From the NCBI GenBank assembly GCA_043814765.1, contig JBDRJQ010000028.1, positions 29,835 to 93,834 of the forward strand: a DNA stretch of 64,000 bases, given 5' to 3'. Source of the stretch: Nanobdellota archaeon (GTDB taxonomy: Archaea > Aenigmatarchaeota > Aenigmatarchaeia > QMZP01). A program made the position numbers and the translations under genes. Positions within the stretch are counted from its first letter, which is position 1. The number at the start of each line of letters is the position of its first letter. The notes under the pieces were generated by a model, which saw only the letters and a list, made by a program, of their open reading frames with translations, was not told the DNA's origin and did not search any database. Below, piece by piece: positions 1-64,000 of the stretch.

Positions 1-513
1 GCTGTCTCAACATTTGGCGTTTCAAAAGAGGTAATAGAAGAGTGGGGCAACATACTTGAAAGTAATAGTCTAATAGAAGTTCACTACCCCATAATAGGCG
101 AGCCAAGTTTGCAGGTTATAAGGGAAAAGAAAGAAAAATTAAAAAAAAGTGAAAAGAAAAAGGATGTCAAGATTAGGCTTCCAGAAAAAGCTCCCAAAGA
201 ATTAGAAAAACAAGAATCTATAAAACCAAAGAAAAAAAAATTCAATAAAAAAATTGGTGCAATTACAACTGCAATTATTGCCATATCTTTAGTTTTATTG
301 GCTCTATACTTTACGGGATACGGCACTTCATTATTCGAATCAATAAGTTACTTCATGAATATCTATTTGCCCCAGCTTGGAGAATATAGCATGCTTGCAA
401 AAACTTACCTACTTTTAATAGTAATCGTACCAATAATTATTATTATAACAGGGTTCTTAACCCTTAAAAAATACAACGTAAATATAAAATCTTTTCGATT
501 GGGTAGAAAATGA
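1..513 (+). CDS. hypothetical protein, 5'-truncated by window edge; Lys-rich linker followed by two predicted TM helices
   Basis: Frame 1 is open from position 1 with no stop and runs into ORF 109..513, which has no ATG and was called with a TTG start. Its stop overlaps the downstream ATPase start (ATGA). Confidence 0.4.
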   Translation, partial: AVSTFGVSKEVIEEWGNILESNSLIEVHYPIIGEPSLQVIREKKEKLKKSEKKKDVKIRLPEKAPKELEKQESIKPKKKKFNKKIGAITTAIIAISLVLLALYFTGYGTSLFESISYFMNIYLPQLGEYSMLAKTYLLLIVIVPIIIIITGFLTLKKYNVNIKSFRLGRK

Positions 514-2099
514 AAAGAACATTAGAAAAATACAGAATGGTAGTTGATGACATACCTGTTAACATTAGGATTTACGAAGACTCCGCCGAATTTGTTCCTA
601 TTTATGAAGTAACTTTTCCACAGCTAGAGGAAGCTACTACTGCTGCTCTTGAAAAGGTTAGAGAAAAACTGATAACAGAAATAATAATAGAGCCAAGTGA
701 AATTATAGATCCAAGAGAGTATAAGCAGCTAAGAGACAAATTCATAAAAAAAGCAGGCGAGTTGATAGAAAAGGAACTTCCAACAGTAGCGCCAAATGAG
801 AGAAAAATACTAATGGGAACGCTTCTGCATCATTCTCTGGGTTTAGGTTACATCGAAATGCTTCTTGACGATCAAAAACTCGAAGAAATTGTTATCAATA
901 GTTCTAAAGAACCGCTCTGGGTTTATCATATCAAACGTGGCTGGTTAAAAACCAATCTTTCTGTTGAATCAGAGGCGAAAATATACAACTACGCATCTTC
1001 CGTAGGAAGGAGAGTCGGTACGCAAATAACTAATCTTAATCCTTTAATGGATGCGTATCTTCCAAGCGGAGACAGGACCAATGCAACGCTTTTTCCAATA
1101 AGCTCTTCTGGTAACACAATGACTATTCGAAAGTTCGCCAGAAGACCATGGACTATTACAGATTTCATAGAGCTCAAAACAATAACATCAGAAGCAGCTG
1201 CTTTCCTATGGCTAGCTATTCAATACGAACTGAATATTCTTATCGCAGGTGGCACTGCATCTGGTAAGACGTCACTGCTTAACTCGCTTACATGCTTCAT
1301 ACCACCAAACCACAGAATTATTTCAATAGAGGACACAAGAGAGATACAGCTGCCAAAATACCTTCACTGGGTACCTCTCACAACAAGACCTCCTAATCCT
1401 GAAGGAAAAGGAGAGATAACAATGCTTAATTTGATGATAAACGCTCTGAGGATGAGGCCTGACAGAGTGATAGTAGGCGAGATGAGGAGAAGAAAGGAAG
1501 CTGAAGTTTTGTTCGAAGCTATACACACAGGCCATTCTGTGTACTCAACAGTGCACGCTAACACTGCTGAAGAAGCTTACAGACGTCTTGTTAATCCTCC
1601 TATAGGAATACCTCCAGCCATGTTAGGCGGTTTGCAGCTTATAGCTGTCATGCATAGAGACAGAAGAAAAAACATAAGAAGGGTGCTCCAGATATCCGAA
1701 TTATCCATGAGTGGTGAGGTTTCAGACACTAATATAGAGCTTAACACAGTTTTTCGCTGGGTCGCTTCTAATGATACTATTATGAAATTTGCAAAGTCTT
1801 ACAGAACCATGAATGATATAAAACTTTATACAGGCATGTCTGATACTGACATAAAAAATGATCTTGAAGATAAAAGATTCATTTTAAACTGGCTCGTTGA
1901 AAAACAGATAAAAGACATACATGAAGTTGGCAGAATTATTTCTGAATACTATATCAATCCAAGCAAGGTGCTGAAAAAAATTAAAAGCGGTGAAATGGAG
2001 TACAGCAAACAGGCTATTAAACCGCCACAACCAACAGAAAAACCAAAGATTAATTACCCATTAAAAGATAAAACAAAGCACATGACAGAACTTAAATAA
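510..2099 (+). CDS. type II/IV secretion-family ATPase, archaeal FlaI/PilB-like (type IV pilus/archaellum assembly)
   Basis: Walker A GGTASGKTSLLNSL, Walker B DRVIVGEMRR, His-box region HTGHSVYSTVHAN. Length of 529 aa is typical of FlaI/TadA-family ATPases. Confidence 0.8.
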   Translation: MKRTLEKYRMVVDDIPVNIRIYEDSAEFVPIYEVTFPQLEEATTAALEKVREKLITEIIIEPSEIIDPREYKQLRDKFIKKAGELIEKELPTVAPNERKILMGTLLHHSLGLGYIEMLLDDQKLEEIVINSSKEPLWVYHIKRGWLKTNLSVESEAKIYNYASSVGRRVGTQITNLNPLMDAYLPSGDRTNATLFPISSSGNTMTIRKFARRPWTITDFIELKTITSEAAAFLWLAIQYELNILIAGGTASGKTSLLNSLTCFIPPNHRIISIEDTREIQLPKYLHWVPLTTRPPNPEGKGEITMLNLMINALRMRPDRVIVGEMRRRKEAEVLFEAIHTGHSVYSTVHANTAEEAYRRLVNPPIGIPPAMLGGLQLIAVMHRDRRKNIRRVLQISELSMSGEVSDTNIELNTVFRWVASNDTIMKFAKSYRTMNDIKLYTGMSDTDIKNDLEDKRFILNWLVEKQIKDIHEVGRIISEYYINPSKVLKKIKSGEMEYSKQAIKPPQPTEKPKINYPLKDKTKHMTELK

Positions 2100-2158
2100 T
2101 AAACAGTTATAAAGCAACCATTTATTACAAGATAATAGAATATTTATAGAGTAATATT

Positions 2159-2443
2159 ATGGCCGAAGATCAACCAATTAGGGTAAGACTTCCTAGGGGC
2201 AAGGAAGTAATGGGATTTGTTGAGGAATTCTTAGGTGCAAGCAGATTTAAAGTTAGATGCAAAGACGGTCACACAAGAATGTGCAGGATACCTGGAAAGT
2301 TCAGGAAGCGCTTCAGAATGACTGTCGGTGATATTGTTATAATTGAACCGTGGGACGTCCAGCCAGAGGAAAAAGGAGATGTTGTATGGATATACAACAA
2401 GACACAAATGTTTTGGCTAAGAAAACATGGTCACGGGGAATAA
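2159..2443 (+). CDS. eif1a: translation initiation factor aIF-1A
   Basis: 94 aa with S1-like OB fold. VRLPRGKEVMGFVEEFLGASRFKVRCKDGHTRMCRIPGKFRKR...GDIVIIEPWD matches the eIF-1A family. Confidence 0.85.
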   Translation: MAEDQPIRVRLPRGKEVMGFVEEFLGASRFKVRCKDGHTRMCRIPGKFRKRFRMTVGDIVIIEPWDVQPEEKGDVVWIYNKTQMFWLRKHGHGE

Positions 2444-2480
2444 ACGGAGGACTGACAATTTAATATTGTCTTAATTTTTT

Positions 2481-2969
2481 ATGGCAGAAGTTGTTTTGAT
2501 TCCCAATGATAGAAGACCTATTTTAATAGGAAAAAACGGCTCTATTAAGAAAAGAATAGAGAAGCTGACTAATACAAAGATAACAGTAAGAGAAGATGTA
2601 GAGATAGAAGGAGATATTTTTGATGTTGCAAAGGCAAAGGATATAATCACTGCAATTGCGAGAGGATTCTCACCTGAACGCGCTTTTATTTTACTGAATG
2701 AAAATTTTGAGCTAAAAATTATCACATTAAAAGGCCAGACAGATAAGACAATAAAACGTTTGATGGCTCGTGTTATAGGCCGTAAAGGATCAACCAGAAG
2801 AATAATAGAGCTTGAAACCGGTGCAAAGATATCCATTTATGGCAAGACTGTTTCTATAATAGGCGAACTAAAAAAATTGGAAGCTGCTCAGGAAGCGGTT
2901 GAAGCCATCCTGGCAGGCAGAAAACACGGTACTGCCTACAAGAGAATGCTGAGAAAAGTTAAGGATTAA
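2481..2969 (+). CDS. KH-domain RNA-binding protein (Dim2/Pno1-like)
   Basis: Two KH-like GxxG motifs (IGKNGSIKKRIEKL; IGRKGSTRRIIELETG). Lies next to eIF-1A, as in the conserved archaeal eIF1A/KH neighbourhood. Confidence 0.65.
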   Translation: MAEVVLIPNDRRPILIGKNGSIKKRIEKLTNTKITVREDVEIEGDIFDVAKAKDIITAIARGFSPERAFILLNENFELKIITLKGQTDKTIKRLMARVIGRKGSTRRIIELETGAKISIYGKTVSIIGELKKLEAAQEAVEAILAGRKHGTAYKRMLRKVKD

Positions 2970-4060
2970 GCTCTTAGTGTTAATTCGCTTATAGATTCTT
3001 CCTTGTTTATTTTATCTATTGCTTTTGCTATAAGCGGTTCAACAGGAATCTCTTCAAGCCAGTCAAAAGTTTTTCCATGTCGAATAGCATTTGAAGCAAA
3101 TACTCCACTCAAGAAACCATCTTCATACAATTCTCCCAAAAGCTCTTCTGCCCTTCCGGTTAACTGTGCATATGTGCATAAACATTGCATGCTTCTTGCT
3201 CCTCTATCACGGCACTCCTTTCCTAATGCTACTATAGTTGATCCGCTGCCTATAATATCATCAACAGCAAGAACATCCCTGCCTTCAACATTTCCTATAA
3301 GCTCTATACTGTCAACTAAATTCTCTTCTTTATGCACACGTTCTTTGTCTCCTATAACAGTTGGCAATGACATTATAGGTTTACCTGGTTTTGGTTGACC
3401 GTATACTAATAAACCAAGACGTGCTGCATATGCTCTTGCTCTTCCAGCTCCTCCTGGATCTGGCGACAATAAAGAAGTGTTTTCAGTAACTAATTCAGGA
3501 TGATTATCTTTAATATAATCTACAGCTACTGGTCTAAAACTCAGGTCTTCAAAACCCATACCAGAATCTGCATAGCCTCGAATCTGTCTGGCATGAAGAC
3601 TCAAAGTCATTATATAGTTTGCTCCTGCTGTTTTCAAAAACTTAGGCACTAGAGAAGCTGTTATGCCTTCTCTCTGATGTTTTTCATCAGGACTCTGTAT
3701 CTTAAATTGAGCGTCTTGCCTTTGATAAGGAAATGGCAACACAACAGCAGTTATGCTTCCTGCTATTGCTCTTGATGCAGCATCAATTGCTGTAAGCATA
3801 TACATGAAGTTGTCATTAACAGTGTAGTATTCATTACCAGCAAATGATTTTACTCTTTTATTTTCAAGATTTTGAAAGCACTGAATGACATAAACATCTC
3901 TGCCTCTGACATTTTCACCTATTACGCATCGGCCTTCAGAATCTTCAAAATCCCTATCTTCTGCATCTATAAGATGTATTCCAAGCTCTCCTGCGACACC
4001 TTCTGCAAAATATCTTCCAGAATTGTTTGCTATTAAAGCAATTTCTCCTCTATATGACAT
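2966..4060 (-). CDS. prs: ribose-phosphate pyrophosphokinase (PRPP synthetase), longer than typical
   Basis: GRDVYVIQ, LSLHARQIRGY, SPDPGGAGRA and the PRPP-binding loop VDDIIGSGSTIVALGKECRDRGA. Confidence 0.6.
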   Translation of the reverse strand: MSYRGEIALIANNSGRYFAEGVAGELGIHLIDAEDRDFEDSEGRCVIGENVRGRDVYVIQCFQNLENKRVKSFAGNEYYTVNDNFMYMLTAIDAASRAIAGSITAVVLPFPYQRQDAQFKIQSPDEKHQREGITASLVPKFLKTAGANYIMTLSLHARQIRGYADSGMGFEDLSFRPVAVDYIKDNHPELVTENTSLLSPDPGGAGRARAYAARLGLLVYGQPKPGKPIMSLPTVIGDKERVHKEENLVDSIELIGNVEGRDVLAVDDIIGSGSTIVALGKECRDRGARSMQCLCTYAQLTGRAEELLGELYEDGFLSGVFASNAIRHGKTFDWLEEIPVEPLIAKAIDKINKEESISELTLRA

Positions 4061-4125
4061 ATCCAGATATTAGTGAACAAGCTTTTTATTGGTATTCAAT
4101 ACAGTGAATATTTAGAATATAGTAA

Positions 4126-4353
4126 CTATTCCTTTTTCTTATCCAATTCTGTGTAACCGCATTTGCCACAATAAGTCCTGTTCTTATGCTGTGATAACCA
4201 TGTTCCAGCTCCACATCGTGGACATGATCTCCTCTTTTTGTTAACAGATGATCCTTGCACTTCATAATAAGTGTTAGGTTTAAGTGATTCGTGTTTTCTG
4301 CCTTTTCTCTGCTTCTTGCCCTTTCTTACAGCTTTTTTTTGTTTTTTACCCAT
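4126..4353 (-). CDS. rps27ae: ribosomal protein S27ae (eS31), C4 zinc ribbon
   Basis: 75 aa, Lys-rich N-terminus, CPRCGAGTW...CGKCGYT zinc ribbon. Adjacent to S24e, as in the conserved archaeal rps24e-rps27ae pair. Confidence 0.8.
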   Translation of the reverse strand: MGKKQKKAVRKGKKQRKGRKHESLKPNTYYEVQGSSVNKKRRSCPRCGAGTWLSQHKNRTYCGKCGYTELDKKKE

Positions 4354-4447
4354 ATATCTAATTACCTGTCCACTCTATTAACATCACAAAGGCGACCATA
4401 TTCAAACAATATTAGCCGTCAACTATTATAACGCGCTATTAGCATTA

Positions 4448-4780
4448 TTAATGCTTTTTATCCTTCTTTTTTGTTTTTGGAGTACTTAAACTTTTCTCTC
4501 TCAGGCCTGCTTCCTTTACTTTTTCAATTGAATAGCCTTTCTTTTCTTCACTTATTTTCATTGGTTTTTTGAAAAAATAGTAAATAATAGCTCCCAGCAT
4601 CATAGCTGCATAGATTATTGCCCATATCACTAGGAAGGCAAATATCAATGCTAGAATCCCTATTGCAAACAAGAGTATGATAGGCCAGAAGAGAAAAAAT
4701 ATTACACCTGTTATCGCTAAAGCTATTATGCCAAACAAGAAAAGTCCTGTTAGTTTGAATATGTATTTTTTTTCTGGCAT
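4448..4780 (-). CDS. small membrane protein (2-3 TM helices)
   Basis: Hydrophobic 110-aa ORF. Start overlaps the stop of the upstream AIM24-like gene. Confidence 0.4.
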   Translation of the reverse strand: MPEKKYIFKLTGLFLFGIIALAITGVIFFLFWPIILLFAIGILALIFAFLVIWAIIYAAMMLGAIIYYFFKKPMKISEEKKGYSIEKVKEAGLREKSLSTPKTKKKDKKH

Positions 4781-5520
4781 TATCTTCTGCCTCCCATCAT
4801 TGAACCGATTATAGCGCCTGCAGCGACTCCTCCGGCTGCACCGCCTGTTTTTGGCAAGTATTCTGCCAATTTACCTGCTAGCTCATTAACTGGCATGCTC
4901 TGAACCCATACGCGCCCAGGACCTGTTATAGTGGCAAGGAATAATCCTTCTCCTCCCCATATTATGTTTTTAACGCCTTTTACGCGCTCTACATCATAAT
5001 CCATGCCTTCATCAAACATGGCCAAATTGCCTGTGTCAACCCTTATTTTTTGTCCAGCTTTTAGCTTCATCTCTGTAACTTCTCCGCCAACATTAAAGAA
5101 GACTTGTCCAGGACCTTTTATTTTAACCAATATAAGCCCCTCTCCACCGAGTAACCCAGCTCCTATTCTCTTTGTGAATGTCGCATCAAAAGTAACGCTT
5201 TCCTCTGAACATAAGAAGGCATCCTTTTGGGCTATTATGGTTTCACCATTCTTCATTTTCATTGGTATTATTTTACCAGGAAACTCAGTGCCAAATCCCA
5301 TTGTGCCAGGACCTGCTTGCGGTGTGAAATGAACAAGAAAGAAAGACTCTCCTGCAAACTTTCTTTTCAGGCCTGCGAAAAGTCCGCCTTTGGCTTTGGT
5401 CTCCATTTTAACATTATCTGACATATAGACGAGTCTTCCAGACTCAGAAACAATAGTTTCATTTTGTGCAAGTTCCACATTCAGCATCTGCATTGTGGTG
5501 CCCTGCAAATCGTATTTCAT
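4780..5520 (-). CDS. AIM24/TIGR00266-family (DUF124) protein
   Basis: Length and the Gly-rich beta-strand pattern (GESFFLVHFT...GFGTEFPGKIIPM...GEGLFLATITGPGRVWVQ) are typical of the AIM24 family. Confidence 0.5.
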   Translation of the reverse strand: MKYDLQGTTMQMLNVELAQNETIVSESGRLVYMSDNVKMETKAKGGLFAGLKRKFAGESFFLVHFTPQAGPGTMGFGTEFPGKIIPMKMKNGETIIAQKDAFLCSEESVTFDATFTKRIGAGLLGGEGLILVKIKGPGQVFFNVGGEVTEMKLKAGQKIRVDTGNLAMFDEGMDYDVERVKGVKNIIWGGEGLFLATITGPGRVWVQSMPVNELAGKLAEYLPKTGGAAGGVAAGAIIGSMMGGRR

Positions 5521-5523
5521 TTG

Positions 5524-6030
5524 CTATCCACCTTCTTCTTTAGGAATTTCAGCTGGTTTTTCTTCTTTGGGTTGAACCTTTTCTAAAGGTTCATTTTCTA
5601 AATGCTGCTTTGGAGCAACTTCAGGTTTTGCCTTGCCCTTGCTTGTGCGTTTTTCTAGCTTATCAAGCTTGAATTTAGGTATGTCTTTTTTGTCTTTGTA
5701 AACAAGAACCCTAACCTTTGATTCTGCTCTGCCACGATCAGAAAATATCTTCTCTATAAGAATTACATCTTCGTTTATTTTCAAAACCTTTACTATTTCT
5801 TTGGTTAAATTAACACGTGTAGGTGTGGACTGTGAATTATGAGCAACTTGAATGATAAATTCTGTCCTCTTCATTAAAGGATTTTTTCTTTCAGAGACTA
5901 TATCAAGTTTGTAACCTAATTTTGGTCTTGGTTTTTCTTTTTTTACTTCTGCCTTTTCTATCTTAGGAGCCTCTTCAGTAGGTTTTTCCTCTTCAGGTGC
6001 TTTCTCTACTTTGGGTTTATCGTCTGGCAT
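5524..6030 (-). CDS. rps24e: ribosomal protein S24e with Lys/Glu/Pro-rich N- and C-terminal extensions
   Basis: Core LDIVSERKNPLMKRTEFIIQVAHNSQSTPTRVNLTKEIVKVL...FSDRGRAESKVRVLVYKD matches eS24. About 35 aa of N-terminal and 45 aa of C-terminal charged low-complexity extension. Confidence 0.65.
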   Translation of the reverse strand: MPDDKPKVEKAPEEEKPTEEAPKIEKAEVKKEKPRPKLGYKLDIVSERKNPLMKRTEFIIQVAHNSQSTPTRVNLTKEIVKVLKINEDVILIEKIFSDRGRAESKVRVLVYKDKKDIPKFKLDKLEKRTSKGKAKPEVAPKQHLENEPLEKVQPKEEKPAEIPKEEGG

Positions 6031-6072
6031 AACAAGAATATTGTATAGTGGGTTTTTAAAGGTTAAATTGAT

Positions 6073-7122
6073 CTATTTTCCCTTTACAATTTTTCTCACA
6101 GGCCATGATATTTCTATCTTTTCCTTATCGAAGCGTTTTTTCAGGGCCTTTATGAATTCGTGCGTAATTAGGTATTTCTTTGTGAATTCTTCTACTCGCA
6201 GAATTACAGAAAAATCTATATTAGAATCTCCAAAATTATTGAATCTTACCATAGGTTCATGGTCTTTTACAGCTCCATCAACTGTTTTTTGCATTTCATT
6301 AGCAACTTCCAAAGTTACTTTCTCTACCTTGTAAAGATCTTCAGTATAAGCAACGCCACATTTTATTATTACAGATGTTGGTTTTGAAGGTAGTGTATTG
6401 TTTATTATTGTACTGTCTGCAAGCTTACCGTTCGGGACTATTATGGAAACATTGCCCATTGTTCTGATTCTGGTGGATCTCCATCCTATCTCTTCAACAA
6501 ATCCCTTTGTGTTAGCATCAAGTTCAATGTAGTCTCCTACATTTATTGGCCTGTCAGACACTATGTGAATGCCTGCAAAGAAGTTTGACAACGTATCCTG
6601 GAGAGCCAAACCAATTGCTATGCCACCAACACCAAGTGCTGCTATTGCTCCTGTGAGATCTGCTCCAAAACGGCCCATTATAACAAACAATGCAACTATG
6701 TAAATTATTAAAATAATCACCTTGTTTAGGATGTTTGGGGTGTTCTGAACTCCTGTCTTTACATGAAGCCCTTTACCTACAAATATTCTTACTATCCTTG
6801 ATACAACTAGAGCAATCAAAAGAATGTAAATTATGTAAAAACTATCAGATATTAATTGCTGGTATGATGAGAAAATACTCAAAATTCCAAGACCCATTTG
6901 AAAACCAAACAGTGTTATAGATATTAATATTGGCTTTCTAACTGCAGCTATTATCTTGTCATCTATGTCTGTTTTGGTTTTTCCTGTGAGCTTGCTTAGT
7001 GTTCTAATAACAGCAAACTGAACTATCTTAGAACCGATAATTGCTGCTATTAAAATTATAATAAAAGTTAGATACTCTTGACCTATCATGGTTTGTAGGT
7101 CTCCTAAGAATTCAAACACCAT
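6073..7122 (-). CDS. small-conductance mechanosensitive channel (MscS family)
   Basis: TM helices followed by the MscS beta-domain signature GIAIGLALQDTLSNFFAGIHIVSDRPINVGDYIELD. Confidence 0.8.
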   Translation of the reverse strand: MVFEFLGDLQTMIGQEYLTFIIILIAAIIGSKIVQFAVIRTLSKLTGKTKTDIDDKIIAAVRKPILISITLFGFQMGLGILSIFSSYQQLISDSFYIIYILLIALVVSRIVRIFVGKGLHVKTGVQNTPNILNKVIILIIYIVALFVIMGRFGADLTGAIAALGVGGIAIGLALQDTLSNFFAGIHIVSDRPINVGDYIELDANTKGFVEEIGWRSTRIRTMGNVSIIVPNGKLADSTIINNTLPSKPTSVIIKCGVAYTEDLYKVEKVTLEVANEMQKTVDGAVKDHEPMVRFNNFGDSNIDFSVILRVEEFTKKYLITHEFIKALKKRFDKEKIEISWPVRKIVKGK

Positions 7123-7126
7123 AATA

Positions 7127-7318
7127 TCACTTCACCCAAATGGAGTATTTTCCTTTATGGGTTATGCCAAGATATTGTGCAACTTCAGAGTTAGCAGGAT
7201 CCTTTATGAAAATTATACCTTTCCAGCTTCTGGAAAAGTTTGCCTGATTGCATGTAGGGCATACAGTACCCTTAACAAATCTTTTGCAGTTTCTGCAAAC
7301 CTTTTCTTTTGTGCTCAT
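7127..7318 (-). CDS. spt4: transcription elongation factor Spt4 (RpoE2)
   Basis: 63 aa, zinc ribbon CRNCKRF...CPTC followed by W-G-IIFIKDP...LGI. Immediately downstream of rpoE, as in archaea. Confidence 0.7.
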   Translation of the reverse strand: MSTKEKVCRNCKRFVKGTVCPTCNQANFSRSWKGIIFIKDPANSEVAQYLGITHKGKYSIWVK

Positions 7319-7319
7319 A

Positions 7320-7934
7320 TTATTTATCCCCTAACTTTCTTTCAGATTTTCGTCCGCTCTTCATTCTTACTGTTTTTTCTTCATGAACTGTTTTTCTGTC
7401 CTTCCAATCAATTCCTCCAAGTCCCTGTTGCCTTGTTGTTAAACCAATCTTGTATTCCTTTCCTGTACTGGAAACTGATATGATTCTGGCTGTTACAGAA
7501 TCCCCTTCTTTTAGTATGTTGTGTGTGTCTCTTCCGATAAAAACAGCTTTTTTTGGATCATATGAAACAAAATCATCCATTAGTTGTGATACGTGTATCA
7601 TGCCGTCAAGAGGTCCTATTCTGACAAAAACACCGAATTCTGTTACATCTATTACAAAACCCTTTACTATTTCATGCATGTCTGGTTCGTAAGACAGTAA
7701 CCTGAAATCCACTGGATAGTGTATTGCTCCGTCTCCTGCTAGTATCTTTCCTTCACCAACCTCTTTTATTGATACTATGGATAATGCTACGCCAATATCC
7801 TTTTCTATTGTGCCTTCCCACTTGTCTTCAAGGCTGCTCTTTACAGCGTTTTCTAAACCAAGGCTAAACTTTACAGGCGGTACCCTGACTTTGTCCTTTA
7901 TAGTTAATATCTTGTACATACAATAAAACCTCAT
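7320..7934 (-). CDS. rpoE: DNA-directed RNA polymerase subunit E' (Rpo7/RpoE) with S1 domain
   Basis: N-terminal Rpb7-like domain plus S1 domain (GFVIDVTEFGVFVRIGPLDGMIHVSQL). rpoE-spt4 gene order. Confidence 0.75.
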   Translation of the reverse strand: MRFYCMYKILTIKDKVRVPPVKFSLGLENAVKSSLEDKWEGTIEKDIGVALSIVSIKEVGEGKILAGDGAIHYPVDFRLLSYEPDMHEIVKGFVIDVTEFGVFVRIGPLDGMIHVSQLMDDFVSYDPKKAVFIGRDTHNILKEGDSVTARIISVSSTGKEYKIGLTTRQQGLGGIDWKDRKTVHEEKTVRMKSGRKSERKLGDK

Positions 7935-8049
7935 CTCTTTATTCTTATAGCTTCTATATAAAGCTATAAAAATTAATATATATAATTTGCTTTATGATAC
8001 TTATAAAATCGCTGTATGATGCTCATTATAAGGCTATGGGGGGGATACT

Positions 8050-8286
8050 ATGGAAGTAACTGTTTATTCAACACAAACCTGTCCGTACTGTCATATGGTC
8101 AAGGATTTCTTGAAAAAACACAACATAAAATTTAATGACGTTGATGTTTCTCAGGATCAGGAAAAAGCAAAAGAAATGATAGAGAAATCTGGTCAAATGG
8201 GAGTACCTGTAACAGAAATTAATGGTAAGATAATAATAGGTTTTAACCAGGATGCACTTAAAGAGGCACTAGGGATCAAAGATTAA
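8050..8286 (+). CDS. glutaredoxin-like protein
   Basis: 78 aa, CPYC active site (TCPYCHMVKDFL), thioredoxin-fold length. GGGGGAT ribosome-binding site upstream. Confidence 0.7.
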   Translation: MEVTVYSTQTCPYCHMVKDFLKKHNIKFNDVDVSQDQEKAKEMIEKSGQMGVPVTEINGKIIIGFNQDALKEALGIKD

Positions 8287-8390
8287 CTTTATAAACTCTC
8301 TAATGCTAAATACAGAAATAACATAGAGAAATAAACCATATTGATAATGAATTTCTTTATGTTGTTAATAAAATAGGAGATAAGAAAAAT

Positions 8391-8561
8391 ATGAGAGATG
8401 GAGACAGAGATAGACGTGGTGAACGAAATTTCGGTGGACCAAGAGAAATGCATAAAGCCACTTGTTCCGAATGCGGAAAGGAATGCGAAGTTCCTTTTAA
8501 GCCAGTAGAAGGAAGACCCGTTTTTTGCAGAGAATGTTTTGCTAAGAAAAGAGGACATTAA
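8391..8561 (+). CDS. small CxxC...CxxC zinc-ribbon protein (56 aa, zf-trcl-like); below the ORF-track length cutoff
   Basis: Own translation gives MRDGDRDRRGERNFGGPREMHKATCSECGKECEVPFKPVEGRPVFCRECFAKKRGH. AGGAGA ribosome-binding site 8 nt upstream. The competing ORF 8289..8558(-) is low-complexity antisense. Confidence 0.5.
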   Translation: MRDGDRDRRGERNFGGPREMHKATCSECGKECEVPFKPVEGRPVFCRECFAKKRGH

Positions 8562-8704
8562 TTTTAAAGACTTACTTTGATTAGTAAATTTTTATTAAAT
8601 ATTTAGTCCTTAGAAGCATTGAGGCAATCTCTTGTAAGACTTCAATTATTTATTTTTTAAACAAAAACAGGCCTAGCGATAATGAAATATATAAAAATAA
8701 ATAA

Positions 8705-8745
8705 GGGAACAAAAAATGGTTCCCAATTATTTTTTCTTTGATTTT
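8705..8745. terminator. hairpin GGGAAC-N8-GTTCCC flanked by T-runs on both strands (bidirectional terminator candidate)
   Basis: Perfect 6-bp stem at 8705..8724. TTTTTTCTTTGATTTTTTTT downstream on the + strand, and a T-rich run downstream on the - strand after the stop of the 8727..8966 gene. Confidence 0.4.
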
Positions 8746-8966
8746 TTTTCACAGTATTTGCATTTTACACCAGTCCATGTTACAGCCAATATGACGATTG
8801 CAAGTATAGCCATAATCCACTGAACTGCTGCCGCACCAACCAAATCTGGTAAGAACGTAAATACAAGAATCAATACTGCGATTATTGTTAATATCCAATT
8901 AGCGCATGTCATAACAATTACTGGTAAAGGATTAATAAAAAGAAAAGCCTCGGGAGGGATTGTCAT
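8727..8966 (-). CDS. small membrane protein; annotated start overlaps the tRNA 3' end, so internal Met (MTCANW...) is the likelier start
   Basis: Two TM helices and a C-terminal CKYC. First 20 codons overlap tRNA 8946..9139. Confidence 0.35.
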   Translation of the reverse strand: MTIPPEAFLFINPLPVIVMTCANWILTIIAVLILVFTFLPDLVGAAAVQWIMAILAIVILAVTWTGVKCKYCEKKSKKK

Positions 8967-9139
8967 AAACCCTTTTCATGCTCTGGAAGCGCGTGCGCTC
9001 CTTTTGGATTAAACCTTTTCTGAAAAAGGTTTATATTGAACCCCCAACCTTCTGATCTCATGAAGTCATAGCCTAAAAAGGCTCTTCAGATCAGTTGACT
9101 TTTACAAGTCAGATGCTCTACCGATTGAGCTACCGAGGC
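8946..9139 (-). tRNA. tRNA-Thr(TGT) interrupted by two introns: canonical 37/38 intron (46 nt) and a T-loop intron (~75 nt)
   Basis: Read on the minus strand. Acceptor GCCTCGG pairs with CCGAGGC; T8 A9; D-arm GCTC-AATCGGTA-GAGC (G18 G19); anticodon stem TCTGA pairs with TCAGA; loop CTTGTAA (T33, anticodon TGT, A37). Variable loop AGGTT; T-stem GGGGG pairs with CCCTC; T-loop TTCAA|AT reconstituted across the insert; discriminator T. Both inserts contain internal hairpins. Confidence 0.5.
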
Positions 9140-9190
9140 ATACACATTTGTTGTTAATTGGTATTTTAATTCTTTTCTATAATAATAAAC

Positions 9191-9574
9191 ATGGTTATTA
9201 GTGAAATAGTGGGTATGTTCACTCAAATTGCACAGCTGAATATAGTACTGCTTTTAGCACTTCTTTTTATATTTGTTTTTGTAGCCTACAAGCTCCTGAA
9301 AGTTTTAATGAAAGCAATGATTTTCGGTGTTTTAGGCGCTGTATTTCCGTTCTTTGCGACTTATGTTGGAATCAGCATTCCGTTAACAATCACAAACATT
9401 ATATGGTTTGCATTGCTAGGAGTAATGGCATACATAATGTACGCTATTCTTATGGGCGGTGTAAAAACATTAAAGCTTGTTACCAGCCCTTTCAGGGGAA
9501 TGTTCAAAACTAAGCATAAAGAGAAAATAATAATACGCGAGCAGGTTCCGGTTGAAAGGAAAAAGAGACGTTAA
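9191..9574 (+). CDS. membrane protein (4 TM helices), Lys/Arg-rich C-terminus
   Basis: Hydrophobicity pattern only. Confidence 0.4.
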   Translation: MVISEIVGMFTQIAQLNIVLLLALLFIFVFVAYKLLKVLMKAMIFGVLGAVFPFFATYVGISIPLTITNIIWFALLGVMAYIMYAILMGGVKTLKLVTSPFRGMFKTKHKEKIIIREQVPVERKKRR

Positions 9575-9575
9575 T

Positions 9576-10232
9576 TTAAACTATAGGACCAAGACCAGAA
9601 CCGCTGTTTGCTCCGGATTGGTTTGCTGGATACGGCTCAATAAGTTCTTCTTTCTTGAAATCTGTTCCTCTTTGCAGTTTTATCAGTGCATAGAGATTGA
9701 ATTTGTTTAAAATCATGTTAGTCATGTTAGTGTCTGTTCCATCAAATATCAGAGTCATGTTGAATGTGAGTGGTGTTGTGCCGTTTGCTATTTCAAATTC
9801 TGCTGACTTGGTTTCATTAAATGTAACATTAATATCTTGTGAAGTCTCGTTTGCTGTTACATTAACAGTGACATTATAGTCCAAAAAGTTGCCTATGCTA
9901 ACATTCAAAGTGTATGTGGCCAGATTTTGATCAAAATCAACATTATCCGTAACAACCCATAGAGTTGAAAAATTTAGAAAATACAGCGATTCATCCAAAT
10001 AACGGGTGAAATTGCTTAGCACCTCAATAGGCCTGCTCTCATTTATTCCAAGATTAAGCGCATATGAGAGTTCGGTTTCTATGTTTTCATGTATATAGCC
10101 CAGATCCCCTGTCTCAGGATAAATAAAAGGCTTCCCAAACTGCAGTCCGATATAAAACATAGTTATGATTATAAACGCTCCCAAAAGGAAGAACTGCCCT
10201 TTCATTTTTTTATTTCGCATCATTTTTACCAA
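9576..10232 (-). CDS. archaeal type IV pilin-like protein (class III signal peptide), N-glycosylation sequon-rich
   Basis: N-terminus MVKMMRNKKMKG|QFFLLGAFIIITMFYIGL fits a prepilin-peptidase site. The remainder is Asn/Thr-rich with many N-x-T/S sequons. Confidence 0.5.
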   Translation of the reverse strand: MVKMMRNKKMKGQFFLLGAFIIITMFYIGLQFGKPFIYPETGDLGYIHENIETELSYALNLGINESRPIEVLSNFTRYLDESLYFLNFSTLWVVTDNVDFDQNLATYTLNVSIGNFLDYNVTVNVTANETSQDINVTFNETKSAEFEIANGTTPLTFNMTLIFDGTDTNMTNMILNKFNLYALIKLQRGTDFKKEELIEPYPANQSGANSGSGLGPIV

Positions 10233-10594
10233 ATAAACAATCTAACTGTATGCGGAGAATATGCTTTATAGCCGCTTATAACATAAGTGCCTACCCACAC
10301 ATTGCTTGCGTTTGGTGTTGAACCAACACAGGTGTTTTCATAGTCGCATATCTGAATGCTGTGATTATATCTGTAAAGGATAACATTGTTGTTAATAGCA
10401 TTGTAATTGCTGTTGACAGCGTTCTCTCTTAGAAGCTCACGATTGTCCAAACTTCTCAAAAGATTGTAAGCTGTTTCATCTAAATCTTCTGGAGCAGTTG
10501 AAAGATCCTGCTGCTGAAAACTTATTACTAAAAGAAACGTGATAATAGTAATTGCTGCTATAAAAACTTCAAGTGTGTAAAGATAACCCCGCAT
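10226..10594 (-). CDS. type IV pilin-like protein (class III signal peptide)
   Basis: N-terminus MRG|YLYTLEVFIAAITIITFLLV. Adjacent to and overlapping the other pilin-like gene. Confidence 0.45.
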   Translation of the reverse strand: MRGYLYTLEVFIAAITIITFLLVISFQQQDLSTAPEDLDETAYNLLRSLDNRELLRENAVNSNYNAINNNVILYRYNHSIQICDYENTCVGSTPNASNVWVGTYVISGYKAYSPHTVRLFIW

Positions 10595-10658
10595 AAATTA
10601 TATTTGGTTGGACCGGAATAAAAATCGAAAGTTATCCATCACTTAAGTGAGGATGTTT

Positions 10659-11675
10659 TTAAACTTTAAATCTGGTAAGTGCTGCAATACCGCCAATGTT
10701 CAATAACTTCTCTCCGCTTTCATGTCCTGACGATATTATCATTATTGTCCCCTTTTGCTGTTCTGCTCTTACCATGAAGTCTTCATACAGTTCCAGTTTT
10801 TCCTGAGAAACAAGCAGCATATCTACAGCTCCTATTACAATTGCTTTTTCAACCTCATTTCTTCCGTAGACTGCGTTGCCATCTGTAGCCATTCTCGTGA
10901 ACAGGTCCTCAACTATCTCTGTTTCTGTTGCTATTCGCGTTTCACGGATTACATTGTTAGCAGAGCGCTGGATAACCTCCTGAACACCCCTCATGCCAGT
11001 TGTTGAACTGCTGTCTAAATGAATCTTCTTTGCAATTTTAGGATTTTTCTCCTTTATGAAATTGAAAAGGTTTTCCCTCTCAAAACCAGGTCCTGCAACA
11101 ATCACATACTCGTATCCTGATTCTATGTACTTTTCCAGAGCATTCATAGTTTCCTTGTAGTAATCTTTGCGTTTTTCATCAGCAAGCCCTTTTTGGGCAT
11201 GAACTGTTCCAAACCACTCTATGCCAGACGACTTCAGAACAGCAAAATTTGCTTCTTCTCTGTCCAGCACGCATATGAGAATAGGTTCTTGCTCCTTCCG
11301 CGCTCTGTTTATTCTGTCAACATGATGCGGTTTGAATCTGGTTTTTTCTAGATTAACTACCATGTCAGGCTCAAGTGTTATCGTGTGATAGGAATGAAGC
11401 TGTATGTCTTCAGGGCCTTTCTCAATCTGCCCTGAAACCCTGAGCAAATGAACACTTGCATCCCTTTCCATTTTTTCAACTTTTATGGTTAAAATAATTT
11501 TTCTTCTTTCTCCCTGGATTATCTCTGATCCTCTTTTAATCACTGTTTTTCTAGTAGTCTGAGCAGTGAGCAAATCTCCAGGCTCTATTATTTGCTGCAT
11601 ATGCCAGAGATCATCTACGGTTTCAATACCAAGCTTAGCAAAATTCGTTTTCAGGTCAAGAGTGAATATTCGCAT
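10659..11675 (-). CDS. pelA: Pelota (Dom34) ribosome-rescue factor
   Basis: 338 aa, eRF1-like three-domain layout without a GGQ motif. VAGPGFERENLF and C-terminal L30e-like domain. Confidence 0.7.
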   Translation of the reverse strand: MRIFTLDLKTNFAKLGIETVDDLWHMQQIIEPGDLLTAQTTRKTVIKRGSEIIQGERRKIILTIKVEKMERDASVHLLRVSGQIEKGPEDIQLHSYHTITLEPDMVVNLEKTRFKPHHVDRINRARKEQEPILICVLDREEANFAVLKSSGIEWFGTVHAQKGLADEKRKDYYKETMNALEKYIESGYEYVIVAGPGFERENLFNFIKEKNPKIAKKIHLDSSSTTGMRGVQEVIQRSANNVIRETRIATETEIVEDLFTRMATDGNAVYGRNEVEKAIVIGAVDMLLVSQEKLELYEDFMVRAEQQKGTIMIISSGHESGEKLLNIGGIAALTRFKV

Positions 11676-11779
11676 AATGATATATTAGATATTTAAAATC
11701 TTAAAAGAAAAGATTGTTATGGAAAGGTCTTTTGTTTTGAGATTCAGACCTTTTGCATAAATTATGGAGAAAGAGCTAA

Positions 11780-12922
11780 ATGGACGATTTTATGTGGGTT
11801 TTAGCAGCCGCATTCCTTATTCTTATAGCAATGTTCTTTGTTTCCTTCATTCCTGGCATTGGTTTGACAGGAGGGGAAGATCTAATAGAAGTGGATACTT
11901 TTAGAGTAGGTGCTGTTGGCCGTGTCTCACAATTTCCTACAAGCACTATAGATCTGGGCTCCTTTACAGTTGGTGAAACCCAGACAGAGCTGCTGAAAGC
12001 TGTTCCTATGATGACTGTTTATTCAGGTTTGGGCGGAGCAGAATCAAAGAAATATGAGATAAACATACCTGAAGGTTTTGGTGATTTAGCAAAAAGGGAA
12101 GCAGTTGCAATAAACTTTGATGTTTCTGAGAGCAATCTTTATGGAGACCTTGTTGTTAAGTGGAATGGAAAGGAATTCATGAGAAAGAGAGCTTCACCAA
12201 GACAGTACACTATAGTTATTCCAAAGGAATTTGTAAAGGCCTCGAACAACATAGAAATCTATCCAGAGGGGCCTGGCTTGATTTTTTGGGCATCAACAAC
12301 ATACACAATAAAGAACTTTGATATTGCATTGAATTATGGACCTTCGAAAATATTCTCATTCCAACTGAATCAGGATGAGATAGAGTCTTGGTTAAAGGGA
12401 AGGGTTGATTTCTTTGCAACCAGCCAGAGCGGTGAAGCAGCAAGCAAACTGATAATAAAGGTTAACGGAGATGAAATATACTCTGTTAAACCAGATGGCA
12501 GCGGTCTTGTAGAGTTTGGATACTCTGATGCTCCTATATTACTAGGCGACAACCTGTTAACATTCGCTGCACAGGATGATACCATAATAATGAACGGTGT
12601 AAAGCTAAAGATGTTCCTAACAACATCAGAGCTTATAAAAACTTTTAACTTCAAAATGGATGATGCTCAAATAAATTTAATCAGTTCTGGAGTATACAAA
12701 CCAAAAGTCAGGTTCTATATAGAACAGATAGCATCAGGCGGAACGCTTGACATAAAAGTTAACGGCAATGCAAGACAGATAAGCGCAATGGTAACAGGGC
12801 CAAACAATTTCTATATCCCAGAATCCTATCTGAGCAATGGAGCCAACATAATAGAGTTCAGTGGCACAGGCAGCTGGTACATAGGCTCAGCAACAATAGA
12901 ACTGGAAAAAGTTGAAGTGTGA
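11780..12922 (+). CDS. N-terminally membrane-anchored extracellular beta-rich protein
   Basis: Single N-terminal TM (VLAAAFLILIAMFFVSFIPGIG) followed by a Gly/Ser/Thr-rich beta-like domain. Confidence 0.4.
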   Translation: MDDFMWVLAAAFLILIAMFFVSFIPGIGLTGGEDLIEVDTFRVGAVGRVSQFPTSTIDLGSFTVGETQTELLKAVPMMTVYSGLGGAESKKYEINIPEGFGDLAKREAVAINFDVSESNLYGDLVVKWNGKEFMRKRASPRQYTIVIPKEFVKASNNIEIYPEGPGLIFWASTTYTIKNFDIALNYGPSKIFSFQLNQDEIESWLKGRVDFFATSQSGEAASKLIIKVNGDEIYSVKPDGSGLVEFGYSDAPILLGDNLLTFAAQDDTIIMNGVKLKMFLTTSELIKTFNFKMDDAQINLISSGVYKPKVRFYIEQIASGGTLDIKVNGNARQISAMVTGPNNFYIPESYLSNGANIIEFSGTGSWYIGSATIELEKVEV

Positions 12923-12969
12923 TTTGCAACAATTTATACGCTGAGAACTAATTATTAATTAAGAATTTT

Positions 12970-15081
12970 ATGGTACCAAAAGAATACAAGGTCTCTGGCA
13001 GAGGTAGGAAACTATCAGAATTTGGAAAAATTGGAAGCAATGAAAGAAAAGATTTAATGAGAATTCTTAAATCTGACATTAATGCATATATTATTTTTAG
13101 GGAAGAATTTTATGGCGGTATACCACAAAGAGACTGGATGAGATTATCAAAGACAGAAAGAATAAAAAAATTAAGAGAAATGAAAAAATACATTAATGAT
13201 TTTGATGCACATTTAGAAAAAGGAGAAGAATTGGCTCACAATATTAATAAAGCTCTTGCAGCAGCAGGCTACACTATAACAGATGCTCTGCAAGGAGTTG
13301 AGTATTTTATTACACAGTTCAGTGTAAGAAAAGAGGGTGAATTGGGAGGAAAATTAAAAGAGAGTAAAGTCAAAAAGTTTAAATCAGAATCCAGACCAAC
13401 TGAAAAATATGATTTATGGGTTTATGTTGACCATCCAAATTTTGGTGAAGTTTCTGTTGAAGCCCCTGATCCAAAACCATCCACAAAAACAAAACAAATC
13501 TATAAGGATATACCAAACAGAACAGGAATAAGATTAGAAGCCACTCCGATGAAAGGGTATGAATTTGATAGGTGGTTTTCAGATTATATTAAAATATCAG
13601 ACTCAACCAATTCTTTACTAAAATTCACTATAAATTCTCATGCAAAAATTAGTGCAATTTTTAAAAAGGGAGAGAATCCTTCATCACCACCTACGCCTCC
13701 TTCTTCAAAAAAAGGCAAGATAAAAATCACGGTCTCTGGTAAGACGACAATAAGGCCTCTAAAATCAGTAAGGCTAAGGGTTAATGTGATGTCTATTGAT
13801 TATCCTTACGATGAAGAAATATGGGTCGTAATAAAAGCCATTAGCCCGCATCTTCGTGCATATATTGTTGGTCCTGACGGCAGAACTCTAGGGGATTATA
13901 TATCAGGCAAACCACCGCTTCATTTGGATTTACTTGTTGTTGCAGGAGAAGACCTACCTAAAGGTGAACATGAAGTAGTTATTGAAGCAACCGACAAGTA
14001 TGCTAAATTGCATTTAGCAGAATCCAGAACTATGCTAGATTTTGAGGGTGGCGGAAGCACTGTTTCAGGTCCTGGTCCAGGTCCAGGCATGGTTGGTCCA
14101 GACGAAAATAAAGAATACTACTTAACAGTTGTTTTCAAAAATACCAGTTCTAAAGATAGGAGTGGCGATAAAAATAGTCGAAGGGTGCTTTACAGTGCTG
14201 AAGGACATAGCACAAAAATTGGTGGCTGGCCACCAATTAAGAGACTGGGACCATATCCGGAAGGTACAATAGTGGGGCTCACTGCCAGACCAGAAGATGA
14301 GTTTGATCATTGGAGCGGAGCTGATGCGCACACTGACGCTCATGCGTCTATTGAATTGAACAAGAACAGAAAAATTACTGCAATTTTTAATGGAAAGGAT
14401 AAAGACGACAATGATAATAAAGCAAAAAAAATAACAGACAAGGTTATTGACAACACATGGATAGAGGGGTGGCGCGGATCAGGTAACCCGATAACCAGAA
14501 TTGTGGGCTTGATAATTTTCTTTGTTGTAGGCGCCACACTATCTGCTATAATGAGCAGTGCATGGTTCTTTGCCGCATTTTCACTCTGGGCGTTTTATCT
14601 GATGATACCAAGCGGTGTAGACGAACTGGATCATGAAATAAATAAAATAGACAGACGTTATGAAAAACGCAGACTGGATTATAAAAAGAAGATAGTATTT
14701 TTAAGAAGAAGGAGAGGCAGACTTGAAGAAAGACTTTCTAGAGCACAAGTTGGACATCAAGCATATCTTTTATCACGAATAAGAGATATTAATCAAGACA
14801 TAGACAATCTGCAGAGAGACATACATAATTTAACACTAAAGAGAAACGCATCTACGCAACAAACCGTTTTAAGCAGAGGCAGAACAGAAGGATCATATGG
14901 AGCACGCAGTGCTGGAATAAGAAGCAGACTTTGGATATCCAGCATTTTGAAGATGGGTGCATTTATATCCACTGTTATGGGATTTTTATCAAGCACTATT
15001 CCATTAGCCCAACCTATAGGTTTGATAATAGGATTTTTCTTGTATATGAGTTTAGGAGGAACCAGGGACATGCCTGAGTAG
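12970..15081 (+). CDS. large protein with two Listeria-Bacteroides (Flg_new/InlB B-repeat-like) repeats, C-terminal TM segments and coiled coil
   Basis: GYEFDRWFSDYIKISDSTNSLLKFTINSHAKISAIF and EDEFDHWSGADAHTDAHASIELNKNRKITAIF fit the G-Y-x-F-x-x-W...A-x-F/W repeat signature. Two TM helices plus heptad-like IDRRYEKRRLDYKKK...NLQRDIHNL. Confidence 0.4.
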   Translation: MVPKEYKVSGRGRKLSEFGKIGSNERKDLMRILKSDINAYIIFREEFYGGIPQRDWMRLSKTERIKKLREMKKYINDFDAHLEKGEELAHNINKALAAAGYTITDALQGVEYFITQFSVRKEGELGGKLKESKVKKFKSESRPTEKYDLWVYVDHPNFGEVSVEAPDPKPSTKTKQIYKDIPNRTGIRLEATPMKGYEFDRWFSDYIKISDSTNSLLKFTINSHAKISAIFKKGENPSSPPTPPSSKKGKIKITVSGKTTIRPLKSVRLRVNVMSIDYPYDEEIWVVIKAISPHLRAYIVGPDGRTLGDYISGKPPLHLDLLVVAGEDLPKGEHEVVIEATDKYAKLHLAESRTMLDFEGGGSTVSGPGPGPGMVGPDENKEYYLTVVFKNTSSKDRSGDKNSRRVLYSAEGHSTKIGGWPPIKRLGPYPEGTIVGLTARPEDEFDHWSGADAHTDAHASIELNKNRKITAIFNGKDKDDNDNKAKKITDKVIDNTWIEGWRGSGNPITRIVGLIIFFVVGATLSAIMSSAWFFAAFSLWAFYLMIPSGVDELDHEINKIDRRYEKRRLDYKKKIVFLRRRRGRLEERLSRAQVGHQAYLLSRIRDINQDIDNLQRDIHNLTLKRNASTQQTVLSRGRTEGSYGARSAGIRSRLWISSILKMGAFISTVMGFLSSTIPLAQPIGLIIGFFLYMSLGGTRDMPE

Positions 15082-15084
15082 AAT

Positions 15085-17295
15085 ATGGCCAGATATAGTT
15101 CACAAGAGCTTTGGAAACAGTGGCAAAAAGCAGTTGGTGGAGCATTATTAGCCCTTGCAGTGATGATTGTTTTCAATCACTTTTTGATGGCGTTAATAGT
15201 GTTTACCTTCCTGTTCTTTATACCTGACCAGGATGAGGGCGCAGAGTTCATGAAGAACACTGTTATTTTTGTAATTTTAATGGTAATTATATGGTTCTTT
15301 GCGTTCTTTGTGGGCGCACAATACGGAGGATTCCAGCTGGATATAGCAGAAGCAGGCGAGTCTGCTAATCCTTTGCTTCCGTGGACATGGACTGACACGT
15401 CTGCAATAATGTTCTTTGTATTCTGGTTATTTGCAGGCATTGTGGGAGCATTCGGTGATCCGGAATCCAGACAGATAGTAGGCATATTCTTCATAATGAT
15501 GAGTTTCTTTGTGTTTGCCAGCAGTGTGGGCGCAGAGAATGTCGGTTCAGCGTTCTTTGGTCAGTGGTGGCCACAGGTTCATGGTGTAATAATGGATGTA
15601 TCCGGACCTCTGGAAGAATCGTTCAGCACATTATTTGGTACAATGCAGCAGATGTTTAAGCTAGTTTCAGATCCTGCCGGGTTCGCGCGTGATATGATAG
15701 AAGGTAACTATGCCGGCAATGATTATGGTCAGACCGGTTCTTACGGTGTTGAAATAAGCTTTGGAGCTCTCGATAAGCTTTTCCTTGGCCAGCCAGCATT
15801 CCTGGATATAACATTAAAAAATGAAGGCTCCTTCATAGCTGAAAACGTTGGCATAGGAATATCAATACCCAAAGAATATACGAATCAAATAACAAGCTCT
15901 CCATCTCTTGGTGAAATTGATAGAGACTACTTCAATCTTGTAGACTATTATGGATTCACTGAAAGTAATAATCCAGGAACAGAAAAATTAGAAATTGCAG
16001 AAGGTTCAGGTGTTTTTGATTGGAATGGCTTGTGGTGGTACAACCCAGGAGAAGTGATACTTTACAGGAATATTGGAGAAATGAAACACCAGGATGTTGT
16101 CAACCAGCCATTTAACGGAGAAATCAACTGTAATCCTATAGATAAATTCAACCTCAGAGAGAAATCGACGCCAATAAAGGCAACAGTTGCATATGATTAC
16201 AAGGTTTTCTCAAACCTTAACATTGAATTTATTAGCGTGGATGAGTGGGACAGAAGAGTGAGAGACAATGTTCTTGTACAGACCAAGATACCTTCAACTA
16301 TTACAAGTGCTCCTATAAAACTTTCAATAAACACAAACAGCCAGCCTGTAAGACCTGATCAGATTTTCTATGTGGGTCTTGAGCTAAAGACAGAAGAGAC
16401 CAACTCTGTCATTGATGATGCTGTAATAAAAATGACTTTCCCAGATGAATTCGGAGCCTCTACTGCCAGGTGCACTGGTGTAGGCGATTACGAGTTTAAC
16501 AGCAATGAACTTATTTGGATGCCAACAAACATAGGAGCTGCACAATCTAAACCAATAGGAAAAGAGCCTGTAACGATAATCTGTACATTTTACGATGCTG
16601 ATGAGAACGCAATACTAGGAACTTCACCAACAAACACATATAACCTAAAGGCAGAAGGAACATACAGATTCTATAAATGGATAACAAGAGTGCCAAAACT
16701 TACAATGGGGGACTTCTGCTGCAAAAATGAGGACTGCTCTTCTGACGGTACAGAAATTTGCAGTAATAGTGCTAGTTATCCTCAACCAGGCTTCTGCGTG
16801 CCAGGAGATCCAAATAGTGCTAATGTTGATAATCCAATACCAGGAGCATGCGGTAACGGCATTATAAATTCTGGTGAAGACTGCGAAAGCGGACAAAACT
16901 TTCAAAATGTTTGTCCGAATGCAGGAGGATGGTTTGATAAAAGCGACCCAACAGGTGCTACAGGACATCCGATAGATACAGATATCATAAAGTTTAAATG
17001 CAATCTTAACGGACCTATAGGCGATATTAAAGCATGTGGATGTTATCACGAACCTTCTGATATTCCTGTTGCAACTGACACTAATGTATGCGGAAATGGG
17101 ATTGTTGATGCAGGAGAAGAATGTGACGGCGGTCCATTAGCTGATTTTACTTCTAATGATAATTGGGTATGGAATGGTTGGGATACAGTAAAAGCAGATA
17201 ATGGTTGTGGTATTCTACAATACTGTAAAATACCAATTGCAGGTGATTACAGTATTGGTAATGATAATTCTGGTTGTAAATGTATTGATTTTTAA
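15085..17295 (+). CDS. polytopic membrane protein with large extracellular domain ending in Cys-rich CGNG...E-x-CD-GG repeats (Myxococcus cysteine-rich-repeat-like)
   Basis: N-terminal ~6 TM helices, then a beta-rich domain. C-terminus has CGNGIINSGEDCESG and CGNGIVDAGEECDGG. Confidence 0.45.
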   Translation: MARYSSQELWKQWQKAVGGALLALAVMIVFNHFLMALIVFTFLFFIPDQDEGAEFMKNTVIFVILMVIIWFFAFFVGAQYGGFQLDIAEAGESANPLLPWTWTDTSAIMFFVFWLFAGIVGAFGDPESRQIVGIFFIMMSFFVFASSVGAENVGSAFFGQWWPQVHGVIMDVSGPLEESFSTLFGTMQQMFKLVSDPAGFARDMIEGNYAGNDYGQTGSYGVEISFGALDKLFLGQPAFLDITLKNEGSFIAENVGIGISIPKEYTNQITSSPSLGEIDRDYFNLVDYYGFTESNNPGTEKLEIAEGSGVFDWNGLWWYNPGEVILYRNIGEMKHQDVVNQPFNGEINCNPIDKFNLREKSTPIKATVAYDYKVFSNLNIEFISVDEWDRRVRDNVLVQTKIPSTITSAPIKLSINTNSQPVRPDQIFYVGLELKTEETNSVIDDAVIKMTFPDEFGASTARCTGVGDYEFNSNELIWMPTNIGAAQSKPIGKEPVTIICTFYDADENAILGTSPTNTYNLKAEGTYRFYKWITRVPKLTMGDFCCKNEDCSSDGTEICSNSASYPQPGFCVPGDPNSANVDNPIPGACGNGIINSGEDCESGQNFQNVCPNAGGWFDKSDPTGATGHPIDTDIIKFKCNLNGPIGDIKACGCYHEPSDIPVATDTNVCGNGIVDAGEECDGGPLADFTSNDNWVWNGWDTVKADNGCGILQYCKIPIAGDYSIGNDNSGCKCIDF

Positions 17296-18167
17296 ACCAT
17301 TACTAGAAGTCTCAAAGCATCTCTCATTCCAGGCGCTAAGCCAAGTATTAGCACCACTATCTTTAGGAAGTTCTTGAAGTCTCCGTCTTCTGCATAGCGG
17401 TCAATTATGTAAAGAACTGGTATAACCACAACCAGTTTCAATAAGAACATAGAAGCTGGTCCCATAAAGTTTATAAGCAGTCTTGGTACGACATGCTGTT
17501 CTAAATAGCCAAACATTGACAGGGCAACAAATGTTGCGCTTGCATCAAGCATATGGGCAGACATTATTCCGGCATTCTGCTTGTTCCAAAACTTCTTGAT
17601 TTTATCTGGTTTTAGCTTGCTGAAATTCCTTTCAAAAAAGCCTGTTCTATAGAATCTATACTTGCCAAAAAACAGCAAAGTCCATAAAAGAGTCAAACTT
17701 ATGACTATAGGAAAGCCTTCAAGGGCCATAATAGGCAAAAGATACACATTAAGCGCGCAGAGGACGACGCCTGCACCAAACATGGCTTTCCAGTAGGGTA
17801 ACTTTGCATGAGAGAGCTTCTGCACGAGCAGAGAGAGCAACAAAACCAACAGAGCCAGCGCAAAGGTTATTATATAGCTTCCTGGAGTCACGAAGAAAGG
17901 TGCTCCGTATATAGCGTTTAATTCTGGCGTCATCAGAGCTCCTGCAGTGGCAGCATCCTTTAGAACCCGGGTGCTGGAACCCCAGAATATGAAAGGCAAT
18001 ATCGCAATGAAGAAGTGCTTGTCTATGTGTATGTTCATTTTCTTGAGCATCTTATAGACTAGGAAAACAGCTACAATCAGTATTAATGAATATGTTATTG
18101 TGTTGATTGGATTGTACCAACCATTTTGCAGCATTGGCTCGACAAACCAATCATAAAAACCAGCCAT
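17292..18167 (-). CDS. DUF63-family archaeal integral membrane protein
   Basis: 7-8 TM helices. SAHMLDASATF motif resembles the conserved H-x-x-DA-x-x-T of COG1967/DUF63. Confidence 0.45.
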   Translation of the reverse strand: MAGFYDWFVEPMLQNGWYNPINTITYSLILIVAVFLVYKMLKKMNIHIDKHFFIAILPFIFWGSSTRVLKDAATAGALMTPELNAIYGAPFFVTPGSYIITFALALLVLLLSLLVQKLSHAKLPYWKAMFGAGVVLCALNVYLLPIMALEGFPIVISLTLLWTLLFFGKYRFYRTGFFERNFSKLKPDKIKKFWNKQNAGIMSAHMLDASATFVALSMFGYLEQHVVPRLLINFMGPASMFLLKLVVVIPVLYIIDRYAEDGDFKNFLKIVVLILGLAPGMRDALRLLVMV

Positions 18168-18278
18168 AGCAACCTTTTCCTTAAAACCTACCTAAAAGTC
18201 TGCACTCAAAAACGCAAACTTTCTATAAAATAACATAGAATAAAGCTATTAATAAATAAACTATGTGAAAAGTATATC

Positions 18279-18818
18279 ATGTCCTTAGATATCATAAACG
18301 AAAAAGAGCTTCAAAGATCTCTTTTCGAGTACGGCCCCAAGAGATATTACTTGCGAGACGAAATTCCTATGCCAAAAATTAGCGATTCTGCTAAAGGTAA
18401 TGAAAGCATAGTCTACAAAGCTTGGAGCAACATACTTGATTTTTGCCAAAGAAACATAGGCTACATACCAGATGGCATAGAAGATGTTGAAATAACATTC
18501 GAACCGCTAAAAAAATACTACACAGAAATGGTTTGGGAACCGCTGATTAGAGGGTATGACAAATGGATTCGCGTACCTGCCATGAGAGTTTTAGGTTTAT
18601 TCAATATTGAGAATGAAGATGTTCACGTGGACCCAAACGCTCCAAACCCAGAAGCAACACTGTTTCACGAGTTCTACCACTGGCTACAGAAGAAAACAGG
18701 AGAAATGGGTTATTTGATGGATAAACTAGGAGATTATGCAAGAGTTCCTATAGAGATGAAAACTGAACTGGCTACGCAGATCTATTATCCCAATCGAAAG
18801 GGATTTTACTTGGATTAA
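18279..18818 (+). CDS. hypothetical protein with HExxH motif (possible small zinc metallopeptidase, SprT/WLM-like)
   Basis: LFHEFYHWLQ is an HExxH motif in a 179-aa soluble protein. No other support. Confidence 0.3.
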   Translation: MSLDIINEKELQRSLFEYGPKRYYLRDEIPMPKISDSAKGNESIVYKAWSNILDFCQRNIGYIPDGIEDVEITFEPLKKYYTEMVWEPLIRGYDKWIRVPAMRVLGLFNIENEDVHVDPNAPNPEATLFHEFYHWLQKKTGEMGYLMDKLGDYARVPIEMKTELATQIYYPNRKGFYLD

Positions 18819-18929
18819 CCATATGCCTAATGCTAAACACTATTTTCAACAACAAGCGCGCCTCTAAAAGCTTTTAGGTAAGCTACACCTATATATTGTA
18901 TATAGATTTGACCCCATAAAAGGTGTTAT

Positions 18930-19811
18930 ATGTACGATATGCTTGTTCGTAAGAAGCTTTTGAAGATACAGGAAAGATTAGGCATGCGTATAGGAATTAT
19001 GCATGGCACAAACAAGACGCCTTCTGTCAGAACAATAAATGAGACGCTAAATGCACTGAATGAGATGTATAAAGTGGGTCTGAAAGCTTTTGTTTTGCCG
19101 AGAGAGATGTTTGGTAACATAACAGACGCATCAGATATTTACAAAGTTCATTATGGAAACCTTCTAAAGATTAAGGATCTTGCAAAAAAATACAATATAG
19201 AACTTTCATTGCACCATCCTGCTCTTACTGATCAGCCTGATGAAAATCTGAAGATATTTTGCAACCTGTCATCTATAATGGACTGTCGAACTTTCATAAT
19301 AAACCCCAATTTTTATTCTCAAATGCCTCATAATCAGGCATTGAAACTCGTTGTTTACAAAATAAACGAAACAATTATTGACCAGCGATCTGACATTAAG
19401 ATTGGAATTGAGAATACAGGAAAATCCCGTGAATTGGGAAATTTTGAAGATTCATTGGACATAGTAAAAAGAACGCAAGGCACAGAACCTGTTATAAACT
19501 GGGGCAATATTCATGCCCGAGGCGCAGGAGCGCTAAGAACACAAGAGGATTTTCGTAGAATTTTAGAAAAGACCAGACAGGAAATAGGACCCCGCTACTT
19601 CAGTGATGCTTACTTCATATTCTCTGGCGTATCATACGGTCCTTCAGGAAAGATAAAGAACATCCCTCTAAGAGAGTCAGATATAAAATTAGAGCAATTG
19701 ATAAAGGAAATCATGTCCTTTAACATAAAAGGAACTATCATATTTGATGATCCTCAGAAAGAAAAATTCATTATAAAAATGATGGAAAGCCTTGCTGACA
19801 TGGTTAGATAA
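18930..19811 (+). CDS. xylose-isomerase-like TIM-barrel protein (sugar-phosphate isomerase/epimerase or endonuclease-IV-like family)
   Basis: Pattern of IELSLHHP..., IGIENTGK... and NWGNIHARGAG resembles the metal-binding strands of AP-endonuclease-2/xylose-isomerase-like barrels. Confidence 0.35.
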   Translation: MYDMLVRKKLLKIQERLGMRIGIMHGTNKTPSVRTINETLNALNEMYKVGLKAFVLPREMFGNITDASDIYKVHYGNLLKIKDLAKKYNIELSLHHPALTDQPDENLKIFCNLSSIMDCRTFIINPNFYSQMPHNQALKLVVYKINETIIDQRSDIKIGIENTGKSRELGNFEDSLDIVKRTQGTEPVINWGNIHARGAGALRTQEDFRRILEKTRQEIGPRYFSDAYFIFSGVSYGPSGKIKNIPLRESDIKLEQLIKEIMSFNIKGTIIFDDPQKEKFIIKMMESLADMVR

Positions 19812-19842
19812 AGATAAATTCTACTTTAAACAATCTATAAGC

Positions 19843-20412
19843 ATGCCTAAAACATTCATAAAGTTTTTAGAGCCTTACGAAAATGGTTTAGTAAAGAAAG
19901 GACCGATAATAGCAGTGTCTGGTTTTATAGGCGTTGGCAAGACTACAGCAGCTAAGATGCTTAAGGATATCTTGGGATACAGATACTACTATCCTCCAAC
20001 ATTCAGAGGAAAAGCCATGCGAAAAAGACAACTGTTAACAGAAACTATAGAAGAAGCAAACACGGAAGAGTTTTATGAAATTGATATAAAGGCTCTGAAA
20101 AATTCCATGAAAGGCAAGATTGTGGTAGATTCCAGACTCAGCGCATGGGCACTGGGCAAGTGGGCTGACATAAGAATCTTTGTAAATTCTGAACCGGACA
20201 TAAGAATCCATAGATTCGCAAAAGGAAACAATTTAACTGTAGAACAGGCTGCAGACGAACTCAGGGAAAGAGAAAAATTTGAATTGTCTGAGTGGAGAAA
20301 ACTGTATAACATAGATTTCATGGATAAAAGAGTCTATACGCATGTTATTGACAACAACGATTCCAAAAATGATTTGAAGAATAAGCTAAGAAAAATAGTT
20401 AAGAAGCTTTAG
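19843..20412 (+). CDS. P-loop nucleotide/nucleoside kinase (cytidylate-kinase-like)
   Basis: Walker A IIAVSGFIGVGKTTAAKML near the N-terminus, ~190 aa. Start set at ATG 19843 to avoid overlap; the ORF track's 19792 start is the alternative. Confidence 0.5.
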   Translation: MPKTFIKFLEPYENGLVKKGPIIAVSGFIGVGKTTAAKMLKDILGYRYYYPPTFRGKAMRKRQLLTETIEEANTEEFYEIDIKALKNSMKGKIVVDSRLSAWALGKWADIRIFVNSEPDIRIHRFAKGNNLTVEQAADELREREKFELSEWRKLYNIDFMDKRVYTHVIDNNDSKNDLKNKLRKIVKKL

Positions 20413-20669
20413 CCTGCAGCTTTCAAAAGAGCCCTTCTTCTTTCCACATCTATTGCTAAGAAGCTCCTGATCTCAGCATCAACCGTATCATCCATGTCAA
20501 TGGCTAGTTTGCTAACATCATCTTCATCATATTTCATAACATTGCCCAGAAGTCTTGAGAGTTCAACACTAGAGTATTCATCCATCGAATCTCTTATTGA
20601 TGATAAATAAGCTATTCTACCATCTTTTGGTAATTCTGAAAAACAACTATAACACATAACTTTTGTCAT
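20409..20669 (-). CDS. hypothetical small acidic protein
   Basis: 86-aa ORF between convergent and tandem neighbours. Composition only. Confidence 0.3.
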   Translation of the reverse strand: MTKVMCYSCFSELPKDGRIAYLSSIRDSMDEYSSVELSRLLGNVMKYDEDDVSKLAIDMDDTVDAEIRSFLAIDVERRRALLKAAG

Positions 20670-20678
20670 AAAACCACC

Positions 20679-21977
20679 TTATTGCGTGTCCAAAAATTTG
20701 TCTTCAGTCTTTATTTTCTTTCTCATTATGCGTCCTGCGTCTTGTATGAATTTTCTTACATACTCCCTGTTCATCATTATTTGCGACTTTGGCAGTTCAA
20801 GAACTTTGCCATCCTTAACCAAATCCTTCATTCTTGTTAGATCATTAAAAACATCAAAGTATTTTTCAGAAATAAGTCCTGTTTTTATGAGATGTTTTTC
20901 AAAGGCCTTTGGAATCATCTCATCTTTTGCAGGCAGTTTATTCATGGCTTTCAAAAGAGTGATAACAGTTTCTGACATAACAAGCTGTGATTTGTTTATC
21001 ATGTTTTCTCTTTTAAGCACTTCAATCTTGACTATGAGTTTTTGCATGCAACTAACGAATTTTTTGGCCTTTTCAATCCACTCGTCAAGAACTACACCTT
21101 CTATCGTGGTTTTTTCACGGTGCTCTATCTCTTTTCTGACGTCCAGTATGTCTTCAAGCATTTTCACATACTCTTCGTCTAGAAGCTTCATTTTAACAAG
21201 TGTTTTGCGCAGAACACTAGGCGCTTCGCTTGGTCTTGGCGGAGTCTTACCTAAGAACATCAGAACAGCCTGTGCTGATTCAAGCATGGCATAATAGCAG
21301 TCTTCAACAACCATGTAAATTTTAGCATTCTCAACGCGCTTGATTCTTTTTGGTCCCCGTTCAATATACTTCTCAACAGCCTCCCTGGATGGTTTTATTT
21401 CACCCATCTGAAGAAGCCGTTTAATAGGCATGAAAATGTCCTTATCGTACACAGGAACGCCTTCCCGTATGAAATTGAAAACAATGGGATGACCTATTCT
21501 AACCATGTTCCAGAACTCAGTTAGCATGTAAGGCTGCTGCACGGAGAGGTTTGGTGATAATTTCTTTGCTGTAGCAACCATCTCATCCTCAAGCTTTGCA
21601 CGCTCTCCTGGCGATATTCGATGGCGCGTATCATCAATTATAACAAAAACATCAATATCAGACTCCTCTTTAAACTCTTCGCGGGCAGTTGAACCGAACA
21701 GAACAATGGAGCGGATAATAGGTCCGTGCTTTTTTATAAGCTCTTTTGTAAAACTTTTTAGAATTTTAATTCTTTCTTTCTTGCCAATTTTTTCAGGTTT
21801 TTTCGGTTTTTTTTCCTCTGCAGGTTCCTTATCAAAAACCTCAGCCAGCTCAAGAAGCCTTTTTTCAGGTTTTTTTGCTGTGTGTTTTTGACGAGTTTTA
21901 TGTAAGGTTTTTGGTTTAGAAGATTTTTTAACGGTGGCTCTCTTCTTCTTTGTTTTCAGAGTTTTTTTCTTAGCCAT
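20679..21977 (-). CDS. nucleotidyltransferase-domain protein (Pol-beta superfamily) with Lys-rich N-terminal tail and alpha-helical C-terminal domain
   Basis: hG[GS]x9-13Dh[DE]h-type motif SIVLFGSTAREEFKEESDIDVFVIIDD. Confidence 0.55.
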   Translation of the reverse strand: MAKKKTLKTKKKRATVKKSSKPKTLHKTRQKHTAKKPEKRLLELAEVFDKEPAEEKKPKKPEKIGKKERIKILKSFTKELIKKHGPIIRSIVLFGSTAREEFKEESDIDVFVIIDDTRHRISPGERAKLEDEMVATAKKLSPNLSVQQPYMLTEFWNMVRIGHPIVFNFIREGVPVYDKDIFMPIKRLLQMGEIKPSREAVEKYIERGPKRIKRVENAKIYMVVEDCYYAMLESAQAVLMFLGKTPPRPSEAPSVLRKTLVKMKLLDEEYVKMLEDILDVRKEIEHREKTTIEGVVLDEWIEKAKKFVSCMQKLIVKIEVLKRENMINKSQLVMSETVITLLKAMNKLPAKDEMIPKAFEKHLIKTGLISEKYFDVFNDLTRMKDLVKDGKVLELPKSQIMMNREYVRKFIQDAGRIMRKKIKTEDKFLDTQ

Positions 21978-22045
21978 AATAAATCAATAGCAAGCCTGTT
22001 TAAAAAGGTTATTTTATTATTATTTTGCCTGTTTAAAAAAAGATT

Positions 22046-23848
22046 TTATCTCATCTCAGCTTTCTTCCAAACTTCTGCACGGCCCTTCTTTCTGGCTTCT
22101 GCAGACAGCAATCCCCATTCCTCTTCAGGCATTTCCAGCAAGTCTTTCATAGGTTCGTATGCATGATCGCGTATTATCTGCATCTGCCTCTGTACCATGC
22201 CTGATATCGGACCTTTCAAGCCAAAGAACTCCAGTGGCAGTTTTTCTGGTTCAACATCTTCTTCTAAATATTTTGCCATCATTCTTAAGGCCTCAACAGA
22301 GCGCTTGAACGGATCTTCTCCGCCACCGCGCTCAAACATTAGGAAAGCTGTTCCCTTTTTACCCAAGCCTGTTTTTCTCCAATGCCACAACAGTTCGTAA
22401 AGTTTTACATCACCCAACTCCACTGGCTCGTGCGGGTGCAAAGGATTTGGATGATTTGAATGCACTGATATGATGTATTCGCCAAAATCCGGTATTTCCT
22501 CTGCTGTTTCTTTTACTTCCAGCCATGCATCAAGTCCCTGTGAAGCTATATGTTCATGGTCTACAATTATAGCCACTTTATCGGTTTTTAGTGTTTTTCT
22601 TATAACTTTAACAGCAGCATAGATTTGCCTCAATCTCCAAAGAATAAACATTCCTGCATGAGAAGGATCCCTGGCATCAGGATTTTCTATTGCTATTACA
22701 AGGTTTTTTGCTATATCCTGCAGTTCTTTGCCATCATCATGTTTTGCAAGCTCGTTTTTAAAATCACCACTCATCCAGTCAAAAAGTTTTTTAATATGGC
22801 CCTCAAGATATTTTGCACCGACAACTGCATAGAAAAACTCTTTAAACTCCTTGTCGTTTTCTGTCTCTGCGCTTCTCCAAGCCCTTTCCAGCCATTCATT
22901 GTCGTTATAATCCAAACCATACCTGTTAAGAACATTCTTGTATAATTTAGCCATTTCTATCCACATAGGATCTTTATTGAAGAATAAATAATGAGCCATT
23001 ATATGGAAACCTTCCATTGTTTCTGTTCCCCTGAAATCTTCTGAATCCCATGCTTCGCCTTTTATTAGTTTATCTCTTACTTCGTTGTCAAGAAGTGTTG
23101 ATATTTCATCTGCTATTCTTTGAGCTTCAATTGACTGTATATTATTCTCTTTTTCTTTCAAATTATTAAACAGCTCTTCAAGCTGAAATCTAGCTTCTCC
23201 TGGTGTAATTTTGTCCTCCATTTGCAGCTGGTTTATTCTTGCCTTTTCGGTTTCTTCTTCCCGGCGAAGATCCCGCTTCATTTGTTCAAGTTCTCTTTCA
23301 AGCAGATTTTGTTTCAAGTTAAGATTCTGTATGTCATCTGAAGACAGTATATTGCGTGTAAACCCGCCTTGTCTGAGTTTGAATTTTATAAACCACTCTC
23401 TAAGAGGTTCAGATTCACTTAATATATTGGAAATGAATTTGCCTTCGTGGTCTACAAAAGATGATGTCAACTTGCGTCCGGCGTAAGTCATCAGCTCCAT
23501 CCATATGTTCAAACAAGCATGGAAGTCTATGTATCCTGCGCCTGCATGAACAGCAGAACGAACTGATTTCTGCATTCTGTCTTGAGCATCTCTCCACTCT
23601 GTTCTTTCTGGTATGCAGAGAGGAACCATGAGATCTCCGTGAAGATTTAAATCCACTTTTTGTTTTTTTGCCATGTGGCGCATTTCTCTTCCATGGGTGT
23701 AAGGAATCTCATAGGCAACATCTGCAGCTATCTCCATTGCAGACACTCCGCGGGTGATAACATAGCCAAGTTTTTTTATAGGTGTGGCTAGCTCTTCAGA
23801 CCTTGCTGCAGTATAAATTCCCGAAGTTACGCCAACCCTTAATGGCAT
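22046..23848 (-). CDS. large TIM-barrel-like (xylose-isomerase-like) protein with ~90-aa coiled-coil insertion
   Basis: N-terminal VGVTSGIY...LNLHGDL and later IIVDHEHIASQGLDAWL...ISVHSNHP His/Asp-rich strands. Heptad-rich segment NLKQNLLERELEQMKRDLRREEETEKARINQLQMED. Confidence 0.35.
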   Translation of the reverse strand: MPLRVGVTSGIYTAARSEELATPIKKLGYVITRGVSAMEIAADVAYEIPYTHGREMRHMAKKQKVDLNLHGDLMVPLCIPERTEWRDAQDRMQKSVRSAVHAGAGYIDFHACLNIWMELMTYAGRKLTSSFVDHEGKFISNILSESEPLREWFIKFKLRQGGFTRNILSSDDIQNLNLKQNLLERELEQMKRDLRREEETEKARINQLQMEDKITPGEARFQLEELFNNLKEKENNIQSIEAQRIADEISTLLDNEVRDKLIKGEAWDSEDFRGTETMEGFHIMAHYLFFNKDPMWIEMAKLYKNVLNRYGLDYNDNEWLERAWRSAETENDKEFKEFFYAVVGAKYLEGHIKKLFDWMSGDFKNELAKHDDGKELQDIAKNLVIAIENPDARDPSHAGMFILWRLRQIYAAVKVIRKTLKTDKVAIIVDHEHIASQGLDAWLEVKETAEEIPDFGEYIISVHSNHPNPLHPHEPVELGDVKLYELLWHWRKTGLGKKGTAFLMFERGGGEDPFKRSVEALRMMAKYLEEDVEPEKLPLEFFGLKGPISGMVQRQMQIIRDHAYEPMKDLLEMPEEEWGLLSAEARKKGRAEVWKKAEMR

Positions 23849-23856
23849 ACAAACAC

Positions 23857-25401
23857 CTAAGTTGCTCCCATCAGACTTTTTATATGACCTAGCATTTCGC
23901 CAAAAGCGGATCCTGAATTGACAAGATACACTTTTGTTATCCTTTCAGCGAAATTGCTTTCATACGGTCCTTTTTTAACAAAAAGGCCGCCGAATTTTTT
24001 CATGCCGCTTCCTGCTCCAGAAAATGGTTTCTTTTTTTCGGTTTTTTTTATTTTTTCCTTGCCTTCATACTCGCTTTCTAATCTTTCCCTTATCTCATCT
24101 TCAAGATTTTTTGATCCAACAAGCTCTTCAACATATCTCTTGAAATGTTCATTGCGTGCATGAAGTTCTATAAGATGGCAAAGCAGAACATTCTGGGAAA
24201 TCACCCAAGTTTCAAGTGGCCAGAACATTATGTTTTCCAGTTCGCCTCCTTCTGGCGGAGGAGTTTTTATTATGGTTCTTGCAATCTTCATGTCAAACAT
24301 CTGGTAATAAAGATACCTCGGATCCATTCTTGTTTGAGACATCTCATATTGTTTTTTATCATGAAGACCTTCTGTTATAGCGTTATTCTTTATGTCTTCT
24401 ACATCCTTATCAGTGATAGGCACTTTGTATTTTTCCGCTATTTTCTTTTTCCAGTATCTGACAAAATCATCATACGGATCTATCAACCACTTGCCCTTTT
24501 TCGGTACAAATTCTGGTTTGCCGGTTTCTTTGAGTTCAAACGGTTTCCATACCCACAAACGGACACCTGTAAAAGCAACAGCCTGAGAAAATCCTGGCGT
24601 CATTAGATAATCCTGACTAAACACTTCTGGACGTGCTTCTGTGGCTTCCCTCATCATCCTGTATCTCGCAACATAAGGCTTCAGCCAGTTTTTGTATTCC
24701 TCAACCGATTTCTCGCGAGATTTAACCATGTTTTCTATTCTGGCAAGCCTTTCCTTGACTGTTGGAAAGAACAGCTCTTTCCACTCAAGGTAAAGTTCAT
24801 TTTTTGTCTTCAGCACAGTAGCCTCTGCCTGGCTCACATCAATCTCTTTTCTTATTTCATCTACAGTCTCTAGCTCCTTTCCTCCAAGCCGTATGAAGTC
24901 TGTTATTATCGTGGGCCATCTCTTTGTCATGGTAACCAATGAAAATCCTTCACCGGTATAAGCGTCAACCCTGTCAATGAAAAGAGAGCGAAGCACATGA
25001 TCATCTTTCTTGCCTTTTTTGAAGTAATCCCAGATTTCTCTGTATCTTCTATGATCATGCTTTAAAAGTTCAAAATCTGCAACAGCCTGAGCAGCTGATG
25101 CTAAACCAGTTTTAATAGCTCCTTCCAGCTTCTGCTTCTGGGCAATTGTGAGATTGTAAGTATCCACATGAGTTGGCGATACTTCCATATACTCATCAAC
25201 CTTTACAACATTGTAATCTTGCTTGGGCAACCAGAAAACCAACCCATAGTAAAGGTTTGATGCGCCACCCATTTTAGTTGTGTAGTCTATTGTTATTCCC
25301 TGATTCTCAGGCCTTATTGACATGGCAGTACCTAGAAGGTCAAAGGGTTTAGTTCTAGTTTTATCATGAAGTTCATCCATCACTGTTTTTTCCCAAACCA
25401 T
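23857..25401 (-). CDS. hypothetical protein (514 aa), co-operonic with the TIM-barrel-like protein
   Basis: No recognisable motif. 8-nt gap to the downstream gene, 4-nt gap to the upstream small membrane ORF. Confidence 0.4.
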   Translation of the reverse strand: MVWEKTVMDELHDKTRTKPFDLLGTAMSIRPENQGITIDYTTKMGGASNLYYGLVFWLPKQDYNVVKVDEYMEVSPTHVDTYNLTIAQKQKLEGAIKTGLASAAQAVADFELLKHDHRRYREIWDYFKKGKKDDHVLRSLFIDRVDAYTGEGFSLVTMTKRWPTIITDFIRLGGKELETVDEIRKEIDVSQAEATVLKTKNELYLEWKELFFPTVKERLARIENMVKSREKSVEEYKNWLKPYVARYRMMREATEARPEVFSQDYLMTPGFSQAVAFTGVRLWVWKPFELKETGKPEFVPKKGKWLIDPYDDFVRYWKKKIAEKYKVPITDKDVEDIKNNAITEGLHDKKQYEMSQTRMDPRYLYYQMFDMKIARTIIKTPPPEGGELENIMFWPLETWVISQNVLLCHLIELHARNEHFKRYVEELVGSKNLEDEIRERLESEYEGKEKIKKTEKKKPFSGAGSGMKKFGGLFVKKGPYESNFAERITKVYLVNSGSAFGEMLGHIKSLMGAT

Positions 25402-25405
25402 GCTA

Positions 25406-25579
25406 TCATCCTATGAATATTAAAATTGCACCCAATATTGCGAATATAAATCCTAAAACAACTCCTACTGTAGCCATTTCCTTTGTTTGGTAATCTAATG
25501 CACCAGGAAAAAAGAAAATCATGTATCCTCCCAAAACCAGTAATATTGCACCTATTAACAAACCAAGCCAACCAAACAT
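25406..25579 (-). CDS. small two-TM membrane protein (57 aa); below the ORF-track cutoff
   Basis: Own translation gives MFGWLGLLIGAILLVLGGYMIFFFPGALDYQTKEMATVGVVLGFIFAILGAILIFIG. Stop TGA is 4 nt before the ATG of the 514-aa gene. Confidence 0.35.
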   Translation of the reverse strand: MFGWLGLLIGAILLVLGGYMIFFFPGALDYQTKEMATVGVVLGFIFAILGAILIFIG

Positions 25580-25637
25580 ATTAATTAATATTATGTCTGC
25601 TTAATTATATAATATATTGATTTAGGAGAATGTTATC

Positions 25638-26153
25638 ATGGTCTTTGCAAGAACCAAACTAATGCTACAAGATAATTGCTTCGATAAGGAGCCTGGAGAA
25701 CTAGAGTTAAATTATGTCGGACCCAATCCGCAAAAACTCTACAAAACTATGTTCGACGTAGCAAAAACCGTTTTTATGGTTCCAGACAGCGATTTGCAAG
25801 AAGAAAGATTCACATGGGGTAAAAAAGAAACAGAAAAATTCAAGTCAAGATTATGGGTTAACAAGGATGTGGATAAATTTACTCATATGTTTGTTAGACT
25901 AGATTTTTCTGGGCAGGGAACAGAAAAAACCGGTAATGCAACAATAAGGATAAAACCTGTCATTAGAACAGAGTATCCGCAAGATACTGTCTGGCAGAGA
26001 TCTATTTTTTATGAACTCATTAGAACGCTTTGGCACAACGTGTTTTATCATCAGAAAAGAGCAGATTACACAGAAGAGTGCAGACACTATACCTTTTTAT
26101 TTCAGAAAAAAATGCAGCAGGCGTTCAAGAAATTAAAAGAGCAGTATGGATAA
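25638..26153 (+). CDS. hypothetical protein, tandem paralog A
   Basis: 171 aa. Shares W-x-x-K...G-x-T-x-R-I...L-W-H-x-x-F-Y-x-x-K-R-x-x-Y-x-x-x-C-R with the next gene. Confidence 0.4.
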   Translation: MVFARTKLMLQDNCFDKEPGELELNYVGPNPQKLYKTMFDVAKTVFMVPDSDLQEERFTWGKKETEKFKSRLWVNKDVDKFTHMFVRLDFSGQGTEKTGNATIRIKPVIRTEYPQDTVWQRSIFYELIRTLWHNVFYHQKRADYTEECRHYTFLFQKKMQQAFKKLKEQYG

Positions 26154-26164
26154 TTGGTGATGTA

Positions 26165-26671
26165 ATGGGAAAGATTGAGATTGTTGATGATTGCCTAGCT
26201 CCTTCCAGATATATCTATATGCAGTACACTGGTACTGATCCATACGGTGTTGCTAAAAAAATAGCTGACTCTTTAACAGAGTTTTATCAAATAAGCGGAG
26301 CAGGCATGTGCCAAACATATTTTATGTGGGATGACTCTTCTGATCCTAGGGGATTTTATTTCAGATGGTGGGTCAAAAAATCTATTGGTGGAAGATTTTC
26401 AACAATGTGGAATTATATCTGGGTTAGGGGTGAAGTATCAAAAGAAGACAACCAGGGTCATTTCACTTTGAGAATCCATGGTGATCTGAGAACTACCTTT
26501 GAAGGGCATGGACCAATTTTAAATACGTTGTGGCATCTTTATAGTTTTTTCTTCTACAATAAAGTGCGCAGGAAATACATAGATTTTTGCAGAAAAACTG
26601 CATTGGATTTTAGAAATGAGATGAGAGAGCACTATAACCTTGAAATAGCTATTGAGCATGGTGAGCGTTAA
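26165..26671 (+). CDS. hypothetical protein, tandem paralog B
   Basis: Start chosen at ATG 26165, 12 nt after the paralog A stop; the ORF-track start 26030 overlaps A out of frame. Aligns with A over FRWWVKK...HFTLRIHGDL...LWHLYSFFFYNKVRRKYIDFCRK. Confidence 0.4.
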   Translation: MGKIEIVDDCLAPSRYIYMQYTGTDPYGVAKKIADSLTEFYQISGAGMCQTYFMWDDSSDPRGFYFRWWVKKSIGGRFSTMWNYIWVRGEVSKEDNQGHFTLRIHGDLRTTFEGHGPILNTLWHLYSFFFYNKVRRKYIDFCRKTALDFRNEMREHYNLEIAIEHGER

Positions 26672-28462
26672 TTAGCCGACATAAAAGTATTGGCCATTTC
26701 TTTTTTGTTCGGTATCTTTTTGTGAATCAGGTTTATTGGCTCGAGGCCTACCGGTTACTGGATCACGCCTATAAGTGATACCAAGATCTTTGAGTAATTG
26801 GTTCATGCCTGAAGCTAGTTTGCATGGTTCATTGCCTGTTCCTTTAACACCTCTATTGCCTTCAAAAACCATTAACCTGTCTGAAACAGCATCAATGAAT
26901 TGCAAATCATGATCGACAATAAAACATGATATTTCTTTATTTTCAGCGTAACTGCGTAGTATTTTTGCTACATTCAATCTCTGTTCTACATCAAGGAAAG
27001 CAGAAGGTTCGTCCAAAAGCAATAGGTCTGCGTCTCGTGAAAGAGCGCATGCTACAAAAACGCTCTGAAGCTCTCCACCAGAAAGCGAGTTTATATTGCG
27101 CTCCATTAGCTTCTCAACACCCAAATCAAAAAGAATTTTTTTGTTTTCCTGTGATAATTTGACTTCTTCGTGTCTTACAAACTCTAAAACAGACATTGTT
27201 TTTTCTTCCTTGGATAAAATTATTCGCTGTGGTTTGTAGGATATTTTTAGTTTTTTAGGAGCTTCACCAATATCAGGTTTAAGTTCTCCAGCCAGCATTT
27301 TAATGAACGTGGTTTTTCCTATGCCGTTTGGACCAACAATGCCTATTATTTCACCAGAATAAAGGTTTCCTTTCCTTGTCTCTAAAGAGAAGCCTGTGAA
27401 CTTTTTCTCAAAAGCAGGATATTCTAAAAATATTTTATTCTTATCCATGCTTTTTGCTCTTTTAGCAAAAACAATCGGCTCTTTTCTGAAGCGCATGTTC
27501 TCTTCTCTGATATACCCTTCAAGATACGTGTTTATGCCAACACGCACACCGTAAGGGTTTGAAACAACGCCGAAAACACCGGGGTTACCATACAGTATGT
27601 GAGTGTAATCTGCCAGATAATCAGCAACAGCAAGATCATGCTCTACAACCATAACAAAGGCTTTTTCTGATAAGGAACGAATCTCTTTTGCTACTAGAAG
27701 TCTTTCGTATGCATCTAGATAGCTTGATGGCTCATCAAAAAAATAAAAATCTGCATCCTTGGATATTGTTGCTATTATAGATAGCAGCTGCAGTTCACCG
27801 CCAGACAACTTGTCTATGTTCTTGTTTATGATGTTTTCTGCGTTTAATCTCTTTAAAATACCAGCCAGTTTTTTCTTATTGTCAATTTTTTCCAATAACT
27901 GCTTTACAGAACCTTTCCACATATTTGGAATCAAATCTATTTTCTGCGGCTTGTAAGCTGCTTTGATTTTTTTCTGCGAGAGTCTTTCCAAGTAATCATG
28001 TAATTCTGTTCCCTTGAATTTATTTATTATATCTTGCCATGGAACTTCTCCCTTGAAAACACCTGTATTGGGCTTGAAGTTTCCAGACAGTATATTCATG
28101 ACAGTGGACTTGCCAACACCATTTGGTCCGACAAGACCAACCACTGCGTTGAGTTTCGGAACAGGTAATCGATAGAGTGTGAACATGTTTTTTCCGTACC
28201 TATGTATTGGCGTCTCTTTTAGCTGTTCTGGCAAGTTGACAATAACAATTGCGTTTTTAGGGCACTTTTTTGTACATATCTGGCAGGCAATGCAAAGATT
28301 CTCGTCAATAAGTGGCTTTTTGTCAGCATCCAAAACAGTTATGCAATCTTCTCCAGACCGGTTTATAGGGCAGACCTTTTGGCACAAGTAGAATCCACAA
28401 GCCTTGGGGCTGCATAAATCTCTGTCCAGAACTGCAATTCTTTTTACTCTTTTATTCACCAT
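26672..28462 (-). CDS. abcE1: ABCE1/RNase L inhibitor (ribosome recycling factor) with N-terminal 4Fe-4S domain and two ABC cassettes
   Basis: CSPKACGFYLCQKVCP...CIACQICTKKCP FeS domain. Two Walker A (GLVGPNGVGKST; GIVGPNGIGKTT) and LSGGELQ signatures. Confidence 0.85.
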   Translation of the reverse strand: MVNKRVKRIAVLDRDLCSPKACGFYLCQKVCPINRSGEDCITVLDADKKPLIDENLCIACQICTKKCPKNAIVIVNLPEQLKETPIHRYGKNMFTLYRLPVPKLNAVVGLVGPNGVGKSTVMNILSGNFKPNTGVFKGEVPWQDIINKFKGTELHDYLERLSQKKIKAAYKPQKIDLIPNMWKGSVKQLLEKIDNKKKLAGILKRLNAENIINKNIDKLSGGELQLLSIIATISKDADFYFFDEPSSYLDAYERLLVAKEIRSLSEKAFVMVVEHDLAVADYLADYTHILYGNPGVFGVVSNPYGVRVGINTYLEGYIREENMRFRKEPIVFAKRAKSMDKNKIFLEYPAFEKKFTGFSLETRKGNLYSGEIIGIVGPNGIGKTTFIKMLAGELKPDIGEAPKKLKISYKPQRIILSKEEKTMSVLEFVRHEEVKLSQENKKILFDLGVEKLMERNINSLSGGELQSVFVACALSRDADLLLLDEPSAFLDVEQRLNVAKILRSYAENKEISCFIVDHDLQFIDAVSDRLMVFEGNRGVKGTGNEPCKLASGMNQLLKDLGITYRRDPVTGRPRANKPDSQKDTEQKRNGQYFYVG

Positions 28463-28783
28463 AATAAAGTTATTGTATTGTTTGTTTTTAAGCTCTATAT
28501 ATCCCTATAGATTGACATAAACAAAAACAATGTGTCAGGAGTTTTTTCTGGTGTCGGTTCAGAAGTAGTTGTTTTGGATTCTGTTTCTGTCATTTTCGTT
28601 TTTTCCTTTATTTTCTAATGAAATGATATTGTGTTCTAATCCACTAACAATGTTACGCTATATTAAGCATAAAACGCAACTCATTGTAATATTCTATCAG
28701 TATGAAACTATTCGTTAATACCTGTTATGCTAATGTTTAAAAGCTTATCTTTATAAGGAAATTGAGACAAATATCTAAGTAGT

Positions 28784-29587
28784 ATGAAAACAGATCACGG
28801 CAAGTTACTAAAGGATTCATTAAAATTTGCAGTAAAACCAGAGAGATGGCTACCTTTTTTTATAACAGATTTCTTGGCTTGCACAGTAGCTCTATTTTAC
28901 ATCCTGTTCAATGCTCCTGCAATCGTAAGCTTGATGAATTCAACAAATGGAATGGCAGTGCTTGGAGGACTAGTGCAGTCTGGTTTGGTTTTATTCACGG
29001 TTTTCATTGTATGGATTTTAATAAGATTATGGTTGCAAACATCAGTAGTTCATCAAAGCTACAAAGAAAAACAATATAATCAAAGCTTCAAAATTGGTTA
29101 CAAAAAACTGCCTTCTGTGTTGGCAGCAGTAATAATTATAGGGTTTATAGGAACACTGGTCAGCGTTATACCTTTCTTTGGCGTCATACTGGCTATATTG
29201 GTAGGGATAATGTTTTTCTTTGCAATGCAAGCAATTGTTGTTGGAAACTATGGATTTTATGACGCAATGATGAAGTCATATAAAATATTCAGAAAGAAGC
29301 CGTTTGAAGTTATAGTTGCATGGTTTATAATAAGTCTGGTAAGCTTCTTTATTACAACAGCATTTGCTATACCAATTTCAACACTTTTCATCAATGTGCT
29401 TATTTCAATGGTTTCCCAGTCAGGCTCTATGGTATCCGGTGCTCTATTGTCTTCATATGTAGTTAATCTGGTACAGGCGTACCTTCCTGTTGTAATAATA
29501 ACAGGCATAGTAGCTCTAATAGGTTTTGCCATAGCAAACGTTTTCTCATTAAAAGCCCAAACAGAGTATTATCTTAAAATGAAATAA
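28784..29587 (+). CDS. polytopic membrane protein (6+ TM)
   Basis: Hydrophobicity pattern only. Confidence 0.4.
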   Translation: MKTDHGKLLKDSLKFAVKPERWLPFFITDFLACTVALFYILFNAPAIVSLMNSTNGMAVLGGLVQSGLVLFTVFIVWILIRLWLQTSVVHQSYKEKQYNQSFKIGYKKLPSVLAAVIIIGFIGTLVSVIPFFGVILAILVGIMFFFAMQAIVVGNYGFYDAMMKSYKIFRKKPFEVIVAWFIISLVSFFITTAFAIPISTLFINVLISMVSQSGSMVSGALLSSYVVNLVQAYLPVVIITGIVALIGFAIANVFSLKAQTEYYLKMK

Positions 29588-29644
29588 AATCTCGGCCAGG
29601 ATGCTGAACATTAATTATATTAACCTGTTTTACAAGTTTTAACC

Positions 29645-30832
29645 ATGTTAATCGGTATAGTCGGTAAGTCAAACACAGGAAAAACGACTTTCTTTAGCGC
29701 TGCTACGCTAGTTGATGCAGAAATAAGCAACAGGATATTCACAACTATAAAGCCAAACAGGGGTGTTAGCTATGCAAGAATCGATTGCGTGTGCAAGAAT
29801 TTGGGAGTTACTTGCGATGCAAAAAACTCTAAGTGCATAGATAATGTGCGCTTCATACCAATAAAAATGGTTGACATTGCTGGTCTTGTACCAGGTGCTC
29901 ATGAAGGAAAGGGTCTTGGAAACCAGTTTTTATCTGACATAATGGAAGCAGACGCTTTAATACATGTTGTAGACATATCAGGCAGCACAGACAAAGAAGG
30001 CAATCCAATAGAACCTGGAAGCTTTGATCCTTTGGATGACATTAGATTTTTACCGAAAGAAATATGTTACTGGATTCTTGGCATACTAAAAAAGAACTGG
30101 GACACCATATGCAAAAGAGTCAAGGCAACAAAAGAGAATTTACATGAAGCTATATACAACCAGTTTTCAGGATTAAAAATTAATCCAGAAGATGTAAAGA
30201 ATATTGTTAAAAAAACCGGTTTAAGTGCAATATCGTCTGATGAAAAAATAATAGAGTTTATTACTGAGTTATTAGATAAAAGCAAACCCATAGCGATAGC
30301 AGCCAACAAGATAGATATTGAAACGGCTGAAAAAAACATAGAAAGAGCCAAGAGTGAGGGATTTGATGTTATTCCATGCTCAGCAGAAACTGAATTAACA
30401 CTCAGACGAGCAGAAAAAAAAGGGTTAATAAAATACAAACCCGGCGCAAATTATTTTGATATAATTTCTGATGACATGGATGAAAAACAAAAGGAAGCTT
30501 TGGATTTCCTGCGCAACAGAGTTATTAGAAAGTATGGTTCAACTGGCGTGCAGAAAACAATAAACAAAACAGTTTTTGATGTTCTGAATTACATAGTAGT
30601 TTATCCAGTAAGCAATATTAACAGCTTAACTGACAAATCTGGTAATGTTTTGCCTGATGTGCATCTAGTTCCCAAAGGAACAAAGCTAAAGGATTTTGCT
30701 GGCATGATACATACTGACATAAAAGAAAAATTCATAGGCGGATTAAAACATGACGGCGATAAAACGCCACGCATAGGTGCTGACTATGAACTGCAAAACA
30801 ATGATATTGTTGAAATTCTAACTGGTAAATAA
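29645..30832 (+). CDS. Obg-family GTPase (YchF/Ygr210-like) with C-terminal TGS-like domain
   Basis: G1 GIVGKSNTGKTTFF, G3 DIAGLV, NKID G4 motif. About 395 aa. Confidence 0.65.
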   Translation: MLIGIVGKSNTGKTTFFSAATLVDAEISNRIFTTIKPNRGVSYARIDCVCKNLGVTCDAKNSKCIDNVRFIPIKMVDIAGLVPGAHEGKGLGNQFLSDIMEADALIHVVDISGSTDKEGNPIEPGSFDPLDDIRFLPKEICYWILGILKKNWDTICKRVKATKENLHEAIYNQFSGLKINPEDVKNIVKKTGLSAISSDEKIIEFITELLDKSKPIAIAANKIDIETAEKNIERAKSEGFDVIPCSAETELTLRRAEKKGLIKYKPGANYFDIISDDMDEKQKEALDFLRNRVIRKYGSTGVQKTINKTVFDVLNYIVVYPVSNINSLTDKSGNVLPDVHLVPKGTKLKDFAGMIHTDIKEKFIGGLKHDGDKTPRIGADYELQNNDIVEILTGK

Positions 30833-30864
30833 ATGCTTATAAGTTAGTTCTTCAAAGGTAATGT

Positions 30865-31596
30865 ATGCTCTACTTAATAGGTATTGGGCTTTGGAACGAG
30901 AAAGATATCTCATTGAGGGGTGTTGATGCTTGCAAAAAATGCGAGTATGTTTATGCAGAGCTATACACTGCAAAATGGGGCGGAAACATTGAAATACTAG
31001 GGAAGATTGTAGGGAAAAATATCACAATTATTAACAGACGAGATTTGGAAGAAAAATCTAAGGACATAATAGAAAAGGCCAGGGAAAGGGATATTGCTGT
31101 CCTTATGCCTGGTGATCCGCTTTTTGCAACAACTCATATAAAATTATTACAAGAAGCAAAAGAAAAAAATATAAAAACGGAAGTTATTCACTCTTCATCA
31201 ATTTATACTGCTGTAGCAGAATCGGGTTTGAATGTATACAATTTTGGAAAAACGGTTAGCATTCCTTCTCCTGAAGAAAATTTCCAACCGATTTCTTATT
31301 ATGAAGAAATTGCTAAAAACAAAGCTGCAGGACTGCACACTCTTATACTTCTTGACATAGAAATGACTGTACAAGACGCTATGAAGATTCTTTTTGAGAT
31401 AGAGGATGAGAAAAAGAAAAAGGTTATCAAAGAAGACAATAAAATAGTTGTTGTTTCGAGACTTGGTTCAAAAAACAGAATAATAAAATACGATACGGCT
31501 AGTGCCATATCAAAAGAGAGCATACCAGCTCCTGCTGCCATAATAATACCAAGCAAATTGCATTTTATAGAAGAAGAGTTCCTGGAAAAGCTTTAG
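30865..31596 (+). CDS. dph5: diphthine synthase (Dph5)
   Basis: MLYLIGIGLWNEKDISLRG... tetrapyrrole-methylase fold, 243 aa, typical archaeal DphB. Confidence 0.75.
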   Translation: MLYLIGIGLWNEKDISLRGVDACKKCEYVYAELYTAKWGGNIEILGKIVGKNITIINRRDLEEKSKDIIEKARERDIAVLMPGDPLFATTHIKLLQEAKEKNIKTEVIHSSSIYTAVAESGLNVYNFGKTVSIPSPEENFQPISYYEEIAKNKAAGLHTLILLDIEMTVQDAMKILFEIEDEKKKKVIKEDNKIVVVSRLGSKNRIIKYDTASAISKESIPAPAAIIIPSKLHFIEEEFLEKL

Positions 31597-31607
31597 CTTT
31601 GTTTTAA

Positions 31608-31793
31608 CTATTCTTTGCTTCTTCCGGTTTCCTTTCTGTATGTTTCTGTCCATTTTATGTGTTTGCCTTGTCTGCCTTTAGTCCAGTTTTTTTCGCATTT
31701 TGATCCGCAAAAATAGAAAATCTTGCCATCGTTCTTTACGAACATTTTTCCTTTACCTTCAGGAGTTTGTTCTCCACAAAAATTACATTTCAT
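31608..31793 (-). CDS. rpl24e: ribosomal protein L24e
   Basis: MKCNFCGEQTPEGKGKMFVKNDGKIFYFCGSKC zinc-binding fold, 61 aa. Confidence 0.8.
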   Translation of the reverse strand: MKCNFCGEQTPEGKGKMFVKNDGKIFYFCGSKCEKNWTKGRQGKHIKWTETYRKETGRSKE

Positions 31794-31802
31794 AAAATAC
31801 CT

Positions 31803-32003
31803 TTACCTGTTCTGGAATCTGCCCTCAGCATCCATCGTGGTGTCCTTTAACAGCAGTATGTCGCCGACTCTTATAGGGCCCATAACATTTCTTGTCACTA
31901 TCTTGCCTTTATCATAACCGTCAAGAACGCGACACCTAACTCTGCTAACTCCTTTAACACCCATTCTTCCCATGATTTCTGTGACCTCTGCTGATGTAGT
32001 CAT
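31803..32003 (-). CDS. rps28e: ribosomal protein S28e
   Basis: [25 protein letters not shown]...[20 protein letters not shown], 66 aa. Confidence 0.8.
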
Positions 32004-32009
32004 ATTATA

Positions 32010-32372
32010 TCACTTCTTCAGTGCCTTTATTTTTGAAGCAATGTCAGCAACGATTTTTTTTGCGTCACCTTCTTCAACAACTGCTATTGAAGATGTTGGC
32101 ACGTCAATACCAGCGGATTTTCCCAGTTCAATTTTTGAAGGCACAAATGCGTATGGAACTTGCTTCTCTTCACAAAGTACAGGAATGTGCATCAAAACCT
32201 CTTCAGGCGTGACATCCTCTGCCATTACAACTAGTTTAGCTGTTCCTCTTTCTATTGCTTTTGTAGCCTCGTTTACTCCCTTTCTTATTTTGCCGCTAGC
32301 CTTTGCTACGCTTATTGCTTCATAAACCTTACTAACAAGGTCCTTTGGCATCTCGAATTTTGCTATCGCCAT
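32010..32372 (-). CDS. rpl7ae: ribosomal protein L7Ae (also a C/D and H/ACA snoRNP/RNase P subunit)
   Basis: KASGKIRKGVNEATKAIERGTAKLVVMAEDVTPEE K-turn-binding core. Conserved L7Ae-S28e-L24e cluster. Confidence 0.85.
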   Translation of the reverse strand: MAIAKFEMPKDLVSKVYEAISVAKASGKIRKGVNEATKAIERGTAKLVVMAEDVTPEEVLMHIPVLCEEKQVPYAFVPSKIELGKSAGIDVPTSSIAVVEEGDAKKIVADIASKIKALKK

Positions 32373-32391
32373 ATCATCCCTCCGTTAACAT

Positions 32392-32718
32392 TTAGATTGA
32401 TTTTTTATTTATTGAGTTCTTATTTAAATGCTTGACTAGGTTTTTATAGAAATCTATAGCCTCACTAAGCATTTTTTCACCCTTTTCAGTAATATGGTAT
32501 ATTTTCTTTCTGCCATATTCTTCTTTTCTAACAAGACCTGATTTCCCTAAAAGATACAAAACTTTATAGGCAGTCATAGTACCTGGCTTGAATCCGAATC
32601 TTTTTTCTATTTCTTTGCGCAGAGTGTATGCGTGTGACGGTTCATCTTTAAGTATATGCAATATATATATCCACAAACATTCCCTAGTATTCAGTAACTT
32701 AAGACGTCTAAGAGGCAT
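32392..32718 (-). CDS. PadR-family transcriptional regulator
   Basis: 108 aa winged helix with LWIYILHILKDEPSHAYTLRKEIEKRFGFKPGTMTAYKVLYLLGKSGLV. Confidence 0.7.
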   Translation of the reverse strand: MPLRRLKLLNTRECLWIYILHILKDEPSHAYTLRKEIEKRFGFKPGTMTAYKVLYLLGKSGLVRKEEYGRKKIYHITEKGEKMLSEAIDFYKNLVKHLNKNSINKKSI

Positions 32719-32752
32719 ATTATCTAATTCCTTGATTATCTTTGTCTATTAG

Positions 32753-32786
32753 TTCAAAGACGACTAAAGTCGTCAAACTATATAAT
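32753..32786 (-). promoter_or_regulatory. TATA box ATTATATAG plus palindromic operator TTTGACGAC-TTTA-GTCGTCTTTGAA immediately upstream of the PadR gene
   Basis: Perfect inverted repeat GACGAC/GTCGTC, spacer 4, abutting the TATA element, ~35-65 nt upstream of the PadR ATG (minus strand). Confidence 0.55.
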
Positions 32787-32805
32787 ATTTTACATTTGTA
32801 TAATA

Positions 32806-32910
32806 TAACCTTTACAAAACAATGTCTTTCGTAGTGTCTTGCGTTCGGTTTTGAACGCAGAAAAACAAAACCTTTATATATACATTGTTACTAGGTAATA
32901 GTAACATAGC
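32806..32910 (+). promoter_or_regulatory. promoter block X: TGTCTTTCGTA + GTGTCTTGCGT motifs, TATA (CCTTTATATATA), TAATAGTAACA at predicted TSS; followed by a ~180-nt leader
   Basis: Same motif order recurs at 37080..37200 (block Y). Confidence 0.45.
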
Positions 32911-33086
32911 TCTTTTGAACGGTAAAAGGTTCGCTGAGTTATCTTACACACGGAAAAAAAACTAGTTATTGGGTCTTAATGATCTGATAGCTTTCAACCA
33001 TAATTGGTACACTGGAACTATTTTTCAGCCTTAGGGCTCAATAATGAACGTGTGAATAAAACAAAAAAAATAAGGAGAAAACAGAA

Positions 33087-33839
33087 ATGAAGCTGTTAAA
33101 AACTACTGCCGTTCTTCTGTCGATTTTCTTTGTTCTCTGCATGGCCACTGTTTGCTATGCTGGCCCAGAAAACGGCAACGGCGCAGTTGACATTCTGACA
33201 AAGTCAGATTTGACTGATCTTCATAACACCATAATTATTGGAATTGTGGTGTTCGCATTAATCATGGTTGCGGTTATTCTTATTTTAATGTTTAGACCGC
33301 GACAAACACTTCCAGCAGTTGTTGAACTGGAACCGGAACCTGATAATCCTGAACCCAGCCCTGATTGGATGAGGTCCGGAGCAAAAAGAATAGCCAAAGA
33401 AGCGGTAGCTGGCATCGAAGAGGATCTCTCGATTGATATTGCCGGTGAATTGACAGATTTGGTAATAGGAGCAAGAACTGCTTCTGAAAACGCACGAAGA
33501 GAATTCATGCGTGTTTTCCGTCAAAGATTGAACGGTGGCAGCGATATCGATGCTCTTATAGATGAAGCCATCCGGCTAAGAGTGCGAGAACGGGGAGCTG
33601 AGCTTCCTCCGGAAGTTCTGGAACATGCAACAGATCCAACAGTTACTCAGGAAGAAGTGGATGCTCTTAACGCTGCTGTTAACACTGAAATGGCTCCGGA
33701 CCCGATTCTGACATTACTTGAGCGATTAGTGGATGGTCAGGCTGCTGCAACAGAAGCTATTCGAAATTTGACAGCTGCTGTAACACCTCCCCCTGACGAA
33801 ACATCGCATGCTCCAGACAGTAGCGGCGATGCAGGTTAA
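33087..33839 (+). CDS. secreted/membrane-anchored acidic protein (signal peptide, one TM, Pro/Glu-rich)
   Basis: N-terminal signal MKLLKTTAVLLSIFFVLCMATVCYA, TM IIIGIVVFALIMVAVILILMF. Higher GC than neighbours. AAGGAGA ribosome-binding site. Confidence 0.5.
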   Translation: MKLLKTTAVLLSIFFVLCMATVCYAGPENGNGAVDILTKSDLTDLHNTIIIGIVVFALIMVAVILILMFRPRQTLPAVVELEPEPDNPEPSPDWMRSGAKRIAKEAVAGIEEDLSIDIAGELTDLVIGARTASENARREFMRVFRQRLNGGSDIDALIDEAIRLRVRERGAELPPEVLEHATDPTVTQEEVDALNAAVNTEMAPDPILTLLERLVDGQAAATEAIRNLTAAVTPPPDETSHAPDSSGDAG

Positions 33840-33925
33840 CCCCCAACTGCCCAATAAACATGGGAGGAGAGTCTGTTCAATCAGGCCTCCTCCCAAAAAT
33901 CTCTGAACATTAAACAAGGAGGATT

Positions 33926-34405
33926 ATGATGAGAATCCTAAACATAATCTCATCTTTTTTTATTGCTTTCTGGGGACTGGTTAAGGGATTCTTCACCATT
34001 CTCCTGAAGTGCATTTGGATAGCAATCAAGTGGTTTTTCATAGCCCTTTGGAAACTGCTTAATTGGATCTGGAATAAAATCATTCTTGTCCAGAATTGGT
34101 TCAAAAGGACCAAACTTGGACGGGATTTGCGAAGAGGAAAGCGATGGCCGCGCATCACAGTGATGAGCCTAATGCTTTTCATTCTTTTTTCCGTCTTATG
34201 TTTTTCACTTCTTTTCTCCGGTCATAAAATGACTGGATTAATAATATCATTGTTTATTCTTTTTGGTCTTGTGCCTTTCTTTGGCACATGGGCCAGAAAT
34301 ATGTATCAAGCAGAGAATGCCGAACCAAAAAAGCGGCACTCAATGATTGACCATATTCCCTGGCCGTGGCTGAAAAATCATCCCTGGCGCAGAATTACAG
34401 CATAG
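33926..34405 (+). CDS. Trp-rich polytopic membrane protein
   Basis: 4 TM segments. AGGAGG ribosome-binding site 6 nt upstream. GC-rich island. Confidence 0.45.
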   Translation: MMRILNIISSFFIAFWGLVKGFFTILLKCIWIAIKWFFIALWKLLNWIWNKIILVQNWFKRTKLGRDLRRGKRWPRITVMSLMLFILFSVLCFSLLFSGHKMTGLIISLFILFGLVPFFGTWARNMYQAENAEPKKRHSMIDHIPWPWLKNHPWRRITA

Positions 34406-34459
34406 ATATCCTGATGAGGATGATTCCTGGGTGGAAAAAAAGGAAGAGAGGAGATCATC

Positions 34460-34795
34460 ATGGATGCAATTACCATCTCGGTTGGGCATCTGACATGCCT
34501 GCTATATCTCGCTTATATGGTGGGTTGGGTGCTAACCGAATTTGTCGCATATGCGACAAAAAACTTGAAGAGAAGAGGGGTAATCGTTCTGTTCTTGATT
34601 ATCCTGCTGTGCACCGCTGTTCTGTTGCATAATTTCAACAAATGGGATGCATATGGATCGTTTTTCATGGCGACTCTGTTTGTCTTCCCTCCGGCCGCTT
34701 TGGTGTTGCTTTCTCGAGAGGTAAGAGGAGGCAACAAATCAATTAGGGAGAGGATGAGAATCTTTGGTGGTGGCACTAAAGGAGATTCATCATGA
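34460..34795 (+). CDS. membrane protein (3 TM)
   Basis: GAGAGGAGA ribosome-binding site upstream. Overlaps the next gene by 4 nt (ATGA). Confidence 0.45.
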   Translation: MDAITISVGHLTCLLYLAYMVGWVLTEFVAYATKNLKRRGVIVLFLIILLCTAVLLHNFNKWDAYGSFFMATLFVFPPAALVLLSREVRGGNKSIRERMRIFGGGTKGDSS

Positions 34796-35091
34796 ACAAT
34801 TTTAATTTTATTATCGGAATCCTGGTAATCTCGACGCTTCTTTGTCTGGTTTTTGCTGTATGGAATTATCTGAAGCTCAAACGTTATCAGAACACTTATG
34901 TTTGGGCAAGTGGCAAAACTCAGAAAGGTGAGGACTTTCTCATTCTTTCAATTGAGGGTAAAGATGAGGATGCCACTCAGTATGAGTGCCATCGAGATGA
35001 AGAGGGCAAGATAACAATTATCGGACCTGCTGGTGAAAACCTTAAAGGCATTCAACACACGTTCGGTAACGGATATCGTCCTCGGATTTAG
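34792..35091 (+). CDS. small N-terminally anchored protein
   Basis: One TM then soluble domain. Translationally coupled to the upstream gene. Confidence 0.4.
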   Translation: MNNFNFIIGILVISTLLCLVFAVWNYLKLKRYQNTYVWASGKTQKGEDFLILSIEGKDEDATQYECHRDEEGKITIIGPAGENLKGIQHTFGNGYRPRI

Positions 35092-35176
35092 TTCAGGTAG
35101 AGGATGAGACCTCGTGGAACTTTAGGGTTTGATGGTGAGATACGATCAAAAATCCAAAGACCTAAGGAGGTCAACA

Positions 35177-35764
35177 ATGCAGATCGATTTGAATTACGTA
35201 GTAAACGCCATTCTGACCAACCTGGCATATGCAGTTGCGCTTGGGCTGGTTATGTGGGGAATTTGCAGGCTTCTGATAAAAGAACCTGAGGGCAATTACT
35301 GGGCACCAAGGGTCATGATGGTAATATTCCTGATCTCTGCGCTTGTCTTCACATTTTCTGTTGGAAGAATAACATTCCCAGCAGTTGACAATGCTGTAGA
35401 AAACATTTTCTCAGGTGTTTCAACATCGATAGCAAGTGCAACACCACATCCTGTGGTAAACATTCAGGTTGACACACCTCCTCCTACTGTAGTAATACAG
35501 AAGGAGACGAGTCAGCCAGTGGTCCGCGAAAGCGAACCGGTTCCAGAAACAACAGAAGGGGATACCTCAAATGAGAAATTTTCTGTAGACGGTCAGTTTG
35601 AAGATGGTACACCATACCATCTTTACACGATTGTCAGGGGCAATACCATATACAGCTTGTCCCGCAGATTTGGTGTCACCCAGGATGAACTTATGAGGCG
35701 GAACGATCTTAGGATTGGAACGCCTCTCCGTATCGGGAGGGATCTCAGGATTCCTATCAAATGA
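35177..35764 (+). CDS. membrane-anchored LysM-domain protein
   Basis: C-terminal LysM: YTIVRGNTIYSLSRRFGVTQDELMRRNDLRIGTPLRIGRDLRIP. Start placed at ATG 35177 with AAGGAGG 7 nt upstream; the ORF-track start 35129 is the alternative. Confidence 0.55.
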   Translation: MQIDLNYVVNAILTNLAYAVALGLVMWGICRLLIKEPEGNYWAPRVMMVIFLISALVFTFSVGRITFPAVDNAVENIFSGVSTSIASATPHPVVNIQVDTPPPTVVIQKETSQPVVRESEPVPETTEGDTSNEKFSVDGQFEDGTPYHLYTIVRGNTIYSLSRRFGVTQDELMRRNDLRIGTPLRIGRDLRIPIK

Positions 35765-35903
35765 AGCACAAACAATTGAATAGGTAACTTGGGAGGGGAG
35801 AAAAATCCTCCCTTTCCCTTTTCATATGTCTATCTATAGGGATATATAAATATATTTTACACTAGTAAAGTATTTAAATTTGCAAATACAATTATTTTAC
35901 AGG

Positions 35904-35935
35904 TATAAAATAGTTGACGACTTTATGTCGTCTTT
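35904..35935 (+). promoter_or_regulatory. TATA box TATAAAAT plus palindromic operator TTGACGAC-TTTAT-GTCGTCTTT immediately upstream of the inositol-phosphate synthase gene
   Basis: Near-identical to the PadR-gene operator (32753..32786) but inverted. Overlaps the predicted TSS, 13 nt before the ATG. Confidence 0.5.
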
Positions 35936-35947
35936 AGATATCAGGTG

Positions 35948-37054
35948 ATGTTTTTGAAGGAAATTAAAGTTGCTATCGCAGGAATTGGGAACTGTTGCAG
36001 TTCTCTTATACAGGGAATTCATTATTATAAGAATGTTGACTCAAATGGAGAAAGCATTCCTGGGCTGATGAACAATGTTATTGGGGGTTATAAGATAAGC
36101 GACATAAAACCTGTAGCTGCTTTTGATATTGATATTAGAAAGGTTGGCAGAGATCTGTCTGAAGCTATATTCGCTGAACCAAACTGTACTATAATATTCC
36201 ATAAGGATGTTCCTCATCAGGATGTTGAAGTAAAGATGGCTCCTGTTCTTGATGGTGTAGCTCCTCATATGAAGGAGTTTCCAGACCATCAAACATTCAA
36301 GATTTCTAATGAAAAACCAGTAGATGTAACAAAGGTTCTTAAAGAAAGCGGAGCAGAGATGCTCATCAACTACCTTCCTGTAGGTTCTGAGGACGCTGTA
36401 AGGTATTATGCTCAGGCTGCTTTAGATGCAGGATGTGCTTTTGTTAATTGTATGCCTGTTTTCATTGCGTCCACTGATGAGTGGGCAAAGAAGTTCGAGG
36501 ATAAAGGGCTTCCTATAGTCGGTGATGACATCAAGGCACAGATAGGTGCAACTATAACTCATAGAACACTCGTAAAGTTATTTTCTGATAGAGGTGTAAA
36601 GATAGAAAGAACATATCAGCTTAATACCGGTGGAAACACCGACTTCCTTAACATGATAGAGCGCTCAAGACTCAAAAGCAAGAAGATAAGCAAAACTTCT
36701 TCTGTGCAATCACAGCTACCAACTCCTTTGCATCCTGATAACATACACATAGGACCAAGTGATTATATCCCATGGCAGAAAGACAACAAGATATGTTTCT
36801 TGAGGATAGAAGGAAGGAAGTTTGGAAACGTTCCTACCCATATAGAAGCTCGTCTTTCAGTAGAAGATTCACCCAACAGCGCAGGATGCGTAATAGACGC
36901 AGTGCGCTGCGCAAAGCTAGCATTGGATCGTGGCGTAGGAGGAAGGCTGCTGTCAATTTCAGCATACACAATGAAGCATCCGCCAACACAATATCCTGAT
37001 ACTTTGGCAAAGCAGATGGTTGAAGAGTTCATCAAAGGGGAAAGGGAACGTTAA
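35948..37054 (+). CDS. myo-inositol-1-phosphate (inositol-3-phosphate) synthase
   Basis: N-terminal Rossmann KVAIAGIGNCCSSL. GDDIKAQIGATITHRTLVKLFSDRGVKIERTYQLNTGGNTDFLN resembles the MIPS catalytic region (GxDxKxGxT...NxxGN/D). Start at ATG 35948; GTG 35945 is the alternative. Confidence 0.6.
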   Translation: MFLKEIKVAIAGIGNCCSSLIQGIHYYKNVDSNGESIPGLMNNVIGGYKISDIKPVAAFDIDIRKVGRDLSEAIFAEPNCTIIFHKDVPHQDVEVKMAPVLDGVAPHMKEFPDHQTFKISNEKPVDVTKVLKESGAEMLINYLPVGSEDAVRYYAQAALDAGCAFVNCMPVFIASTDEWAKKFEDKGLPIVGDDIKAQIGATITHRTLVKLFSDRGVKIERTYQLNTGGNTDFLNMIERSRLKSKKISKTSSVQSQLPTPLHPDNIHIGPSDYIPWQKDNKICFLRIEGRKFGNVPTHIEARLSVEDSPNSAGCVIDAVRCAKLALDRGVGGRLLSISAYTMKHPPTQYPDTLAKQMVEEFIKGERER

Positions 37055-37079
37055 AATTTATATAGTATCTTGTTATTTC

Positions 37080-37200
37080 TTTATTGTCTTGCGCAAGACA
37101 AGATTTGTCTTTCGTAATGAAAACAGCACAAATCGAGCTCAAAAAGTGTCTTGCGTACCGATAGCTTTATAAAGCCTTTGTCACTATTTAATAGTAACAA
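37080..37200 (+). promoter_or_regulatory. promoter block Y: palindrome TTGTCTTGCGCAAGACAA, TGTCTTTCGTA, GTGTCTTGCGT, TATA (GCTTTATAAAG), TAATAGTAACA
   Basis: Homologous to block X (32806..32910) with insertions. Lies 36 nt upstream of the ATG of the first gene of the HerA-like operon. Confidence 0.45.
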
Positions 37201-37235
37201 TATGATAAAAACATCGAATAGGTGTGGAGGTCAAT

Positions 37236-37910
37236 ATGAGTAATATATATGTTTCGGAAAATGTTGCAAAACATTTTATACAAGGTGTGACTGATCACGC
37301 CATGGAAGGACAATTGTTAGACATAGAAGGAGAAAAAGAGTTTGTTGTAACATACAGACATGAAGGAAATTTAATTCAAAACACTTTAGTTTTTCCTGTA
37401 AGTGGAAGTATTGAAATTTCAGTAGATTCTTTAAGAAAAAAATATCCAAACATTTACAAAACATTAACAAAAAATAATGATATTGGAGATGCAGATAATG
37501 TTCTTTTATACGAAACAGATTTTACAAAACACAGAGAATTAGTTATTAGCAAAAACGCTAATAATGAAAATTTAGCAAAATATATTGATTTTAATGATAA
37601 TCGTATCCCGTCATATGCAAATAGTGAGTTTGAGCCTGTAGAGGATAATTCTTTAGATAACTTGAAAGAGTCTGCAAATTCAGACTTAGAGTATAAAAGA
37701 GTAAATGGAGTTGTAAGAAACTCACTAACATTCAACTATGGTGAAGAAGAAGCCCAGAGAATGCTAGAAAACTACGGAGAACTTTGGTTTGCTGAAAATG
37801 GTCAATTCGCAGGAGCTAGAGAATGGAATCAATTAGGTGAAGAAAAAGGTTGGGATTTCATGAAAAGGTACACTGAAGATGCAAAAAGGTTTGCACCTAC
37901 AAAAGTTTAG
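37236..37910 (+). CDS. hypothetical protein, paralog 1 of operon (N-terminal YVSEN domain)
   Basis: Start at ATG 37236 with GGAGG 6 nt upstream; the ORF-track start was GTG 37224. MSNIYVSENVAKHF...QNTLVFPVSGSIEISVDSL parallels the next gene. Confidence 0.5.
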   Translation: MSNIYVSENVAKHFIQGVTDHAMEGQLLDIEGEKEFVVTYRHEGNLIQNTLVFPVSGSIEISVDSLRKKYPNIYKTLTKNNDIGDADNVLLYETDFTKHRELVISKNANNENLAKYIDFNDNRIPSYANSEFEPVEDNSLDNLKESANSDLEYKRVNGVVRNSLTFNYGEEEAQRMLENYGELWFAENGQFAGAREWNQLGEEKGWDFMKRYTEDAKRFAPTKV

Positions 37911-37930
37911 AATTAGATTAGAGGTAAAAT

Positions 37931-38485
37931 ATGGACAATAAATATGTTTCAGAGAATATAGCATTGCTTAAGGATGTTTTGGTTAGCTATTGTATTCTAG
38001 AAGGGACATTGATAGAAGGATTGAATGAAAATGAAAGCGGTATCCCAATGTCACCAATGTTCATCAATTCGTATGATGATGAAGATGGAGAATATGTACA
38101 TTTACTTAAATCTGGTTGCGATGTTAAATCTAGAAATACACTTGTATTTGATGTTGTTGATTATGTTGAAATCGATAAAGAAACTTTCGATATAATAAGT
38201 GATACTATGGGCAGAAACAGGCACGTATATACTTCTTCTGAAAAAATAGAAGAAATGAAAAGTATTTACGATCAAGGTAAAAAAGTGCTTTTCCCATTGC
38301 TTCCGGGAAGAACCGATAATTGGATTTACAAAAAATATAGATCAATTGTGGCTAAAGAAAGAATGAAAATATTTAAAGATGTTCCTATAGTTGAAGCCAT
38401 TAGATCTGATTCCGGTAGCAGAAAACATAACAGTTATCCAGCAGGAACAGATTCTGAAAAATTGTTTGAGGGGATATTAGATTAG
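37931..38485 (+). CDS. hypothetical protein, paralog 2 of operon (N-terminal YVSEN domain)
   Basis: MDNKYVSENIALLKDV...RNTLVFDVVDYVEIDKETF. Preceded by the 23-nt element ATTAGATTAGAGGTAAAATATGG. Confidence 0.5.
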   Translation: MDNKYVSENIALLKDVLVSYCILEGTLIEGLNENESGIPMSPMFINSYDDEDGEYVHLLKSGCDVKSRNTLVFDVVDYVEIDKETFDIISDTMGRNRHVYTSSEKIEEMKSIYDQGKKVLFPLLPGRTDNWIYKKYRSIVAKERMKIFKDVPIVEAIRSDSGSRKHNSYPAGTDSEKLFEGILD

Positions 38486-38494
38486 AGGTAAAAT

Positions 38495-39100
38495 ATGGCT
38501 GAAAAGAAAGGAAGAAAATATTTCGATGCAGAAGAACTAGAGGACATCTATTCATCTGGCATAGGTGAGGAACGCAGACATGAATTCTTAGACACACCTA
38601 CATCTTGGGATGACATAGACAAAGAGCCACGTGAAAGAGTGGAAAAGGTTCGCATCAAGACAGTTCAGACAATGCCTCGTCTTGAAGAAGAAGAGATGGA
38701 CAAACTTAAGATAATCAGCCCAAAAATAATTGGCAGTCTTTTTGATAGAGTAAAATTTTTGAAAGAAAGAATAGAAGAAACACAAAACACAATGAAAATG
38801 CGTACTGATATTCATAATGACATGTTAGCAGAGATAACTGAGGATATTAAGGAAAGACAGGGAATGTTGGGAAAGGCCATGAGCCTTGACGAGCAAAGAA
38901 GCATAAAACTTGACATGTCTGTTCTTAGAAAGGAAAAAAGAAAGGAAATAATTCAGTTATGGAGAGATATGTTTGATCTAAGAACTGAACTAAAGGAATT
39001 ACTAGAACAGTTCCAAAATGAACAAAAGCTTGCAGATCTTTTCTCTGAAATAAAACCTGAGAATAATAAGAAGGGAGGCATCGGAGAATCCGATATCTAG
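38495..39100 (+). CDS. highly charged coiled-coil protein
   Basis: Glu/Lys/Arg-rich heptad pattern throughout. Preceded by a second identical copy of the 23-nt element. Confidence 0.5.
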   Translation: MAEKKGRKYFDAEELEDIYSSGIGEERRHEFLDTPTSWDDIDKEPRERVEKVRIKTVQTMPRLEEEEMDKLKIISPKIIGSLFDRVKFLKERIEETQNTMKMRTDIHNDMLAEITEDIKERQGMLGKAMSLDEQRSIKLDMSVLRKEKRKEIIQLWRDMFDLRTELKELLEQFQNEQKLADLFSEIKPENNKKGGIGESDI

Positions 39101-39113
39101 GCAGGTTATAATT

Positions 39114-41351
39114 ATGATAGACATAAAAGAAAGATTATTCACTAGCGAAGTTAAGAAACTTATTCCAATCCTAGGCAGGGTTAATGTTGAAAGACTTAGC
39201 AAGGCATACTTGCTTGGTGATGAAGATACCAGATTAAGAATCTTCGAATTAATAGACGTAGCTAAGGCTGCTGTTTTCAGCGAAAACGAGCTTGGCGAAA
39301 GCATATTAATGGAGCCGCCTGAAAAAGAAGCTGTAGCTAAAGGAGAATTGACTCTTGGCAGTGTTCTTTATGGAAAGAAAAAAATGTATCCATTGAGATT
39401 CGAAAAGCAAAGGCTTTTGATGCACATGGGTATATTCGGTTCGTCTGGTTATGGTAAAACAAACCTTGCTCACAAAATGATACTAGAAATGGCAAACGAG
39501 GAATTGCCTATATTGATATTTGATTTCTCAAAGAGAAATTACAGAAAGCTATTAAGAACACCACTAAAGGACAGAATAGATATTTACACCGTGGGCAGAA
39601 ACACATCACCATTCAAATTCAATCCGCTTGTTCCTCCTGAAGGCATTCAAATGTCTCAGTGGATGAAGGAGTTCTCATCTGTATTCGATCATGCTTATTT
39701 CCTTATGGGCGGTGGTAGGCACATAATTATGAAGGCTTTTGACGGAGCTTTCGATGAGTCTGAAAAAACACCAAGATTGAGGGACCTTAAGGATTGGATA
39801 AACGAATACGCAGAACTCAAACTGCCAATGAGAGAGAAGAACTGGATAGCAACAGCTGCAAGGCCGTTGGATTCTCTAGTCTTCAGGGAAATTGGAGAGA
39901 TATTTGATTGTGATGTTGGTGTAAGGCCGTCTGATTTTTTCAAGAAAGGCAAGATAACTATTCTTGAACTGGATGCTCTTGACACTAATGACAAGACATT
40001 TTTCATAGAAATACTGTTACAGTGGATAAGAGATTGGCTTTTGGTAAACGATAAAAGAGAAGAGCTTATAGGAGCCATTATTTTAGAGGAAGCGCACCAT
40101 GTTCTGAACCGTGAAAAATCTATAAGAACTGGTTCAGAAACTGTTATGGATCTTTTGTTCAGAGAGATTAGAGAGCTAGGTCTAGGCATTATTTACTTGG
40201 ATCAGCACCCATCTTTAGTTTCTTATCCGGCTCTGGGTAATACATCTACTCATATTTATATGAATCTGGGACTTGATACAAAGCAGTCTTCAGATATACT
40301 AGATGCAACTCACATGCTTGGATTAGATTATGAAGAGGAAGGCAGCTATCTCAGAAGGCTTCCTGTAGGACAAGGCTTTATGCTTTGCAGAAACTTCGAA
40401 TTCCCAAGACCATTCCTTGTAAACTTCGATGAAGTGAAATTCACTGAAAAGGTAATAAAGGATGAAGAAGTAGCAGAACTGATGAAAACATACGACAAGA
40501 TTGTATCCAAACCAGTAGAACATAAAGTTGCAGAAAACATACCCAAAGAAGTAGTTAAGAAAACAAATGAAATAACAAGCGATATACAAAAAGCTGCTAA
40601 TGATCTTTTACGGGAAATAAAGCTGCTTACAGAAGAGTCTAGGGAATATGCTAAAGAAGAGTATATGGAAGACGCTAAAGAAGATGTAGTTGAGGAACCT
40701 GAAGAAAGAACAGAAATTATAGAACCTAAAATAGAAACACCAAAATTAGAAGACGTTAGCACAGTGGATATGCCCTTAGATAAGATAGACAAACAGGCAT
40801 GGAAAATAATTGATGTTGTTGGTAACGGTCATGGTGCATTTGCATCACAGATATACAAAAACGCCAGAGTATCTGGCACTGTTTTCAATGAAAAAATAGA
40901 GACACTTTTAGACCTGGGCTTAATTAAGCGTGTTGGTGGCAAAAGTGGCAAGAACAAGCTTCATTTTTATTACTTGACTGAAAAGGGAGAAAGGACATTT
41001 GATAGCAACTTCAGAAGATATGAAGGTGCTGTGGATGCTGACCTTTCAGGATTGCTAGAGCTGTTCTCTTTAGTCGGATGGAAAGCTACTCGTAAAGTAG
41101 ACATTCTGGAAATAACCAAAGAGGATGAGATACTTCCAGTTGCAATTATAGATTACACAGACAAAAATAAAATGTACGAAAGACTAAAGATAAACAAACA
41201 TTTTGTATGCGCAAACGAGACGCTAAAAAACATATTGGTGCAACAGGCAGCCAAGCGTTCATTAAAGAAACCAGGATTAACAATATTCGTTTCTACATTC
41301 AAGGATTTTGAAGATAACACAAAATTCGACAAAATAGAGTTCGATATTTGA
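39114..41351 (+). CDS. HerA/FtsK-superfamily (DUF87/AAA_10-like) ATPase fused to an acidic linker, a winged-helix domain and a C-terminal domain
   Basis: Walker A MGIFGSSGYGKTNLAHKM, Walker B DEAH-like IILEEAHHV, IYLDQHPS sensor-like motif. wHTH IYKNARVSGTVFNEKIETLLDLGLIKRV...YYLTEKGERTF. Confidence 0.6.
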   Translation: MIDIKERLFTSEVKKLIPILGRVNVERLSKAYLLGDEDTRLRIFELIDVAKAAVFSENELGESILMEPPEKEAVAKGELTLGSVLYGKKKMYPLRFEKQRLLMHMGIFGSSGYGKTNLAHKMILEMANEELPILIFDFSKRNYRKLLRTPLKDRIDIYTVGRNTSPFKFNPLVPPEGIQMSQWMKEFSSVFDHAYFLMGGGRHIIMKAFDGAFDESEKTPRLRDLKDWINEYAELKLPMREKNWIATAARPLDSLVFREIGEIFDCDVGVRPSDFFKKGKITILELDALDTNDKTFFIEILLQWIRDWLLVNDKREELIGAIILEEAHHVLNREKSIRTGSETVMDLLFREIRELGLGIIYLDQHPSLVSYPALGNTSTHIYMNLGLDTKQSSDILDATHMLGLDYEEEGSYLRRLPVGQGFMLCRNFEFPRPFLVNFDEVKFTEKVIKDEEVAELMKTYDKIVSKPVEHKVAENIPKEVVKKTNEITSDIQKAANDLLREIKLLTEESREYAKEEYMEDAKEDVVEEPEERTEIIEPKIETPKLEDVSTVDMPLDKIDKQAWKIIDVVGNGHGAFASQIYKNARVSGTVFNEKIETLLDLGLIKRVGGKSGKNKLHFYYLTEKGERTFDSNFRRYEGAVDADLSGLLELFSLVGWKATRKVDILEITKEDEILPVAIIDYTDKNKMYERLKINKHFVCANETLKNILVQQAAKRSLKKPGLTIFVSTFKDFEDNTKFDKIEFDI

Positions 41352-41598
41352 GCTCAAACACAACATGTTGTGGATTAATTTTAAATAAGTTAGTGGATAA
41401 AGTATAACTATCACAATAAGTATCATAATCTCAATTCACTAATTTGACTTGCAAAGTCCTTCGCATTAGCTCAACACTAACGCGTCGAATTTAAAAAGAA
41501 TGTTTTCCCATTAGCATCTCGCTAGTGGATAGGATATGCAACATTTCATAAGTGTTGGGTATCCTTTTTCTTGACGACTTCTCAGCGTTAAGCTGATC

Positions 41599-41626
41599 AG
41601 CAGCTAGAAATAGCTGCTATTTTTTT
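41599..41626 (+). terminator. hairpin AGCAGCTA-GAAA-TAGCTGCT followed by ATTTTTTT
   Basis: Perfect 8-bp stem, GAAA loop, T7 run. About 250 nt downstream of the HerA-like gene stop. Confidence 0.45.
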
Positions 41627-42494
41627 GACGACTACCGATTTCTAGAAGACCGTCCAACATGAATTCTACGCACAGCACTCTACAAATTCAGGGTGCAGGT
41701 GTATGAGAGACAGTCTATATGACTAGGCTTGAAATAGGTCTCTCGCTGAATGCAACTCTTTGATGGTAATTCTAGATAACCTGATAGGAGGAGAGACCTG
41801 TTTTTGAAAGTAAGCGTCAGTTTCTGTAACGGATTCTGACGATGGTTATAAAAACAGGGCTTTCACTTCGGTGTTAGCCCTACGAAAACAATCAGCAGCT
41901 TGTCTGCGCTTTCATTTAGCGGTTTCAAGTTCGGAAATCAACATCCGAACCGTTAAGATGTCACAGGTGCGCTTACATATTAGCGCGCCTGTTTTTTGAG
42001 AATACGGAACTTGGGGAAACCCTGGATCCTTTTCTACCAAGAGGAAGAGAGCCACAATTGAAGATTCGGCCTTACTAAAAGCTGGGCCAACCCCTTCATA
42101 AAGGATTGAACCTCTTGGTTTTTTGAAAACAATGCAAAGCCGGATCATAAAAACTGTCCAATGATCCGGCAGCTTAAATAATGGACAGGCAAGATCCACA
42201 ATACATTCGAATCGCGGTTCAAACCACAATTTCGGTTTCGGGCGCTTGTAATCACAGCACGACAGAAGAGTTCTTATTTAATGAACTCACATCGTTTCTC
42301 CACTCATCTGCAAGTAATTCTTCGTCCTGCAGCAGTCTCCTTCCACCTTTCCTTCCGTAACGCCTCCACCGATTCTAGTTTACGGCACAATATCTTCTGG
42401 CACAGTATCTTCTGGGATTGTATAAAACGAAGTAACAATTTCCCAGATTGATACAAATTTAAACGCGTCTCTCTTCCCCCCGTAAAAAGGGAAA

Positions 42495-42531
42495 GTGCCC
42501 GACTCCTTCCGCGACTCGGGCACTTTTTTTT
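42495..42531 (+). terminator. GC-rich hairpin GTGCCCGA-N13-TCGGGCAC followed by TTTTTTTT (intrinsic-terminator-like)
   Basis: 8-bp G/C stem plus T8. Would end a + strand transcript arising in the ORF-free region. Confidence 0.45.
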
Positions 42532-42910
42532 GTCCAGCTCATGACTACCGAAAGCAAGGATCGATGATTTAAACATTTACCTGAAACAGCGTGTAATCGG
42601 CACGCATACTCCAGGAATCAACAGATAGATGAGGAGGCCCGAAAAACAAATTAATAATCGCACGAAAGTTGTATTGGTTTTTCAAAAACCTATTCGGTAA
42701 AATCATTGCACAGCCAACAAGCGGTGCAAAATTAACTCAAAAAAGAGAACGGCACTTTGAGGTAAATGAGACATTATTGAATTTAAGCGACACCGAAAAG
42801 AGCCAATCTTAAACGCAGAAGCGATGATCAAACCATCCTTCTGCTTCTTTACATATATCTACTAAAAGGGATATAAGCAATAATCTGCAAACATGCTTCA
42901 AACAAAAAAA

Positions 42911-43216
42911 TTACTTCTTTTTGATGTACTTCTTGAACCATTTAAGAATTGTCCAGCGAGAAACCTTGATCCCGTGCCTGTGTTTCATCTCCTGCTGCAC
43001 CTCGGACAGAGAGAGGCCTTTACTGTAGAGAGCTACAGCTTTCATTATTGTATCTTTTTTGAACCTCATCCGCAGGAAATTGTCGTTTGGGGTATACTTG
43101 CGTCCGCACTTTTTACAGAGCCGAAGGTGCTTTTTAGTTGACTCGTTATACCTAAAACCTCTCCACACAGTGTTTGTGCTCTGGCAATGCGCACATCTCT
43201 CAATTTTATCTTTCAT
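42911..43216 (-). CDS. zinc-ribbon + HTH transposase-like protein (IS1 InsA-like/ISNCY-like helper); possible IS remnant
   Basis: CAHCQS...C-x-x-C (CKKCGRKY) N-terminal zinc ribbon then HTH GLSLSEVQQEMKHRHGIKVSRWTILKWFKKY. No catalytic transposase ORF nearby. Confidence 0.4.
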   Translation of the reverse strand: MKDKIERCAHCQSTNTVWRGFRYNESTKKHLRLCKKCGRKYTPNDNFLRMRFKKDTIMKAVALYSKGLSLSEVQQEMKHRHGIKVSRWTILKWFKKYIKKK

Positions 43217-43254
43217 ACTTAATTAAACTTATAGGGATATATAAAGCTTTCTCT

Positions 43255-44961
43255 CTACATCTTCTCAGGTGCCTCTATACCCAACAGAAATAAAGCGTTC
43301 TTAATGGTAATTTTTGCTGCTTTGACCAGAGCCAAACGCACTTCAGCAGTATTTTTGTCAGCTTTCAGTACGGGAAGCGCCTGATAAAACTCGTTAAAGG
43401 CTGATGCCAGCTCATAGACATAGTTCACTATGTAATGGGGTCTGTAGTCCCTTGCAGAATTCTCAATTGTCTGGGAAAAGTTAGAAATTATTTTTATAAG
43501 CCTTTTTTCCTTGTCGTCAACTAATAGGGATGCATCAAATTCTATTGGTTTTGTTTTTGCCTTTCTCAAAATAGAAGATGCCCTGGCATAAGTGTACTGC
43601 ACATAAGGCGCACTGTTGCCCTGAAAATCCAGTGCCTGATCCCAGTCAAATATTATAACCTTTTCAGGTGACTGCATTATCATGCTGTACTTTATTGCGC
43701 CCATTGCAACCTGCTCAGCTATTTTCTTGTGTTCTGCTGCAGAAAGAGCTGGGTTCTTTTCTTTAGTTGCTTGCAGCGCTATAGCGTACAGCTTTGACTT
43801 AAGCTCATGGTAAAGTATAACTTTTCCTTCTCTGGACTTCATCTTGCCTGTAGGAAGGTTAACCAGTTCGTAGGATAAATGGCATTCTTTTTTAGCAATC
43901 GGATCGCTAATAATCTCCAGTGTTTTAAAAAACTGCTGAAAGTAAAGTTTTTGCTCAGAACCGACGACATGAATTATCAAATCTGGATTGTATTCTTTGT
44001 TTTGAAGCCTTGCCAGAGCAAATTCTTTTGTTGAATAAAGGGCTATTCCATCCTTTCTCAGCACTAAGAATATGCCCAGACCGTATTCTTTAAGATCTAT
44101 TATCAAAGCACCATCGCTTATTTTGAATACCCCCTTTTTATGCAAATCCTCTACTATTTTTCTTCCTGGTGCTTCAACTTCTGATTCCATGTAAAGCCTG
44201 TCAAACTTTGCTCCAAAATCCTTGTAAATATCATCAAAATAATCAAGGCTCCATTTCCTTCCTGTTTTCCATATAGAAACCAGTTCTTTATCGCCAGCGT
44301 ACAGTTTTTTATTTATCTCATCAATCTCTTCAGTGACTTTTTGATTTAGGCTTGCCTTTTCACTGGATTCTTTGTAAACATCGCCAAGCCACAAACCTTT
44401 ATGAACATTTTTTGGTGGTTTCTTTTTATAGATATTTATCAAACCCCACAGAGCTTTTGCTACATGCGGGCCTATATCACCTTGATAATTTGCCCTCACT
44501 GTTTTATGGCCTGAAAACTCCAGGACACGCGACAGGGATTCACCAAGGGCTATGTTTCTAACATGACCTATATGAAATCCTTTGAATGGGTTTGGATGGG
44601 CATACTCCACCATTATTGTCTTTCCTTTACCGTCAACAGAACTTCCATATTCTTTTCCTTCCCTTAACACATCTTTCAGAACCATATCGCTGAATTTTTC
44701 TGAGTCAGCATAGAAGTTTATGTAAGGGCCAACAGCTCTTACCTCGCGCAACAGACCTTTTGGTTTTACTTTGGATGCGATCTGTCTTGCTATGTCTGCT
44801 GGACTTTTCTTGAATTTTTTTGCAAAAGCAAAACATGGTAACGCAAAGTCTGCACCGATGTTTTCAGGTGGCTTTTCTAAAAATTCTTCTATCTGTTTTT
44901 TTGGAAGATGTTTTTTCAAAAGCATTGTAACTTCGTCACGGATTTTTTTGTTAACATCCAT
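43255..44961 (-). CDS. argS: arginyl-tRNA synthetase
   Basis: HIGH motif FHIGHVRN, KMSKS-like GKMKSREGK, C-terminal DALR anticodon-binding region, 568 aa. Confidence 0.8.
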   Translation of the reverse strand: MDVNKKIRDEVTMLLKKHLPKKQIEEFLEKPPENIGADFALPCFAFAKKFKKSPADIARQIASKVKPKGLLREVRAVGPYINFYADSEKFSDMVLKDVLREGKEYGSSVDGKGKTIMVEYAHPNPFKGFHIGHVRNIALGESLSRVLEFSGHKTVRANYQGDIGPHVAKALWGLINIYKKKPPKNVHKGLWLGDVYKESSEKASLNQKVTEEIDEINKKLYAGDKELVSIWKTGRKWSLDYFDDIYKDFGAKFDRLYMESEVEAPGRKIVEDLHKKGVFKISDGALIIDLKEYGLGIFLVLRKDGIALYSTKEFALARLQNKEYNPDLIIHVVGSEQKLYFQQFFKTLEIISDPIAKKECHLSYELVNLPTGKMKSREGKVILYHELKSKLYAIALQATKEKNPALSAAEHKKIAEQVAMGAIKYSMIMQSPEKVIIFDWDQALDFQGNSAPYVQYTYARASSILRKAKTKPIEFDASLLVDDKEKRLIKIISNFSQTIENSARDYRPHYIVNYVYELASAFNEFYQALPVLKADKNTAEVRLALVKAAKITIKNALFLLGIEAPEKM

Positions 44962-45197
44962 AATATTATTTTGTTTGTATATCTATAAGTTTCAACTCCC
45001 TTGCTTGTGCACGGCATACAATTCTGCGAGAACATCTGGAAACTCCCCTGTCTTACTCCAGGAATCGACGAACTTCATGTTGACAGGATTGTGCATGATT
45101 TCCCCAGGCTCCGTTTCGCCACTCAACACGAATATTTCATTTATGTTCTTTTAGAATCCCCTTGAAATAGATTCAATCATATTAATCCAGAAGATTC

Positions 45198-48100
45198 TCA
45201 CAACCCCGACAGGTCCGCCTTCCAGACGCCGTATTCTGTGAGACCGAAAATTAAATATTTATTGTCTGGGGTGAGTGCCAGGTTGTCTGCGACATTGTCC
45301 CTTACCTGGTTGTCTACTATCAGCTCTTTGCCTGGCAGGCCACTGTTTATGATTTTCCAGCTGGCTCCGGCGTCCCTGCTTATGTAAACACCCACGTTGG
45401 TGCTTAAAAACAGTATGTTATGGTTTGGCGGATAAATCAGAAGCGTGTAGAATTCGCTTCCGCTATAAAGGCCGTTCATAATCCTGAACCAGTTCTCTCC
45501 GCCGTCTATTGTTTTCATCACAATACCGCAAAAAGTGTCTTTGTTTCTCTCACAGAAGCCCATGTTCTGCCCGTTCTTAGTTGAGGTATACATTATGCTT
45601 GGATTGTCGCTGTCGATTGCGATTGTGTAAGGCCACTGCTCAGGAGGCATGCCATTGCTTATCATCTCCCACGTTCTTCCTTTATTCAGTGATTTCACAA
45701 CCCCGTTGTATGTTCCTGCAAATAATATGCTGTGATTATGGGGGTGCATGCTCAAAGAAAACATGCCATCATTTCCCAGTTTCAGGCTTGAATCCTCCCA
45801 TGTATGCCCATTGTCCTCGCTTATGAAAAACCCGCTTGGGAAATGACCATAATAAATCTTTCCAGGGACATCAGGGTCAAACAGTATTGAGCTGAACTGA
45901 TACATCCTTCTTTCCCACGGGCTCCACCATCCGCCGCCAAATATGCCCTTTCCAAGACTCTGCCAGCTTTTGCTTGCAGAATTGAATTTATATATCCCGT
46001 ATCCAGCAGTTCCTGCGTAAATATCAGCACCTGTTAAGCCTATTGTTATGACAATATCATCCACATGAATCTCCCCTTCTAGTGATTCAAAAGCAATCCC
46101 TCCGTTCAATAGCGACTCGGTATCAGTATAATCTATCTTCAAATCATCATCAACATAAACCTTAACGTTGTTTCCATTGCCGACAATTTTAATGTCATAC
46201 CACCTGTCTCTGCTAAATGCCATGTCTTTATTTATCAGGTTCGTATGAACGCTATTATAAGTTCGCATCAGGTATAAGCTCCCACTGTTTAGACCTATAG
46301 CATACCTATCACTACCACTAACGCGGTAATTAATATGAACCGAGCCTTTGATTAACTTTACCCTACTCTCGAAAGTGTAATCAGTCCAGCTCTCTGAACC
46401 ACCACTAATCCAGTTATGGTCAATGCCCTGCAAGACATAGTTGCCGCCTTCCTGGATGACAGACCATCCAGTGTCTGACTTCCATCCGTCTGCGTTCCCG
46501 TCCTCAAAATCATCTCCAAGGGGCGGTCCTTCTATGTTTACAACCTTTAGCGATCTTATATCAAGGGTTTTTAGTCCGTCATTCATTTCAGTCCAACTTT
46601 CTCCATCATCACGGGTCACGAACACGCCTTCTTGAGTTCCTACATAAACTGTTTCCGAGTCTTTAGGATCAACAACAACAGCAGTTATAGGTTTCCTGAG
46701 CAACTCATTCTCATTTCCGTTGGCAAACATGCTCACACTCATATACTCGTGAGATCTGTACATTCCCTTTCCGTATGCGCCCATCCAAACGTCTGCCGGA
46801 TTGTTTGGGTCTATAGCAAAACTGTAGTATCCCTGTGTAATTGGATCATCCACAATAATGCTCGGCTGAGCGGTGTTTCTCTCATACCAAGTTTCTCCTC
46901 TATCATCACTTCGGAACATCCCTCCTGGATAAGCAGTTGCATAAATTCGATTAGAATTTGTTGGATCAATTTCAACCTGAATTCTGGAAATGTATGTTTT
47001 TGGTTTGTTGCTTCTGGAATTGTCCCAAGTAATTGAATAATCGTCATTGACAATCCCTGCATAAACCCCGCTTGCCCCTACAGCTGCGTAAACATAACCA
47101 TCTTCAGCTATAAGCGCAGCTGTGCCCAAACTTGGCAAACCCTCATTCTCCTGTTTCCAAGTTTCGCCACCATCACTGCTAACAAAAATACCCTGAGTGC
47201 TTGAGGCTACATACAAAAGATTCGGGTTCTGCGGATCAATCTCAACTGCCATAGTCGCGTGTTCGGTTTCGAGCATACGGGTCCAGGTTTCTCCGCCGTC
47301 TGTTGATTTGTAGGCTCCGCATGCATCCTGCTCTATGTTTTTAGGCAGTCCGGTAGGTTCAATTATATACTCAGGCAGCAATTCGCACAACCCTGCAGCA
47401 TACAGGGTGTTGCTATTGGAATAATCCACATCAATATCGTAGTACCCAAGCCTTGGAAGGCCTCCTTCCTTGTCATCCAGTCTCTCCCAGGTTTCTCCGC
47501 CATCAACACTCTTGAAAACTCCATATCCGTGCTTTGAAACATAAATTGTATTTGGATTGTTTGGATCAACCTCCATTTCAACCGTAGATTCAGCTACGCC
47601 TTCATCATTACCTGGCAGGTTTTCGTTCAGATCTGCTACCATCTCACCATTTATAATCTTTAGTAGTGAACCAGCCGCAACACAGAACGGACGCCCGAAA
47701 GTAGCTGCATAAATCGTATCTGGGTTGTTTGGATCAATTGCTACAGCGCTTGTCAGGACATTAGTTCTATCAAATTCATAATATTCTTCCCAAGTAAGCC
47801 CGCTGTCTTCGGATTTGTGTATAACTGGTTTAAGTCTGTCACATGCGTAAATAATGTCTGGATTTTTTTCAGAAATCGCCAAGCATGTCGGAGACTCAGG
47901 TGCGTTATCAAGCTTCACCCAATTACTTCCTCCGTCAATAGTCTTATAAGTCCCTCCGCCCCAGGTGCCTGCATAAACTATGTCTTTATCCCTTGGATCA
48001 ATCTGAAGCTGTGAATGACGCATAATGGTTGCAAATGTTAGCTCATCGTTAAGTTTACTCCAGGTTTCTCCTTTATTATTGCTCACATAGATGGTTCCTT

Positions 48101-49970
48101 CCTCTCCGATTACTCCTGCGTACATTCTGTCCGGGTTTAGCGGGTCAAACCTGAGCGATGTTATTCCTCTGGAATTCTCAACCCTGAATATCTCGCTCCA
48201 GACGTTTTGGTTTTTGGAATATCTCCAAATAGATGAATGGTTCTCAAATATCTTTGGCGAATACGTGGCATAGATAAAATTGCTGTTCTCTGGATCGATC
48301 TCAATATCATAAGTATAATCAGGGGAATATGTGAGATACCGCCAGCCCCCTTGCGAAGAGGCCTCTGAAATGCCGACACCTATATTGGACGCGTAGATTG
48401 TGCCGGAGTCTTTTGCTATCTCAAAATCAAAAATCTTTGCAGATGAAAAATCCTGAGCGATTTGTGTGAAAGTTCTCCCTCCATCATATGATTCGTATAA
48501 GTCGGTCAGTTCATCAGCCAGCAGGATGTGGTCTGAGTTGTGCGGGTCAATCTTTACATCGTCTCCGGCAGCGACTGGCGTGAATGGTTCCCAAGTATTT
48601 CCAAAATCCCTTGTGACATATGATTCCTGAATAACATTTCCTGAGGTGAACACAACATTCGGGTCTGTTGGGTGGGTCATGACAATGGTGGGGGATGTCC
48701 CTATAATATCACTGTCCATCTTTTTCCATGTTTTCATGCCATCCTCTGACTTAACCATTCCCAGAGCCCATATAGAGCCGGTCTTGCCGTAAGCTATGTT
48801 TGGGTTTTCATAATCAATCAAGAGTGCATCCAAGTTAAAGCCCACTTTTTCAAATACCTTGAGTCTTGGTTCATTGATTCGTTCATAACTAGAGCCATCT
48901 ATCTTAAGTATTGGAATGCCACCATAAGGATTCAGAAGATAATAAGCTGAGCCTGAAATAACAACATCTTCTACTCCATTGGATTCTAAAGTCAGATCTG
49001 TCACAGGGTTCCATGTTTTTCCTCCGTCATAGGATTCTCTTAAGAGCTCAGATATCGGGGAAAACCCCTCATGCACGATGTTGTATCTGAATGGTATCAC
49101 TATGTGTTGAGGATTGTCTGGGTTCTGAACAATCTTTGAAATAATAACACCGTCAGGTGTGTCAAAATCAATCGTGGACCATGTCCCACCAAGGTCTTCT
49201 GAAACGTACAAATAATTTTTTGAGAGTTCCCCTCTGCCACCTTTCATTACATTGATAGCTACCAAGATTCTATTTCCAAGCGCAATAATATTTCGAATTC
49301 CTATATCCTTATCATTTGTCGACAGTACTAAATCTTTCCAGTCAAAATTTCCCGAGGCCTCCCAAGAAGCTAGGTCAGCATACGATATTTCACCACCACC
49401 CATCTTTCCGTCACCAGAAATTATGAAAAGTTTATTGTCACTAACAAAGGGCTTTCCAAAATACCTGTCTGATATTTTTACAGGGTTTCTATTATTGTCA
49501 TAGTAATAAAGACCATCATCACAAATAAAAAATAATTTATCCTTGAAAAGTGCCATTGAATGAACACTGCCTATGATATCCTGTCCCTGCATTAGCTGCC
49601 AGCTTTCGCCTTTATCTACAGACTTCCGTATACCTTCAATAGTTATTACATACAATTCATGCGGCGGGAGGGGATTTTGTATCAATTGTTTTATACGCCC
49701 TCCTGGCGGGCCATTCATGGATACCCATGAAATGCTTGAATCAGCTTCCGGGTGGTACTGGACTTCTTCTCCCCCAAGTTTTTCCTGGACGCATGCATTA
49801 TTTTTGCACGCATAACCAACAGGGCAGATTTTAGTTTGATACTGTTTATCATCAACACAGCATTCGTATGGGCAGTATCCATCCACAAGTGGACTTTCTT
49901 CTGTAACGCATCCGCTGATAAGAACAATTCCTATAATCAATAATCCAATCAAAATTTTTGATTTCATCAT
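45198..49970 (-). CDS. 1590-aa secreted multi-propeller protein with 15 or more BNR/Asp-box (S-x-D-x-G-x-T-W) repeats, N-terminal Cys-rich module and an internal concanavalin/LamG-like (DUF1080-like) domain
   Basis: Signal MMKSKILIGLLIIGIVLISGC. Repeats SYDGGKTW, SEDLGGTW, SNNKGETW, TIDGGSNW, SEDSGLTW, SVDGGETW, STDGGETW, SSDGGETW, SDDRGETW, TRDDGESW, SEDNGHTW, SLNKGRTW, TIDGGENW, SRDAGASW. LamG-like block DDFEDGNADGWKSDTGW...YDIKIVGNGNNVKVYVDD. Confidence 0.6.
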   Translation of the reverse strand: MMKSKILIGLLIIGIVLISGCVTEESPLVDGYCPYECCVDDKQYQTKICPVGYACKNNACVQEKLGGEEVQYHPEADSSISWVSMNGPPGGRIKQLIQNPLPPHELYVITIEGIRKSVDKGESWQLMQGQDIIGSVHSMALFKDKLFFICDDGLYYYDNNRNPVKISDRYFGKPFVSDNKLFIISGDGKMGGGEISYADLASWEASGNFDWKDLVLSTNDKDIGIRNIIALGNRILVAINVMKGGRGELSKNYLYVSEDLGGTWSTIDFDTPDGVIISKIVQNPDNPQHIVIPFRYNIVHEGFSPISELLRESYDGGKTWNPVTDLTLESNGVEDVVISGSAYYLLNPYGGIPILKIDGSSYERINEPRLKVFEKVGFNLDALLIDYENPNIAYGKTGSIWALGMVKSEDGMKTWKKMDSDIIGTSPTIVMTHPTDPNVVFTSGNVIQESYVTRDFGNTWEPFTPVAAGDDVKIDPHNSDHILLADELTDLYESYDGGRTFTQIAQDFSSAKIFDFEIAKDSGTIYASNIGVGISEASSQGGWRYLTYSPDYTYDIEIDPENSNFIYATYSPKIFENHSSIWRYSKNQNVWSEIFRVENSRGITSLRFDPLNPDRMYAGVIGEEGTIYVSNNKGETWSKLNDELTFATIMRHSQLQIDPRDKDIVYAGTWGGGTYKTIDGGSNWVKLDNAPESPTCLAISEKNPDIIYACDRLKPVIHKSEDSGLTWEEYYEFDRTNVLTSAVAIDPNNPDTIYAATFGRPFCVAAGSLLKIINGEMVADLNENLPGNDEGVAESTVEMEVDPNNPNTIYVSKHGYGVFKSVDGGETWERLDDKEGGLPRLGYYDIDVDYSNSNTLYAAGLCELLPEYIIEPTGLPKNIEQDACGAYKSTDGGETWTRMLETEHATMAVEIDPQNPNLLYVASSTQGIFVSSDGGETWKQENEGLPSLGTAALIAEDGYVYAAVGASGVYAGIVNDDYSITWDNSRSNKPKTYISRIQVEIDPTNSNRIYATAYPGGMFRSDDRGETWYERNTAQPSIIVDDPITQGYYSFAIDPNNPADVWMGAYGKGMYRSHEYMSVSMFANGNENELLRKPITAVVVDPKDSETVYVGTQEGVFVTRDDGESWTEMNDGLKTLDIRSLKVVNIEGPPLGDDFEDGNADGWKSDTGWSVIQEGGNYVLQGIDHNWISGGSESWTDYTFESRVKLIKGSVHINYRVSGSDRYAIGLNSGSLYLMRTYNSVHTNLINKDMAFSRDRWYDIKIVGNGNNVKVYVDDDLKIDYTDTESLLNGGIAFESLEGEIHVDDIVITIGLTGADIYAGTAGYGIYKFNSASKSWQSLGKGIFGGGWWSPWERRMYQFSSILFDPDVPGKIYYGHFPSGFFISEDNGHTWEDSSLKLGNDGMFSLSMHPHNHSILFAGTYNGVVKSLNKGRTWEMISNGMPPEQWPYTIAIDSDNPSIMYTSTKNGQNMGFCERNKDTFCGIVMKTIDGGENWFRIMNGLYSGSEFYTLLIYPPNHNILFLSTNVGVYISRDAGASWKIINSGLPGKELIVDNQVRDNVADNLALTPDNKYLIFGLTEYGVWKADLSGL

Positions 49971-49991
49971 AATTCATCCACAAATATAAGA

Positions 49992-51914
49992 TTATTCTTC
50001 CAAATGCATTTCACCCTGAATTATTATGTAGTCGCCTTCCTTTCGTATATCCAGTGTTTGGTCAAAAGATATCCTCAAGTAAGACGGACAGATTTCATAG
50101 TAACCGTCGCTTTTTGGTTCAAATATTGTCTCTCCTTTTTCATTTACGAATTTAATGTATTTGAAATCCTCTTGAGCTTGAGCCGTTTCAAATTCAAAAA
50201 CTACCCCGTTTATTTCTTCAAAACCGCCTATAAGCGGCTTATACTTGTATCCTTCCTCGGTTATAGTCCCTACAGCCATAATAAGAGTATTATAATCAAC
50301 AGCAGGCAGTGAAAAATCCGTTTCAGGTAATTCGCCTTCTTCAATACTTTTAAAGGTTTCTACAAACTGAGCCAACACGCTACTTAAATCACTGTCTTGT
50401 TTAAAATCATCATAAGTTTTAGACAATTGGATTATATCTTTAGAATCGAATAGTACGGCTTCACTAAAATCATCTTTAATTACTATAAAGTCGATTTTTT
50501 TGTTTTCATTTAATTCCAACAATTGTCTGAAGAAACTTGCGGTACTTTTCATTTTATTATGGCCTTCTAATCCAACAATCGCTATTTCGTTTTCAGGGAA
50601 CAAATTAGCTTTGTTTTGCTCATTAACGGATGTTACTCCAAAAGGAAGATCCACATCAAGCCAAGCATAAACCGCTTTCTCCTCTCCCAATATGGCTGCA
50701 ACAGAATTTTCAAAAGCCATTCTCCCAAATTCTTCTCTTTCTCCCCACTCCTTTGATGCCTTCCACCTTGAAACGTAATCCAATGCAGTGTCTTTGAATT
50801 CGTTCTCTTCAGCCAAAGCCAACAAGGCTTCACTAAACTCATCGGTATATTTGTAGTCAATAAAGGTTCTGGGCACCATTGCAAGGGCAACGCAATCAAG
50901 AAACTTTGTTTTGCTCAAATCAAAGGCAATTACAGTATCCAATGCAGGGTATTCCTGCAAATCAATTATCCTGTCATCATCACTGTCCAATACCCCAGTT
51001 GATGGAATGGGAATCCATTGCCCATCATGGTAAATTTCAATCCAGTCGTGAGGCTTTATGCCTACTAGGCGTGACTCAATTATTCTTGCTGGAATTCCAG
51101 CAGCCCTCAATAAAGCCGTTATCAAATAAGTGTGTTCCGCACACATCCCTGTTTTATGCTGCCAAATTAGTTCAACATCGTCATATAGGGACTTGGGCCA
51201 ACTATATTTAGTGATTCTTTCCCTTCCTGTGATATACTCCTTTACAAAATCATAAATATTCCCTGCAGTGGTTAAATCATCCTCTCCCTCTAAACTCAAT
51301 GCCTTTTCCCGCAATGTAGTGGAAAAAAAGTTAAAGTCGTAATAAGTGTCGGTTCCAGAGTTCCAGGACGCGAAAAAATACAGCACCTCTTTTGGGTAAT
51401 CCTGCAGGTTTTGCTTCTCTTTATAGATTTCCAAGAACAGTTTCATAAATTCTATTTCTTCTTCAGAAAAAAACCCTTTCCGGCATTCTGAATAGTCGAA
51501 TCCTACCATTGGCGCGTATTTGTACGGCACATACAGATCAATGAAAACCTCCTCGAGCTCAGGATAGTCTTTTATCTCAGGGATATTTTCTTCTAGCACA
51601 ACTTTTGGTGTTTTTGGACAATCCTGCGGACAGGTTAAATATGTCTCTACAATTATATACGTTTCTTCAGTTTCACATATGCCATCTCCACAGCAGGGAA
51701 TTGTTTGAAAATAATAACAACTATTAGCAATACAATTCTTAGCAAAACAGGTCCTATCCGGACAATCTTCTTTAACTTCACATTCCTTTTCTTCTGCAGG
51801 CAGAGCCCCCTCTTGGACAGTTCCTGAATTAGTAAAAATAACTTCCATCGTCGACAATCCGATTAAAATTCCTATTATCAACAATCCGAATAAAATAATG
51901 TATCCGGGGTTCAT
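49992..51914 (-). CDS. secreted transglutaminase-like cysteine protease-fold protein (paralog 1) with N-terminal Cys-rich module
   Basis: Core GMCAEHTYLITALLRAAGIPARII...HDWIEIYHDGQWIPIPSTGVLD (Cys-His-Asp). N-terminal C-x-x-DCPDRTCF-x-x-C-x-x-NSC...CCGDGICETEE. Confidence 0.55.
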   Translation of the reverse strand: MNPGYIILFGLLIIGILIGLSTMEVIFTNSGTVQEGALPAEEKECEVKEDCPDRTCFAKNCIANSCYYFQTIPCCGDGICETEETYIIVETYLTCPQDCPKTPKVVLEENIPEIKDYPELEEVFIDLYVPYKYAPMVGFDYSECRKGFFSEEEIEFMKLFLEIYKEKQNLQDYPKEVLYFFASWNSGTDTYYDFNFFSTTLREKALSLEGEDDLTTAGNIYDFVKEYITGRERITKYSWPKSLYDDVELIWQHKTGMCAEHTYLITALLRAAGIPARIIESRLVGIKPHDWIEIYHDGQWIPIPSTGVLDSDDDRIIDLQEYPALDTVIAFDLSKTKFLDCVALAMVPRTFIDYKYTDEFSEALLALAEENEFKDTALDYVSRWKASKEWGEREEFGRMAFENSVAAILGEEKAVYAWLDVDLPFGVTSVNEQNKANLFPENEIAIVGLEGHNKMKSTASFFRQLLELNENKKIDFIVIKDDFSEAVLFDSKDIIQLSKTYDDFKQDSDLSSVLAQFVETFKSIEEGELPETDFSLPAVDYNTLIMAVGTITEEGYKYKPLIGGFEEINGVVFEFETAQAQEDFKYIKFVNEKGETIFEPKSDGYYEICPSYLRISFDQTLDIRKEGDYIIIQGEMHLEE

Positions 51915-51936
51915 GTTTTATATTGGGTTTGGGGTA

Positions 51937-52968
51937 CTATAAAAGCTCTGTAAACCATCTCCTGATCACTTCTTCTGTTTTTGAGGACTCTTCAGGACCA
52001 TGCAATCCTGGTATATCTTCTCCAAGAAAACTTAATTCAAGAAAATCTAAAACAAAAAACCCAGCAACCGTGTCCTTTCCTTTTTCAAGGACTATTTCAT
52101 GGGCTCTTGCATCTAATTCTTCACTCCATCCCAATTCCCTCAGCGATGTACCATAAAATTCAGTAATAATGACTCCTTTACAATTGTCTCTTTCTGCAAA
52201 ACCGAGAAATGTGCTCAATGTATAGTCAATAAATGGAGAAAACTCTTCTAGCGTCGTACCAAGACCTCGGCTGATAGTAACTCCAATGTAATCGTATCCC
52301 GAATAGTTCGTCGGGGCGGGTTCCGTCATAGGATAGGGTTGTATACCGCCGATAGACCCCCCTTTCCAAATAACCTCACCATGATAAACCTCTTTTATTC
52401 TGGGGAGGATCTCTTGCCCCCAAGTTGCAGATGCAGACGGGCCAAACAACACTTCTGGTTCATTCATGGGGGCGAAGAATTCAACATCATATTCTTCTGC
52501 TAATCTGGCATATTCAATAACCTTGGAATTCCAAGCCTCTAAATCTATCCAATCCTCTAAACCCATCCCACCTGAGCACTTTGCCATGGTTAATGCAACT
52601 CTCAAACCATTTCTGTGAGCAGCTTGGATGTTGGCAATCATAAGCTCTTCTTGAATCGGAATAATTTTTTTCATTTTTTTAACCAATTCAGAATCGGAAG
52701 GAAGCCCTTCAAGGCAGTGCTCAACCTGAGGGGGAGCACCCTGAAAGAAAACCGTATTCATCCCAATATCCTTCAACTTCTGCATATCAGAAGCCAGCTT
52801 ATACGGATCATCACTTAATAGCGTGGGCGTCCAAGTGCCTTTGTAAACATCAACCTCAGCGGGTATTTTTATCTGCGAGTCCTGAACGCAACCACTGATA
52901 AAAACAATTCCCACTACCAGCAATAAAATCCCCAAAATTAGTTTTTTATTTTTCATCATATTCATCAC
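51937..52968 (-). CDS. glycoside hydrolase family 5-like (cellulase/mannanase superfamily) lipoprotein/secreted enzyme
   Basis: Signal plus ISGC lipobox-like. FAPMNEPEV (NEP acid/base) and VIITEFYG (TE nucleophile) in GH5-like spacing. Confidence 0.45.
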   Translation of the reverse strand: MMNMMKNKKLILGILLLVVGIVFISGCVQDSQIKIPAEVDVYKGTWTPTLLSDDPYKLASDMQKLKDIGMNTVFFQGAPPQVEHCLEGLPSDSELVKKMKKIIPIQEELMIANIQAAHRNGLRVALTMAKCSGGMGLEDWIDLEAWNSKVIEYARLAEEYDVEFFAPMNEPEVLFGPSASATWGQEILPRIKEVYHGEVIWKGGSIGGIQPYPMTEPAPTNYSGYDYIGVTISRGLGTTLEEFSPFIDYTLSTFLGFAERDNCKGVIITEFYGTSLRELGWSEELDARAHEIVLEKGKDTVAGFFVLDFLELSFLGEDIPGLHGPEESSKTEEVIRRWFTELL

Positions 52969-52979
52969 ATTTGGGGGTC

Positions 52980-55079
52980 TTACTCCACAACGATTTGTTC
53001 AGTAGTCATATCACCTTTAATAACCACTATATCATCTTCTCTGTAGATCTCCAGCGTTTGATCTGGGGTAATAAAACCATATGGAGCATCATCTAAGTTG
53101 TATGGGGGTCCTATAACAACTGTTGGATCCGGCCGCGGGTTTCTATATATTTCCGGGTCTGCGTAAACTTCGCCTTCTTCATTTATGAGTTTAAGATTAT
53201 CAAAGTGGCTCCAGTTCATATACTTGAGCGCATCAGGGTCATAAACATCAATATTTATCATTATTGTTGTTTGGTCTGCACTAAATATAATCATAATATC
53301 TTTAACTATAACCATGCTTTGTATGTCAAATTTTATGTTGAATGCTGTGTTTTCCCTATCGAAACCACCACCAATGACAATTGAATACTCTGCTCCCTCT
53401 TGAATATATTCAGGCAAATGGAAGGTTGTGTAATTTTTTTCTTTGCTTACCACGCTAACGATTTCAATTACAAAATCCTTTATGAGTTCAGGCGTTCCCG
53501 TAACCAAGTCTTGGTATGCCGTTTCAAGGGCACCTACGTCTTCCGGGTCAAATAAATTAATAGCAACTGCATCACTCAGGGAACCGCAACCAGCTTCATA
53601 ATGAGCGAAAAAGGAGTATATTTCCCCCTGGAAAAGTTGTTTAATCTCTGGTATAAGCGTGCTGATCTTTTCAAGTGGGAACTCTCCTGCACCAGACGAC
53701 ATGTATTGGATTCCGCCGTGTGATGTAATGTCATAAATTGAAATTGCTTTTGCTTTATCGAGTTCGCTAAGAAAAGCTTCCTCTGTTTTTAACTTATTCC
53801 AATCCCATAAATCCAATACTTTGATGTCTTTTGATTCATACCCTTCCTGTTTCGCTATAATTTCACTAATGCATGTCTCCATGATATCCTGCGCATAGGC
53901 ATATTTGTTAACAAGGTCACTCTCTTTTTTGTATTGGGCAAAAAGCTCTTCTGCTTGTCCAGTAGCACTGGTTTCACCGACCGCTTCTTTTGTGTGCTCT
54001 ATAATCAAATCTAATATATCCGTGTTGTAAGACAGGGAAACATCCATCAATGTATCACTAAGCGGGTCATAAGCGTATACGGAATACAACCACTGTTTTT
54101 CTTCAGGGTATAATTCCATCACTCCGGTTGAATCCACCATGATCCATTCCCCATTTACATAAGCTTCTGTCCAGGCATGTCCTTCTGGTGGCGAAGCAAA
54201 ACGACCTTCCACCTCTCTTGCCGGTATCCCAGATGCCCTACAGAAAGCAGTAATTAAAGTAGCCCAATAGTCACAATGTGCCCAAACTTCTCTGTTTTCT
54301 AATATTGCTTTTGGTGTGTCACCTTCTAGTTCGTAAGCAGCAGTCCAAGTGACATTGATATTTCCCCTAACCCATGAAACAATTTTCTCAATCGATTCCA
54401 TCTCCCCGGAACTTCCCTCTGTTATATCATTAGCCAGAGGGATAAGCTCTTCTACAAAGTACTCCATATCCATGGCACGACTCTTGCCGAAAAATATATC
54501 TGGTTCGATTATATTGGTCACCAGATAAGCTAAAACTTCTTCATCAGCCTGATGCAGACTGGTTTTCAATTTGAAAATATCAAAAAGTGATTTCATATAT
54601 TTCATTTCCGAATCACTAAATTCAACATCAGCATACAAATCGATGAAAACCTGCTCAAGTTTTGGGTATTCTTTTATCTCAGGAATATTTTCCTCTAATG
54701 CGTCTTTGGGGTTTGGACAATCCTGCGAACAGGTTAAATGTGTTTCTCCGATAAATTCAATAGCTGTAGTACCGTTAATAAGCACTATTATAGTATCGTT
54801 AAAAATAAATACATGAGTATCGGTTTCGCATTCTTCAGTTCGACAGCTTAAGTATCTTTCTTCGGTTTCGCATTCTCCATTTCCGCAGCAGGGAATTTTT
54901 TCACAGCAGGGAATCATTTGAGAATAAGAACAACTATTATCAATACAATCCTTCATAAAACAAGTCCTATCCGGGCAATCTTCTTTGAATCTGCATGCAT
55001 CCTTTTGAGCATCCCAAACAAAGAAACTAATCAAAACAAGAATAATTAATCCGAACAAAATGAAGTATTTAACCTTCAT
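52980..55079 (-). CDS. secreted transglutaminase-like protein (paralog 2) with the same N-terminal Cys-rich module
   Basis: VWAHCDYWATLITAFCRASGIPAREVE...HAWTEAYVNGEWIMVDSTGV. Shares N-terminal DCPDRTCF..C..NSC..CC and a C-terminal QTLEIYREDDIVVIKGDM tail with 49992..51914. Confidence 0.55.
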   Translation of the reverse strand: MKVKYFILFGLIILVLISFFVWDAQKDACRFKEDCPDRTCFMKDCIDNSCSYSQMIPCCEKIPCCGNGECETEERYLSCRTEECETDTHVFIFNDTIIVLINGTTAIEFIGETHLTCSQDCPNPKDALEENIPEIKEYPKLEQVFIDLYADVEFSDSEMKYMKSLFDIFKLKTSLHQADEEVLAYLVTNIIEPDIFFGKSRAMDMEYFVEELIPLANDITEGSSGEMESIEKIVSWVRGNINVTWTAAYELEGDTPKAILENREVWAHCDYWATLITAFCRASGIPAREVEGRFASPPEGHAWTEAYVNGEWIMVDSTGVMELYPEEKQWLYSVYAYDPLSDTLMDVSLSYNTDILDLIIEHTKEAVGETSATGQAEELFAQYKKESDLVNKYAYAQDIMETCISEIIAKQEGYESKDIKVLDLWDWNKLKTEEAFLSELDKAKAISIYDITSHGGIQYMSSGAGEFPLEKISTLIPEIKQLFQGEIYSFFAHYEAGCGSLSDAVAINLFDPEDVGALETAYQDLVTGTPELIKDFVIEIVSVVSKEKNYTTFHLPEYIQEGAEYSIVIGGGFDRENTAFNIKFDIQSMVIVKDIMIIFSADQTTIMINIDVYDPDALKYMNWSHFDNLKLINEEGEVYADPEIYRNPRPDPTVVIGPPYNLDDAPYGFITPDQTLEIYREDDIVVIKGDMTTEQIVVE

Positions 55080-55178
55080 GTTTTATATTAGGAGTGGGGG
55101 GGTTATTAAAATTCTTGTTGAGATGGGTAAGAATTTTCAGTTTGATGGGTTTAATGAAATAAGATTGATGGAAGGATA

Positions 55179-55970
55179 TTATTTTGTTGCCTTATCTATA
55201 AGTTTGAACCTATTTTTGCGCTTTCCGTTTTTAGACTTTTTCTTTCTGAACATTCTTGCGATTTTCGGTCCCTCTATCACTATCCCTGACAAAATGAATC
55301 CCGTAATGAATATTCCAATGGATAGATAGCTGATGACTGCGCTGTCTTCTTCCCCTTTAACCTCGAACAGGCTTTCAGACTCTGCTTCCTTGTTTTCGCC
55401 GTAGGATATCTTAGCGCGTACAGTATAGACGCCTGCCTCTATGCCATCAGGCAGGTCAAACTCCTTTATTATGTTGGTCTGGGTTTCCACTGCGACAGTC
55501 TCCCTATCTGTCAGTATAATCCTGTCATTCACGTCGGTTATTCTGTACTGCATCAGGACGTCAATCCTGCCAGGCTCTCCGAAGTTTACAAGACTTACAG
55601 ACAATAAAAAATTATCTCCCATTTTTATCTCATTGTAACCTTCAGGTATGCTCAGCAGGACGTCAAAAAGCGGCCCGGTTGATTCTGGTTGCTCAGGCTC
55701 TTCAGGAACAGGTGATATGTATTCGCATTCCTGGGTCTCAGAAGGCTTGAACTTCTCCTCACTGCATGTTCCGCTGTATGTGCATTCTATGGCCTGCATG
55801 CCGTCAGGCTGGCATTCGCCCCACTTCGTGCAGCTCCATGCGTGATAGCAGTCCTCTTCCTGAGCAGAAGCGCTGTGGAAGAGAAGCGGAAGGGTTAAAA
55901 TTCCTGCGATGATTATTACTGCTGGCACAGCAGCAAGATTCATTCCAAAAACGAAACTCCGGTTTGCCAT
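55179..55970 (-). CDS. secreted Cys-rich protein with C-terminal TM anchor and Lys-rich tail
   Basis: Signal peptide, Cys-rich N-terminal module (CYHAWSCTKWGECQPDGMQAIECTYSGTCSEE), C-terminal TM plus RKKKSKNGKRK. Confidence 0.45.
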   Translation of the reverse strand: MANRSFVFGMNLAAVPAVIIIAGILTLPLLFHSASAQEEDCYHAWSCTKWGECQPDGMQAIECTYSGTCSEEKFKPSETQECEYISPVPEEPEQPESTGPLFDVLLSIPEGYNEIKMGDNFLLSVSLVNFGEPGRIDVLMQYRITDVNDRIILTDRETVAVETQTNIIKEFDLPDGIEAGVYTVRAKISYGENKEAESESLFEVKGEEDSAVISYLSIGIFITGFILSGIVIEGPKIARMFRKKKSKNGKRKNRFKLIDKATK

Positions 55971-56079
55971 TGATTAATTATTCGTTGAGCTGTTATAATA
56001 ATTAAGAGCTGCTTCCTTATCTGATAAGACGCCATTAAGCAAGAGTAATAAATATCTCCGACACTATAATAATTTATAT

Positions 56080-58404
56080 ATGGGTTTTACTATCGCGAAT
56101 AAGAAAATCACAATAAGTATTTCAGTAACATTTGTCTTGTTCTTTTTAACAGTGACGCTGGTCCAATCAGCGGACAGCAGGTGGACCTCAGAGCTGCTTA
56201 CTGTGTGGGATGAAAGCAACAATGCATTCAATGTTACAGATATACGTGACAGTTCAAACCTGCCTCCTGATTTTTCCGGAGGAACCGCGACAAAATTCTC
56301 TGTGAAAATCGATGTGACAGCTAGCAATAAAGTCGATCCAGGGGATGGGATACAATGCAGTCATTGTGAAGCTTATGACTGTGCTGATATGGTTATTATT
56401 GGCACGCTCGATAATCCCGTAATTGGTTTGTACTACCTGAACTCCACTGACCCGGCTCTTCTGGCGCGGATAGAAGGTGATGGTGTTGACATTGAGTGGC
56501 TTAACTGCTCAAAAGTTGGGGATATACCTGTTAACGAACAACTAATAGCCAATATCTATGTTGATTTCAATTACTCGGCAGCAGTAGACGAAACAGATCC
56601 CTACTGGAACTGGGCGTACGACAACATAACAGGCAGCACAATTTTGAGCGGCAACTCGTTTGTGGCCGGCACTGAATGGGCTGATGCGGGCGATGGTTTG
56701 GATGTTGCATGGTTCAGGACCAATGCCACAGGAAGCTGGCTAAACACGACATACCAGGAAATGGGATCAGCAGCCACTTACATATTCAACACTACACTGA
56801 CTACAAACGGAAACGACTATGGGGGAGACACTATATGCTGGACACAGATAGCGAATGACACCGCGGCTGCGAACAACTGGAATGATACAATGCTTGAAAC
56901 CGAAAACTGCATAGATGTTTTGTACAATTTTGTGCCGTCCATAAGCATCAATGATTCAACAATCAATACCGGTGATGCTGCCATTGTTACAGCTACCTGT
57001 GGCAATCCTGGAGAAGATATATTATTAGAAACCTATATTACAATATTAGACAACCAGACTGGTTCTGATATAGTTACTCCAGTCACAAAGGGCTCTAACA
57101 AAATCTATGCAAACGATAGCACTTATTATTTGGGTACATGGTCATCAGCTTCAGTTATAAGAGACTTTAAAATAATGGCTGTGAATAAGGGCTCATATAA
57201 TATAACAATCCGCTGCAACTCCAGTGAGGTCACTGAGAGCGTTTCCACCAAACTGGAGATAGCAGACACTGACGCACCGACTGTAACCAACGCGCGCTAC
57301 AATGATTTAGATTCTCTGATAGAAGTCTTTAGTGAAATAAAGGTAAATGCTACTGTCATAGAGGTTGGAGGAGGAACTATAAGCACGGTTCTCATACAAA
57401 TGACAAAGCCCGACGGAAGCATACAAAATTATACAACATCTTCAAGCGGTTCAGAATATTTTAATACCAGCATAAACTTGACCGTAATAGGAAATTATTC
57501 CTTCTTGTTTTATGCCAACGATACCGCAAACAACATAAATTTCACTGTGAACGCCAGCAAGGAAGGAGGCGGCGCAACAACATCGCTTACCTCCAGAGAT
57601 ACTACAGACCCTACTGGAGACCTAGGTAGTTGGGACGATACAGATACGACTACAGGTTCTACTGTTTGCATAAATGTCACTGGCGTTGCAGACAATTACG
57701 CCATAGATACTGTTAATGTGACTATCATGTATCCGAATGAGACTGTGGTGGCTGTTTATCTGGATGATGACACATCAAGTTGCAGCGGCAGCGCTGGTGA
57801 TGGAGATTGGGGCATCGACGTGAATGTTGGTTCTACTGTTGGAACTTTATGGGCAAATGTTAGTGCTGTTAATGACACATCAGGCAACGTGTTTACTTCA
57901 ATTCCCACACCTGGTGAAGAGCCTAAAGTGACAGTTGTTACAGGTGCTGTGGATACGAGCTTCAGGATAACAATGCCTGGTTCCAATGTCAAGCACATCA
58001 ATTCGACAGATCCCATGCTGCCAAACGCTACACTCAGCATGAACTTTACAATGAGCTCAACAGGCACAGCCGGCACCCAGGCAAACGTTGCGCCATGTGT
58101 TGGCGCGACAAGCGATTGCCAATCAGATGGAACAGCGTTCTTCGTATTCGAAAATGTTGGCGGCGTAACCATTAACATAACAATGCAATTAAACGTAACT
58201 ATGCCATCTAATATCGCACTGGTTTGCGACAAGGACAATAGCCCGGCCGGAGCTACAGCAATTACTACAGAGAATTATAACGTATCGAATGACCTTGAAA
58301 CCAGCTCTGCAATAAGCATCTGGTGCTGGGCATCGTTCACAAACACGCGAACTACTGACATAACAGAAAGGAAGTTAATACACAACGCAACAGAATCAGC
58401 CTAA
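56080..58404 (+). CDS. large Thr/Asn-rich surface glycoprotein-like protein (S-layer/adhesin-like)
   Basis: Signal/anchor MGFTIANKKITISISVTFVLFFLTVTLVQSA. Dozens of N-x-T/S sequons, beta-rich, no enzyme motifs. Confidence 0.45.
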   Translation: MGFTIANKKITISISVTFVLFFLTVTLVQSADSRWTSELLTVWDESNNAFNVTDIRDSSNLPPDFSGGTATKFSVKIDVTASNKVDPGDGIQCSHCEAYDCADMVIIGTLDNPVIGLYYLNSTDPALLARIEGDGVDIEWLNCSKVGDIPVNEQLIANIYVDFNYSAAVDETDPYWNWAYDNITGSTILSGNSFVAGTEWADAGDGLDVAWFRTNATGSWLNTTYQEMGSAATYIFNTTLTTNGNDYGGDTICWTQIANDTAAANNWNDTMLETENCIDVLYNFVPSISINDSTINTGDAAIVTATCGNPGEDILLETYITILDNQTGSDIVTPVTKGSNKIYANDSTYYLGTWSSASVIRDFKIMAVNKGSYNITIRCNSSEVTESVSTKLEIADTDAPTVTNARYNDLDSLIEVFSEIKVNATVIEVGGGTISTVLIQMTKPDGSIQNYTTSSSGSEYFNTSINLTVIGNYSFLFYANDTANNINFTVNASKEGGGATTSLTSRDTTDPTGDLGSWDDTDTTTGSTVCINVTGVADNYAIDTVNVTIMYPNETVVAVYLDDDTSSCSGSAGDGDWGIDVNVGSTVGTLWANVSAVNDTSGNVFTSIPTPGEEPKVTVVTGAVDTSFRITMPGSNVKHINSTDPMLPNATLSMNFTMSSTGTAGTQANVAPCVGATSDCQSDGTAFFVFENVGGVTINITMQLNVTMPSNIALVCDKDNSPAGATAITTENYNVSNDLETSSAISIWCWASFTNTRTTDITERKLIHNATESA

Positions 58405-58469
58405 TTATGAAAATTTCTAAATAGATAACTTTTATAAGTGTGCTTAACGATATTATAATACAGAGTAAA

Positions 58470-59087
58470 ATGTCTGATAGAAAAATTTTAATAATGTGTT
58501 TAACTTTTGCGTTATTTTCAAGCTTTTTGATATCGCAGACTGCACAGGCAGCTAATTATGGTTATACCACCGCATACTTTTATATTCCAACTGACACCAG
58601 CTTTAGCGTAACTATTTTAGGTCAGAGTGATACTAACATAACATCTGAACAATCAGGTACCCCGAATCAGACGAGTTCTTGGATAGCGTTCAACGCCACC
58701 ACTTTAACTCAAGACGATGTTAATGCACAAGCAAAACCAGGAGATGACAGCAACCTGCAAACAGGTCTTGGCAAGCCTATATTTGTCTTCGCCAACACAG
58801 GAACTATAGGCATCAACATAAGCCTGTCTTGGTCAGGATCTGGAAATGCAGGTCCCGATAGCTGTGTAACTGTCAGGATGAATTCGACATGTTTCCCTTC
58901 TGGCGGCTGCGTAGGAGCTTATGAGCTTGAGCAAGAAGAACAAATCAGTACAACAGCAAAAGTTATGGTAGCCAATCTGAGTGTAGGAAGTAAACTGAAC
59001 GCGACTTTAATAGCAAACCTTAGTAGCTGTGAATTAGGAACATTTGACAGTATTGCTGACCTAAGCTATGAGTCTGGTCAAGAATAG
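58470..59087 (+). CDS. secreted Thr/Ser/Asn-rich protein
   Basis: Start at ATG 58470 (MSDRKILIMCLTFALFSSFLISQTAQA signal); the ORF-track start was GTG 58440. Confidence 0.4.
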   Translation: MSDRKILIMCLTFALFSSFLISQTAQAANYGYTTAYFYIPTDTSFSVTILGQSDTNITSEQSGTPNQTSSWIAFNATTLTQDDVNAQAKPGDDSNLQTGLGKPIFVFANTGTIGINISLSWSGSGNAGPDSCVTVRMNSTCFPSGGCVGAYELEQEEQISTTAKVMVANLSVGSKLNATLIANLSSCELGTFDSIADLSYESGQE

Positions 59088-59146
59088 AATAAAAATATAC
59101 AACAAATCTTTTTAAGATATTGATACAACTATAATAAAGTGTTCAT

Positions 59147-60058
59147 ATGGAAAGAAAAAATAAAAGAAAACAAAATTTCAGCGAGAAAATTGAAAAAAAA
59201 CATGTTTATGCCGGCGTTTTGATTCTGATTGTTGCGGCCGCTTTTGTGGTATTCGGCTCCTCCACGGGTTTCATGATCCTTGGCTTTCAGCCAAGCACTT
59301 CCGTATATATTTCACAGGAACAGGAACAGCTCTATAGGACATACTTTGATACAGACAGGCCCCTGCACTGTCAGGAAGGAAGGTGCATAAACCCGCTAGT
59401 GTATGAAGATCTGCCTGAATGGCCAGATGATGCAGAGTTCGAAGCAATAACAATCCTGGTAAAGGACAGTAAAATAAACCCAGCGGATATAGAAGAAGAA
59501 TTTTACAAACAGCCTGAGTTTTTCCCTTCCCATATAAAAGGCATATCTTATGAAGCGTACCTGTATCCTGGAGGCAGGCCGTCAATATGCTGCGAAGGCG
59601 CCTACCCAGGAAAAGTTATTATATCGCATGCAAGCCGTGGTGACTCGTTTGAATCAGTTACTTTCTTCTTATCACCGCCAGGAAGCCCATACTTTAGGGG
59701 GGCGCAATTCATTCCTGTCTTTCCTCAAACATTTGGCGCCCAAGGAAAATTCTACACGCAGAACGCAGAAGAGGTCAAGAAATATTTTGATATAGAAATA
59801 ACACCGAACATCTTCAAGTTCGAACCAACCTATCCAAAATATCGGTATGACTGGAATGCAAGAGTGAAAGTAAATGTTAAAATAGACGAAAATACACCGC
59901 AAGGGTATTATGCAATCGGCATAACAACTATAGCACCGCCGGAAGAGATTAACTATAAATGGCAATTAGAACATAAAATGGCTTACACCCCAACACTCAC
60001 AGGTGGCATGTTTAGCACAGGAAATCCTCCTTACACAATAGTGCTGAATGTTGTTTAA
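59147..60058 (+). CDS. N-terminally anchored extracellular protein
   Basis: Lys-rich N-terminus, then TM VYAGVLILIVAAAFVVFG, then Pro/Tyr-rich domain. Confidence 0.4.
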   Translation: MERKNKRKQNFSEKIEKKHVYAGVLILIVAAAFVVFGSSTGFMILGFQPSTSVYISQEQEQLYRTYFDTDRPLHCQEGRCINPLVYEDLPEWPDDAEFEAITILVKDSKINPADIEEEFYKQPEFFPSHIKGISYEAYLYPGGRPSICCEGAYPGKVIISHASRGDSFESVTFFLSPPGSPYFRGAQFIPVFPQTFGAQGKFYTQNAEEVKKYFDIEITPNIFKFEPTYPKYRYDWNARVKVNVKIDENTPQGYYAIGITTIAPPEEINYKWQLEHKMAYTPTLTGGMFSTGNPPYTIVLNVV

Positions 60059-60098
60059 TTTCGAATAATTCTTATAGCAGAAAACTAATAATAAATAT

Positions 60099-62048
60099 AT
60101 GAGAATTAACATAGCACTTTTATTCGCATTTTTTATGTTATATCTATTATTTTTGGCTGTTCCTGCTGCCAATTCAAGTGGATATGGCGGAAGTGAATTA
60201 TATTTTGAACTTGACACGTACGGAATCAGGAGTTTTATTCTGCAGGCGCCGGAAGTTTATATAAACACAAGCTTCTGGGCAAAGGCAACTGCCGTATCCA
60301 ATGACACGTATAATGCCGGTACATTCAATATGACAGTGGACAGGCCGTCAACATTCAGCATAATTGAAAATGATGCTTCGCAGCCAAATCCTGCGCTCGC
60401 AGGAGACGGCAGTCAGTGGATAGCAAACTGGACATTTAATGCAACTGCTGTTGCGGCAGCCTACACAATAAACGTCTCCCTGCCGTTTTTCGATTCCAAT
60501 AAAACTGCAAATGTAACACTGGTAAATAAACCCACCAATTGGAGCAATGGGACCGTTGTGATAAGTGCCGGAGGTCCGTACAATAATTCAGAAACTGGGA
60601 TAATATATGCAGCTGTAAAGGACAGTAATGATAATTATGTCAACATCATAGGAGAATGCAACATAGCAATCTATTGGCCCAATGGGACAGAATGGAAGAG
60701 CAACAAAACCATGAGTTATCTCAACGGAACAAACGGCCAGTACTATTACAATTTTGTGGCGCATGCATCGGTTAACGGAACATATGATGCCCATGCAAAC
60801 TGCACCATATCAATAGCAAACAACGTGTCCAGCTTCAACGTTACAGGCACGAACGAAGACTCTGGTGGCGGAGGAAGCGGAACAGGAGGCGGAGCACCTG
60901 TTAGTGGAGGTGGCGGAGGAAGCTATAACAAAGAAAAAAAGGCTGAGGAGGCAACATACATGTGGAAAATTATACCCGCAGGCGGAACAGGTATTGTAAA
61001 AATAAATAAACCAGAAATTGATTTAAAATACATAATTATTTACGCAAAAGAAGAACTAATTGCGTCCAAAATAACTATTAGGCAATTTTTTGAAAAGCCA
61101 CCTGAACTGCCTGACATAGACGAGAACGTTTACAGATACCTTGAGTTTAAACCCGCAAACATGGAAGAAGATTATATACATGGAGCAAAAATAAGCTTCA
61201 AGGTGAGCAGGGAGTGGCTCACTGCCAACAACATTGATGAGGACAGCATAATGCTCAACCGATTAAAAGATGGCATATGGGTCAAGCTGCCCACAAAAAA
61301 GCTTGAATCAAACGATTCTAATGCTGACGGGGTGAATGCATTTGAAGAAAGATGCGACATTCCATGCATGCTGTCTGACGGGTCCGGGTCTCTTATTGGT
61401 TTTTCACCTGACCCTAGCTACATCTACTATGAAGCCGTTACTCCAGGATTCAGCTACTTCATCATAGCAGGAAAGGCTTTACCAGTGGTGAGTGAGTGGA
61501 TAGATATCATGGAGTATCCAATATCTATCAGAATTGAGCAGGGTGCAGTGGAATACAAACATGTAAAGATCAAAAACATTGGAGACGAGAGATTAACCAA
61601 TGTTTATTTAACTCTGGAAGGAATTGATGAACGTTGGTACACAATAGACCCTGCAAAGACTGAAATAAGTCCGGATAAAGAAGAGATTTTCATAGTAAAG
61701 TTCATGATACCCGAGTATGCAGAAAAGAAGGCTTATAGTGCATTCATTCATGTTGTTTCTGACCAGGCAGAAACAATAGATGAAATTGAATTGGAAGTTA
61801 TAGAACCAAGTGAATTGTATGCATATGTACATCTGACACAGTTATTAGGAGTAATTGTTTTGGTAGTAATAATTGTTATGGCAACATTAATTGTTATTTT
61901 ATACCACATGCAAAGGAGTATGAACAGAATCGCAATGGAAAGGAGAATGATAGTGTACAAGGAAATCAAGGATATTAAAGAAAAGTTATTAAAAAAACGC
62001 AGGAGCCGCAAAAAAACTTACAAATATAAACAAAAGAAAGCATCATAA
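60099..62048 (+). CDS. surface glycoprotein-like protein with Gly-rich linker, C-terminal TM anchor and Lys/Arg-rich cytoplasmic tail
   Basis: Signal peptide, many N-x-T/S sequons, SGGGGSGTGGGAPVSGGGGGS linker, C-terminal TM LLGVIVLVVIIVMATLIVIL plus KKRRSRKKTYKYKQKK. Confidence 0.5.
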   Translation: MRINIALLFAFFMLYLLFLAVPAANSSGYGGSELYFELDTYGIRSFILQAPEVYINTSFWAKATAVSNDTYNAGTFNMTVDRPSTFSIIENDASQPNPALAGDGSQWIANWTFNATAVAAAYTINVSLPFFDSNKTANVTLVNKPTNWSNGTVVISAGGPYNNSETGIIYAAVKDSNDNYVNIIGECNIAIYWPNGTEWKSNKTMSYLNGTNGQYYYNFVAHASVNGTYDAHANCTISIANNVSSFNVTGTNEDSGGGGSGTGGGAPVSGGGGGSYNKEKKAEEATYMWKIIPAGGTGIVKINKPEIDLKYIIIYAKEELIASKITIRQFFEKPPELPDIDENVYRYLEFKPANMEEDYIHGAKISFKVSREWLTANNIDEDSIMLNRLKDGIWVKLPTKKLESNDSNADGVNAFEERCDIPCMLSDGSGSLIGFSPDPSYIYYEAVTPGFSYFIIAGKALPVVSEWIDIMEYPISIRIEQGAVEYKHVKIKNIGDERLTNVYLTLEGIDERWYTIDPAKTEISPDKEEIFIVKFMIPEYAEKKAYSAFIHVVSDQAETIDEIELEVIEPSELYAYVHLTQLLGVIVLVVIIVMATLIVILYHMQRSMNRIAMERRMIVYKEIKDIKEKLLKKRRSRKKTYKYKQKKAS

Positions 62049-62086
62049 ATAATCATTTCAAATAATTTCTTATTTGTTAATTGATT

Positions 62087-62137
62087 AATTGCCACTTAGG
62101 TAACTAAATTTTATTGCCACTTAGGTAACTAAATTTT
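62087..62137 (+). repeat. tandem direct repeat, 2 x ~25 bp (ATTGCCACTTAGGTAACTAAATTTT) in the promoter region of the downstream gene
   Basis: Two adjacent near-identical copies seen directly in sequence, 27 nt upstream of ATG 62164. Confidence 0.7.
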
Positions 62138-62163
62138 TATACTATATAACTATATAATATTAT

Positions 62164-64000
62164 ATGAATTTTAAGCCATTTTTAGTTGTTTCAATATTGA
62201 TGTCCTTGCTACTGATTCCTGCAATTTCTGCATTTCCGGCTTACATAACTCAGCAAGGAAGGCTTGTAAACTCTACCACTGGCAATTCTGTAAATGGAAC
62301 ATATAACATGACTTTTAGATTTTACACGGCAGAAACTGGCGGTACTGATGTATGGGATGAGGGACAAGAAAACGTTTCTGTAACAAACGGCATCTGGCAT
62401 CTTACTCTCGGAACAAACACCACACTGGACTTGAACTTTACCCAGGATTATTGGATGAGCATACAAATTAACGGCAATTCTGAAATGAGCCCTAGAAGAA
62501 GAATCACATCGTCTGCTTATACATTTTATGCAAACAACACAGATTTGCTGGATGGAAAGGATTCCACTGAATTCTTATCAATTAACGGAAGCAACATAAC
62601 TGTTCTTGATGCTAATGAAACATACTGGATAGGTTCTGATTCCAACTGGTGGGGTAAAATTTTAAGCAATACTTTCCGCGGTGTTGCAGGAATATTTGAT
62701 TCTATAAACGTTCTTGGCAGTTTCTTTGTTTACAGCAACAACACGATAAACATGGATGCAAACGTTTCTGTATCCAGCGGTGCTGTTGTTATCTGGTCCA
62801 ACGGCACAGTTGAAGCAACAGACAGCGATACAATCTACACAGGTGTAGATGATGTTTGGGTCAACGTTACCGGTGACACAATGACTGGTGAGTTAAACGT
62901 GTCTAATAAAATATACCTATACCCTAACGGTACAATTTTTTTAGACGGTAATTTAAAGGTTCCAACAACTGTTGTTATTTGGTCTAACGGTACAGTTGAG
63001 GTAGCAGATAGTGATACAATCTATACTGGTGTAGCAGACAATTGGGTAAACGCTACTGGCGATTACATGACTGGTGAGTTGAATATCTCTGGTAAGATAT
63101 TCCTTTATCCAAACGGAACCGTGGAAGTTAATGGTAATTACAGAGTACCTAGCGGTGTTATTATATGGAGTAACGGTACTGTTGAAATTGGCTCTCAAGC
63201 AACATACGATGGTGTAGCTGATAACTGGGTAAATGAAACAGGCGACACTATGACTGGTAATCTATCCATGAGCAGTAAGTGGTTACTAGATTTCAGAGCA
63301 AGACTAGGTTGGGGAAACATAACAGAGTTCCCTGCTAACTGCACAGCCGGTTACTATGTTCATGGTATCAGCGAACTTGGTTTAACCTGCGTTCCTGATG
63401 ATGATAACGATACAATATATGCTGGGGTAGCAGATGACTGGGTTAATGTTACTGGGGATGTAATGACTGGTGATCTAAACATCACAGATGGTACTAATGA
63501 AGTTAACATCAGTGCAGGTGGTGTAATCAGTATTAACACAAGTGGTGATAGTCCTTTTGTTATTTACAACAGGACTGAGTTGTTATTTGAATTAAATGGC
63601 ACTGGTGGTTTGGATCTTAACTGGTTTAGAAGCTGTACACTGAAAACAGACGCTAACGGTAACATGGTTTGCGGTACGGACAACAATGATAATACTGTTT
63701 ATGTCGGTGTAGCAGACAATTGGGTCAATGAATCGGGTGATTTAATGACTGGTGACTTGAACATGACAGACGGAGCATCATGGACTAACATAAGCTCGAC
63801 GGGATTCATACGAATGAATACCAGTGGTGAGAGTCCGTTCATTGTTTATAACAGAACAGAATTGTTGTTCGAGTTTAACAACACAGGCGGTTTGGATCTT
63901 AATTGGTTCAGAAGCTGTAATTTGAAAACAGATGCTAACGGTAATGTTATCTGCGGTGTTGATGATGATACTAACACTCATTATGCTGGGGTAGCTGATA
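62164..64000 (+). CDS. secreted protein with tandem phage-tail-fibre-like repeats (TG-D-x-MTG-x-L), 3'-truncated by window edge
   Basis: Signal MNFKPFLVVSILMSLLLIPAISA. Repeats of the form D-S-D-T-I-Y-T-G-V-A-D-N-W-V-N-x-T-G-D-x-M-T-G-E-L-N (six or more copies) plus ~100-aa higher-order repeats (LDLNWFRSC-x-LKTDANGN). No stop before 64000. Confidence 0.5.
   Translation, partial: MNFKPFLVVSILMSLLLIPAISAFPAYITQQGRLVNSTTGNSVNGTYNMTFRFYTAETGGTDVWDEGQENVSVTNGIWHLTLGTNTTLDLNFTQDYWMSIQINGNSEMSPRRRITSSAYTFYANNTDLLDGKDSTEFLSINGSNITVLDANETYWIGSDSNWWGKILSNTFRGVAGIFDSINVLGSFFVYSNNTINMDANVSVSSGAVVIWSNGTVEATDSDTIYTGVDDVWVNVTGDTMTGELNVSNKIYLYPNGTIFLDGNLKVPTTVVIWSNGTVEVADSDTIYTGVADNWVNATGDYMTGELNISGKIFLYPNGTVEVNGNYRVPSGVIIWSNGTVEIGSQATYDGVADNWVNETGDTMTGNLSMSSKWLLDFRARLGWGNITEFPANCTAGYYVHGISELGLTCVPDDDNDTIYAGVADDWVNVTGDVMTGDLNITDGTNEVNISAGGVISINTSGDSPFVIYNRTELLFELNGTGGLDLNWFRSCTLKTDANGNMVCGTDNNDNTVYVGVADNWVNESGDLMTGDLNMTDGASWTNISSTGFIRMNTSGESPFIVYNRTELLFEFNNTGGLDLNWFRSCNLKTDANGNVICGVDDDTNTHYAGVAD

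Follow-up and report, generated by a model that had tools for sequence, protein, structure and literature searches.

Why do two regions of this archaeal DNA, X and Y, which lie 4.3 kb apart in direct orientation, resemble each other? The preliminary description of the stretch (a window of 64 kb) had offered two readings, co-regulation of the downstream genes by one factor and, alternatively, attL/attR-like junctions of an integrated element. We consider it reasonably probable (roughly 70%) that X and Y are distinct archaeal promoters in a DPANN genome of the Nanoarchaeota type, each with a BRE and a TATA box, that are alike through their sites for the same two regulators.

Two promoters with the same cis-elements

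Alignment of X and Y returned the motifs that had been described, in the same order. TGTCTTKCG (motif B) occurs six times in the window, compared to 0.82 copies expected, and every copy falls inside X or Y, including those that form the palindrome noticed earlier in Y. A 35-nt core from CTTTATA to TAATAGTAACA is 80% identical between the blocks (32872-32906 in X, 37165-37199 in Y). Overall, only short, differently spaced motifs are shared, no exact run exceeds 11 nt, and the sequence between motifs is not conserved. The TAATAGTAACA block had been placed at the transcription start sites, and its only two occurrences in the window (32896 and 37189) are indeed at the predicted starts, but it proved to be only the right arm of a 21-bp palindrome, motif A (consensus TGTYACTA-N5-TAGTAACA, with 19 specified bases scanned). 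X and Y are the sole matches to motif A in the window at ≤3 mismatches.

Features of the X-Y region (positions in the window)
Feature	Position	Strand	Details
PadR-family regulator gene	32392-32718	-	Divergent from X; Pfam PadR E = 8e-13
X tandem motif B sites	32823-32843	+	TGTCTTTCG (32823-32831), TGTCTTGCG (32835-32843)
X BRE-like AAAACC and TATA box	32868-32880	+	TATA box TTTATATA (32873-32880); read from the sequence
X motif A palindrome	32886-32906	+	TGTTACTA-GGTAA-TAGTAACA
X leader 5' hairpin, possibly conserved	32906-32942	+	Loop GGUAAAAG; folds, z = -3.8 and -3.7
Five-gene cassette under X	33087-35764	+	250, 159, 111, 99, 211 aa
Myo-inositol-1-phosphate synthase gene	35945-37054	+	Pfam E = 5e-35
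Y motif B sites (four)	37083-37155	+	37085+ and 37092- (palindrome TTGTCTTGCGCAAGACAA, 37083-37100), 37106+, 37147+
Y BRE-like GATAGC and TATA box	37160-37173	+	TATA box TTTATAAA (37166-37173)
Y motif A palindrome	37179-37199	+	TGTCACTA-TTTAA-TAGTAACA; begins 5 nt past TATA box
Y operon genes 1-3	37236-39100	+	224 aa, 184 aa, 201-aa coiled-coil (38495-39100)
HerA/FtsK-superfamily ATPase gene	39114-41351	+	745 aa; Pfam DUF87; 413 homologs

The proposal that both blocks are promoter regions of the archaeal type was upheld, as each contains a BRE-like element and a TATA box and the window, which encodes ABCE1/RLI, L7Ae, and a YGR210-like GTPase, comes from a DPANN archaeon. Promoter activity, like the sign of regulation considered below, is read from archaeal promoter geometry only. 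In X, motif A begins 5 nt past the TATA box and overlaps the predicted start (~32901-32906). A start ~26 nt from the TATA box center would give X a leader of ~184 nt (32903-33086) before the ATG at 33087, in agreement with the unusually long leader suggested previously, while the predicted Y start (~37196) would leave a leader of 40 nt. The hairpin at the 5' end of the X leader is also found in the relative L025 and, as a third copy, in L001, with one G-C to A-U exchange; these three sequences hint weakly at conservation.

The tandem motif B pair in X, 12 bp from start to start, precedes the X TATA box by 30-50 bp and is about equally far from a putative PadR TATA box on the other strand, near 32780-32790. 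The proteins of the cassette that follows X were mostly read as hydrophobic and membrane-type, with a LysM domain in the last. Downstream of Y, the 224 and 184 aa genes are lineage-specific, and the HerA-like ATPase is 100% identical to a protein from a "Nanoarchaeota archaeon" genome bin. We conclude that X and Y are two BRE/TATA promoters in their own right, with two cis-elements in common that are independent of each other.

Origin of X and Y

The interval between the blocks had been called a GC-rich island, a label that holds only weakly: its G+C content is 41-44%, compared to 32-36% in the immediate flanks, but other parts of the window reach up to 45%. This slightly higher G+C content, the direct repeats around a segment of a few kilobases, as in the attL/attR sites of integrative elements, and the lack of the five-gene cassette in L002, where the PadR and synthase genes are directly divergent, would all suit a 4.3-kb integrated element. 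We nevertheless regard that origin as extremely improbable. tRNA genes are absent from the window, and the eight proteins encoded from 32010 to 37054, either between the blocks or divergently from X, include no match to an integrase or recombinase family. Nor does an empty site accompany the repeats, which are conserved promoter elements whose identity is confined to short motifs. The interval also includes the myo-inositol-1-phosphate synthase gene, which has its own 180-nt intergenic region in front and accompanies the HerA gene in 14 of 50 non-redundant loci, as well as in L001 and L002; it is an ancestral neighbor of the HerA operon and no island cargo. Moreover, dozens of loci that lack an island retain Y ahead of the HerA module, and in L025 X-type and Y-type promoters surround different genes, two of which occupy the place of the X cassette. 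A search for copies elsewhere, which the preliminary description had recommended, found motifs A and B conserved in many related genomes, and the likeness of X and Y therefore points to shared gene control rather than to the ends of an inserted element.

Could X instead have arisen recently by duplication of the Y promoter (promoter capture), its likeness to Y reflecting mere common descent? The 80% identity of the core would fit such an event, and the X motif B pair resembles the Y sites at 37106 and 37147 brought together without their spacer. However, a spacing of 10-13 bp between tandem motif B sites is the general layout at unrelated loci, the sequence between the motifs is not conserved, and L025 carries, in the syntenic place, an X ortholog with motif A, a BRE/TATA counterpart (CCTTTATAAATA), the conserved leader, and its own diagnostic bases (TACATTGTTACTA in the X type vs. 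CCTTTGTCACTA in Y). Over the 35 core positions, X matches its L025 ortholog at 30 and Y matches its L001 ortholog at 29, compared to 28 matches between X and Y. Since the L025 ortholog has these diagnostic bases and leader, X and Y were already distinct in the common ancestor. They are not recent copies of each other, and capture is improbable. The L025 ortholog of X has no motif B, so that the X sites are restricted to one lineage and may lack a function.

Motif B and the HerA-like module

Motif B, TGTCTTKCG(TA) with the core GTCTT, occurs in tandem or inverted arrangement 20-80 bp upstream of the TATA box, and arrays orthologous to that of Y are present in L001, L002, and many further loci. 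An unbiased 6-mer enrichment over the 160 nt upstream of the operon at 49 non-redundant loci gave TTGCGT (13-fold) and CTTGCG (10-fold); TGTCTT was enriched 9.4-fold and present in 36 of these 49 regions. Of the 49 operon promoters, 23 contained two or more copies of TGTCTT, as did 5 of 123 control promoters taken from these loci (p = 1e-10). In the 49 loci, GTCTTKCG reached a density of 1.58 per kb ahead of the operon and 0.67 per kb immediately past the HerA gene, compared to 0.031 per kb elsewhere, corresponding to ~50-fold and ~21-fold enrichment on the two sides of the module. Part of the CTTTCG enrichment may stem from the BRE, since reverse sites beside the TATA box (CGAAAGAC) overlap CGAAAG, which we read as the local BRE consensus. 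Most often, two direct copies separated by 10-13 bp precede the TATA box by 28-50 bp, an arrangement to which X conforms in both spacing and placement. These comparisons mark motif B as the signature upstream element of the conserved two-gene module formed by the coiled-coil protein and the HerA-like ATPase. The earlier proposal of co-regulation through one factor thus stands in that TGTCTTKCG is conserved at the HerA-like operon across DPANN, but the single factor gives way to two independent elements. Because TGTCTTKCG behaves as a genuine conserved cis-element of this operon, the best reading is that the X cassette and the HerA-like operon are co-regulated.

No genes other than those for the coiled-coil protein and the HerA-like ATPase are universally linked; among the neighbors of the HerA gene, the coiled-coil gene alone recurs almost without exception (49 of 50 loci, the window among them). 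The C terminus of the ATPase is predicted to contain a MarR/HxlR-like winged helix (approximately residues 560-632) and a further alpha/beta domain, and its model (pLDDT 92) yielded Foldseek matches to HxlR, MarR, SlyA, AspA, and Sso10a. This confidently modelled winged helix resembles sequence-specific regulators and is the likeliest candidate binder of motif B. A wing sequence of KNK/KNR vs. RQK tracks a motif B 3' extension of KCG vs. TAC/CAG/TAG, although the match amounts to two clades and possibly comes from shared ancestry.

We also considered that the arrays may be loading or recognition sites for a HerA/FtsK-type translocase, read by the C-terminal winged helix in the manner of FtsK-gamma/KOPS or ParB/parS, with promoter effects being secondary. 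Like FtsK-gamma (KOPS) and SpoIIIE (SRS), the protein is an FtsK-HerA superfamily ATPase with a C-terminal winged helix, and it has weak NCBIfam similarity to the DNA-translocating ATPase CedD. The arrays flank the module on both sides regardless of the next gene, and the motif, an asymmetric 8-9-mer, occurs in either orientation and is clustered beside the gene for the ATPase, as in the autoregulatory ParB-parS and AspA-centromere systems; the centromere-binding AspA is itself among the Foldseek matches. Unlike KOPS and SRS, motif B is confined to promoter-proximal arrays at fixed distances from the TATA box, which suits transcriptional control, and it has no genome-wide skew or strand bias, the six sites in the window all being at two promoters. 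The winged helix is also of the MarR/HxlR type, unlike that of FtsK-gamma or SpoIIIE. Translocase sites are therefore an unlikely explanation, if a somewhat stronger one than promoter capture, and we favor a regulatory role for motif B.

Motif A and TrmB-family regulators

An exact scan for TTGTYACTANNNAATAGTAACA across 596 Gb of reference genomes gave 20 matches. Although ~9 would be estimated by chance, the estimate for the small DPANN fraction is far below 1, and 13 of the matches are archaeal-labelled, 10 of them with a DPANN name: Aenigmatarchaeota (4), Nanoarchaeota (3), Micrarchaeota (1), Pacearchaeota (1), and an uncultured archaeon whose locus is nearly identical to that of the Micrarchaeota. 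Two bacterial-labelled contigs (L014 and L020) look archaeal as well. Motif A is thus present in 14-15 archaeal genome bins, 10 bearing four DPANN names, and BRE/TATA is always adjacent; the palindrome lies 0-8 nt past it or 1-4 nt ahead of one, or, in L006, 19 nt past a canonical TATA box. Within 729 kb unselected for motif A, there were 14 matches at ≤2 mismatches, namely 11 HerA-operon promoters, X and its ortholog (2), and one L097 site. At this threshold, only approximately six distinct groups of HerA-operon promoters carry motif A, the counterparts of the Y site being in L024/L025, L060, L069, L096/L098, and L097/L099/L101/L102; in the L002 HerA-operon promoter, it is degenerate. As judged from its sequence distribution, motif A is a DPANN-wide operator, conserved across DPANN phyla.

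Only three TrmB-family genes were found in 895 kb, all within motif A loci, and those of L007 and L014 diverge from the palindrome at a distance of 80-130 nt. In an independent test set of four more TrmB orthologs (L104, L105, L106/L107, and L108; 51-53% identity), each divergent intergenic region held the best motif A match of its locus, with 1-2 mismatches; another match, at 3 mismatches, is present in L104. The presence of the palindrome in the divergent intergenic region of all six orthologs examined suggests a TrmB-type operator. Two distant TrmB homologs (36-43% identity) have other sequences and no motif A in the equivalent region, which in one of them (L156) contains a different palindrome. 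The TrmB-family genes linked to motif A encode the effector domain in addition to the TrmB DNA-binding domain.

Known TrmB operators of Euryarchaeota include TACT-N3-AGTA (Pyrococcus furiosus TrmB), TATCAC-N5-GTGATA (TrmBL1/Tgr), and TACT-N7-8-GAGTA (Halobacterium salinarum VNG1451C), with activation when the protein binds upstream of BRE/TATA and repression when it binds downstream (PMC4158304). Motif A is likewise a palindromic inverted repeat, contains TACT-N7-AGTA, and lies just upstream of BRE/TATA or over the start, the positions of activation and repression. Unlike these operators, it has longer, very highly conserved arms (TGTTACTA/TAGTAACA) and spans DPANN phyla, and the target genes observed encode secreted proteins of the Ig/PKD type, FHA proteins, membrane cassettes, and the HerA-like module rather than sugar transport or glycolysis, with the exception of one pyruvate phosphate dikinase-like gene.

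A regulator from outside the TrmB family, such as the divergently encoded PadR protein or another DPANN factor, is doubtful but has the best prospects of the alternatives weighed here. The 64-kb window has no TrmB-family gene, the TrmB-linked motif A loci are Micrarchaeota-like and not Nanoarchaeota, and the PadR gene holds the same divergent position in L025 and L002 as in the window. That adjacency is synteny, however; the L002 PadR gene region contains no motif A match at ≤3 mismatches, and PadR has a candidate operator of its own, a GACGACT palindrome (32757-32772) that is shared with the synthase promoter. Considering also the six of six TrmB orthologs, motif A is most likely a TrmB-type operator and, in this position, a repressor site.

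Several archaeal repressors, e.g., MDR1, Phr, and LrpA, bind over the start site. As with these proteins, a dimer on motif A, between the TATA box and the start, would block RNA polymerase after TBP/TFB binding, a mechanism suggested by position alone. We propose that a dimeric TrmB-family regulator binds motif A downstream of the TATA box, prevents recruitment of RNA polymerase, and so represses X and Y, while the winged helix of the HerA-like ATPase would bind motif B, providing autoregulation and control of adjacent promoters. Promoter X, which faces the PadR gene and would drive a variable membrane/LysM-protein cassette, has additionally acquired motif B. Since X also carries this site, the cassette and the HerA-like operon would be wired to the same two inputs.

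Promoters X and Y and their neighborhood

Among the proteins encoded in the window are ABCE1/RLI, ribosomal protein L7Ae, and a GTPase of the YGR210 type, and the window's HerA-like protein is 100% identical to a protein from a genome bin labeled 'Nanoarchaeota archaeon'. The source is a DPANN archaeon, so it is appropriate to read the two look-alike blocks of the preliminary description, X (~32806-32910) and Y (~37080-37200), as BRE/TATA promoters. Both blocks exist with shared motifs, as had been claimed. TGTCTTKCG (motif B, core GTCTT) occurs six times in the 64 kb, compared to 0.82 occurrences expected, and all six copies lie inside X (32823 and 32835) or Y (37085, 37106, and 37147 on the plus strand and 37092 on the minus strand). 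The sequence TAATAGTAACA is present exactly twice, at 32896 and 37189, and the 35-nt stretch running from the TATA box through it is 80% identical between X (32872-32906) and Y (37165-37199), with the motifs aligning in the same order. What had been overlooked is that TAATAGTAACA forms the right arm of an inverted repeat, which we call motif A. It reads TGTTACTA-GGTAA-TAGTAACA in X (32886-32906) and TGTCACTA-TTTAA-TAGTAACA in Y (37179-37199), and these are the only two matches in the window at up to 3 mismatches.

In both blocks an A/T-rich TATA box of ~8 bp is preceded directly by a purine-rich BRE, a CGAAAG-TTTAWAWA pattern that is likewise found in related promoters. The gap between TATA box and motif A is exactly 5 nt in X and Y, as well as in L001 and L025, loci from relatives. 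Archaeal transcription begins ~22-27 nt 3' of the TATA box. At ~26 nt from the TATA centers, the predicted starts (~32903 for X and ~37196 for Y) fall within the right arm of motif A. A further inverted repeat, TGCGTTC-GGTTTT-GAACGCA (32840-32859), overlaps X's second motif B site at the site's 3' end; the right arm of this repeat, CGCAGAAAA, could be an inverted copy of motif B that has decayed.

Features of the window and of related loci (window coordinates unless a locus is named)
Feature	Position	Strand	Remarks
PadR-family gene	32392-32718	-	divergent from X
BRE-like AAAACC and TATA box TTTATATA of X	32868-32880	+	from sequence
Leader hairpin	32906-32942; L025 718-752; L001 ~3455-3500		fold z -3.8 and -3.7
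Cassette of five small genes	33087-35764		mostly hydrophobic, membrane-type; last with LysM domain
myo-Inositol-1-phosphate synthase gene	35945-37054		180-nt intergenic region 5' of gene
BRE-like GATAGC and TATA box TTTATAAA of Y	37160-37173	+	from sequence
Y operon			two lineage-specific genes, 201-aa coiled-coil protein, 745-aa DUF87/HerA-like ATPase
101-aa ORF	42911-43216	-	weak Zn-ribbon and HTH-like (Clr5) matches
TTTACA-N2-4-TGTAWA sites	32785-32806, 35852-35873, 35886-35915; L002 7105-7161; L001 940-1000		
351-aa ORF (no Pfam match) and 71-aa HTH protein	L001 2096-3371	-	between synthase gene and Y region

Y drives a tight operon (gaps of 9-20 nt) containing the HerA module, a coiled-coil protein gene followed by the HerA-like ATPase gene. 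The synthase gene was linked to this module in 14 of 50 non-redundant loci, 2.8-4.4 kb upstream (HerA loci L024-L103 plus the window), and the PadR gene in six of the 50. The five-gene cassette behind X is the variable part of the interval, since it is absent in L002, another related locus, where the PadR and synthase genes are directly divergent, and is replaced by two different genes in L025. The synthase gene and Y are ancestral. L002 has a CDP-alcohol phosphatidyltransferase gene between the synthase gene and the HerA module, and the 351-aa ORF and the HTH protein of L001 are both missing from the window.

The preliminary description had also offered a different explanation for two similar blocks 4.3 kb apart, namely that they could be attL/attR-like junctions of an integrated element. 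We found no tRNA gene in the window that could have served as a target, and no integrase or recombinase family match among the eight proteins encoded at 32010-37054, which matched PadR, L7Ae, LysM, inositol-phosphate synthase, DUF1275 (below threshold), or no family. Instead of a contiguous identical core, X and Y share exact runs of only 11 nt, which coincide with the regulator-site motifs, and the spacing differs between the blocks. Nor did these relatives offer an empty site with a single core copy: in L002 PadR adjoins the synthase gene, yet Y is conserved independently, and L025 has both X and Y. We therefore rejected the att reading. Horizontal acquisition of the 'GC-rich island' between the blocks was likewise set aside, given that its shift in G+C is small and that the synthase gene is an ancestral neighbor.

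L025 carries CCTTTATAAATACATTGTTACTACATAATAGTTACA divergent from its PadR gene, followed by a leader homologous to that of X. Over 35 positions, L025 matches X at 30, Y matches its L001 orthologue at 29, and X matches Y at 28, with diagnostic bases kept in the X-type and in the Y-type promoters; on these observations, X is not a copy of Y. No motif B was found at the L025 orthologue of X, indicating that only the lineage of the window has motif B at X. The two blocks are thus regulatory DNA of an ordinary kind, as opposed to mobile-element borders.

The long X leader begins with ~40 nt that form a hairpin with a conserved loop, GGUAAAAG (RNA G(G/A)UAAAAG). This hairpin is seen again in the L025 orthologue of X and in L001, where it belongs to a third, paralogous copy of promoter and leader; the three sequences show one G-C to A-U exchange and, being so few, make the hairpin a tentative feature. 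Searches of Rfam returned nothing in the window at gathering thresholds, nothing for the X leader at E values up to 1, and only chance-level sRNA matches 3' of the HerA gene.

The sequence TTGACGACT occurs four times in the window, compared to 0.24 expected (32757-32776, 35914-35922, 41571-41579, and 41625-41633). One copy lies within the palindrome GACGACTAAAGTCGTC near the predicted PadR start, another follows the putative TATA box of the synthase gene, and two follow T-runs 3' of the HerA gene; L025 has the variant GATGACT...AGTCATC. We consider it a candidate PadR operator that would link PadR, the synthase gene, and the post-HerA region. PadR was also considered as the protein that binds motif A or B and was set aside, as its adjacency is syntenic and it has a candidate operator of its own. 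In three genomes, the promoter regions of PadR and of the synthase gene contain palindromes of the type TTTACA-N2-4-TGTAWA, which may be operators or simply the divergent TATA boxes.

Motif B and the HerA module

In L001/L025, whose HerA protein is 69% identical to that of the window, TGTCTCGCG, TGTCTTGCGTGAGACA, and TGTCTTTCG are found upstream of the operon, followed by GCTTTATATACCCTTTGTCACTAGTAAATAGTAACA and another inverted site, CGCAAGACA. The same elements are present upstream in L002 in a different arrangement, and this comparison shows Y to be an old, conserved promoter. A metagenome scan with the HerA alignment yielded 80 loci (43-71% identity over the best segment), 49 of which had usable upstream sequence after removal of near-duplicates. 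An unbiased count of 6-mers in the 160 nt 5' of the first operon gene placed TTGCGT (13-fold), CTTGCG (10-fold), and TGTCTT (9.4-fold; present in 36 of the 49 loci) at the top along with TATA words, and motif A words were seen as well (AATAGT, 5.9-fold). At least two copies of TGTCTT were found in 23 of 49 operon promoters vs. 5 of 123 control promoters from the same loci (p = 1e-10), and the positive 'controls' were mostly mis-assigned operon promoters or the promoter just 3' of the HerA gene. The density of GTCTTKCG across the 49 loci was 1.58/kb in the upstream zone, 0.67/kb over the 450 nt that follow the HerA gene, and 0.031/kb elsewhere.

Among promoters with a callable TATA box, motif B most commonly formed a direct pair 10-13 bp apart and 28-50 bp 5' of this box, and an inverted copy often adjoined the BRE. 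The motif B sites of X, at -50 and -38, match this layout. As for other WGTCTT pairs in the window, the one at 20699 lies within coding sequence and the one at 5682 does not have the KCG extension. Viral contigs contained 45 tandem motif B matches, approximately the number expected by chance, all unrelated and located in high-G+C phages or in coding tandem repeats. The genes behind the downstream motif B sites are mutually unrelated (a NosD-like protein, EamA, SUI1, and others), and clustering of ORFs around the HerA loci recovered only the coiled-coil and HerA genes in essentially every locus. On this distribution motif B is local to the HerA module and tracks it whatever its neighbors, suggesting most simply that it is bound by a product of the module.

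The ATPase itself provides a candidate. Its C-terminal 205 residues were modeled at a pLDDT of 92 as a winged helix, most of which exceeds a pLDDT of 95, and a subsequent alpha/beta domain, and the best Foldseek matches were sequence-specific winged-helix proteins: HxlR, MarR, SlyA, PadR, the centromere-binding AspA, and Sso10a. The modeled fold is of the DNA-binding winged-helix type, and it may be sequence-specific. As would be the case for a cognate motif, GTCTTKCG is clustered beside the encoding gene in many lineages among the 49 loci. Loci with K-N-K/R in the wing have GTCTT-KCG sites, and loci with R-Q-K/R have GTCTT-TAC, -CAG, or -TAG. This covariation agrees with a winged helix that reads motif B; because it involves only two clades, shared ancestry may also explain the match between wing and motif. 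We tentatively assign motif B to the winged helix of the module itself, at somewhat short of an even chance.

The ~1.9 kb 3' of the HerA gene (41352-43254) contain no convincing protein gene, and L001 has a similar gene-free stretch of 1.4 kb. The window's stretch has terminator-like hairpins followed by T-runs (~41596-41625 and ~42487-42535) as well as TATA-like sequences. Near 41446-41465, GACTTGCA and GTCCTTCG, separated by 10 nt, may be degenerate motif B sites. A textbook GAAAGCTTTATATA promoter is located on the minus strand at ~43241-43254, ahead of the 101-aa ORF.

Motif A in DPANN genomes and TrmB-family regulators

An exact scan for TTGTYACTANNNAATAGTAACA across one genome per species (596 Gb) gave 20 matches, with ~9 estimated by chance in total. 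Thirteen carried archaeal labels, and ten of these had a DPANN name: Aenigmatarchaeota (four), Nanoarchaeota (three), Micrarchaeota, Pacearchaeota, and an uncultured archaeon nearly identical to the Micrarchaeota locus. Among the seven matches with bacterial labels, two contigs look archaeal and were probably mis-binned. One is PWHJ01000067 (L014, 'Bacteroidetes bacterium'), with a diphthamide-synthesis gene that is Dph2-like by eye, a TrmB gene, and a BRE/TATA promoter with motif A; the other is JBLGBK010000018 (L020, 'Colwellia polaris'), with an archaeal-type promoter before a pyruvate phosphate dikinase-like gene. Since DPANN genomes make up a very small share of the collection, the enrichment of motif A in them is far above a hundredfold. 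Sequence that had not been selected for motif A (729 kb) contained 14 matches at up to 2 mismatches, comprising 11 HerA-operon promoters, X and its orthologue, and one site in L097. Viral contigs gave a single motif A match.

In the archaeal matches, the palindrome mostly lies 0-8 nt 3' of a CGAAAG-TTTAWAWA promoter (19 nt from a canonical TATA box in L006), and in L008, L012, and L021 it lies 1-4 nt 5' of a BRE/TATA promoter. The genes behind it are diverse, including secreted Ig/PKD-type proteins, FHA proteins, small membrane proteins, and the pyruvate phosphate dikinase-like gene. Perfect copies precede FHA-domain proteins in L008 (a Pacearchaeota bin, 2952-7998), where two FHA genes are followed by 140-aa and 1212-aa proteins with no Pfam match, and in L019 (an uncultured archaeon, 1221-1724). 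From these placements motif A appears to be a DPANN-wide operator.

TrmB-family genes are the best candidates for its regulator. Only three were found in the 895 kb searched, and all three were in motif A loci; in L007 and L014, the TrmB gene is divergent from the palindrome and 80-130 nt away. As an independent test set we used four more TrmB orthologues (L104, L105, L106/L107, and L108; 51-53% identity). In all four, the best match to motif A within the 6.7-kb locus was in the divergent intergenic region (1-2 mismatches, with a second match at 3 mismatches in L104). It directly follows the TATA box of the divergent gene, whose product is large and often of the Ig/PKD type. The chance of such a placement is ~1e-4 per locus. 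The palindrome was thus found in the divergent intergenic region of six out of six orthologous TrmB-like genes examined. Two distant TrmB homologues (36-43% identity) had other sequences in the equivalent region, such as a GTAAC-N9-GTTAC palindrome in L156.

DPANN genomes have a conserved divergent gene pair in which a TrmB-family regulator faces a large protein of 390-617 aa (L007, L104-L108, and L156-L158). Several of the partner proteins match Ig-like, PKD, or NPCBM-associated domains, and that of L007 has a signal-peptide-like N-terminus; with the closer TrmB orthologues, motif A lies over the start of the partner gene. The TrmB gene of L014 adjoins a small membrane-protein gene.

Known TrmB operators include TACT-N3-AGTA, TATCAC-N5-GTGATA, and TACT-N7-8-GAGTA, and TrmB proteins activate from sites 5' of the BRE/TATA and repress from sites 3' of it (PMC4158304). 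Motif A likewise contains TACT-N7-AGTA, within TGT-TACT-A-N5-T-AGTA-ACA in X and Y, and it occupies both of the known positions, either just 5' of the BRE/TATA or over the predicted start. A phmmer search detected no TrmB-family gene within the 64-kb window, and the TrmB-linked examples of motif A are Micrarchaeota-like. Taking these observations together, we estimate a probability of about 60% that motif A is bound by a TrmB-family protein.

Proposed regulation and its implications

We propose that X and Y are two promoters that share two regulatory inputs. The positions, conservation, and linkage of the motifs are observed, and the starts, the binding proteins, and the sign of regulation are predicted from them. 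Located over the predicted start, motif A would be a repressor site, probably for an effector-domain TrmB-family protein, and the upstream motif B would be a site for a factor from the HerA module, acting in autoregulation or in local activation or repression. The two motif B sites of X lie midway between the TATA box of X and the putative TATA box of PadR and so could serve both promoters. The preliminary description had suggested co-regulation of the island's first gene and the HerA operon by a factor recognizing a shared motif; this idea is supported and can be extended to two shared motifs, both conserved in relatives.

A more ambitious joint reading, which we regard as unlikely, is that the winged helix reads GTCTTKCG arrays as loading or centromere-like sites and that a TrmB regulator stands above the whole set. 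The arrays, which flank the ATPase's own operon and, in this genome, promoter X, would then serve a DPANN-specific DNA-handling machine, a new type of translocase system guided by a motif. The module, surface-protein cassettes, secreted Ig/PKD proteins, and FHA proteins would all be governed by one TrmB regulator, DPANN-wide and probably sugar-sensing. If true, this would tie host-derived nutrients to the surface and the DNA-handling apparatus of the symbiont.

DPANN archaea are mostly uncultivated, and to our knowledge very little is known about how they control transcription. Our literature searches on the motifs and on winged-helix HerA proteins of DPANN returned no relevant work, and the two elements appear undescribed. 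They are ordinary in kind, as archaeal operators, and unusually well conserved across DPANN: the 19 specified bases of the 21-bp motif A are identical in bins labeled Aenigmatarchaeota, Micrarchaeota, Pacearchaeota, and Nanoarchaeota. Together with the TrmB link, motif A offers a handle for predicting regulons from metagenomes alone, and it points to secreted or surface proteins and the HerA-like ATPase module as targets. Motif B marks a widespread, uncharacterized module of a coiled-coil protein and a HerA-like ATPase with a winged helix, and it suggests that the ATPase may bind DNA sequence-specifically next to its own gene. Both elements give testable handles on this module.

Follow-up and report, generated by a model that had tools for sequence, protein, structure and literature searches.

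Introduction

Archaea of the DPANN group encode bacterial-type proteins that target murein, as Woese- and Pacearchaeota do with their murein-like lytic transglycosylases (PMC8204110). Peptidoglycan hydrolases and binding domains have also been acquired by archaea, Nanoarchaeia among them (PMC12352652). The locus described here fits this known pattern: archaeal uptake of bacterial cell-wall-targeting domains is already documented, and current views stand. As in those acquired clusters, a peptidoglycan- or GlcNAc-binding module with bacterial relatives is found in an archaeon without peptidoglycan synthesis, and the protein that carries it is predicted to be membrane-bound or extracellular, which is read as a sign of contact with bacteria.

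The locus lies in a 64-kb stretch of DNA (the window) from a DPANN archaeon, listed by NCBI as the metagenome-assembled genome (MAG) “Nanoarchaeota archaeon”; the best matches of its myo-inositol-1-phosphate synthase (MIPS) are Aenigmatarchaeota MAGs, and the genes flanking the island (L7Ae, S28e, L24e, diphthine synthase) are archaeal. We consider it likely that the island is a laterally assembled accessory operon of five membrane-protein genes, which sits in a variable slot between the PadR and MIPS genes and is natively controlled.

Results and discussion

Five genes on one strand

The genes and their Shine–Dalgarno (SD) sites are as follows.

33087..33839, + strand: g1 (ABIF08_02420), 250 aa, from ORF and SD; SD AAGGAG at 33072-33077, 9 nt before the start
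33926/33929..34405, + strand: g2, 159 aa (158 from the ATG at 33929), from ORF and SD; SD AAGGAGG at 33916-33922, spacer 3 nt, or 6 nt to the second ATG
34460..34795, + strand: g3, 111 aa, about three TM helices and a basic tail; SD GAGGAG at 34448-34453, spacer 6 nt
34792..35091, + strand: g4 (ABIF08_02430), 99 aa, N-terminal TM helix and a soluble domain of ~70 aa; SD AAGGAG at 34779-34784, spacer 7 nt
35177..35764, + strand: g5 (ABIF08_02435, MFH1445317.1), 195 aa, from ORF, SD and Pfam; SD AAGGAGGT at 35164-35171, spacer 5 nt

All five same-strand ORFs were confirmed at 33087-35764, where the first-pass annotation had placed them. Its description of four genes as translationally coupled is unconfirmed because only g3 and g4 overlap (stop and start share ATGA, the sole overlap in the island), the g1/g2, g2/g3 and g4/g5 spacers being 86, 54 and 85 nt. 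The PGAP locus tags leave space for just one gene between g1 and g4, and the exact g2 sequence is absent from the public protein collection.

The products are membrane proteins and a membrane-anchored LysM protein, as had been proposed, but the label “secreted” is too simple for g1, as a second TM helix is present: its signal-peptide-like N-terminus is followed by a TM helix (residues 49-67), the residues RPRQ, a linker of Pro and Glu, and a helical domain that is acidic (pI 4.5). By the positive-inside rule this acidic, all-helical domain of 180 residues is more likely cytoplasmic. The AlphaFold2 model of g1, made without an alignment, is likewise all-helical and of low confidence (pLDDT 49.6), which ruled it out for a fold search. 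A Trp/Lys-rich amphipathic N-terminus precedes two TM helices (by hydropathy) in g2, which is basic (pI 11.6).

Full HMMER searches with all five proteins against 1.84 billion representatives returned self-matches only for g1 and g4 and zero matches for g2 and g3; the search is valid because g1, g4 and g5 were themselves recovered. Nothing significant was found for g1-g4 in NCBIfam, PADLOC and PDB sequences, g1 had no family match in Pfam, PHROG, NCBIfam, PADLOC and PDB searches, and scans of genome, viral and metagenome data gave no g1 relatives. Since g1-g4 are without homologues, a foreign origin for these four genes is unproven.

A variable slot behind a conserved control region

The elements around the genes are listed below; L082 and L091 are the loci of two sister genomes.

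32785..32806, no strand: left copy of the PadR-MIPS intergenic palindrome (ATATTTTACATTTGTATAATAT), putative PadR operator; direct repeat D5 with 35852-35873
32868..32905, + strand: archaeal-type promoter with BRE/TATA AAACCTTTATATATA, then palindromic operator TTGTTACTAGGTAATAGTAAC (32885-32905); conserved
32901..32947, + strand: two-tier stem-loop of the leader, loop GGTAAAAG; MFE -14.8 kcal/mol, z=-3.05
33036..35827, + strand: lineage-specific cargo segment, from alignments A2, A3 and A5 against L082/L091
33861..33895, + strand: hairpin in the g1-g2 spacer, GGGAGGAG...CCTCCTCCC; -27.4 kcal/mol, z=-3.3, without a T tract
35791..35823, + strand: terminator-like hairpin, then a T-rich tract, at the operon end (RNA folding)
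35852-35873 and 35892-35913, no strand: right-hand PadR-type palindromes, two copies before MIPS (repeats D2 and I2); conserved in relatives
37146..37198, + strand: paralogous promoter/operator GTGTCTTGCGTAC ... GCTTTATAAAG ... TTGTCACTATTTAATAGTAAC; matches the island operator

The PadR and MIPS genes are divergent neighbours in 13 relatives, 73-182 bp apart, and are separated by 340 bp in one more, while the spacer measures 3,229 bp here and 1,325 bp in L082; in two further loci (L023, L005) it spans 1.2-2.1 kb and contains other genes. The ancestral spacer is one of ~100 bp. Its left edge is marked by the left palindrome; the PadR-type palindrome is kept in the relatives with the ~100-bp spacer and also in L082 and L091, and the right-hand pair represents the ancestral two-operator spacer.

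The conserved slot is documented by three genomes, those of this window, L082 and L091. Synteny with L082 is kept across GTPase-DphB-L24e-S28e-L7Ae-PadR-slot-MIPS-...-o38495-HerA at 62-89% amino-acid identity, and the L082 slot holds two SD-led genes unrelated to g1-g5; in L091 the leader is again the same, and the first ORF behind it is a third, different one. Homology with the sister genomes, which are ~72-78% identical in DNA, stops ~50 nt upstream of the g1 start codon and resumes past the terminator, and none of g1-g5 had a tblastn match at the sister loci. Compared with its syntenic relatives, the segment is an insertion or variable cargo, in a slot whose promoter, operator and leader are older than the split from the sister genomes.

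The promoter/operator is almost identical in L082 (5490-5527) and L091, and the operator has the form GTTACTA-N5-TAGTAAC. A second operon, 4 kb further downstream, has the same operator in front of it; there, orphan genes are followed by o38495 and a HerA-like ATPase. With this second copy (37178-37198 in the window, 9740 in L082) the matches number 3, where chance would give 0.03. In IMG/VR the operator had one chance match, with flanks lacking similarity. Of the 10 pairs in the RNAalifold consensus of the leader across the three genomes, 3 show compensatory double changes (TGAAC/GTTCG, TAAAC/GTTTA, TAGG/CCTA), and an Rfam scan of 32.6-36.0 kb yielded chance-level matches only. The g1-g2 spacer hairpin may serve in RNA stability or processing, or as an attenuator. 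A single transcript would cover the operon, starting at ~32.9 kb and ending at the 35.8-kb terminator.

The segment contains no Pfam or PHROG match to a mobility gene (integrase or transposase), and the 64-kb window has no tRNA. No clean target-site duplication surrounds the segment, the only flanking repeat being the PadR-type operator, which the sister genomes have too; the 22-bp flanking direct repeat was rejected as such a duplication, being a diverged regulatory palindrome of which L082 has three copies in the same arrangement.

Ribosome-binding sites and composition

SD cores of at least 5 nt precede 5/5 island genes and 10/58 other ORFs of the window (Fisher p=4e-4), in line with the earlier impression of canonical sites that are scarce elsewhere. 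These sites are not foreign per se: native operon-internal genes (8/33) and the unrelated cargo of the sister genomes use SD sites too. They would be required here because g1 follows a leader of ~190 nt and g2-g5 are presumably operon-internal genes.

The first-pass annotation had also set the island apart by its GC content (~50% against ~35%) and codon usage. GC is indeed raised, but the real figures are 44.2% inside the island and 38.5% in the remaining window (+5.8 points within the 64 kb analysed), and 50% is attained in one 300-bp interval only, in the 3' half of g1, where it reflects the amino acids encoded (A, E, P, D; GC1 0.62). Codon-usage distance ranks the island second among 54 blocks of the window and pooled GC3 is 0.413 versus 0.352, yet the GC3 of g1 is native (0.339; native mean 0.349), and two other blocks, at 45-50 kb and at 50-58 kb, deviate as much as the island does. 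A tetranucleotide comparison within the 64 kb, where the island ranks fifth of 246 intervals, similarly makes it moderately atypical, while GC-rich blocks recur elsewhere: ~10 kb of the window matches the island in GC richness, which weakens the composition argument and is the kind of finding that the first-pass annotation had itself named as counting against it. The composition of the island is moderately atypical, and the argument drawn from it is much weaker than claimed.

g5 and its family

The g5 protein consists of a TM hairpin (residues 5-66), a disordered Pro/Thr/Glu linker (81-134) and a C-terminal LysM domain (150-193; nt 35624-35755), which bears out the LysM assignment made from the letters alone. 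The match to PF01476 (CBM50) scores 40.7 bits (gathering score 20.9; E=2.3e-10) and covers profile positions 1-43 of 43. An AlphaFold2 model built from the family alignment places residues 146-193 at pLDDT 82-89, with a beta-alpha-alpha-beta order of elements (strand 146-151, helices 158-165 and 169-175, strand 189-193). All of the top 33 Foldseek matches in the PDB are LysM-containing structures, the best being the LysM of a Thermus thermophilus NlpC/P60 protein (4uz2; 41% identity, rmsd 1.2 Å). The product probably serves at the surface to bind glycan or peptidoglycan.

The N-terminal two-helix domain carries the motifs G(R/Y)xxFPxxD and NxxVxVPPP and has no family match in Pfam, NCBIfam, PHROG, PADLOC or the PDB; a profile search gave no sign of paralogy with g1-g4, the L082 cargo or neighbours at the loci of the candidate phyla radiation (CPR). 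It defines a rare family of proteins with two TM helices, an FPxxD motif and an acidic linker; LysM is missing from about half of them. The other members are P0007-P0016, P0050 and P0051 (family alignment A6). The best relative, P0007, is 41% identical over the full length (E=1e-48), ten family representatives match g5 at E 1e-19 to 3e-4, and the profile from alignment A4 scores it at 2.4e-42.

Where the context of these relatives can be read, their contigs are bacterial, with SmpB/Lgt, sigma-70, HrcA-GrpE-DnaK-DnaJ/FemAB or bL28, and one is Parcubacteria GW2011_GWC1_38_6, a CPR member. One archaeal member thus stands against six clusters with bacterial context, six more being on contigs too short to judge. 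Of the five proteins only g5 has homologues, and the closest of them lie outside its archaeal lineage, as the suggestion of lateral acquisition had implied. With its readable relatives bacterial, g5 is most likely borrowed cell-surface equipment. The direction of transfer is read from this distribution alone because the neighbour-joining tree of the family has bootstrap values of at most 50%.

Origin of the operon

The proposal of lateral acquisition is supported by the variable slot and by the relatives of g5 on bacterial contigs; it gains nothing from g1-g4, which are without homologues, and little from composition. That the acquisition was “recent”, as first proposed, is not borne out: the slot predates the split from sister genomes only ~72-78% identical in DNA, and the best g5 relative is at 41% identity.

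The strongest alternative, although an unlikely one, is a native, vertically inherited and very fast-evolving operon, in which the cargoes of the window, L082 and L091 would be orthologues diverged beyond recognition, the GC excess would reflect hydrophobic, acidic and Pro-rich composition, and g5-like genes, if they moved at all, went from archaea to bacteria. The promoter, operator and leader kept in all three genomes would suit such an operon, as would the native GC3 of g1, the further surface-protein blocks of the same GC in the window, the weakly supported family tree and the finding that the bacterial g5-family genes likewise lie 4-8 GC points above their host loci. However, flanking proteins are 62-89% identical while the cargo proteins of the same genomes have zero similarity, the cargo differs in size (five genes and 2.8 kb here, two genes and 0.95 kb in L082), and that of L082 is not GC-enriched. 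No g5-family member was found in the Aenigmatarchaeota loci scanned, and in the bacterial loci conserved neighbouring genes precede the g5-family gene.

A virus or plasmid had been named as a possible source, and a remnant of one, for example a lysis or superinfection module with holin-like proteins and a LysM wall-targeting protein, is very unlikely. Small multi-TM proteins with charged tails do lie beside a LysM protein in a compact, SD-dense gene order, a Parcubacteria locus (L088) has an analogous GC-rich islet of four genes, and the PHROG endolysin family phrog_2742 matches g5 (E=6.6e-6), but this match is confined to the linker and LysM region (residues 120-192) and includes no catalytic part, and no muralytic catalytic domain was found in g1-g5. 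Integrase, capsid and replication genes are absent, there were 0 matches in IMG/VR, 50,697 phage records (INPHARED) and 72,556 plasmids (PLSDB), and the CPR g5-family genes sit among chromosomal housekeeping genes.

That a bacterial (CPR) fragment was joined into the archaeal contig by an assembly or binning artefact is exceedingly improbable: both types of organism co-occur in groundwater metagenomes, the g5 relatives are bacterial and this very contig is represented by one MAG record, but the segment lies inside one 98-kb contig with archaeal sequence on both sides, the flanks are colinear with the sister genomes up to ~50 nt before g1 and from ~60 nt past g5, cargo occupies the same spot in those genomes as well, and a double chimeric join exactly in a 100-bp spacer behind a native leader would be very unlikely.

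Under the laterally assembled operon that we favour, the cargo, or at least g5, would have entered from bacteria, probably CPR sharing the groundwater habitat, and come under control of the native promoter. The g5 protein may insert as an N-out/C-out helical hairpin and display its LysM outside the cell on a flexible tether of ~85 residues, where it would bind a GlcNAc-containing glycan, the likeliest ligand being peptidoglycan from a bacterial neighbour or host; g1-g4 might form or modulate a membrane complex that partners g5. Such predicted contact with the cell wall of a partner, which the first-pass annotation had suggested, is plausible and agrees with the murein-targeting proteins of other DPANN archaea (PMC8204110) and the acquired binding domains of archaea (PMC12352652).

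A bolder form of this reading, which we hold to be quite improbable, would make the PadR-MIPS spacer a dedicated expression platform or landing pad (promoter, operator, leader), co-regulated with the HerA/Ced-like ATPase operon through the same operator, in which unrelated SD-led membrane cassettes, some of them CPR-derived, are repeatedly swapped, the whole serving as a re-toolable apparatus for bacterial attachment and exchange of material. If true, it would imply cassette exchange without an integron integrase.

The locus would offer a well-delimited case of gene flow from CPR bacteria to DPANN archaea, that is, between ultra-small and probably episymbiotic prokaryotes, with a gene for a predicted surface-exposed glycan binder. 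It adds to hints that some DPANN archaea touch bacteria physically, and not archaea only. It also defines a small, previously undescribed membrane-protein family (two TM helices, FPxxD, with or without LysM), and a variable slot under conserved native control bears on how surface equipment may be swapped in streamlined genomes.

Comparison with known systems

Like phage holin-endolysin cassettes, the island is a compact set of small membrane proteins beside a LysM protein; unlike them, it has no muralytic domain, holin family match or viral context. With integron-like platforms it shares, in three genomes, a conserved promoter and leader before non-homologous SD-led cargo, and homology breaks near the first start codon in the comparison of the window with its sister genomes; no recombinase of the IntI or any other type was found within or beside the slot and no attC-like inverted repeats between the island genes.

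Single-LysM, membrane-anchored proteins are known from bacteria in the YneA-type division inhibitors of Bacillus subtilis. Like these and the LysM anchors of the cell-wall enzymes DipM, MltD, NlpC/P60 and SleL, g5 has one C-terminal beta-alpha-alpha-beta LysM, and its matches to models of DipM, ActS and MltD are confined to LysM. In contrast to them, its two-helix N-terminal domain matches no family and about half of its own family is LysM-less.

The archaeal wall-targeting clusters remain the closest described systems. Unlike the archaeal peptidoglycan hydrolases, g5 is small, anchored by a TM hairpin and without a catalytic domain, and it differs from the acquired clusters in sharing an operon with four orphan membrane proteins and in an apparent donor group among CPR bacteria. 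It differs from them, too, in its setting: here a conserved native promoter precedes cargo that differs between sister genomes.

An operon inserted between PadR and MIPS

The island at 33087–35764 (genes g1–g5) is flanked on the left by genes for a YchF GTPase, diphthine synthase, L24e, S28e, L7Ae and a divergent PadR regulator, and on the right by the gene for myo-inositol-1-phosphate synthase (MIPS), whose best matches among GTDB species representatives are Aenigmatarchaeota MAGs (71–79% identity). PadR adjoins MIPS in divergent orientation in 16 of the 80 fetched loci, and the island segment is an insertion into this conserved spacer.

PadR–MIPS gap in the window and in relatives
13 relatives: 73–182 bp
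L025: 340 bp
L023: 1.2 kb, holding other genes
L005: 2.1 kb, holding other genes
Window: 3,229 bp

A palindrome, ATTTTACA-N3/4-TGTAAAAT, occurs twice in the short spacers and three times in the window, once on the left (32785–32806) and twice on the right (35852–35873 and 35892–35913); the sister genome L082 also has three. The palindrome is kept in divergent spacers across Aenigmatarchaeota and some other archaea (e.g. L001, L003, L010–L015). It is probably the PadR operator, in which case PadR would be tied to the control of inositol-phosphate synthase. The 5′ leaders of PadR and MIPS also hold a GACGAC-N4/5-GTCGTC hairpin (32763–32778 and 35917–35933), a 12-nt perfect inverted repeat that faces the same way with respect to either transcript; ahead of PadR, L082 has another, longer inverted repeat (GATGACT...AGTCATC) in the matching position.

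Genes of the island
g1, 33087–33839, same strand as g2–g5: ORF, locus tag ABIF08_02420
g2, 33926 (or 33929)–34405, same strand as g1 and g3–g5: ORF
g3, 34460–34795, same strand as the other four: ORF
g4, 34792–35091, same strand as the other four: ORF, locus tag ABIF08_02430
g5, 35177–35764, same strand as g1–g4: ORF, ABIF08_02435, publicly annotated as a LysM protein

Neither g2 nor g3 as read here is present in the protein collection by exact-sequence look-up, and one of them is probably unannotated publicly because the PGAP tags of g1 and g4 allow only one gene between them.

The five genes with Shine–Dalgarno (SD) sites that the first-pass annotation had described were found, all on one strand: a core of at least 5 nt lies 3–9 nt upstream of the start in 5/5 island genes, compared with 10/58 other ORFs in the window (Fisher p = 4e-4) and 8/33 native operon-internal genes. 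Such density fits operon architecture, because a long leader precedes g1 and g2–g5 occupy internal positions, and it is no mark of foreign origin since the unrelated cargo of the sister genomes has SD sites too. Translational coupling of four genes, also proposed, was not confirmed: only g3 and g4 overlap (ATGA), and the remaining junctions are spacers of 86, 54 and 85 nt. The first of these, between g1 and g2, holds a 14-bp hairpin (33861–33895, stem arms GGGAGGAG.../...CCTCCTCCC; −27.4 kcal/mol, z = −3.3) without a T tract, whose stem is similar to that of the terminal hairpin of the operon (35791–35817).

Composition

The island is richer in GC than the remainder of the window, but at 44.2% against 38.5% rather than the roughly 50% against 35% first reported; only one 300-bp window, within the 3′ half of g1, reaches 50%. 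This peak is an amino-acid effect, since Ala, Glu, Pro and Asp abound in the tail of g1, where GC1 is 0.62, while the GC3 of g1 (0.339) is close to the native mean (0.349). Pooled GC3 is 0.413 for the island versus 0.352. By codon-usage distance the island comes 2nd among 54 gene blocks, and by tetranucleotide distance 5th among 246 windows, but the blocks at 45–50 kb and 50–58 kb are as deviant. Given this modest excess and these equally deviant blocks, the composition of the island is mildly atypical and not diagnostic.

The GC-richer blocks (42–46%) span 45198–58404. Their products are large and either secreted or membrane-bound: one BNR/sortilin-Vps10 repeat protein of 1,590 aa, two transglutaminase-like (secreted) proteins and several orphans. 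A separate minus-strand run of small ORFs with higher GC (43–45%) at 41912–43216 includes a Cys-rich (zinc-ribbon-like) protein of 101 aa whose Clr5/HTH match is borderline, and this stretch may be a degraded mobile element.

Protein features and the g5 family

The LysM domain of g5 was substantiated by modeling. In an AlphaFold2 model built from the family alignment, g5 has a helical hairpin (5–66), a disordered linker (81–134) and a LysM domain (146–193) at pLDDT 82–89, which in Foldseek superposes on solved LysM domains, best on T. thermophilus NlpC/P60 (41% identity, rmsd 1.2 Å). Two transmembrane (TM) helices with a mildly basic connecting loop suggest an N-out/C-out topology, which would place LysM outside the cell. 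Described earlier as a secreted acidic protein, g1 is indeed acidic with a signal-peptide-like N-terminus, but a second TM helix followed by RPRQ precedes its acidic helical domain, which is therefore probably cytoplasmic; its single-sequence model is unreliable. g2–g4 encode small membrane proteins that carry either basic tails or a soluble domain of 70 residues.

A HMMER search of 1.84 billion cluster representatives, using g1–g4 joined to the N-terminal 148 residues of g5 as query, can be considered valid because it recovered g1, g4 and g5 themselves. It returned no relatives of g1 and g4 besides themselves, no match at all for g2 and g3, and ten relatives of the g5 N-terminal domain (E 1e-19 to 3e-4), to which a profile search added two. 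The family combines two TM helices, a G(R/Y)xxFPxxD motif, an NxxVxVPPP motif and an acidic linker, ending in either LysM or a short basic tail. The nearest relative, P0007, is 41% identical over its full length (E = 1e-48).

All members on contigs long enough to judge lie among bacterial genes, and one such contig belongs to Parcubacteria group bacterium GW2011_GWC1_38_6, close to Wildermuthbacteria.

Genomic contexts of g5-family members
SmpB, Lgt, RmuC
Sigma-70, PRPP synthase
HrcA-GrpE-DnaK-DnaJ, FemAB, POTRA
bL28

On L093 and L095, two further LysM-bearing members lie downstream of genes homologous to the upstream neighbors of P0007 on L083; these neighbors are unrelated to g1–g4. The GW2011_GWC1_38_6 locus (L088) has a four-gene cluster at 5726–8432 adjoining hrcA-grpE-dnaK-dnaJ, with GC of 45–46% against 37.6% for the locus, strong SD sites in 4/4 genes (GAAGGAG to AAGGAGG(T)) and a g5-family member without LysM as its last gene: an analogous GC-rich, SD-dense islet in a bacterium of the candidate phyla radiation (CPR).

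Since a neighbor-joining tree of the family gives no resolved branching, the bacteria-to-archaeon direction is read solely from distribution. A bacterial origin is backed for g5, whose relatives of judgeable context are all bacterial, but not for g1–g4, for which the search gave no relatives. Vertical descent with extreme divergence is unlikely. A remnant of a virus or plasmid, or a lysis module, is very unlikely: searches of IMG/VR, INPHARED phages and PLSDB plasmids turned up no relatives, and PHROG, NCBIfam and PADLOC models gave no match outside the LysM module.

Sister genomes share the control region but differ in cargo

The closest complete locus, L082, was recovered in groundwater metagenome data of JGI and represents the organism that GTDB lists as JAHIRU01; it runs colinear with the window between the GTPase and a HerA-like ATPase (62–89% protein identity). 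Its PadR–MIPS gap of 1,325 bp holds genes for a 137-aa protein and a 115-aa three-TM protein, neither resembling g1–g5, both with strong SD sites and followed by a hairpin terminator; GC is not enriched. The homologous non-coding parts are the left operator, promoter, palindrome, leader and two right-hand operators.

Elements shared by the window and L082
Promoter: AAACCTTTATAwATA, with the TATA box at 32871–32882 in the window
Palindrome: TTGTTACTAnnTAATAGTwAC
Leader: ~130 nt

Promoter, operator and leader are also shared by a third relative, L091 (92% identity in L7Ae); its first ORF differs again, after which the contig ends. A stem-loop in two tiers (MFE −14.8 kcal/mol, z = −3.05) opens the leader, and its inner stem covaries in the three genomes (TGAAC/GTTCG, TAAAC/GTTTA, TAGG/CCTA), with compensatory changes in 3/10 pairs of the consensus structure. 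Homology to the sister genomes stops ~50 nt upstream of the start codon of g1 and returns past the terminator, which sets the cargo bounds at ~33036–35827. An assembly chimera is hardly credible at a site where the flanks are colinear with L082.

Among relatives the site is near-empty (73–182 bp, 13 relatives) or differently filled (L082, L091). A recent acquisition was not shown: the platform of promoter, operator and leader, known from these three genomes, is older than the split from genomes with ~72–78% DNA identity, and g5 shares just 41% identity with its nearest relative.

A probable regulon extending beyond MIPS

A second copy of the island promoter/operator palindrome, TTGTCACTATTTAATAGTAAC, with a TATA box and an upstream GTGTCTTGCGT box, lies at 37146–37198 in front of the next operon, which comprises two low-GC orphan genes, o38495 (the ORF starting at 38495) and a 745-aa HerA/FtsK-type ATPase. 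The palindrome is matched three times in the window, where chance would give 0.03; L082 has it at the equivalent position (9740–9762), and related palindromes occur downstream of MIPS in the more distant L004 (2547) and L005 (11237). The shared operator implies a small regulon, for which the neighboring PadR and the winged-helix C-terminus of the HerA-like ATPase are candidate regulators. Because operator and promoter recur and are conserved, the control region driving the island would be native, rather than one brought in together with the cargo.

The orphan genes (37224–38485; GC 26–32% in 300-bp windows) have no homologues in the fetched loci and are missing from L082, whose opposite strand carries other ORFs at that place. 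They occupy a second variable slot, directly right of MIPS. The following pair (38495–41351), a 201-aa acidic coiled-coil protein and the ATPase, is common to L082 (first protein 77% identity). The ATPase, which carries a winged-helix domain at its C-terminus, matches DUF87 (1.5e-12); its matches to CedD (8e-14) and mad8 (3e-14) are both well under family thresholds. It may be a DNA-translocating or defense ATPase co-regulated with the island.

Discussion

The evidence best fits an accessory envelope operon that occupies a variable slot, where the cargo would be expressed from the native promoter and at least the LysM gene would have been acquired from bacteria, most likely CPR sharing the groundwater habitat. 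That the slot is a dedicated platform for cassette exchange, co-regulated with a HerA/Ced-like ATPase, is a speculative extension to which we give little credence. In an organism that lacks peptidoglycan, a LysM predicted to be tethered outside the cell suggests attachment to the wall of a bacterial neighbor or host, or to chitin-like glycans, in agreement with proposals made for murein-targeting proteins of DPANN (PMC8204110) and for archaeal peptidoglycan hydrolases carrying acquired binding domains (PMC12352652).

The acquisition by an archaeon of a bacterial cell-wall-binding protein in a small accessory islet is a known phenomenon, of which g1–g5 is a further example. New here are a previously undescribed 2-TM/LysM family that one DPANN archaeon shares with CPR bacteria, and a conserved promoter/operator/leader platform with exchanged cargo in three genomes.

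Follow-up and report, generated by a model that had tools for sequence, protein, structure and literature searches.

A conserved chromosomal two-gene module with an FtsK/HerA-superfamily winged-helix ATPase in Aenigmatarchaeota

Comparison with described systems

The described systems closest to the locus studied here are the archaeal HerA-NurA resection complex (HerA, PF01935), the FtsK/SpoIIIE motors with their gamma winged helix reading KOPS/SRS, the VirB4, VirD4 (TrwB) and Ced ATPases, and the DptH/DndH C-terminal ATPase of DndFGH phosphorothioation-dependent restriction. Partition cassettes (ParABS, archaeal SegAB, AspA-ParB-ParA of pNOB8) are a further point of comparison. Here, we analyzed four adjacent genes, A to D (Table 1), in a stretch of 64,000 nt from a Nanobdellota archaeon (assembly GCA_043814765.1, contig JBDRJQ010000028.1, positions 29,835 to 93,834), in the following referred to as the window; all positions are given relative to its first nucleotide.

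The 745-aa protein D scores above the gathering cutoff of Pfam DUF87 (PF01935) and carries a Walker A (GSSGYGKT, residues 109-116) and a Walker B motif (LEEAHH, residues 324-329), i.e., it is a member of the FtsK-HerA superfamily. In contrast to HerA, it has neither a HAS barrel nor a NurA partner nor an mre11/rad50 context. That is, the AF2 model shows only helices for its residues 1-75, with the ATPase core starting at about residue 76, A, B and C show no NurA or nuclease match, and NurA, mre11 and rad50 are missing among the neighbors both in the window and across the examined loci. Instead, D adds the helical N-terminal domain, a winged helix-turn-helix (wHTH) and a C-terminal domain to the ATPase, and its partner is a coiled-coil protein.

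With regard to FtsK/SpoIIIE, the likeness is one of layout: in D, too, a ring ATPase of this superfamily would be followed by a long flexible linker and, further towards the C-terminus, by a winged helix with the potential to read a short DNA word. D does not show the combination of FtsK_SpoIIIE motor domain, Ftsk_gamma winged helix and N-terminal TM domain. Compared to VirB4, VirD4 (TrwB) and Ced ATPases, D lacks a TM segment (maximum 19-residue hydropathy of 1.04) and thus a membrane anchor, no T4SS, Ced, relaxase or pilin genes are located nearby, and the chromosomal context is one of housekeeping genes. Respective model scores are low: 16 bits for NCBIfam VirB4_plasma (cutoff 590), 21.1 bits for Pfam TrwB_AAD_bind with an alignment confined to 44 residues at the P-loop, and 51 bits for NF053655 CedD (cutoff 600), while no membrane neighbor that could correspond to CedA is conserved across the family. 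DptH/DndH differs in that D comes without DptF/DptG or dnd genes, has 745 aa with a different set of domains and shows the conservation pattern of a core gene.

Partition cassettes resemble the locus by analogy only, i.e., a small operon codes for an NTPase and a putative site-specific DNA-binding function, and repeats or palindromes just upstream may serve autoregulation. On the other hand, the NTPase of D is of FtsK/HerA type rather than a ParA/Walker-type deviant, ATPase and DNA-binding domain form one polypeptide, and there is no sign of filament or gradient mechanics. When screening defense systems with PADLOC (MADS, HerA-Sir2/DUF4297, type III-associated HerA), only D matches ATPase models (mads_8 with 3e-14, HerA with 1e-7) while A, B and C match none, and no methylase, Sir2, nuclease or other system genes are found nearby. 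Inoviruses have been reported in Aenigmarchaeota (PMC6813254). We thus also considered D as an inovirus morphogenesis ATPase (pI/Zot) and rejected this candidate given no Zot Pfam match, no TM segment, no relatives among 2.9 million IMG/VR contigs and housekeeping flanks.

Table 1. Positions of genes, protein domains and regulatory elements within the window.
Feature	Position	Strand	Description
PadR-family wHTH regulator	32392..32718	-	Pfam PadR E=8e-13; conserved neighbor
Second copy of regulatory architecture	32822..32906	+	TGTCTTTCG, TGTCTTGCG, TATA, GTTACTA-N5-TAGTAAC
Operator repeats	37084..37155	+	perfect palindrome TTGTCTTGCGCAAGACAA (37084-37101), TGTCTTTCG (37106-37114), TGTCTTGCG (37147-37155)
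Core promoter	37165..37199	+	TATA-like CTTTATAAAG (37165-37174), then inverted repeat GTCACTA-N5-TAGTAAC (37180-37198)
Gene A	37236..37910	+	224-aa acidic soluble orphan protein
Exact 23-nt repeat ATTAGATTAGAGGTAAAATATGG, copy 1	37912..37934	+	spans SD and start codon of B
Gene B	37931..38485	+	184-aa acidic soluble orphan protein
Exact 23-nt repeat ATTAGATTAGAGGTAAAATATGG, copy 2	38476..38498	+	covers the last part of B as well as SD and start codon of C
Gene C	38495..39100	+	201-aa protein; coiled-coil
D, residues 1-75	39114..39338	+	conserved helical N-terminal domain, not a HAS barrel (AF2 secondary structure, invariant residues)
D, residues 76-460	39339..40493	+	FtsK/HerA-superfamily P-loop ATPase
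D, residues 461-555	40494..40778	+	charged low-confidence linker, length variable
D, residues 556-635	40779..41018	+	winged helix-turn-helix, MarR/HxlR type
D, residues 636-745 and stop	41019..41351	+	confidently modelled alpha/beta C-terminal domain

Two of the four genes are conserved

The four ORFs share one orientation, lie 20, 9 and 13 nt apart and form one predicted transcription unit with a single TATA/operator region (37084-37199). The four-gene operon of the preliminary description therefore stands for this genome, including its common promoter region; it does not stand as a conserved system, since only C and D are conserved. A and B are found in none of 84 related C-D loci (0/84), the closest relative included. 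Such a lack of four-gene synteny in other genomes had been named in advance as evidence against the proposal, and it is what we observe, with A and B being without any homologue. We thus reject the four-gene system; the unit of interest is the C-D pair together with its operator.

Among 5.8 billion protein clusters, the products of A and B each match only themselves, and their shared N-terminal domain had earlier been described as matching no recognized family. The likeness of their N-termini noted before is recovered as well, albeit as a weak similarity over about 100 aa according to paralogy statistics. Gene A has a GC3 of 0.20 compared to 0.34 for C, D and the neighboring inositol-1-P synthase (MIPS), and gene B one of 0.24; the product of A has a pI of 4.8 and no TM segment as judged by hydropathy. 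Small ORFs are found upstream of C elsewhere (e.g., those of 83 and 72 aa in locus L005), for which phmmer finds no kinship with A or B. The protein of "cluster 7", located upstream of C in other genomes, was likewise rejected as a relative, since it is a membrane protein with two TM segments and does not resemble A or B. A and B are genome-specific orphans that were probably inserted between the conserved promoter and C and would now be co-transcribed with C-D as recent passengers.

C and D themselves are found in 85 loci from 86 species genomes, nearly all of them Aenigmatarchaeota, with D identities of 44-69% across these genomes. C homologues form 71 representative clusters within 1.84 billion proteins. 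In 82/85 loci C adjoins D, mostly with a stop/start overlap of 4-8 nt, and the pairwise identities of C and D are correlated (rho 0.79). Between D and MIPS, compared with a view to vertical inheritance, the correlation of identities is weak (rho 0.22), with locus L001 confounding the value by its different type of MIPS. Synteny and co-variation thus suggest that C is an obligate partner of D.

Neighbors of C-D comprise genes for the ribosomal proteins L24e, S28e and L7Ae, PadR, MIPS, ArgRS and LeuRS as well as aCPSF, ABCE1 and eRF1-like genes. PadR genes are located near C-D in 7 further loci. The supposed IS-like gene at 42911-43216 turns out to be a free-standing Zn-ribbon+HTH protein, which is a conserved neighbor in 17 loci. 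No membrane neighbor is common to the whole C-D family; in 6 loci, the gene immediately preceding the C promoter codes for a 2-TM protein. The ORF-poor 1.5 kb following D give no Rfam, tRNA or blastx signal. No relatives of D or C-D are present in IMG/VR (2.9 million contigs) or in phage or plasmid collections. The mobile-element or defense function assumed before is thus contradicted by the retention of C-D across 86 species genomes in syntenic housekeeping neighborhoods and the lack of such relatives. Being conserved across one DPANN group, among housekeeping genes and behind a conserved control sequence, C-D is a chromosomal two-gene module and most probably a core machine, not a defense or mobile element.

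Domains of C and D and their operator

The fusion of an FtsK/HerA-superfamily ATPase with a wHTH, already recognized in the preliminary description, is confirmed by both the profile score and the wHTH fold; its statement that D represents neither NurA-HerA nor VirB4/TraG nor any PADLOC defense architecture agrees with the comparison above. The 385-residue motor domain shows 60-80% identity across the phylum with intact catalytic motifs. Its best fold match is DptH, and the structurally closest ATPases are DptH and VirB4. The linker has pLDDT values below 50 at residues 459-477 and 514-552 of the AF2 model; homologues of D are mostly about 670-700 aa long compared to 745 aa here. The winged helix consists of a three-helix bundle with a beta-hairpin wing as in the MarR/HxlR type, and the centromere-binding wHTH of AspA is among the Foldseek matches. 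For the C-terminal domain no structural match was found in the PDB. Its alpha-beta3-alpha-beta topology brought up a PD-(D/E)xK nuclease as candidate, which is not supported given no invariant acidic/Lys triad and no structural match. In the libraries and literature searched, no member of the FtsK/HerA superfamily is described with this domain architecture, and the C-D pair is uncharacterized.

C has a variable N-terminus of about 60 aa, followed by a conserved amphipathic-helix/coiled-coil core (residues ~60-187) as seen from its periodicity, and shows no Pfam or PDB match. A G-LFDR motif led us to consider a PspA/Vipp1/ESCRT-III-like protein, a candidate that we rejected; the hhalign probability is below 1% for both E. 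coli PspA and a Vipp1 sequence. Furthermore, PspA_IM30 and Snf7 are absent among the 25 families listed of the 107 matched by 47 C homologues.

The shared operator/promoter blocks reported before are real and, in addition, conserved across the phylum upstream of C-D. The motif TGTCTT(G/T)CG is 29-fold enriched from -350 to +60 of the C start across related loci. C-D promoters contain 1-5 copies of it, next to the TATA box, and a GT(T/C)ACTA inverted repeat downstream of the latter; GT(T/C)ACTA is found upstream of C in 15/65 loci, where 1.6 are expected. Within the window, TGTCTT(G/T)CG is located upstream of A and again upstream of a neighboring membrane/LysM operon (33087-35764), i.e., the second regulatory copy lies between the latter and the PadR gene. 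Such secondary sites often precede membrane proteins. The Pfam assignment of genes downstream of them yields mostly no match and one CAAX protease. Outside the C-D flanks, the motif occurs at about chance frequency in the sequence sampled (about 20 expected by our own estimate). This makes a genome-wide guidance like that of FtsK by KOPS improbable; simple control of transcription at the locus would be enough. Besides D, the PadR regulator or the Zn-ribbon/HTH protein could bind the operators.

Proposed role and alternatives

We favor, with about even confidence, a reading in two layers. The first would be a vertically inherited chromosomal C-D operon with a conserved promoter that is specific to Aenigmatarchaeota-type DPANN archaea, into which A and B were inserted as the second. 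D would assemble into a ring ATPase, as other members of the superfamily do, and act on double-stranded DNA, while its own winged helix would tether it to the TGTCTT(G/T)CG repeats flanking its operon. Such tethering would result in autoregulation and possibly provide a local loading or centromere-like site; C would bind D as an adaptor or regulator. The likeliest role of C-D would then be housekeeping chromosome handling (of the segregation, partition or resolution type) rather than defense or mobile-element DNA transfer. It counts against a role in segregation that the structurally closest ATPases, DptH and VirB4, act in defense and secretion.

Given the secondary motif sites in front of membrane proteins and the 2-TM protein in 6 loci, an envelope-associated machine fits as well as chromosome handling. 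Here, D would provide the cytoplasmic ATPase to an apparatus resembling Ced/T4SS that takes up or transfers DNA (or protein), with fast-evolving membrane subunits encoded adjacently under the same operator, which could serve the acquisition of DNA or nucleotides from the host of these symbiotic archaea. We nevertheless regard it as unlikely, since none of A-D has a TM segment, no membrane neighbor is conserved across the family, the CedD score stays below its cutoff, relaxase, pilin or VirB6/8-like genes are missing nearby, and known uptake ATPases do not come with a sequence-specific wHTH. The confinement of the motif to the flanks of C-D and neighboring promoters, the MarR/HxlR-like fold of the wHTH and the operators adjoining the TATA box would also suit a D that is mainly a local transcription factor, with the HerA-like domain as an ATP-dependent switch or sensor and C as co-regulator, controlling C-D and a few adjacent, often membrane-protein, genes. 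A motor of this size and conservation goes far beyond the needs of a switch, such that we find this quite unlikely; no member of the FtsK/HerA superfamily is known to us as a pure transcription factor.

A novel anti-virus/anti-plasmid defense system or mobile-element module made up of all four genes is very unlikely. HerA-type ATPases are found in several defense systems, D matches mads_8 and has DptH as its best fold match, and orphans of deviant composition such as A and B are typical of islands. However, the four-gene synteny is missing in other genomes, C-D lies within conserved housekeeping synteny, neither effector domains (nuclease, Sir2, TIR, protease) nor other MADS or Dnd genes are present, and viral and plasmid collections hold no relatives. 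A divergent NurA-HerA-type module for DNA end resection and repair, in which C takes the place of NurA, is highly improbable in view of the helical N-terminus of D without a HAS barrel, no NurA-like or other nuclease, no adjacent mre11/rad50 genes and the extra wHTH that is not found in HerA.

Returning to the two-layer reading, it corrects the initial four-gene picture: the C-D pair with its operator is what to study, it is most probably neither a defense system nor a mobile element, and it does not belong in catalogues of such systems. In the tiny genomes of DPANN archaea, genes that are retained and strongly conserved can mostly be assumed to matter. To our knowledge, it is largely unknown how they segregate, repair and acquire DNA. 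A more far-reaching version, which we put forward as a rather doubtful possibility, takes C-D as a phylum-wide essential DNA-handling machine, i.e., a ring motor with its own sequence reader that would load at centromere-like TGTCTT(G/T)CG repeats beside its operon. Its task, be it chromosome partition/resolution or the intake of host DNA, would be one for which ParA/SegAB, FtsK or Ced are used elsewhere, with A and B as lineage-specific co-expressed modulators. In any case, the co-evolving proteins C and D and a DNA word of 9 bp, kept across at least 86 species, make up a compact study target that can be tested directly in vitro.

Conservation and domain composition of C and D

The four ORFs of the operon (A-D) lie where the preliminary description had placed them, all on the forward strand (see table), and are separated by gaps of 20, 9 and 13 nt. 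GGAGGT and a TATA-like CTTTATAAAG are found 5' of A. Since the gaps are too short to hold internal promoters, a single A-D transcription unit is the simplest reading of the sequence.

D carries the motifs GSSGYGKTN and LEEAHHV and scores above cutoff on the Pfam DUF87/HerA central domain, i.e., it is a member of the FtsK-HerA superfamily, which agrees with the proposed DUF87/HerA-type ATPase with winged helix (wHTH), the wHTH match itself being weak. Its AF2 model (mean pLDDT 77) comprises five regions (see table), with no HAS barrel in the N-domain. Residues 367-393 (window 40212-40292; SLVSYPALGNTSTHIYMNLGLDTKQSS) are almost invariant in the family at a pLDDT below 50 and are a candidate pore or interface loop. 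A, B and C gave zero matches in Pfam, NCBIfam, PADLOC and PHROGs; the preliminary description had likewise recognised no family in the domain shared by A and B. Membership of D or the operon in HerA-NurA, VirB4/VirD4, FtsK/SpoIIIE, Ced and inovirus pI families was tested and rejected, as was membership of C in PspA/ESCRT-III.

We found more than 400 D homologues, the best 120 of which show 46-69% identity, are mostly 655-700 aa long and come from DPANN metagenome bins; a 100% identical protein is present in an NCBI MAG labelled 'Nanoarchaeota archaeon'. When one genome per GTDB species was scanned, D relatives were observed in 86 genomes, nearly all labelled Aenigmatarchaeota and a few Nanoarchaeota, Nanohalarchaeota or Nanobdellati; the isolated other labels are probably due to mis-binning. 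ORFs were called in the window and in all 84 loci that had been fetched. Of these 85 loci, 82 have C, which invariably lies just 5' of D in the same orientation and typically shares 4 or 8 nt with it. The two-gene synteny is very strongly conserved. Pairwise identities of C and D co-vary (rho 0.79), and the ATPase region of D is as conserved as the adjacent metabolic enzyme. For the closest relative, L005, identities are 69% (D), 77% (C) and 79% (MIPS, the inositol-1-phosphate synthase encoded upstream of A). C proteins form a small, self-contained family, with 71 representative clusters from 1.84 billion proteins.

Features of the operon and of related loci
Feature	Sequence	Position	Strand	Remark
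A	window	37236-37910	+	
B	window	37931-38485	+	
C	window	38495-39100	+	
D	window	39114-41351	+	
Helical N-domain	D	residues 1-75		AF2 model
ATPase core	D	residues 76-460		AF2 model
Charged linker	D	residues 461-555		AF2 model, low confidence
wHTH	D	residues 556-635		AF2 model
Alpha/beta domain	D	residues 636-745		AF2 model
Five membrane or secreted proteins	window	33087-35764	+	last with LysM; promoter 32822-32906
23-nt direct repeat	window	37912-37934, 38476-38498		
Spacer 3' of D	window	41352-42910		
Zn-ribbon + HTH protein	window	42911-43216	-	100-101 aa, free-standing
1590-aa protein	window	45198-49970	-	
351-aa ORF + 71-aa HTH-like ORF	L005	1938-3213	-	A-B slot, opposite strand
83-aa ORF	L005	3896-4147		between operator and C
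72-aa ORF	L005	4740-4958		wedged between C and D
234-aa gene	L001	12485-13189	-	
Two-TM protein	L001	4806-5264		
Two-TM protein	L006	4644-5063		
Two-TM protein	L007	5733-6263		
Two-TM protein	L011, L013, L017			

Promoter elements and the orphan genes A and B

The region 5' of A holds the palindrome TTGTCTTGCGCAAGACAA, two more copies of the 9-mer TGTCTT(G/T)CG, a TATA box and the inverted repeat GTCACTA-N5-TAGTAAC. This element set recurs in the same order upstream of the 33087 operon, which bears out the proposed shared operator/promoter blocks; all 6 exact 9-mers of the 64-kb window are upstream of one of the two. In related loci, we counted 34 sites within 26.5 kb (-350 to +60 of C) versus 31 in the other 707 kb, i.e., a 29-fold difference in density. 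Exact copies occur in 22/65 loci, the arrays being direct or inverted with 9-13 bp spacing, and further loci show degenerate GTCTT copies. GT(T/C)ACTA is also enriched (15/65 loci versus 1.6 expected). About 12 of the 'outside' sites are directly 3' of D before the next gene, often one for a membrane protein; the remaining ones are, by our estimate, at about chance frequency. Given this concentration of both motifs 5' of C, the C-D promoter is conserved phylum-wide. In this genome, A and B are placed between that promoter and C, and a near-copy of the element set is predicted to drive the 33087 membrane/LysM operon.

The similarity reported for A and B is real but weak: BLASTP yields E=0.004 and the score is equalled by 0/3000 N-terminal shuffles (z=6.5) and 15/3000 full-length shuffles. 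In phmmer at database size, the similarity does not reach significance. Both genes are restricted to the window among the loci with called ORFs, no homologues besides themselves are found among 5.8 billion protein clusters, and the MIPS-to-C slot of L005 carries other genes. The four-gene synteny is thus absent elsewhere, an outcome that the preliminary description itself had named as refuting. A-B look inserted (GC3 of 0.20-0.24 versus 0.34). B is flanked by an exact 23-nt direct repeat, ATTAGATTAGAGGTAAAATATGG, which provides B and C with the same Shine-Dalgarno sequence and the same start codon and looks like the scar of an event that inserted or duplicated B. Other small ORFs occupy the surroundings of C in L005, which makes this region a hotspot of small genes specific to single lineages.

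Genomic neighbourhood

The window's gene order is TP-methylase, L24e, S28e, L7Ae, PadR, the 33087 block, MIPS, A, B, C, D, 1.5 kb without ORFs, Zn-ribbon/HTH and ArgRS. The homologous locus L001 has the same order except for the 33087 block and A-B, at whose positions a gene for a CDP-alcohol phosphatidyltransferase and a number of small uncharacterised ORFs are found; L005 shares MIPS, C-D and Zn-ribbon/HTH-ArgRS. Other loci place C-D next to LeuRS, an aCPSF-type beta-CASP RNase, ABCE1, eRF1/Pelota-like, GTPase, phosphoglycerate mutase or PadR genes. D relatives are absent from 2.9 million IMG/VR contigs, and phage and plasmid collections contain remote DUF87 matches only (22-36% identity). 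Conserved neighbours and the lack of closer viral or plasmid relatives are typical of a pair of core genes inherited vertically. The foreign-looking island suggested earlier therefore does not extend to C-D, while it fits A-B and the 33087 block, which has a higher GC content (0.43-0.46) and looks inserted.

The gene previously called IS-like encodes a free-standing protein and is conserved next to C-D/ArgRS in 17 loci. Its product is similar to the N-terminal part of certain transposases and is probably a regulator of domesticated origin rather than an IS. In L001, a gene with nSTAND3 and faint Zot matches, unrelated to D, is located between this gene and ArgRS, which is noteworthy since inoviruses were reported in Aenigmarchaeota (PMC6813254). 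In the spacer 3' of D, ORFs do not exceed 105 aa, the GC content is 0.43-0.46 (0.33-0.38 nearby) and several strong hairpins are followed by T-runs. It yields no tRNA, no Rfam match at gathering score and no blastx match to the neighbours in related loci, nor does it align with the corresponding spacer of L005; an ncRNA or decayed genes could be present. Further downstream, a probable large surface protein combines Sortilin/Vps10-type and BNR/Asp-box repeats with a concanavalin/laminin-G-like domain. In one subclade, a conserved protein of ~140-175 aa with two TM helices is encoded directly 5' of the C-D promoter and is a possible partner of C-D in the membrane.

Possible function of the C-D pair

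Our functional reading builds on fold families, intact catalytic motifs, the obligatory linkage and co-variation of C and D, the conserved operator and the housekeeping context. Members of the FtsK-HerA superfamily are ring-forming pumps of DNA or peptides, and D would accordingly form a ring motor. With its fused wHTH and the repeats conserved at its own promoter, it would bind these 9-mers and regulate itself, the bound repeats possibly being a centromere-like site or one for local loading. From synteny, co-variation and the translational coupling of the two genes, C would be a physical partner of D. D resembles FtsK in its logic of motor, linker and winged helix, and C-D resemble partition cassettes in layout (an NTPase operon with repeats upstream). 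We weakly favour a role in chromosome handling.

An envelope-associated translocation motor competes with this role, given the membrane-protein neighbours under the same operator and the VirB4/TrwB-like fold of D; D might also act purely as a local transcription factor through the same wHTH and repeats. NurA-HerA-like repair is another rival; the helical N-domain of D speaks against it, in line with the earlier statement that the operon resembles neither NurA-HerA nor a known defence system. A defence or mobile-element function, as first proposed, is at odds with the housekeeping synteny, the IMG/VR result and the rejected membership in any PADLOC system. We consider a conserved two-gene housekeeping module with an orphan insert highly probable compared to a four-gene defence or mobile system. 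Chances are about even for our explanation overall, and the specific site-tethered DNA-motor mechanism is rather doubtful.

Our searches found no description of the C-D family in the literature. A new defence system would have been more exotic, but C-D constitute a well-defined, testable, phylum-wide unknown of DPANN biology.
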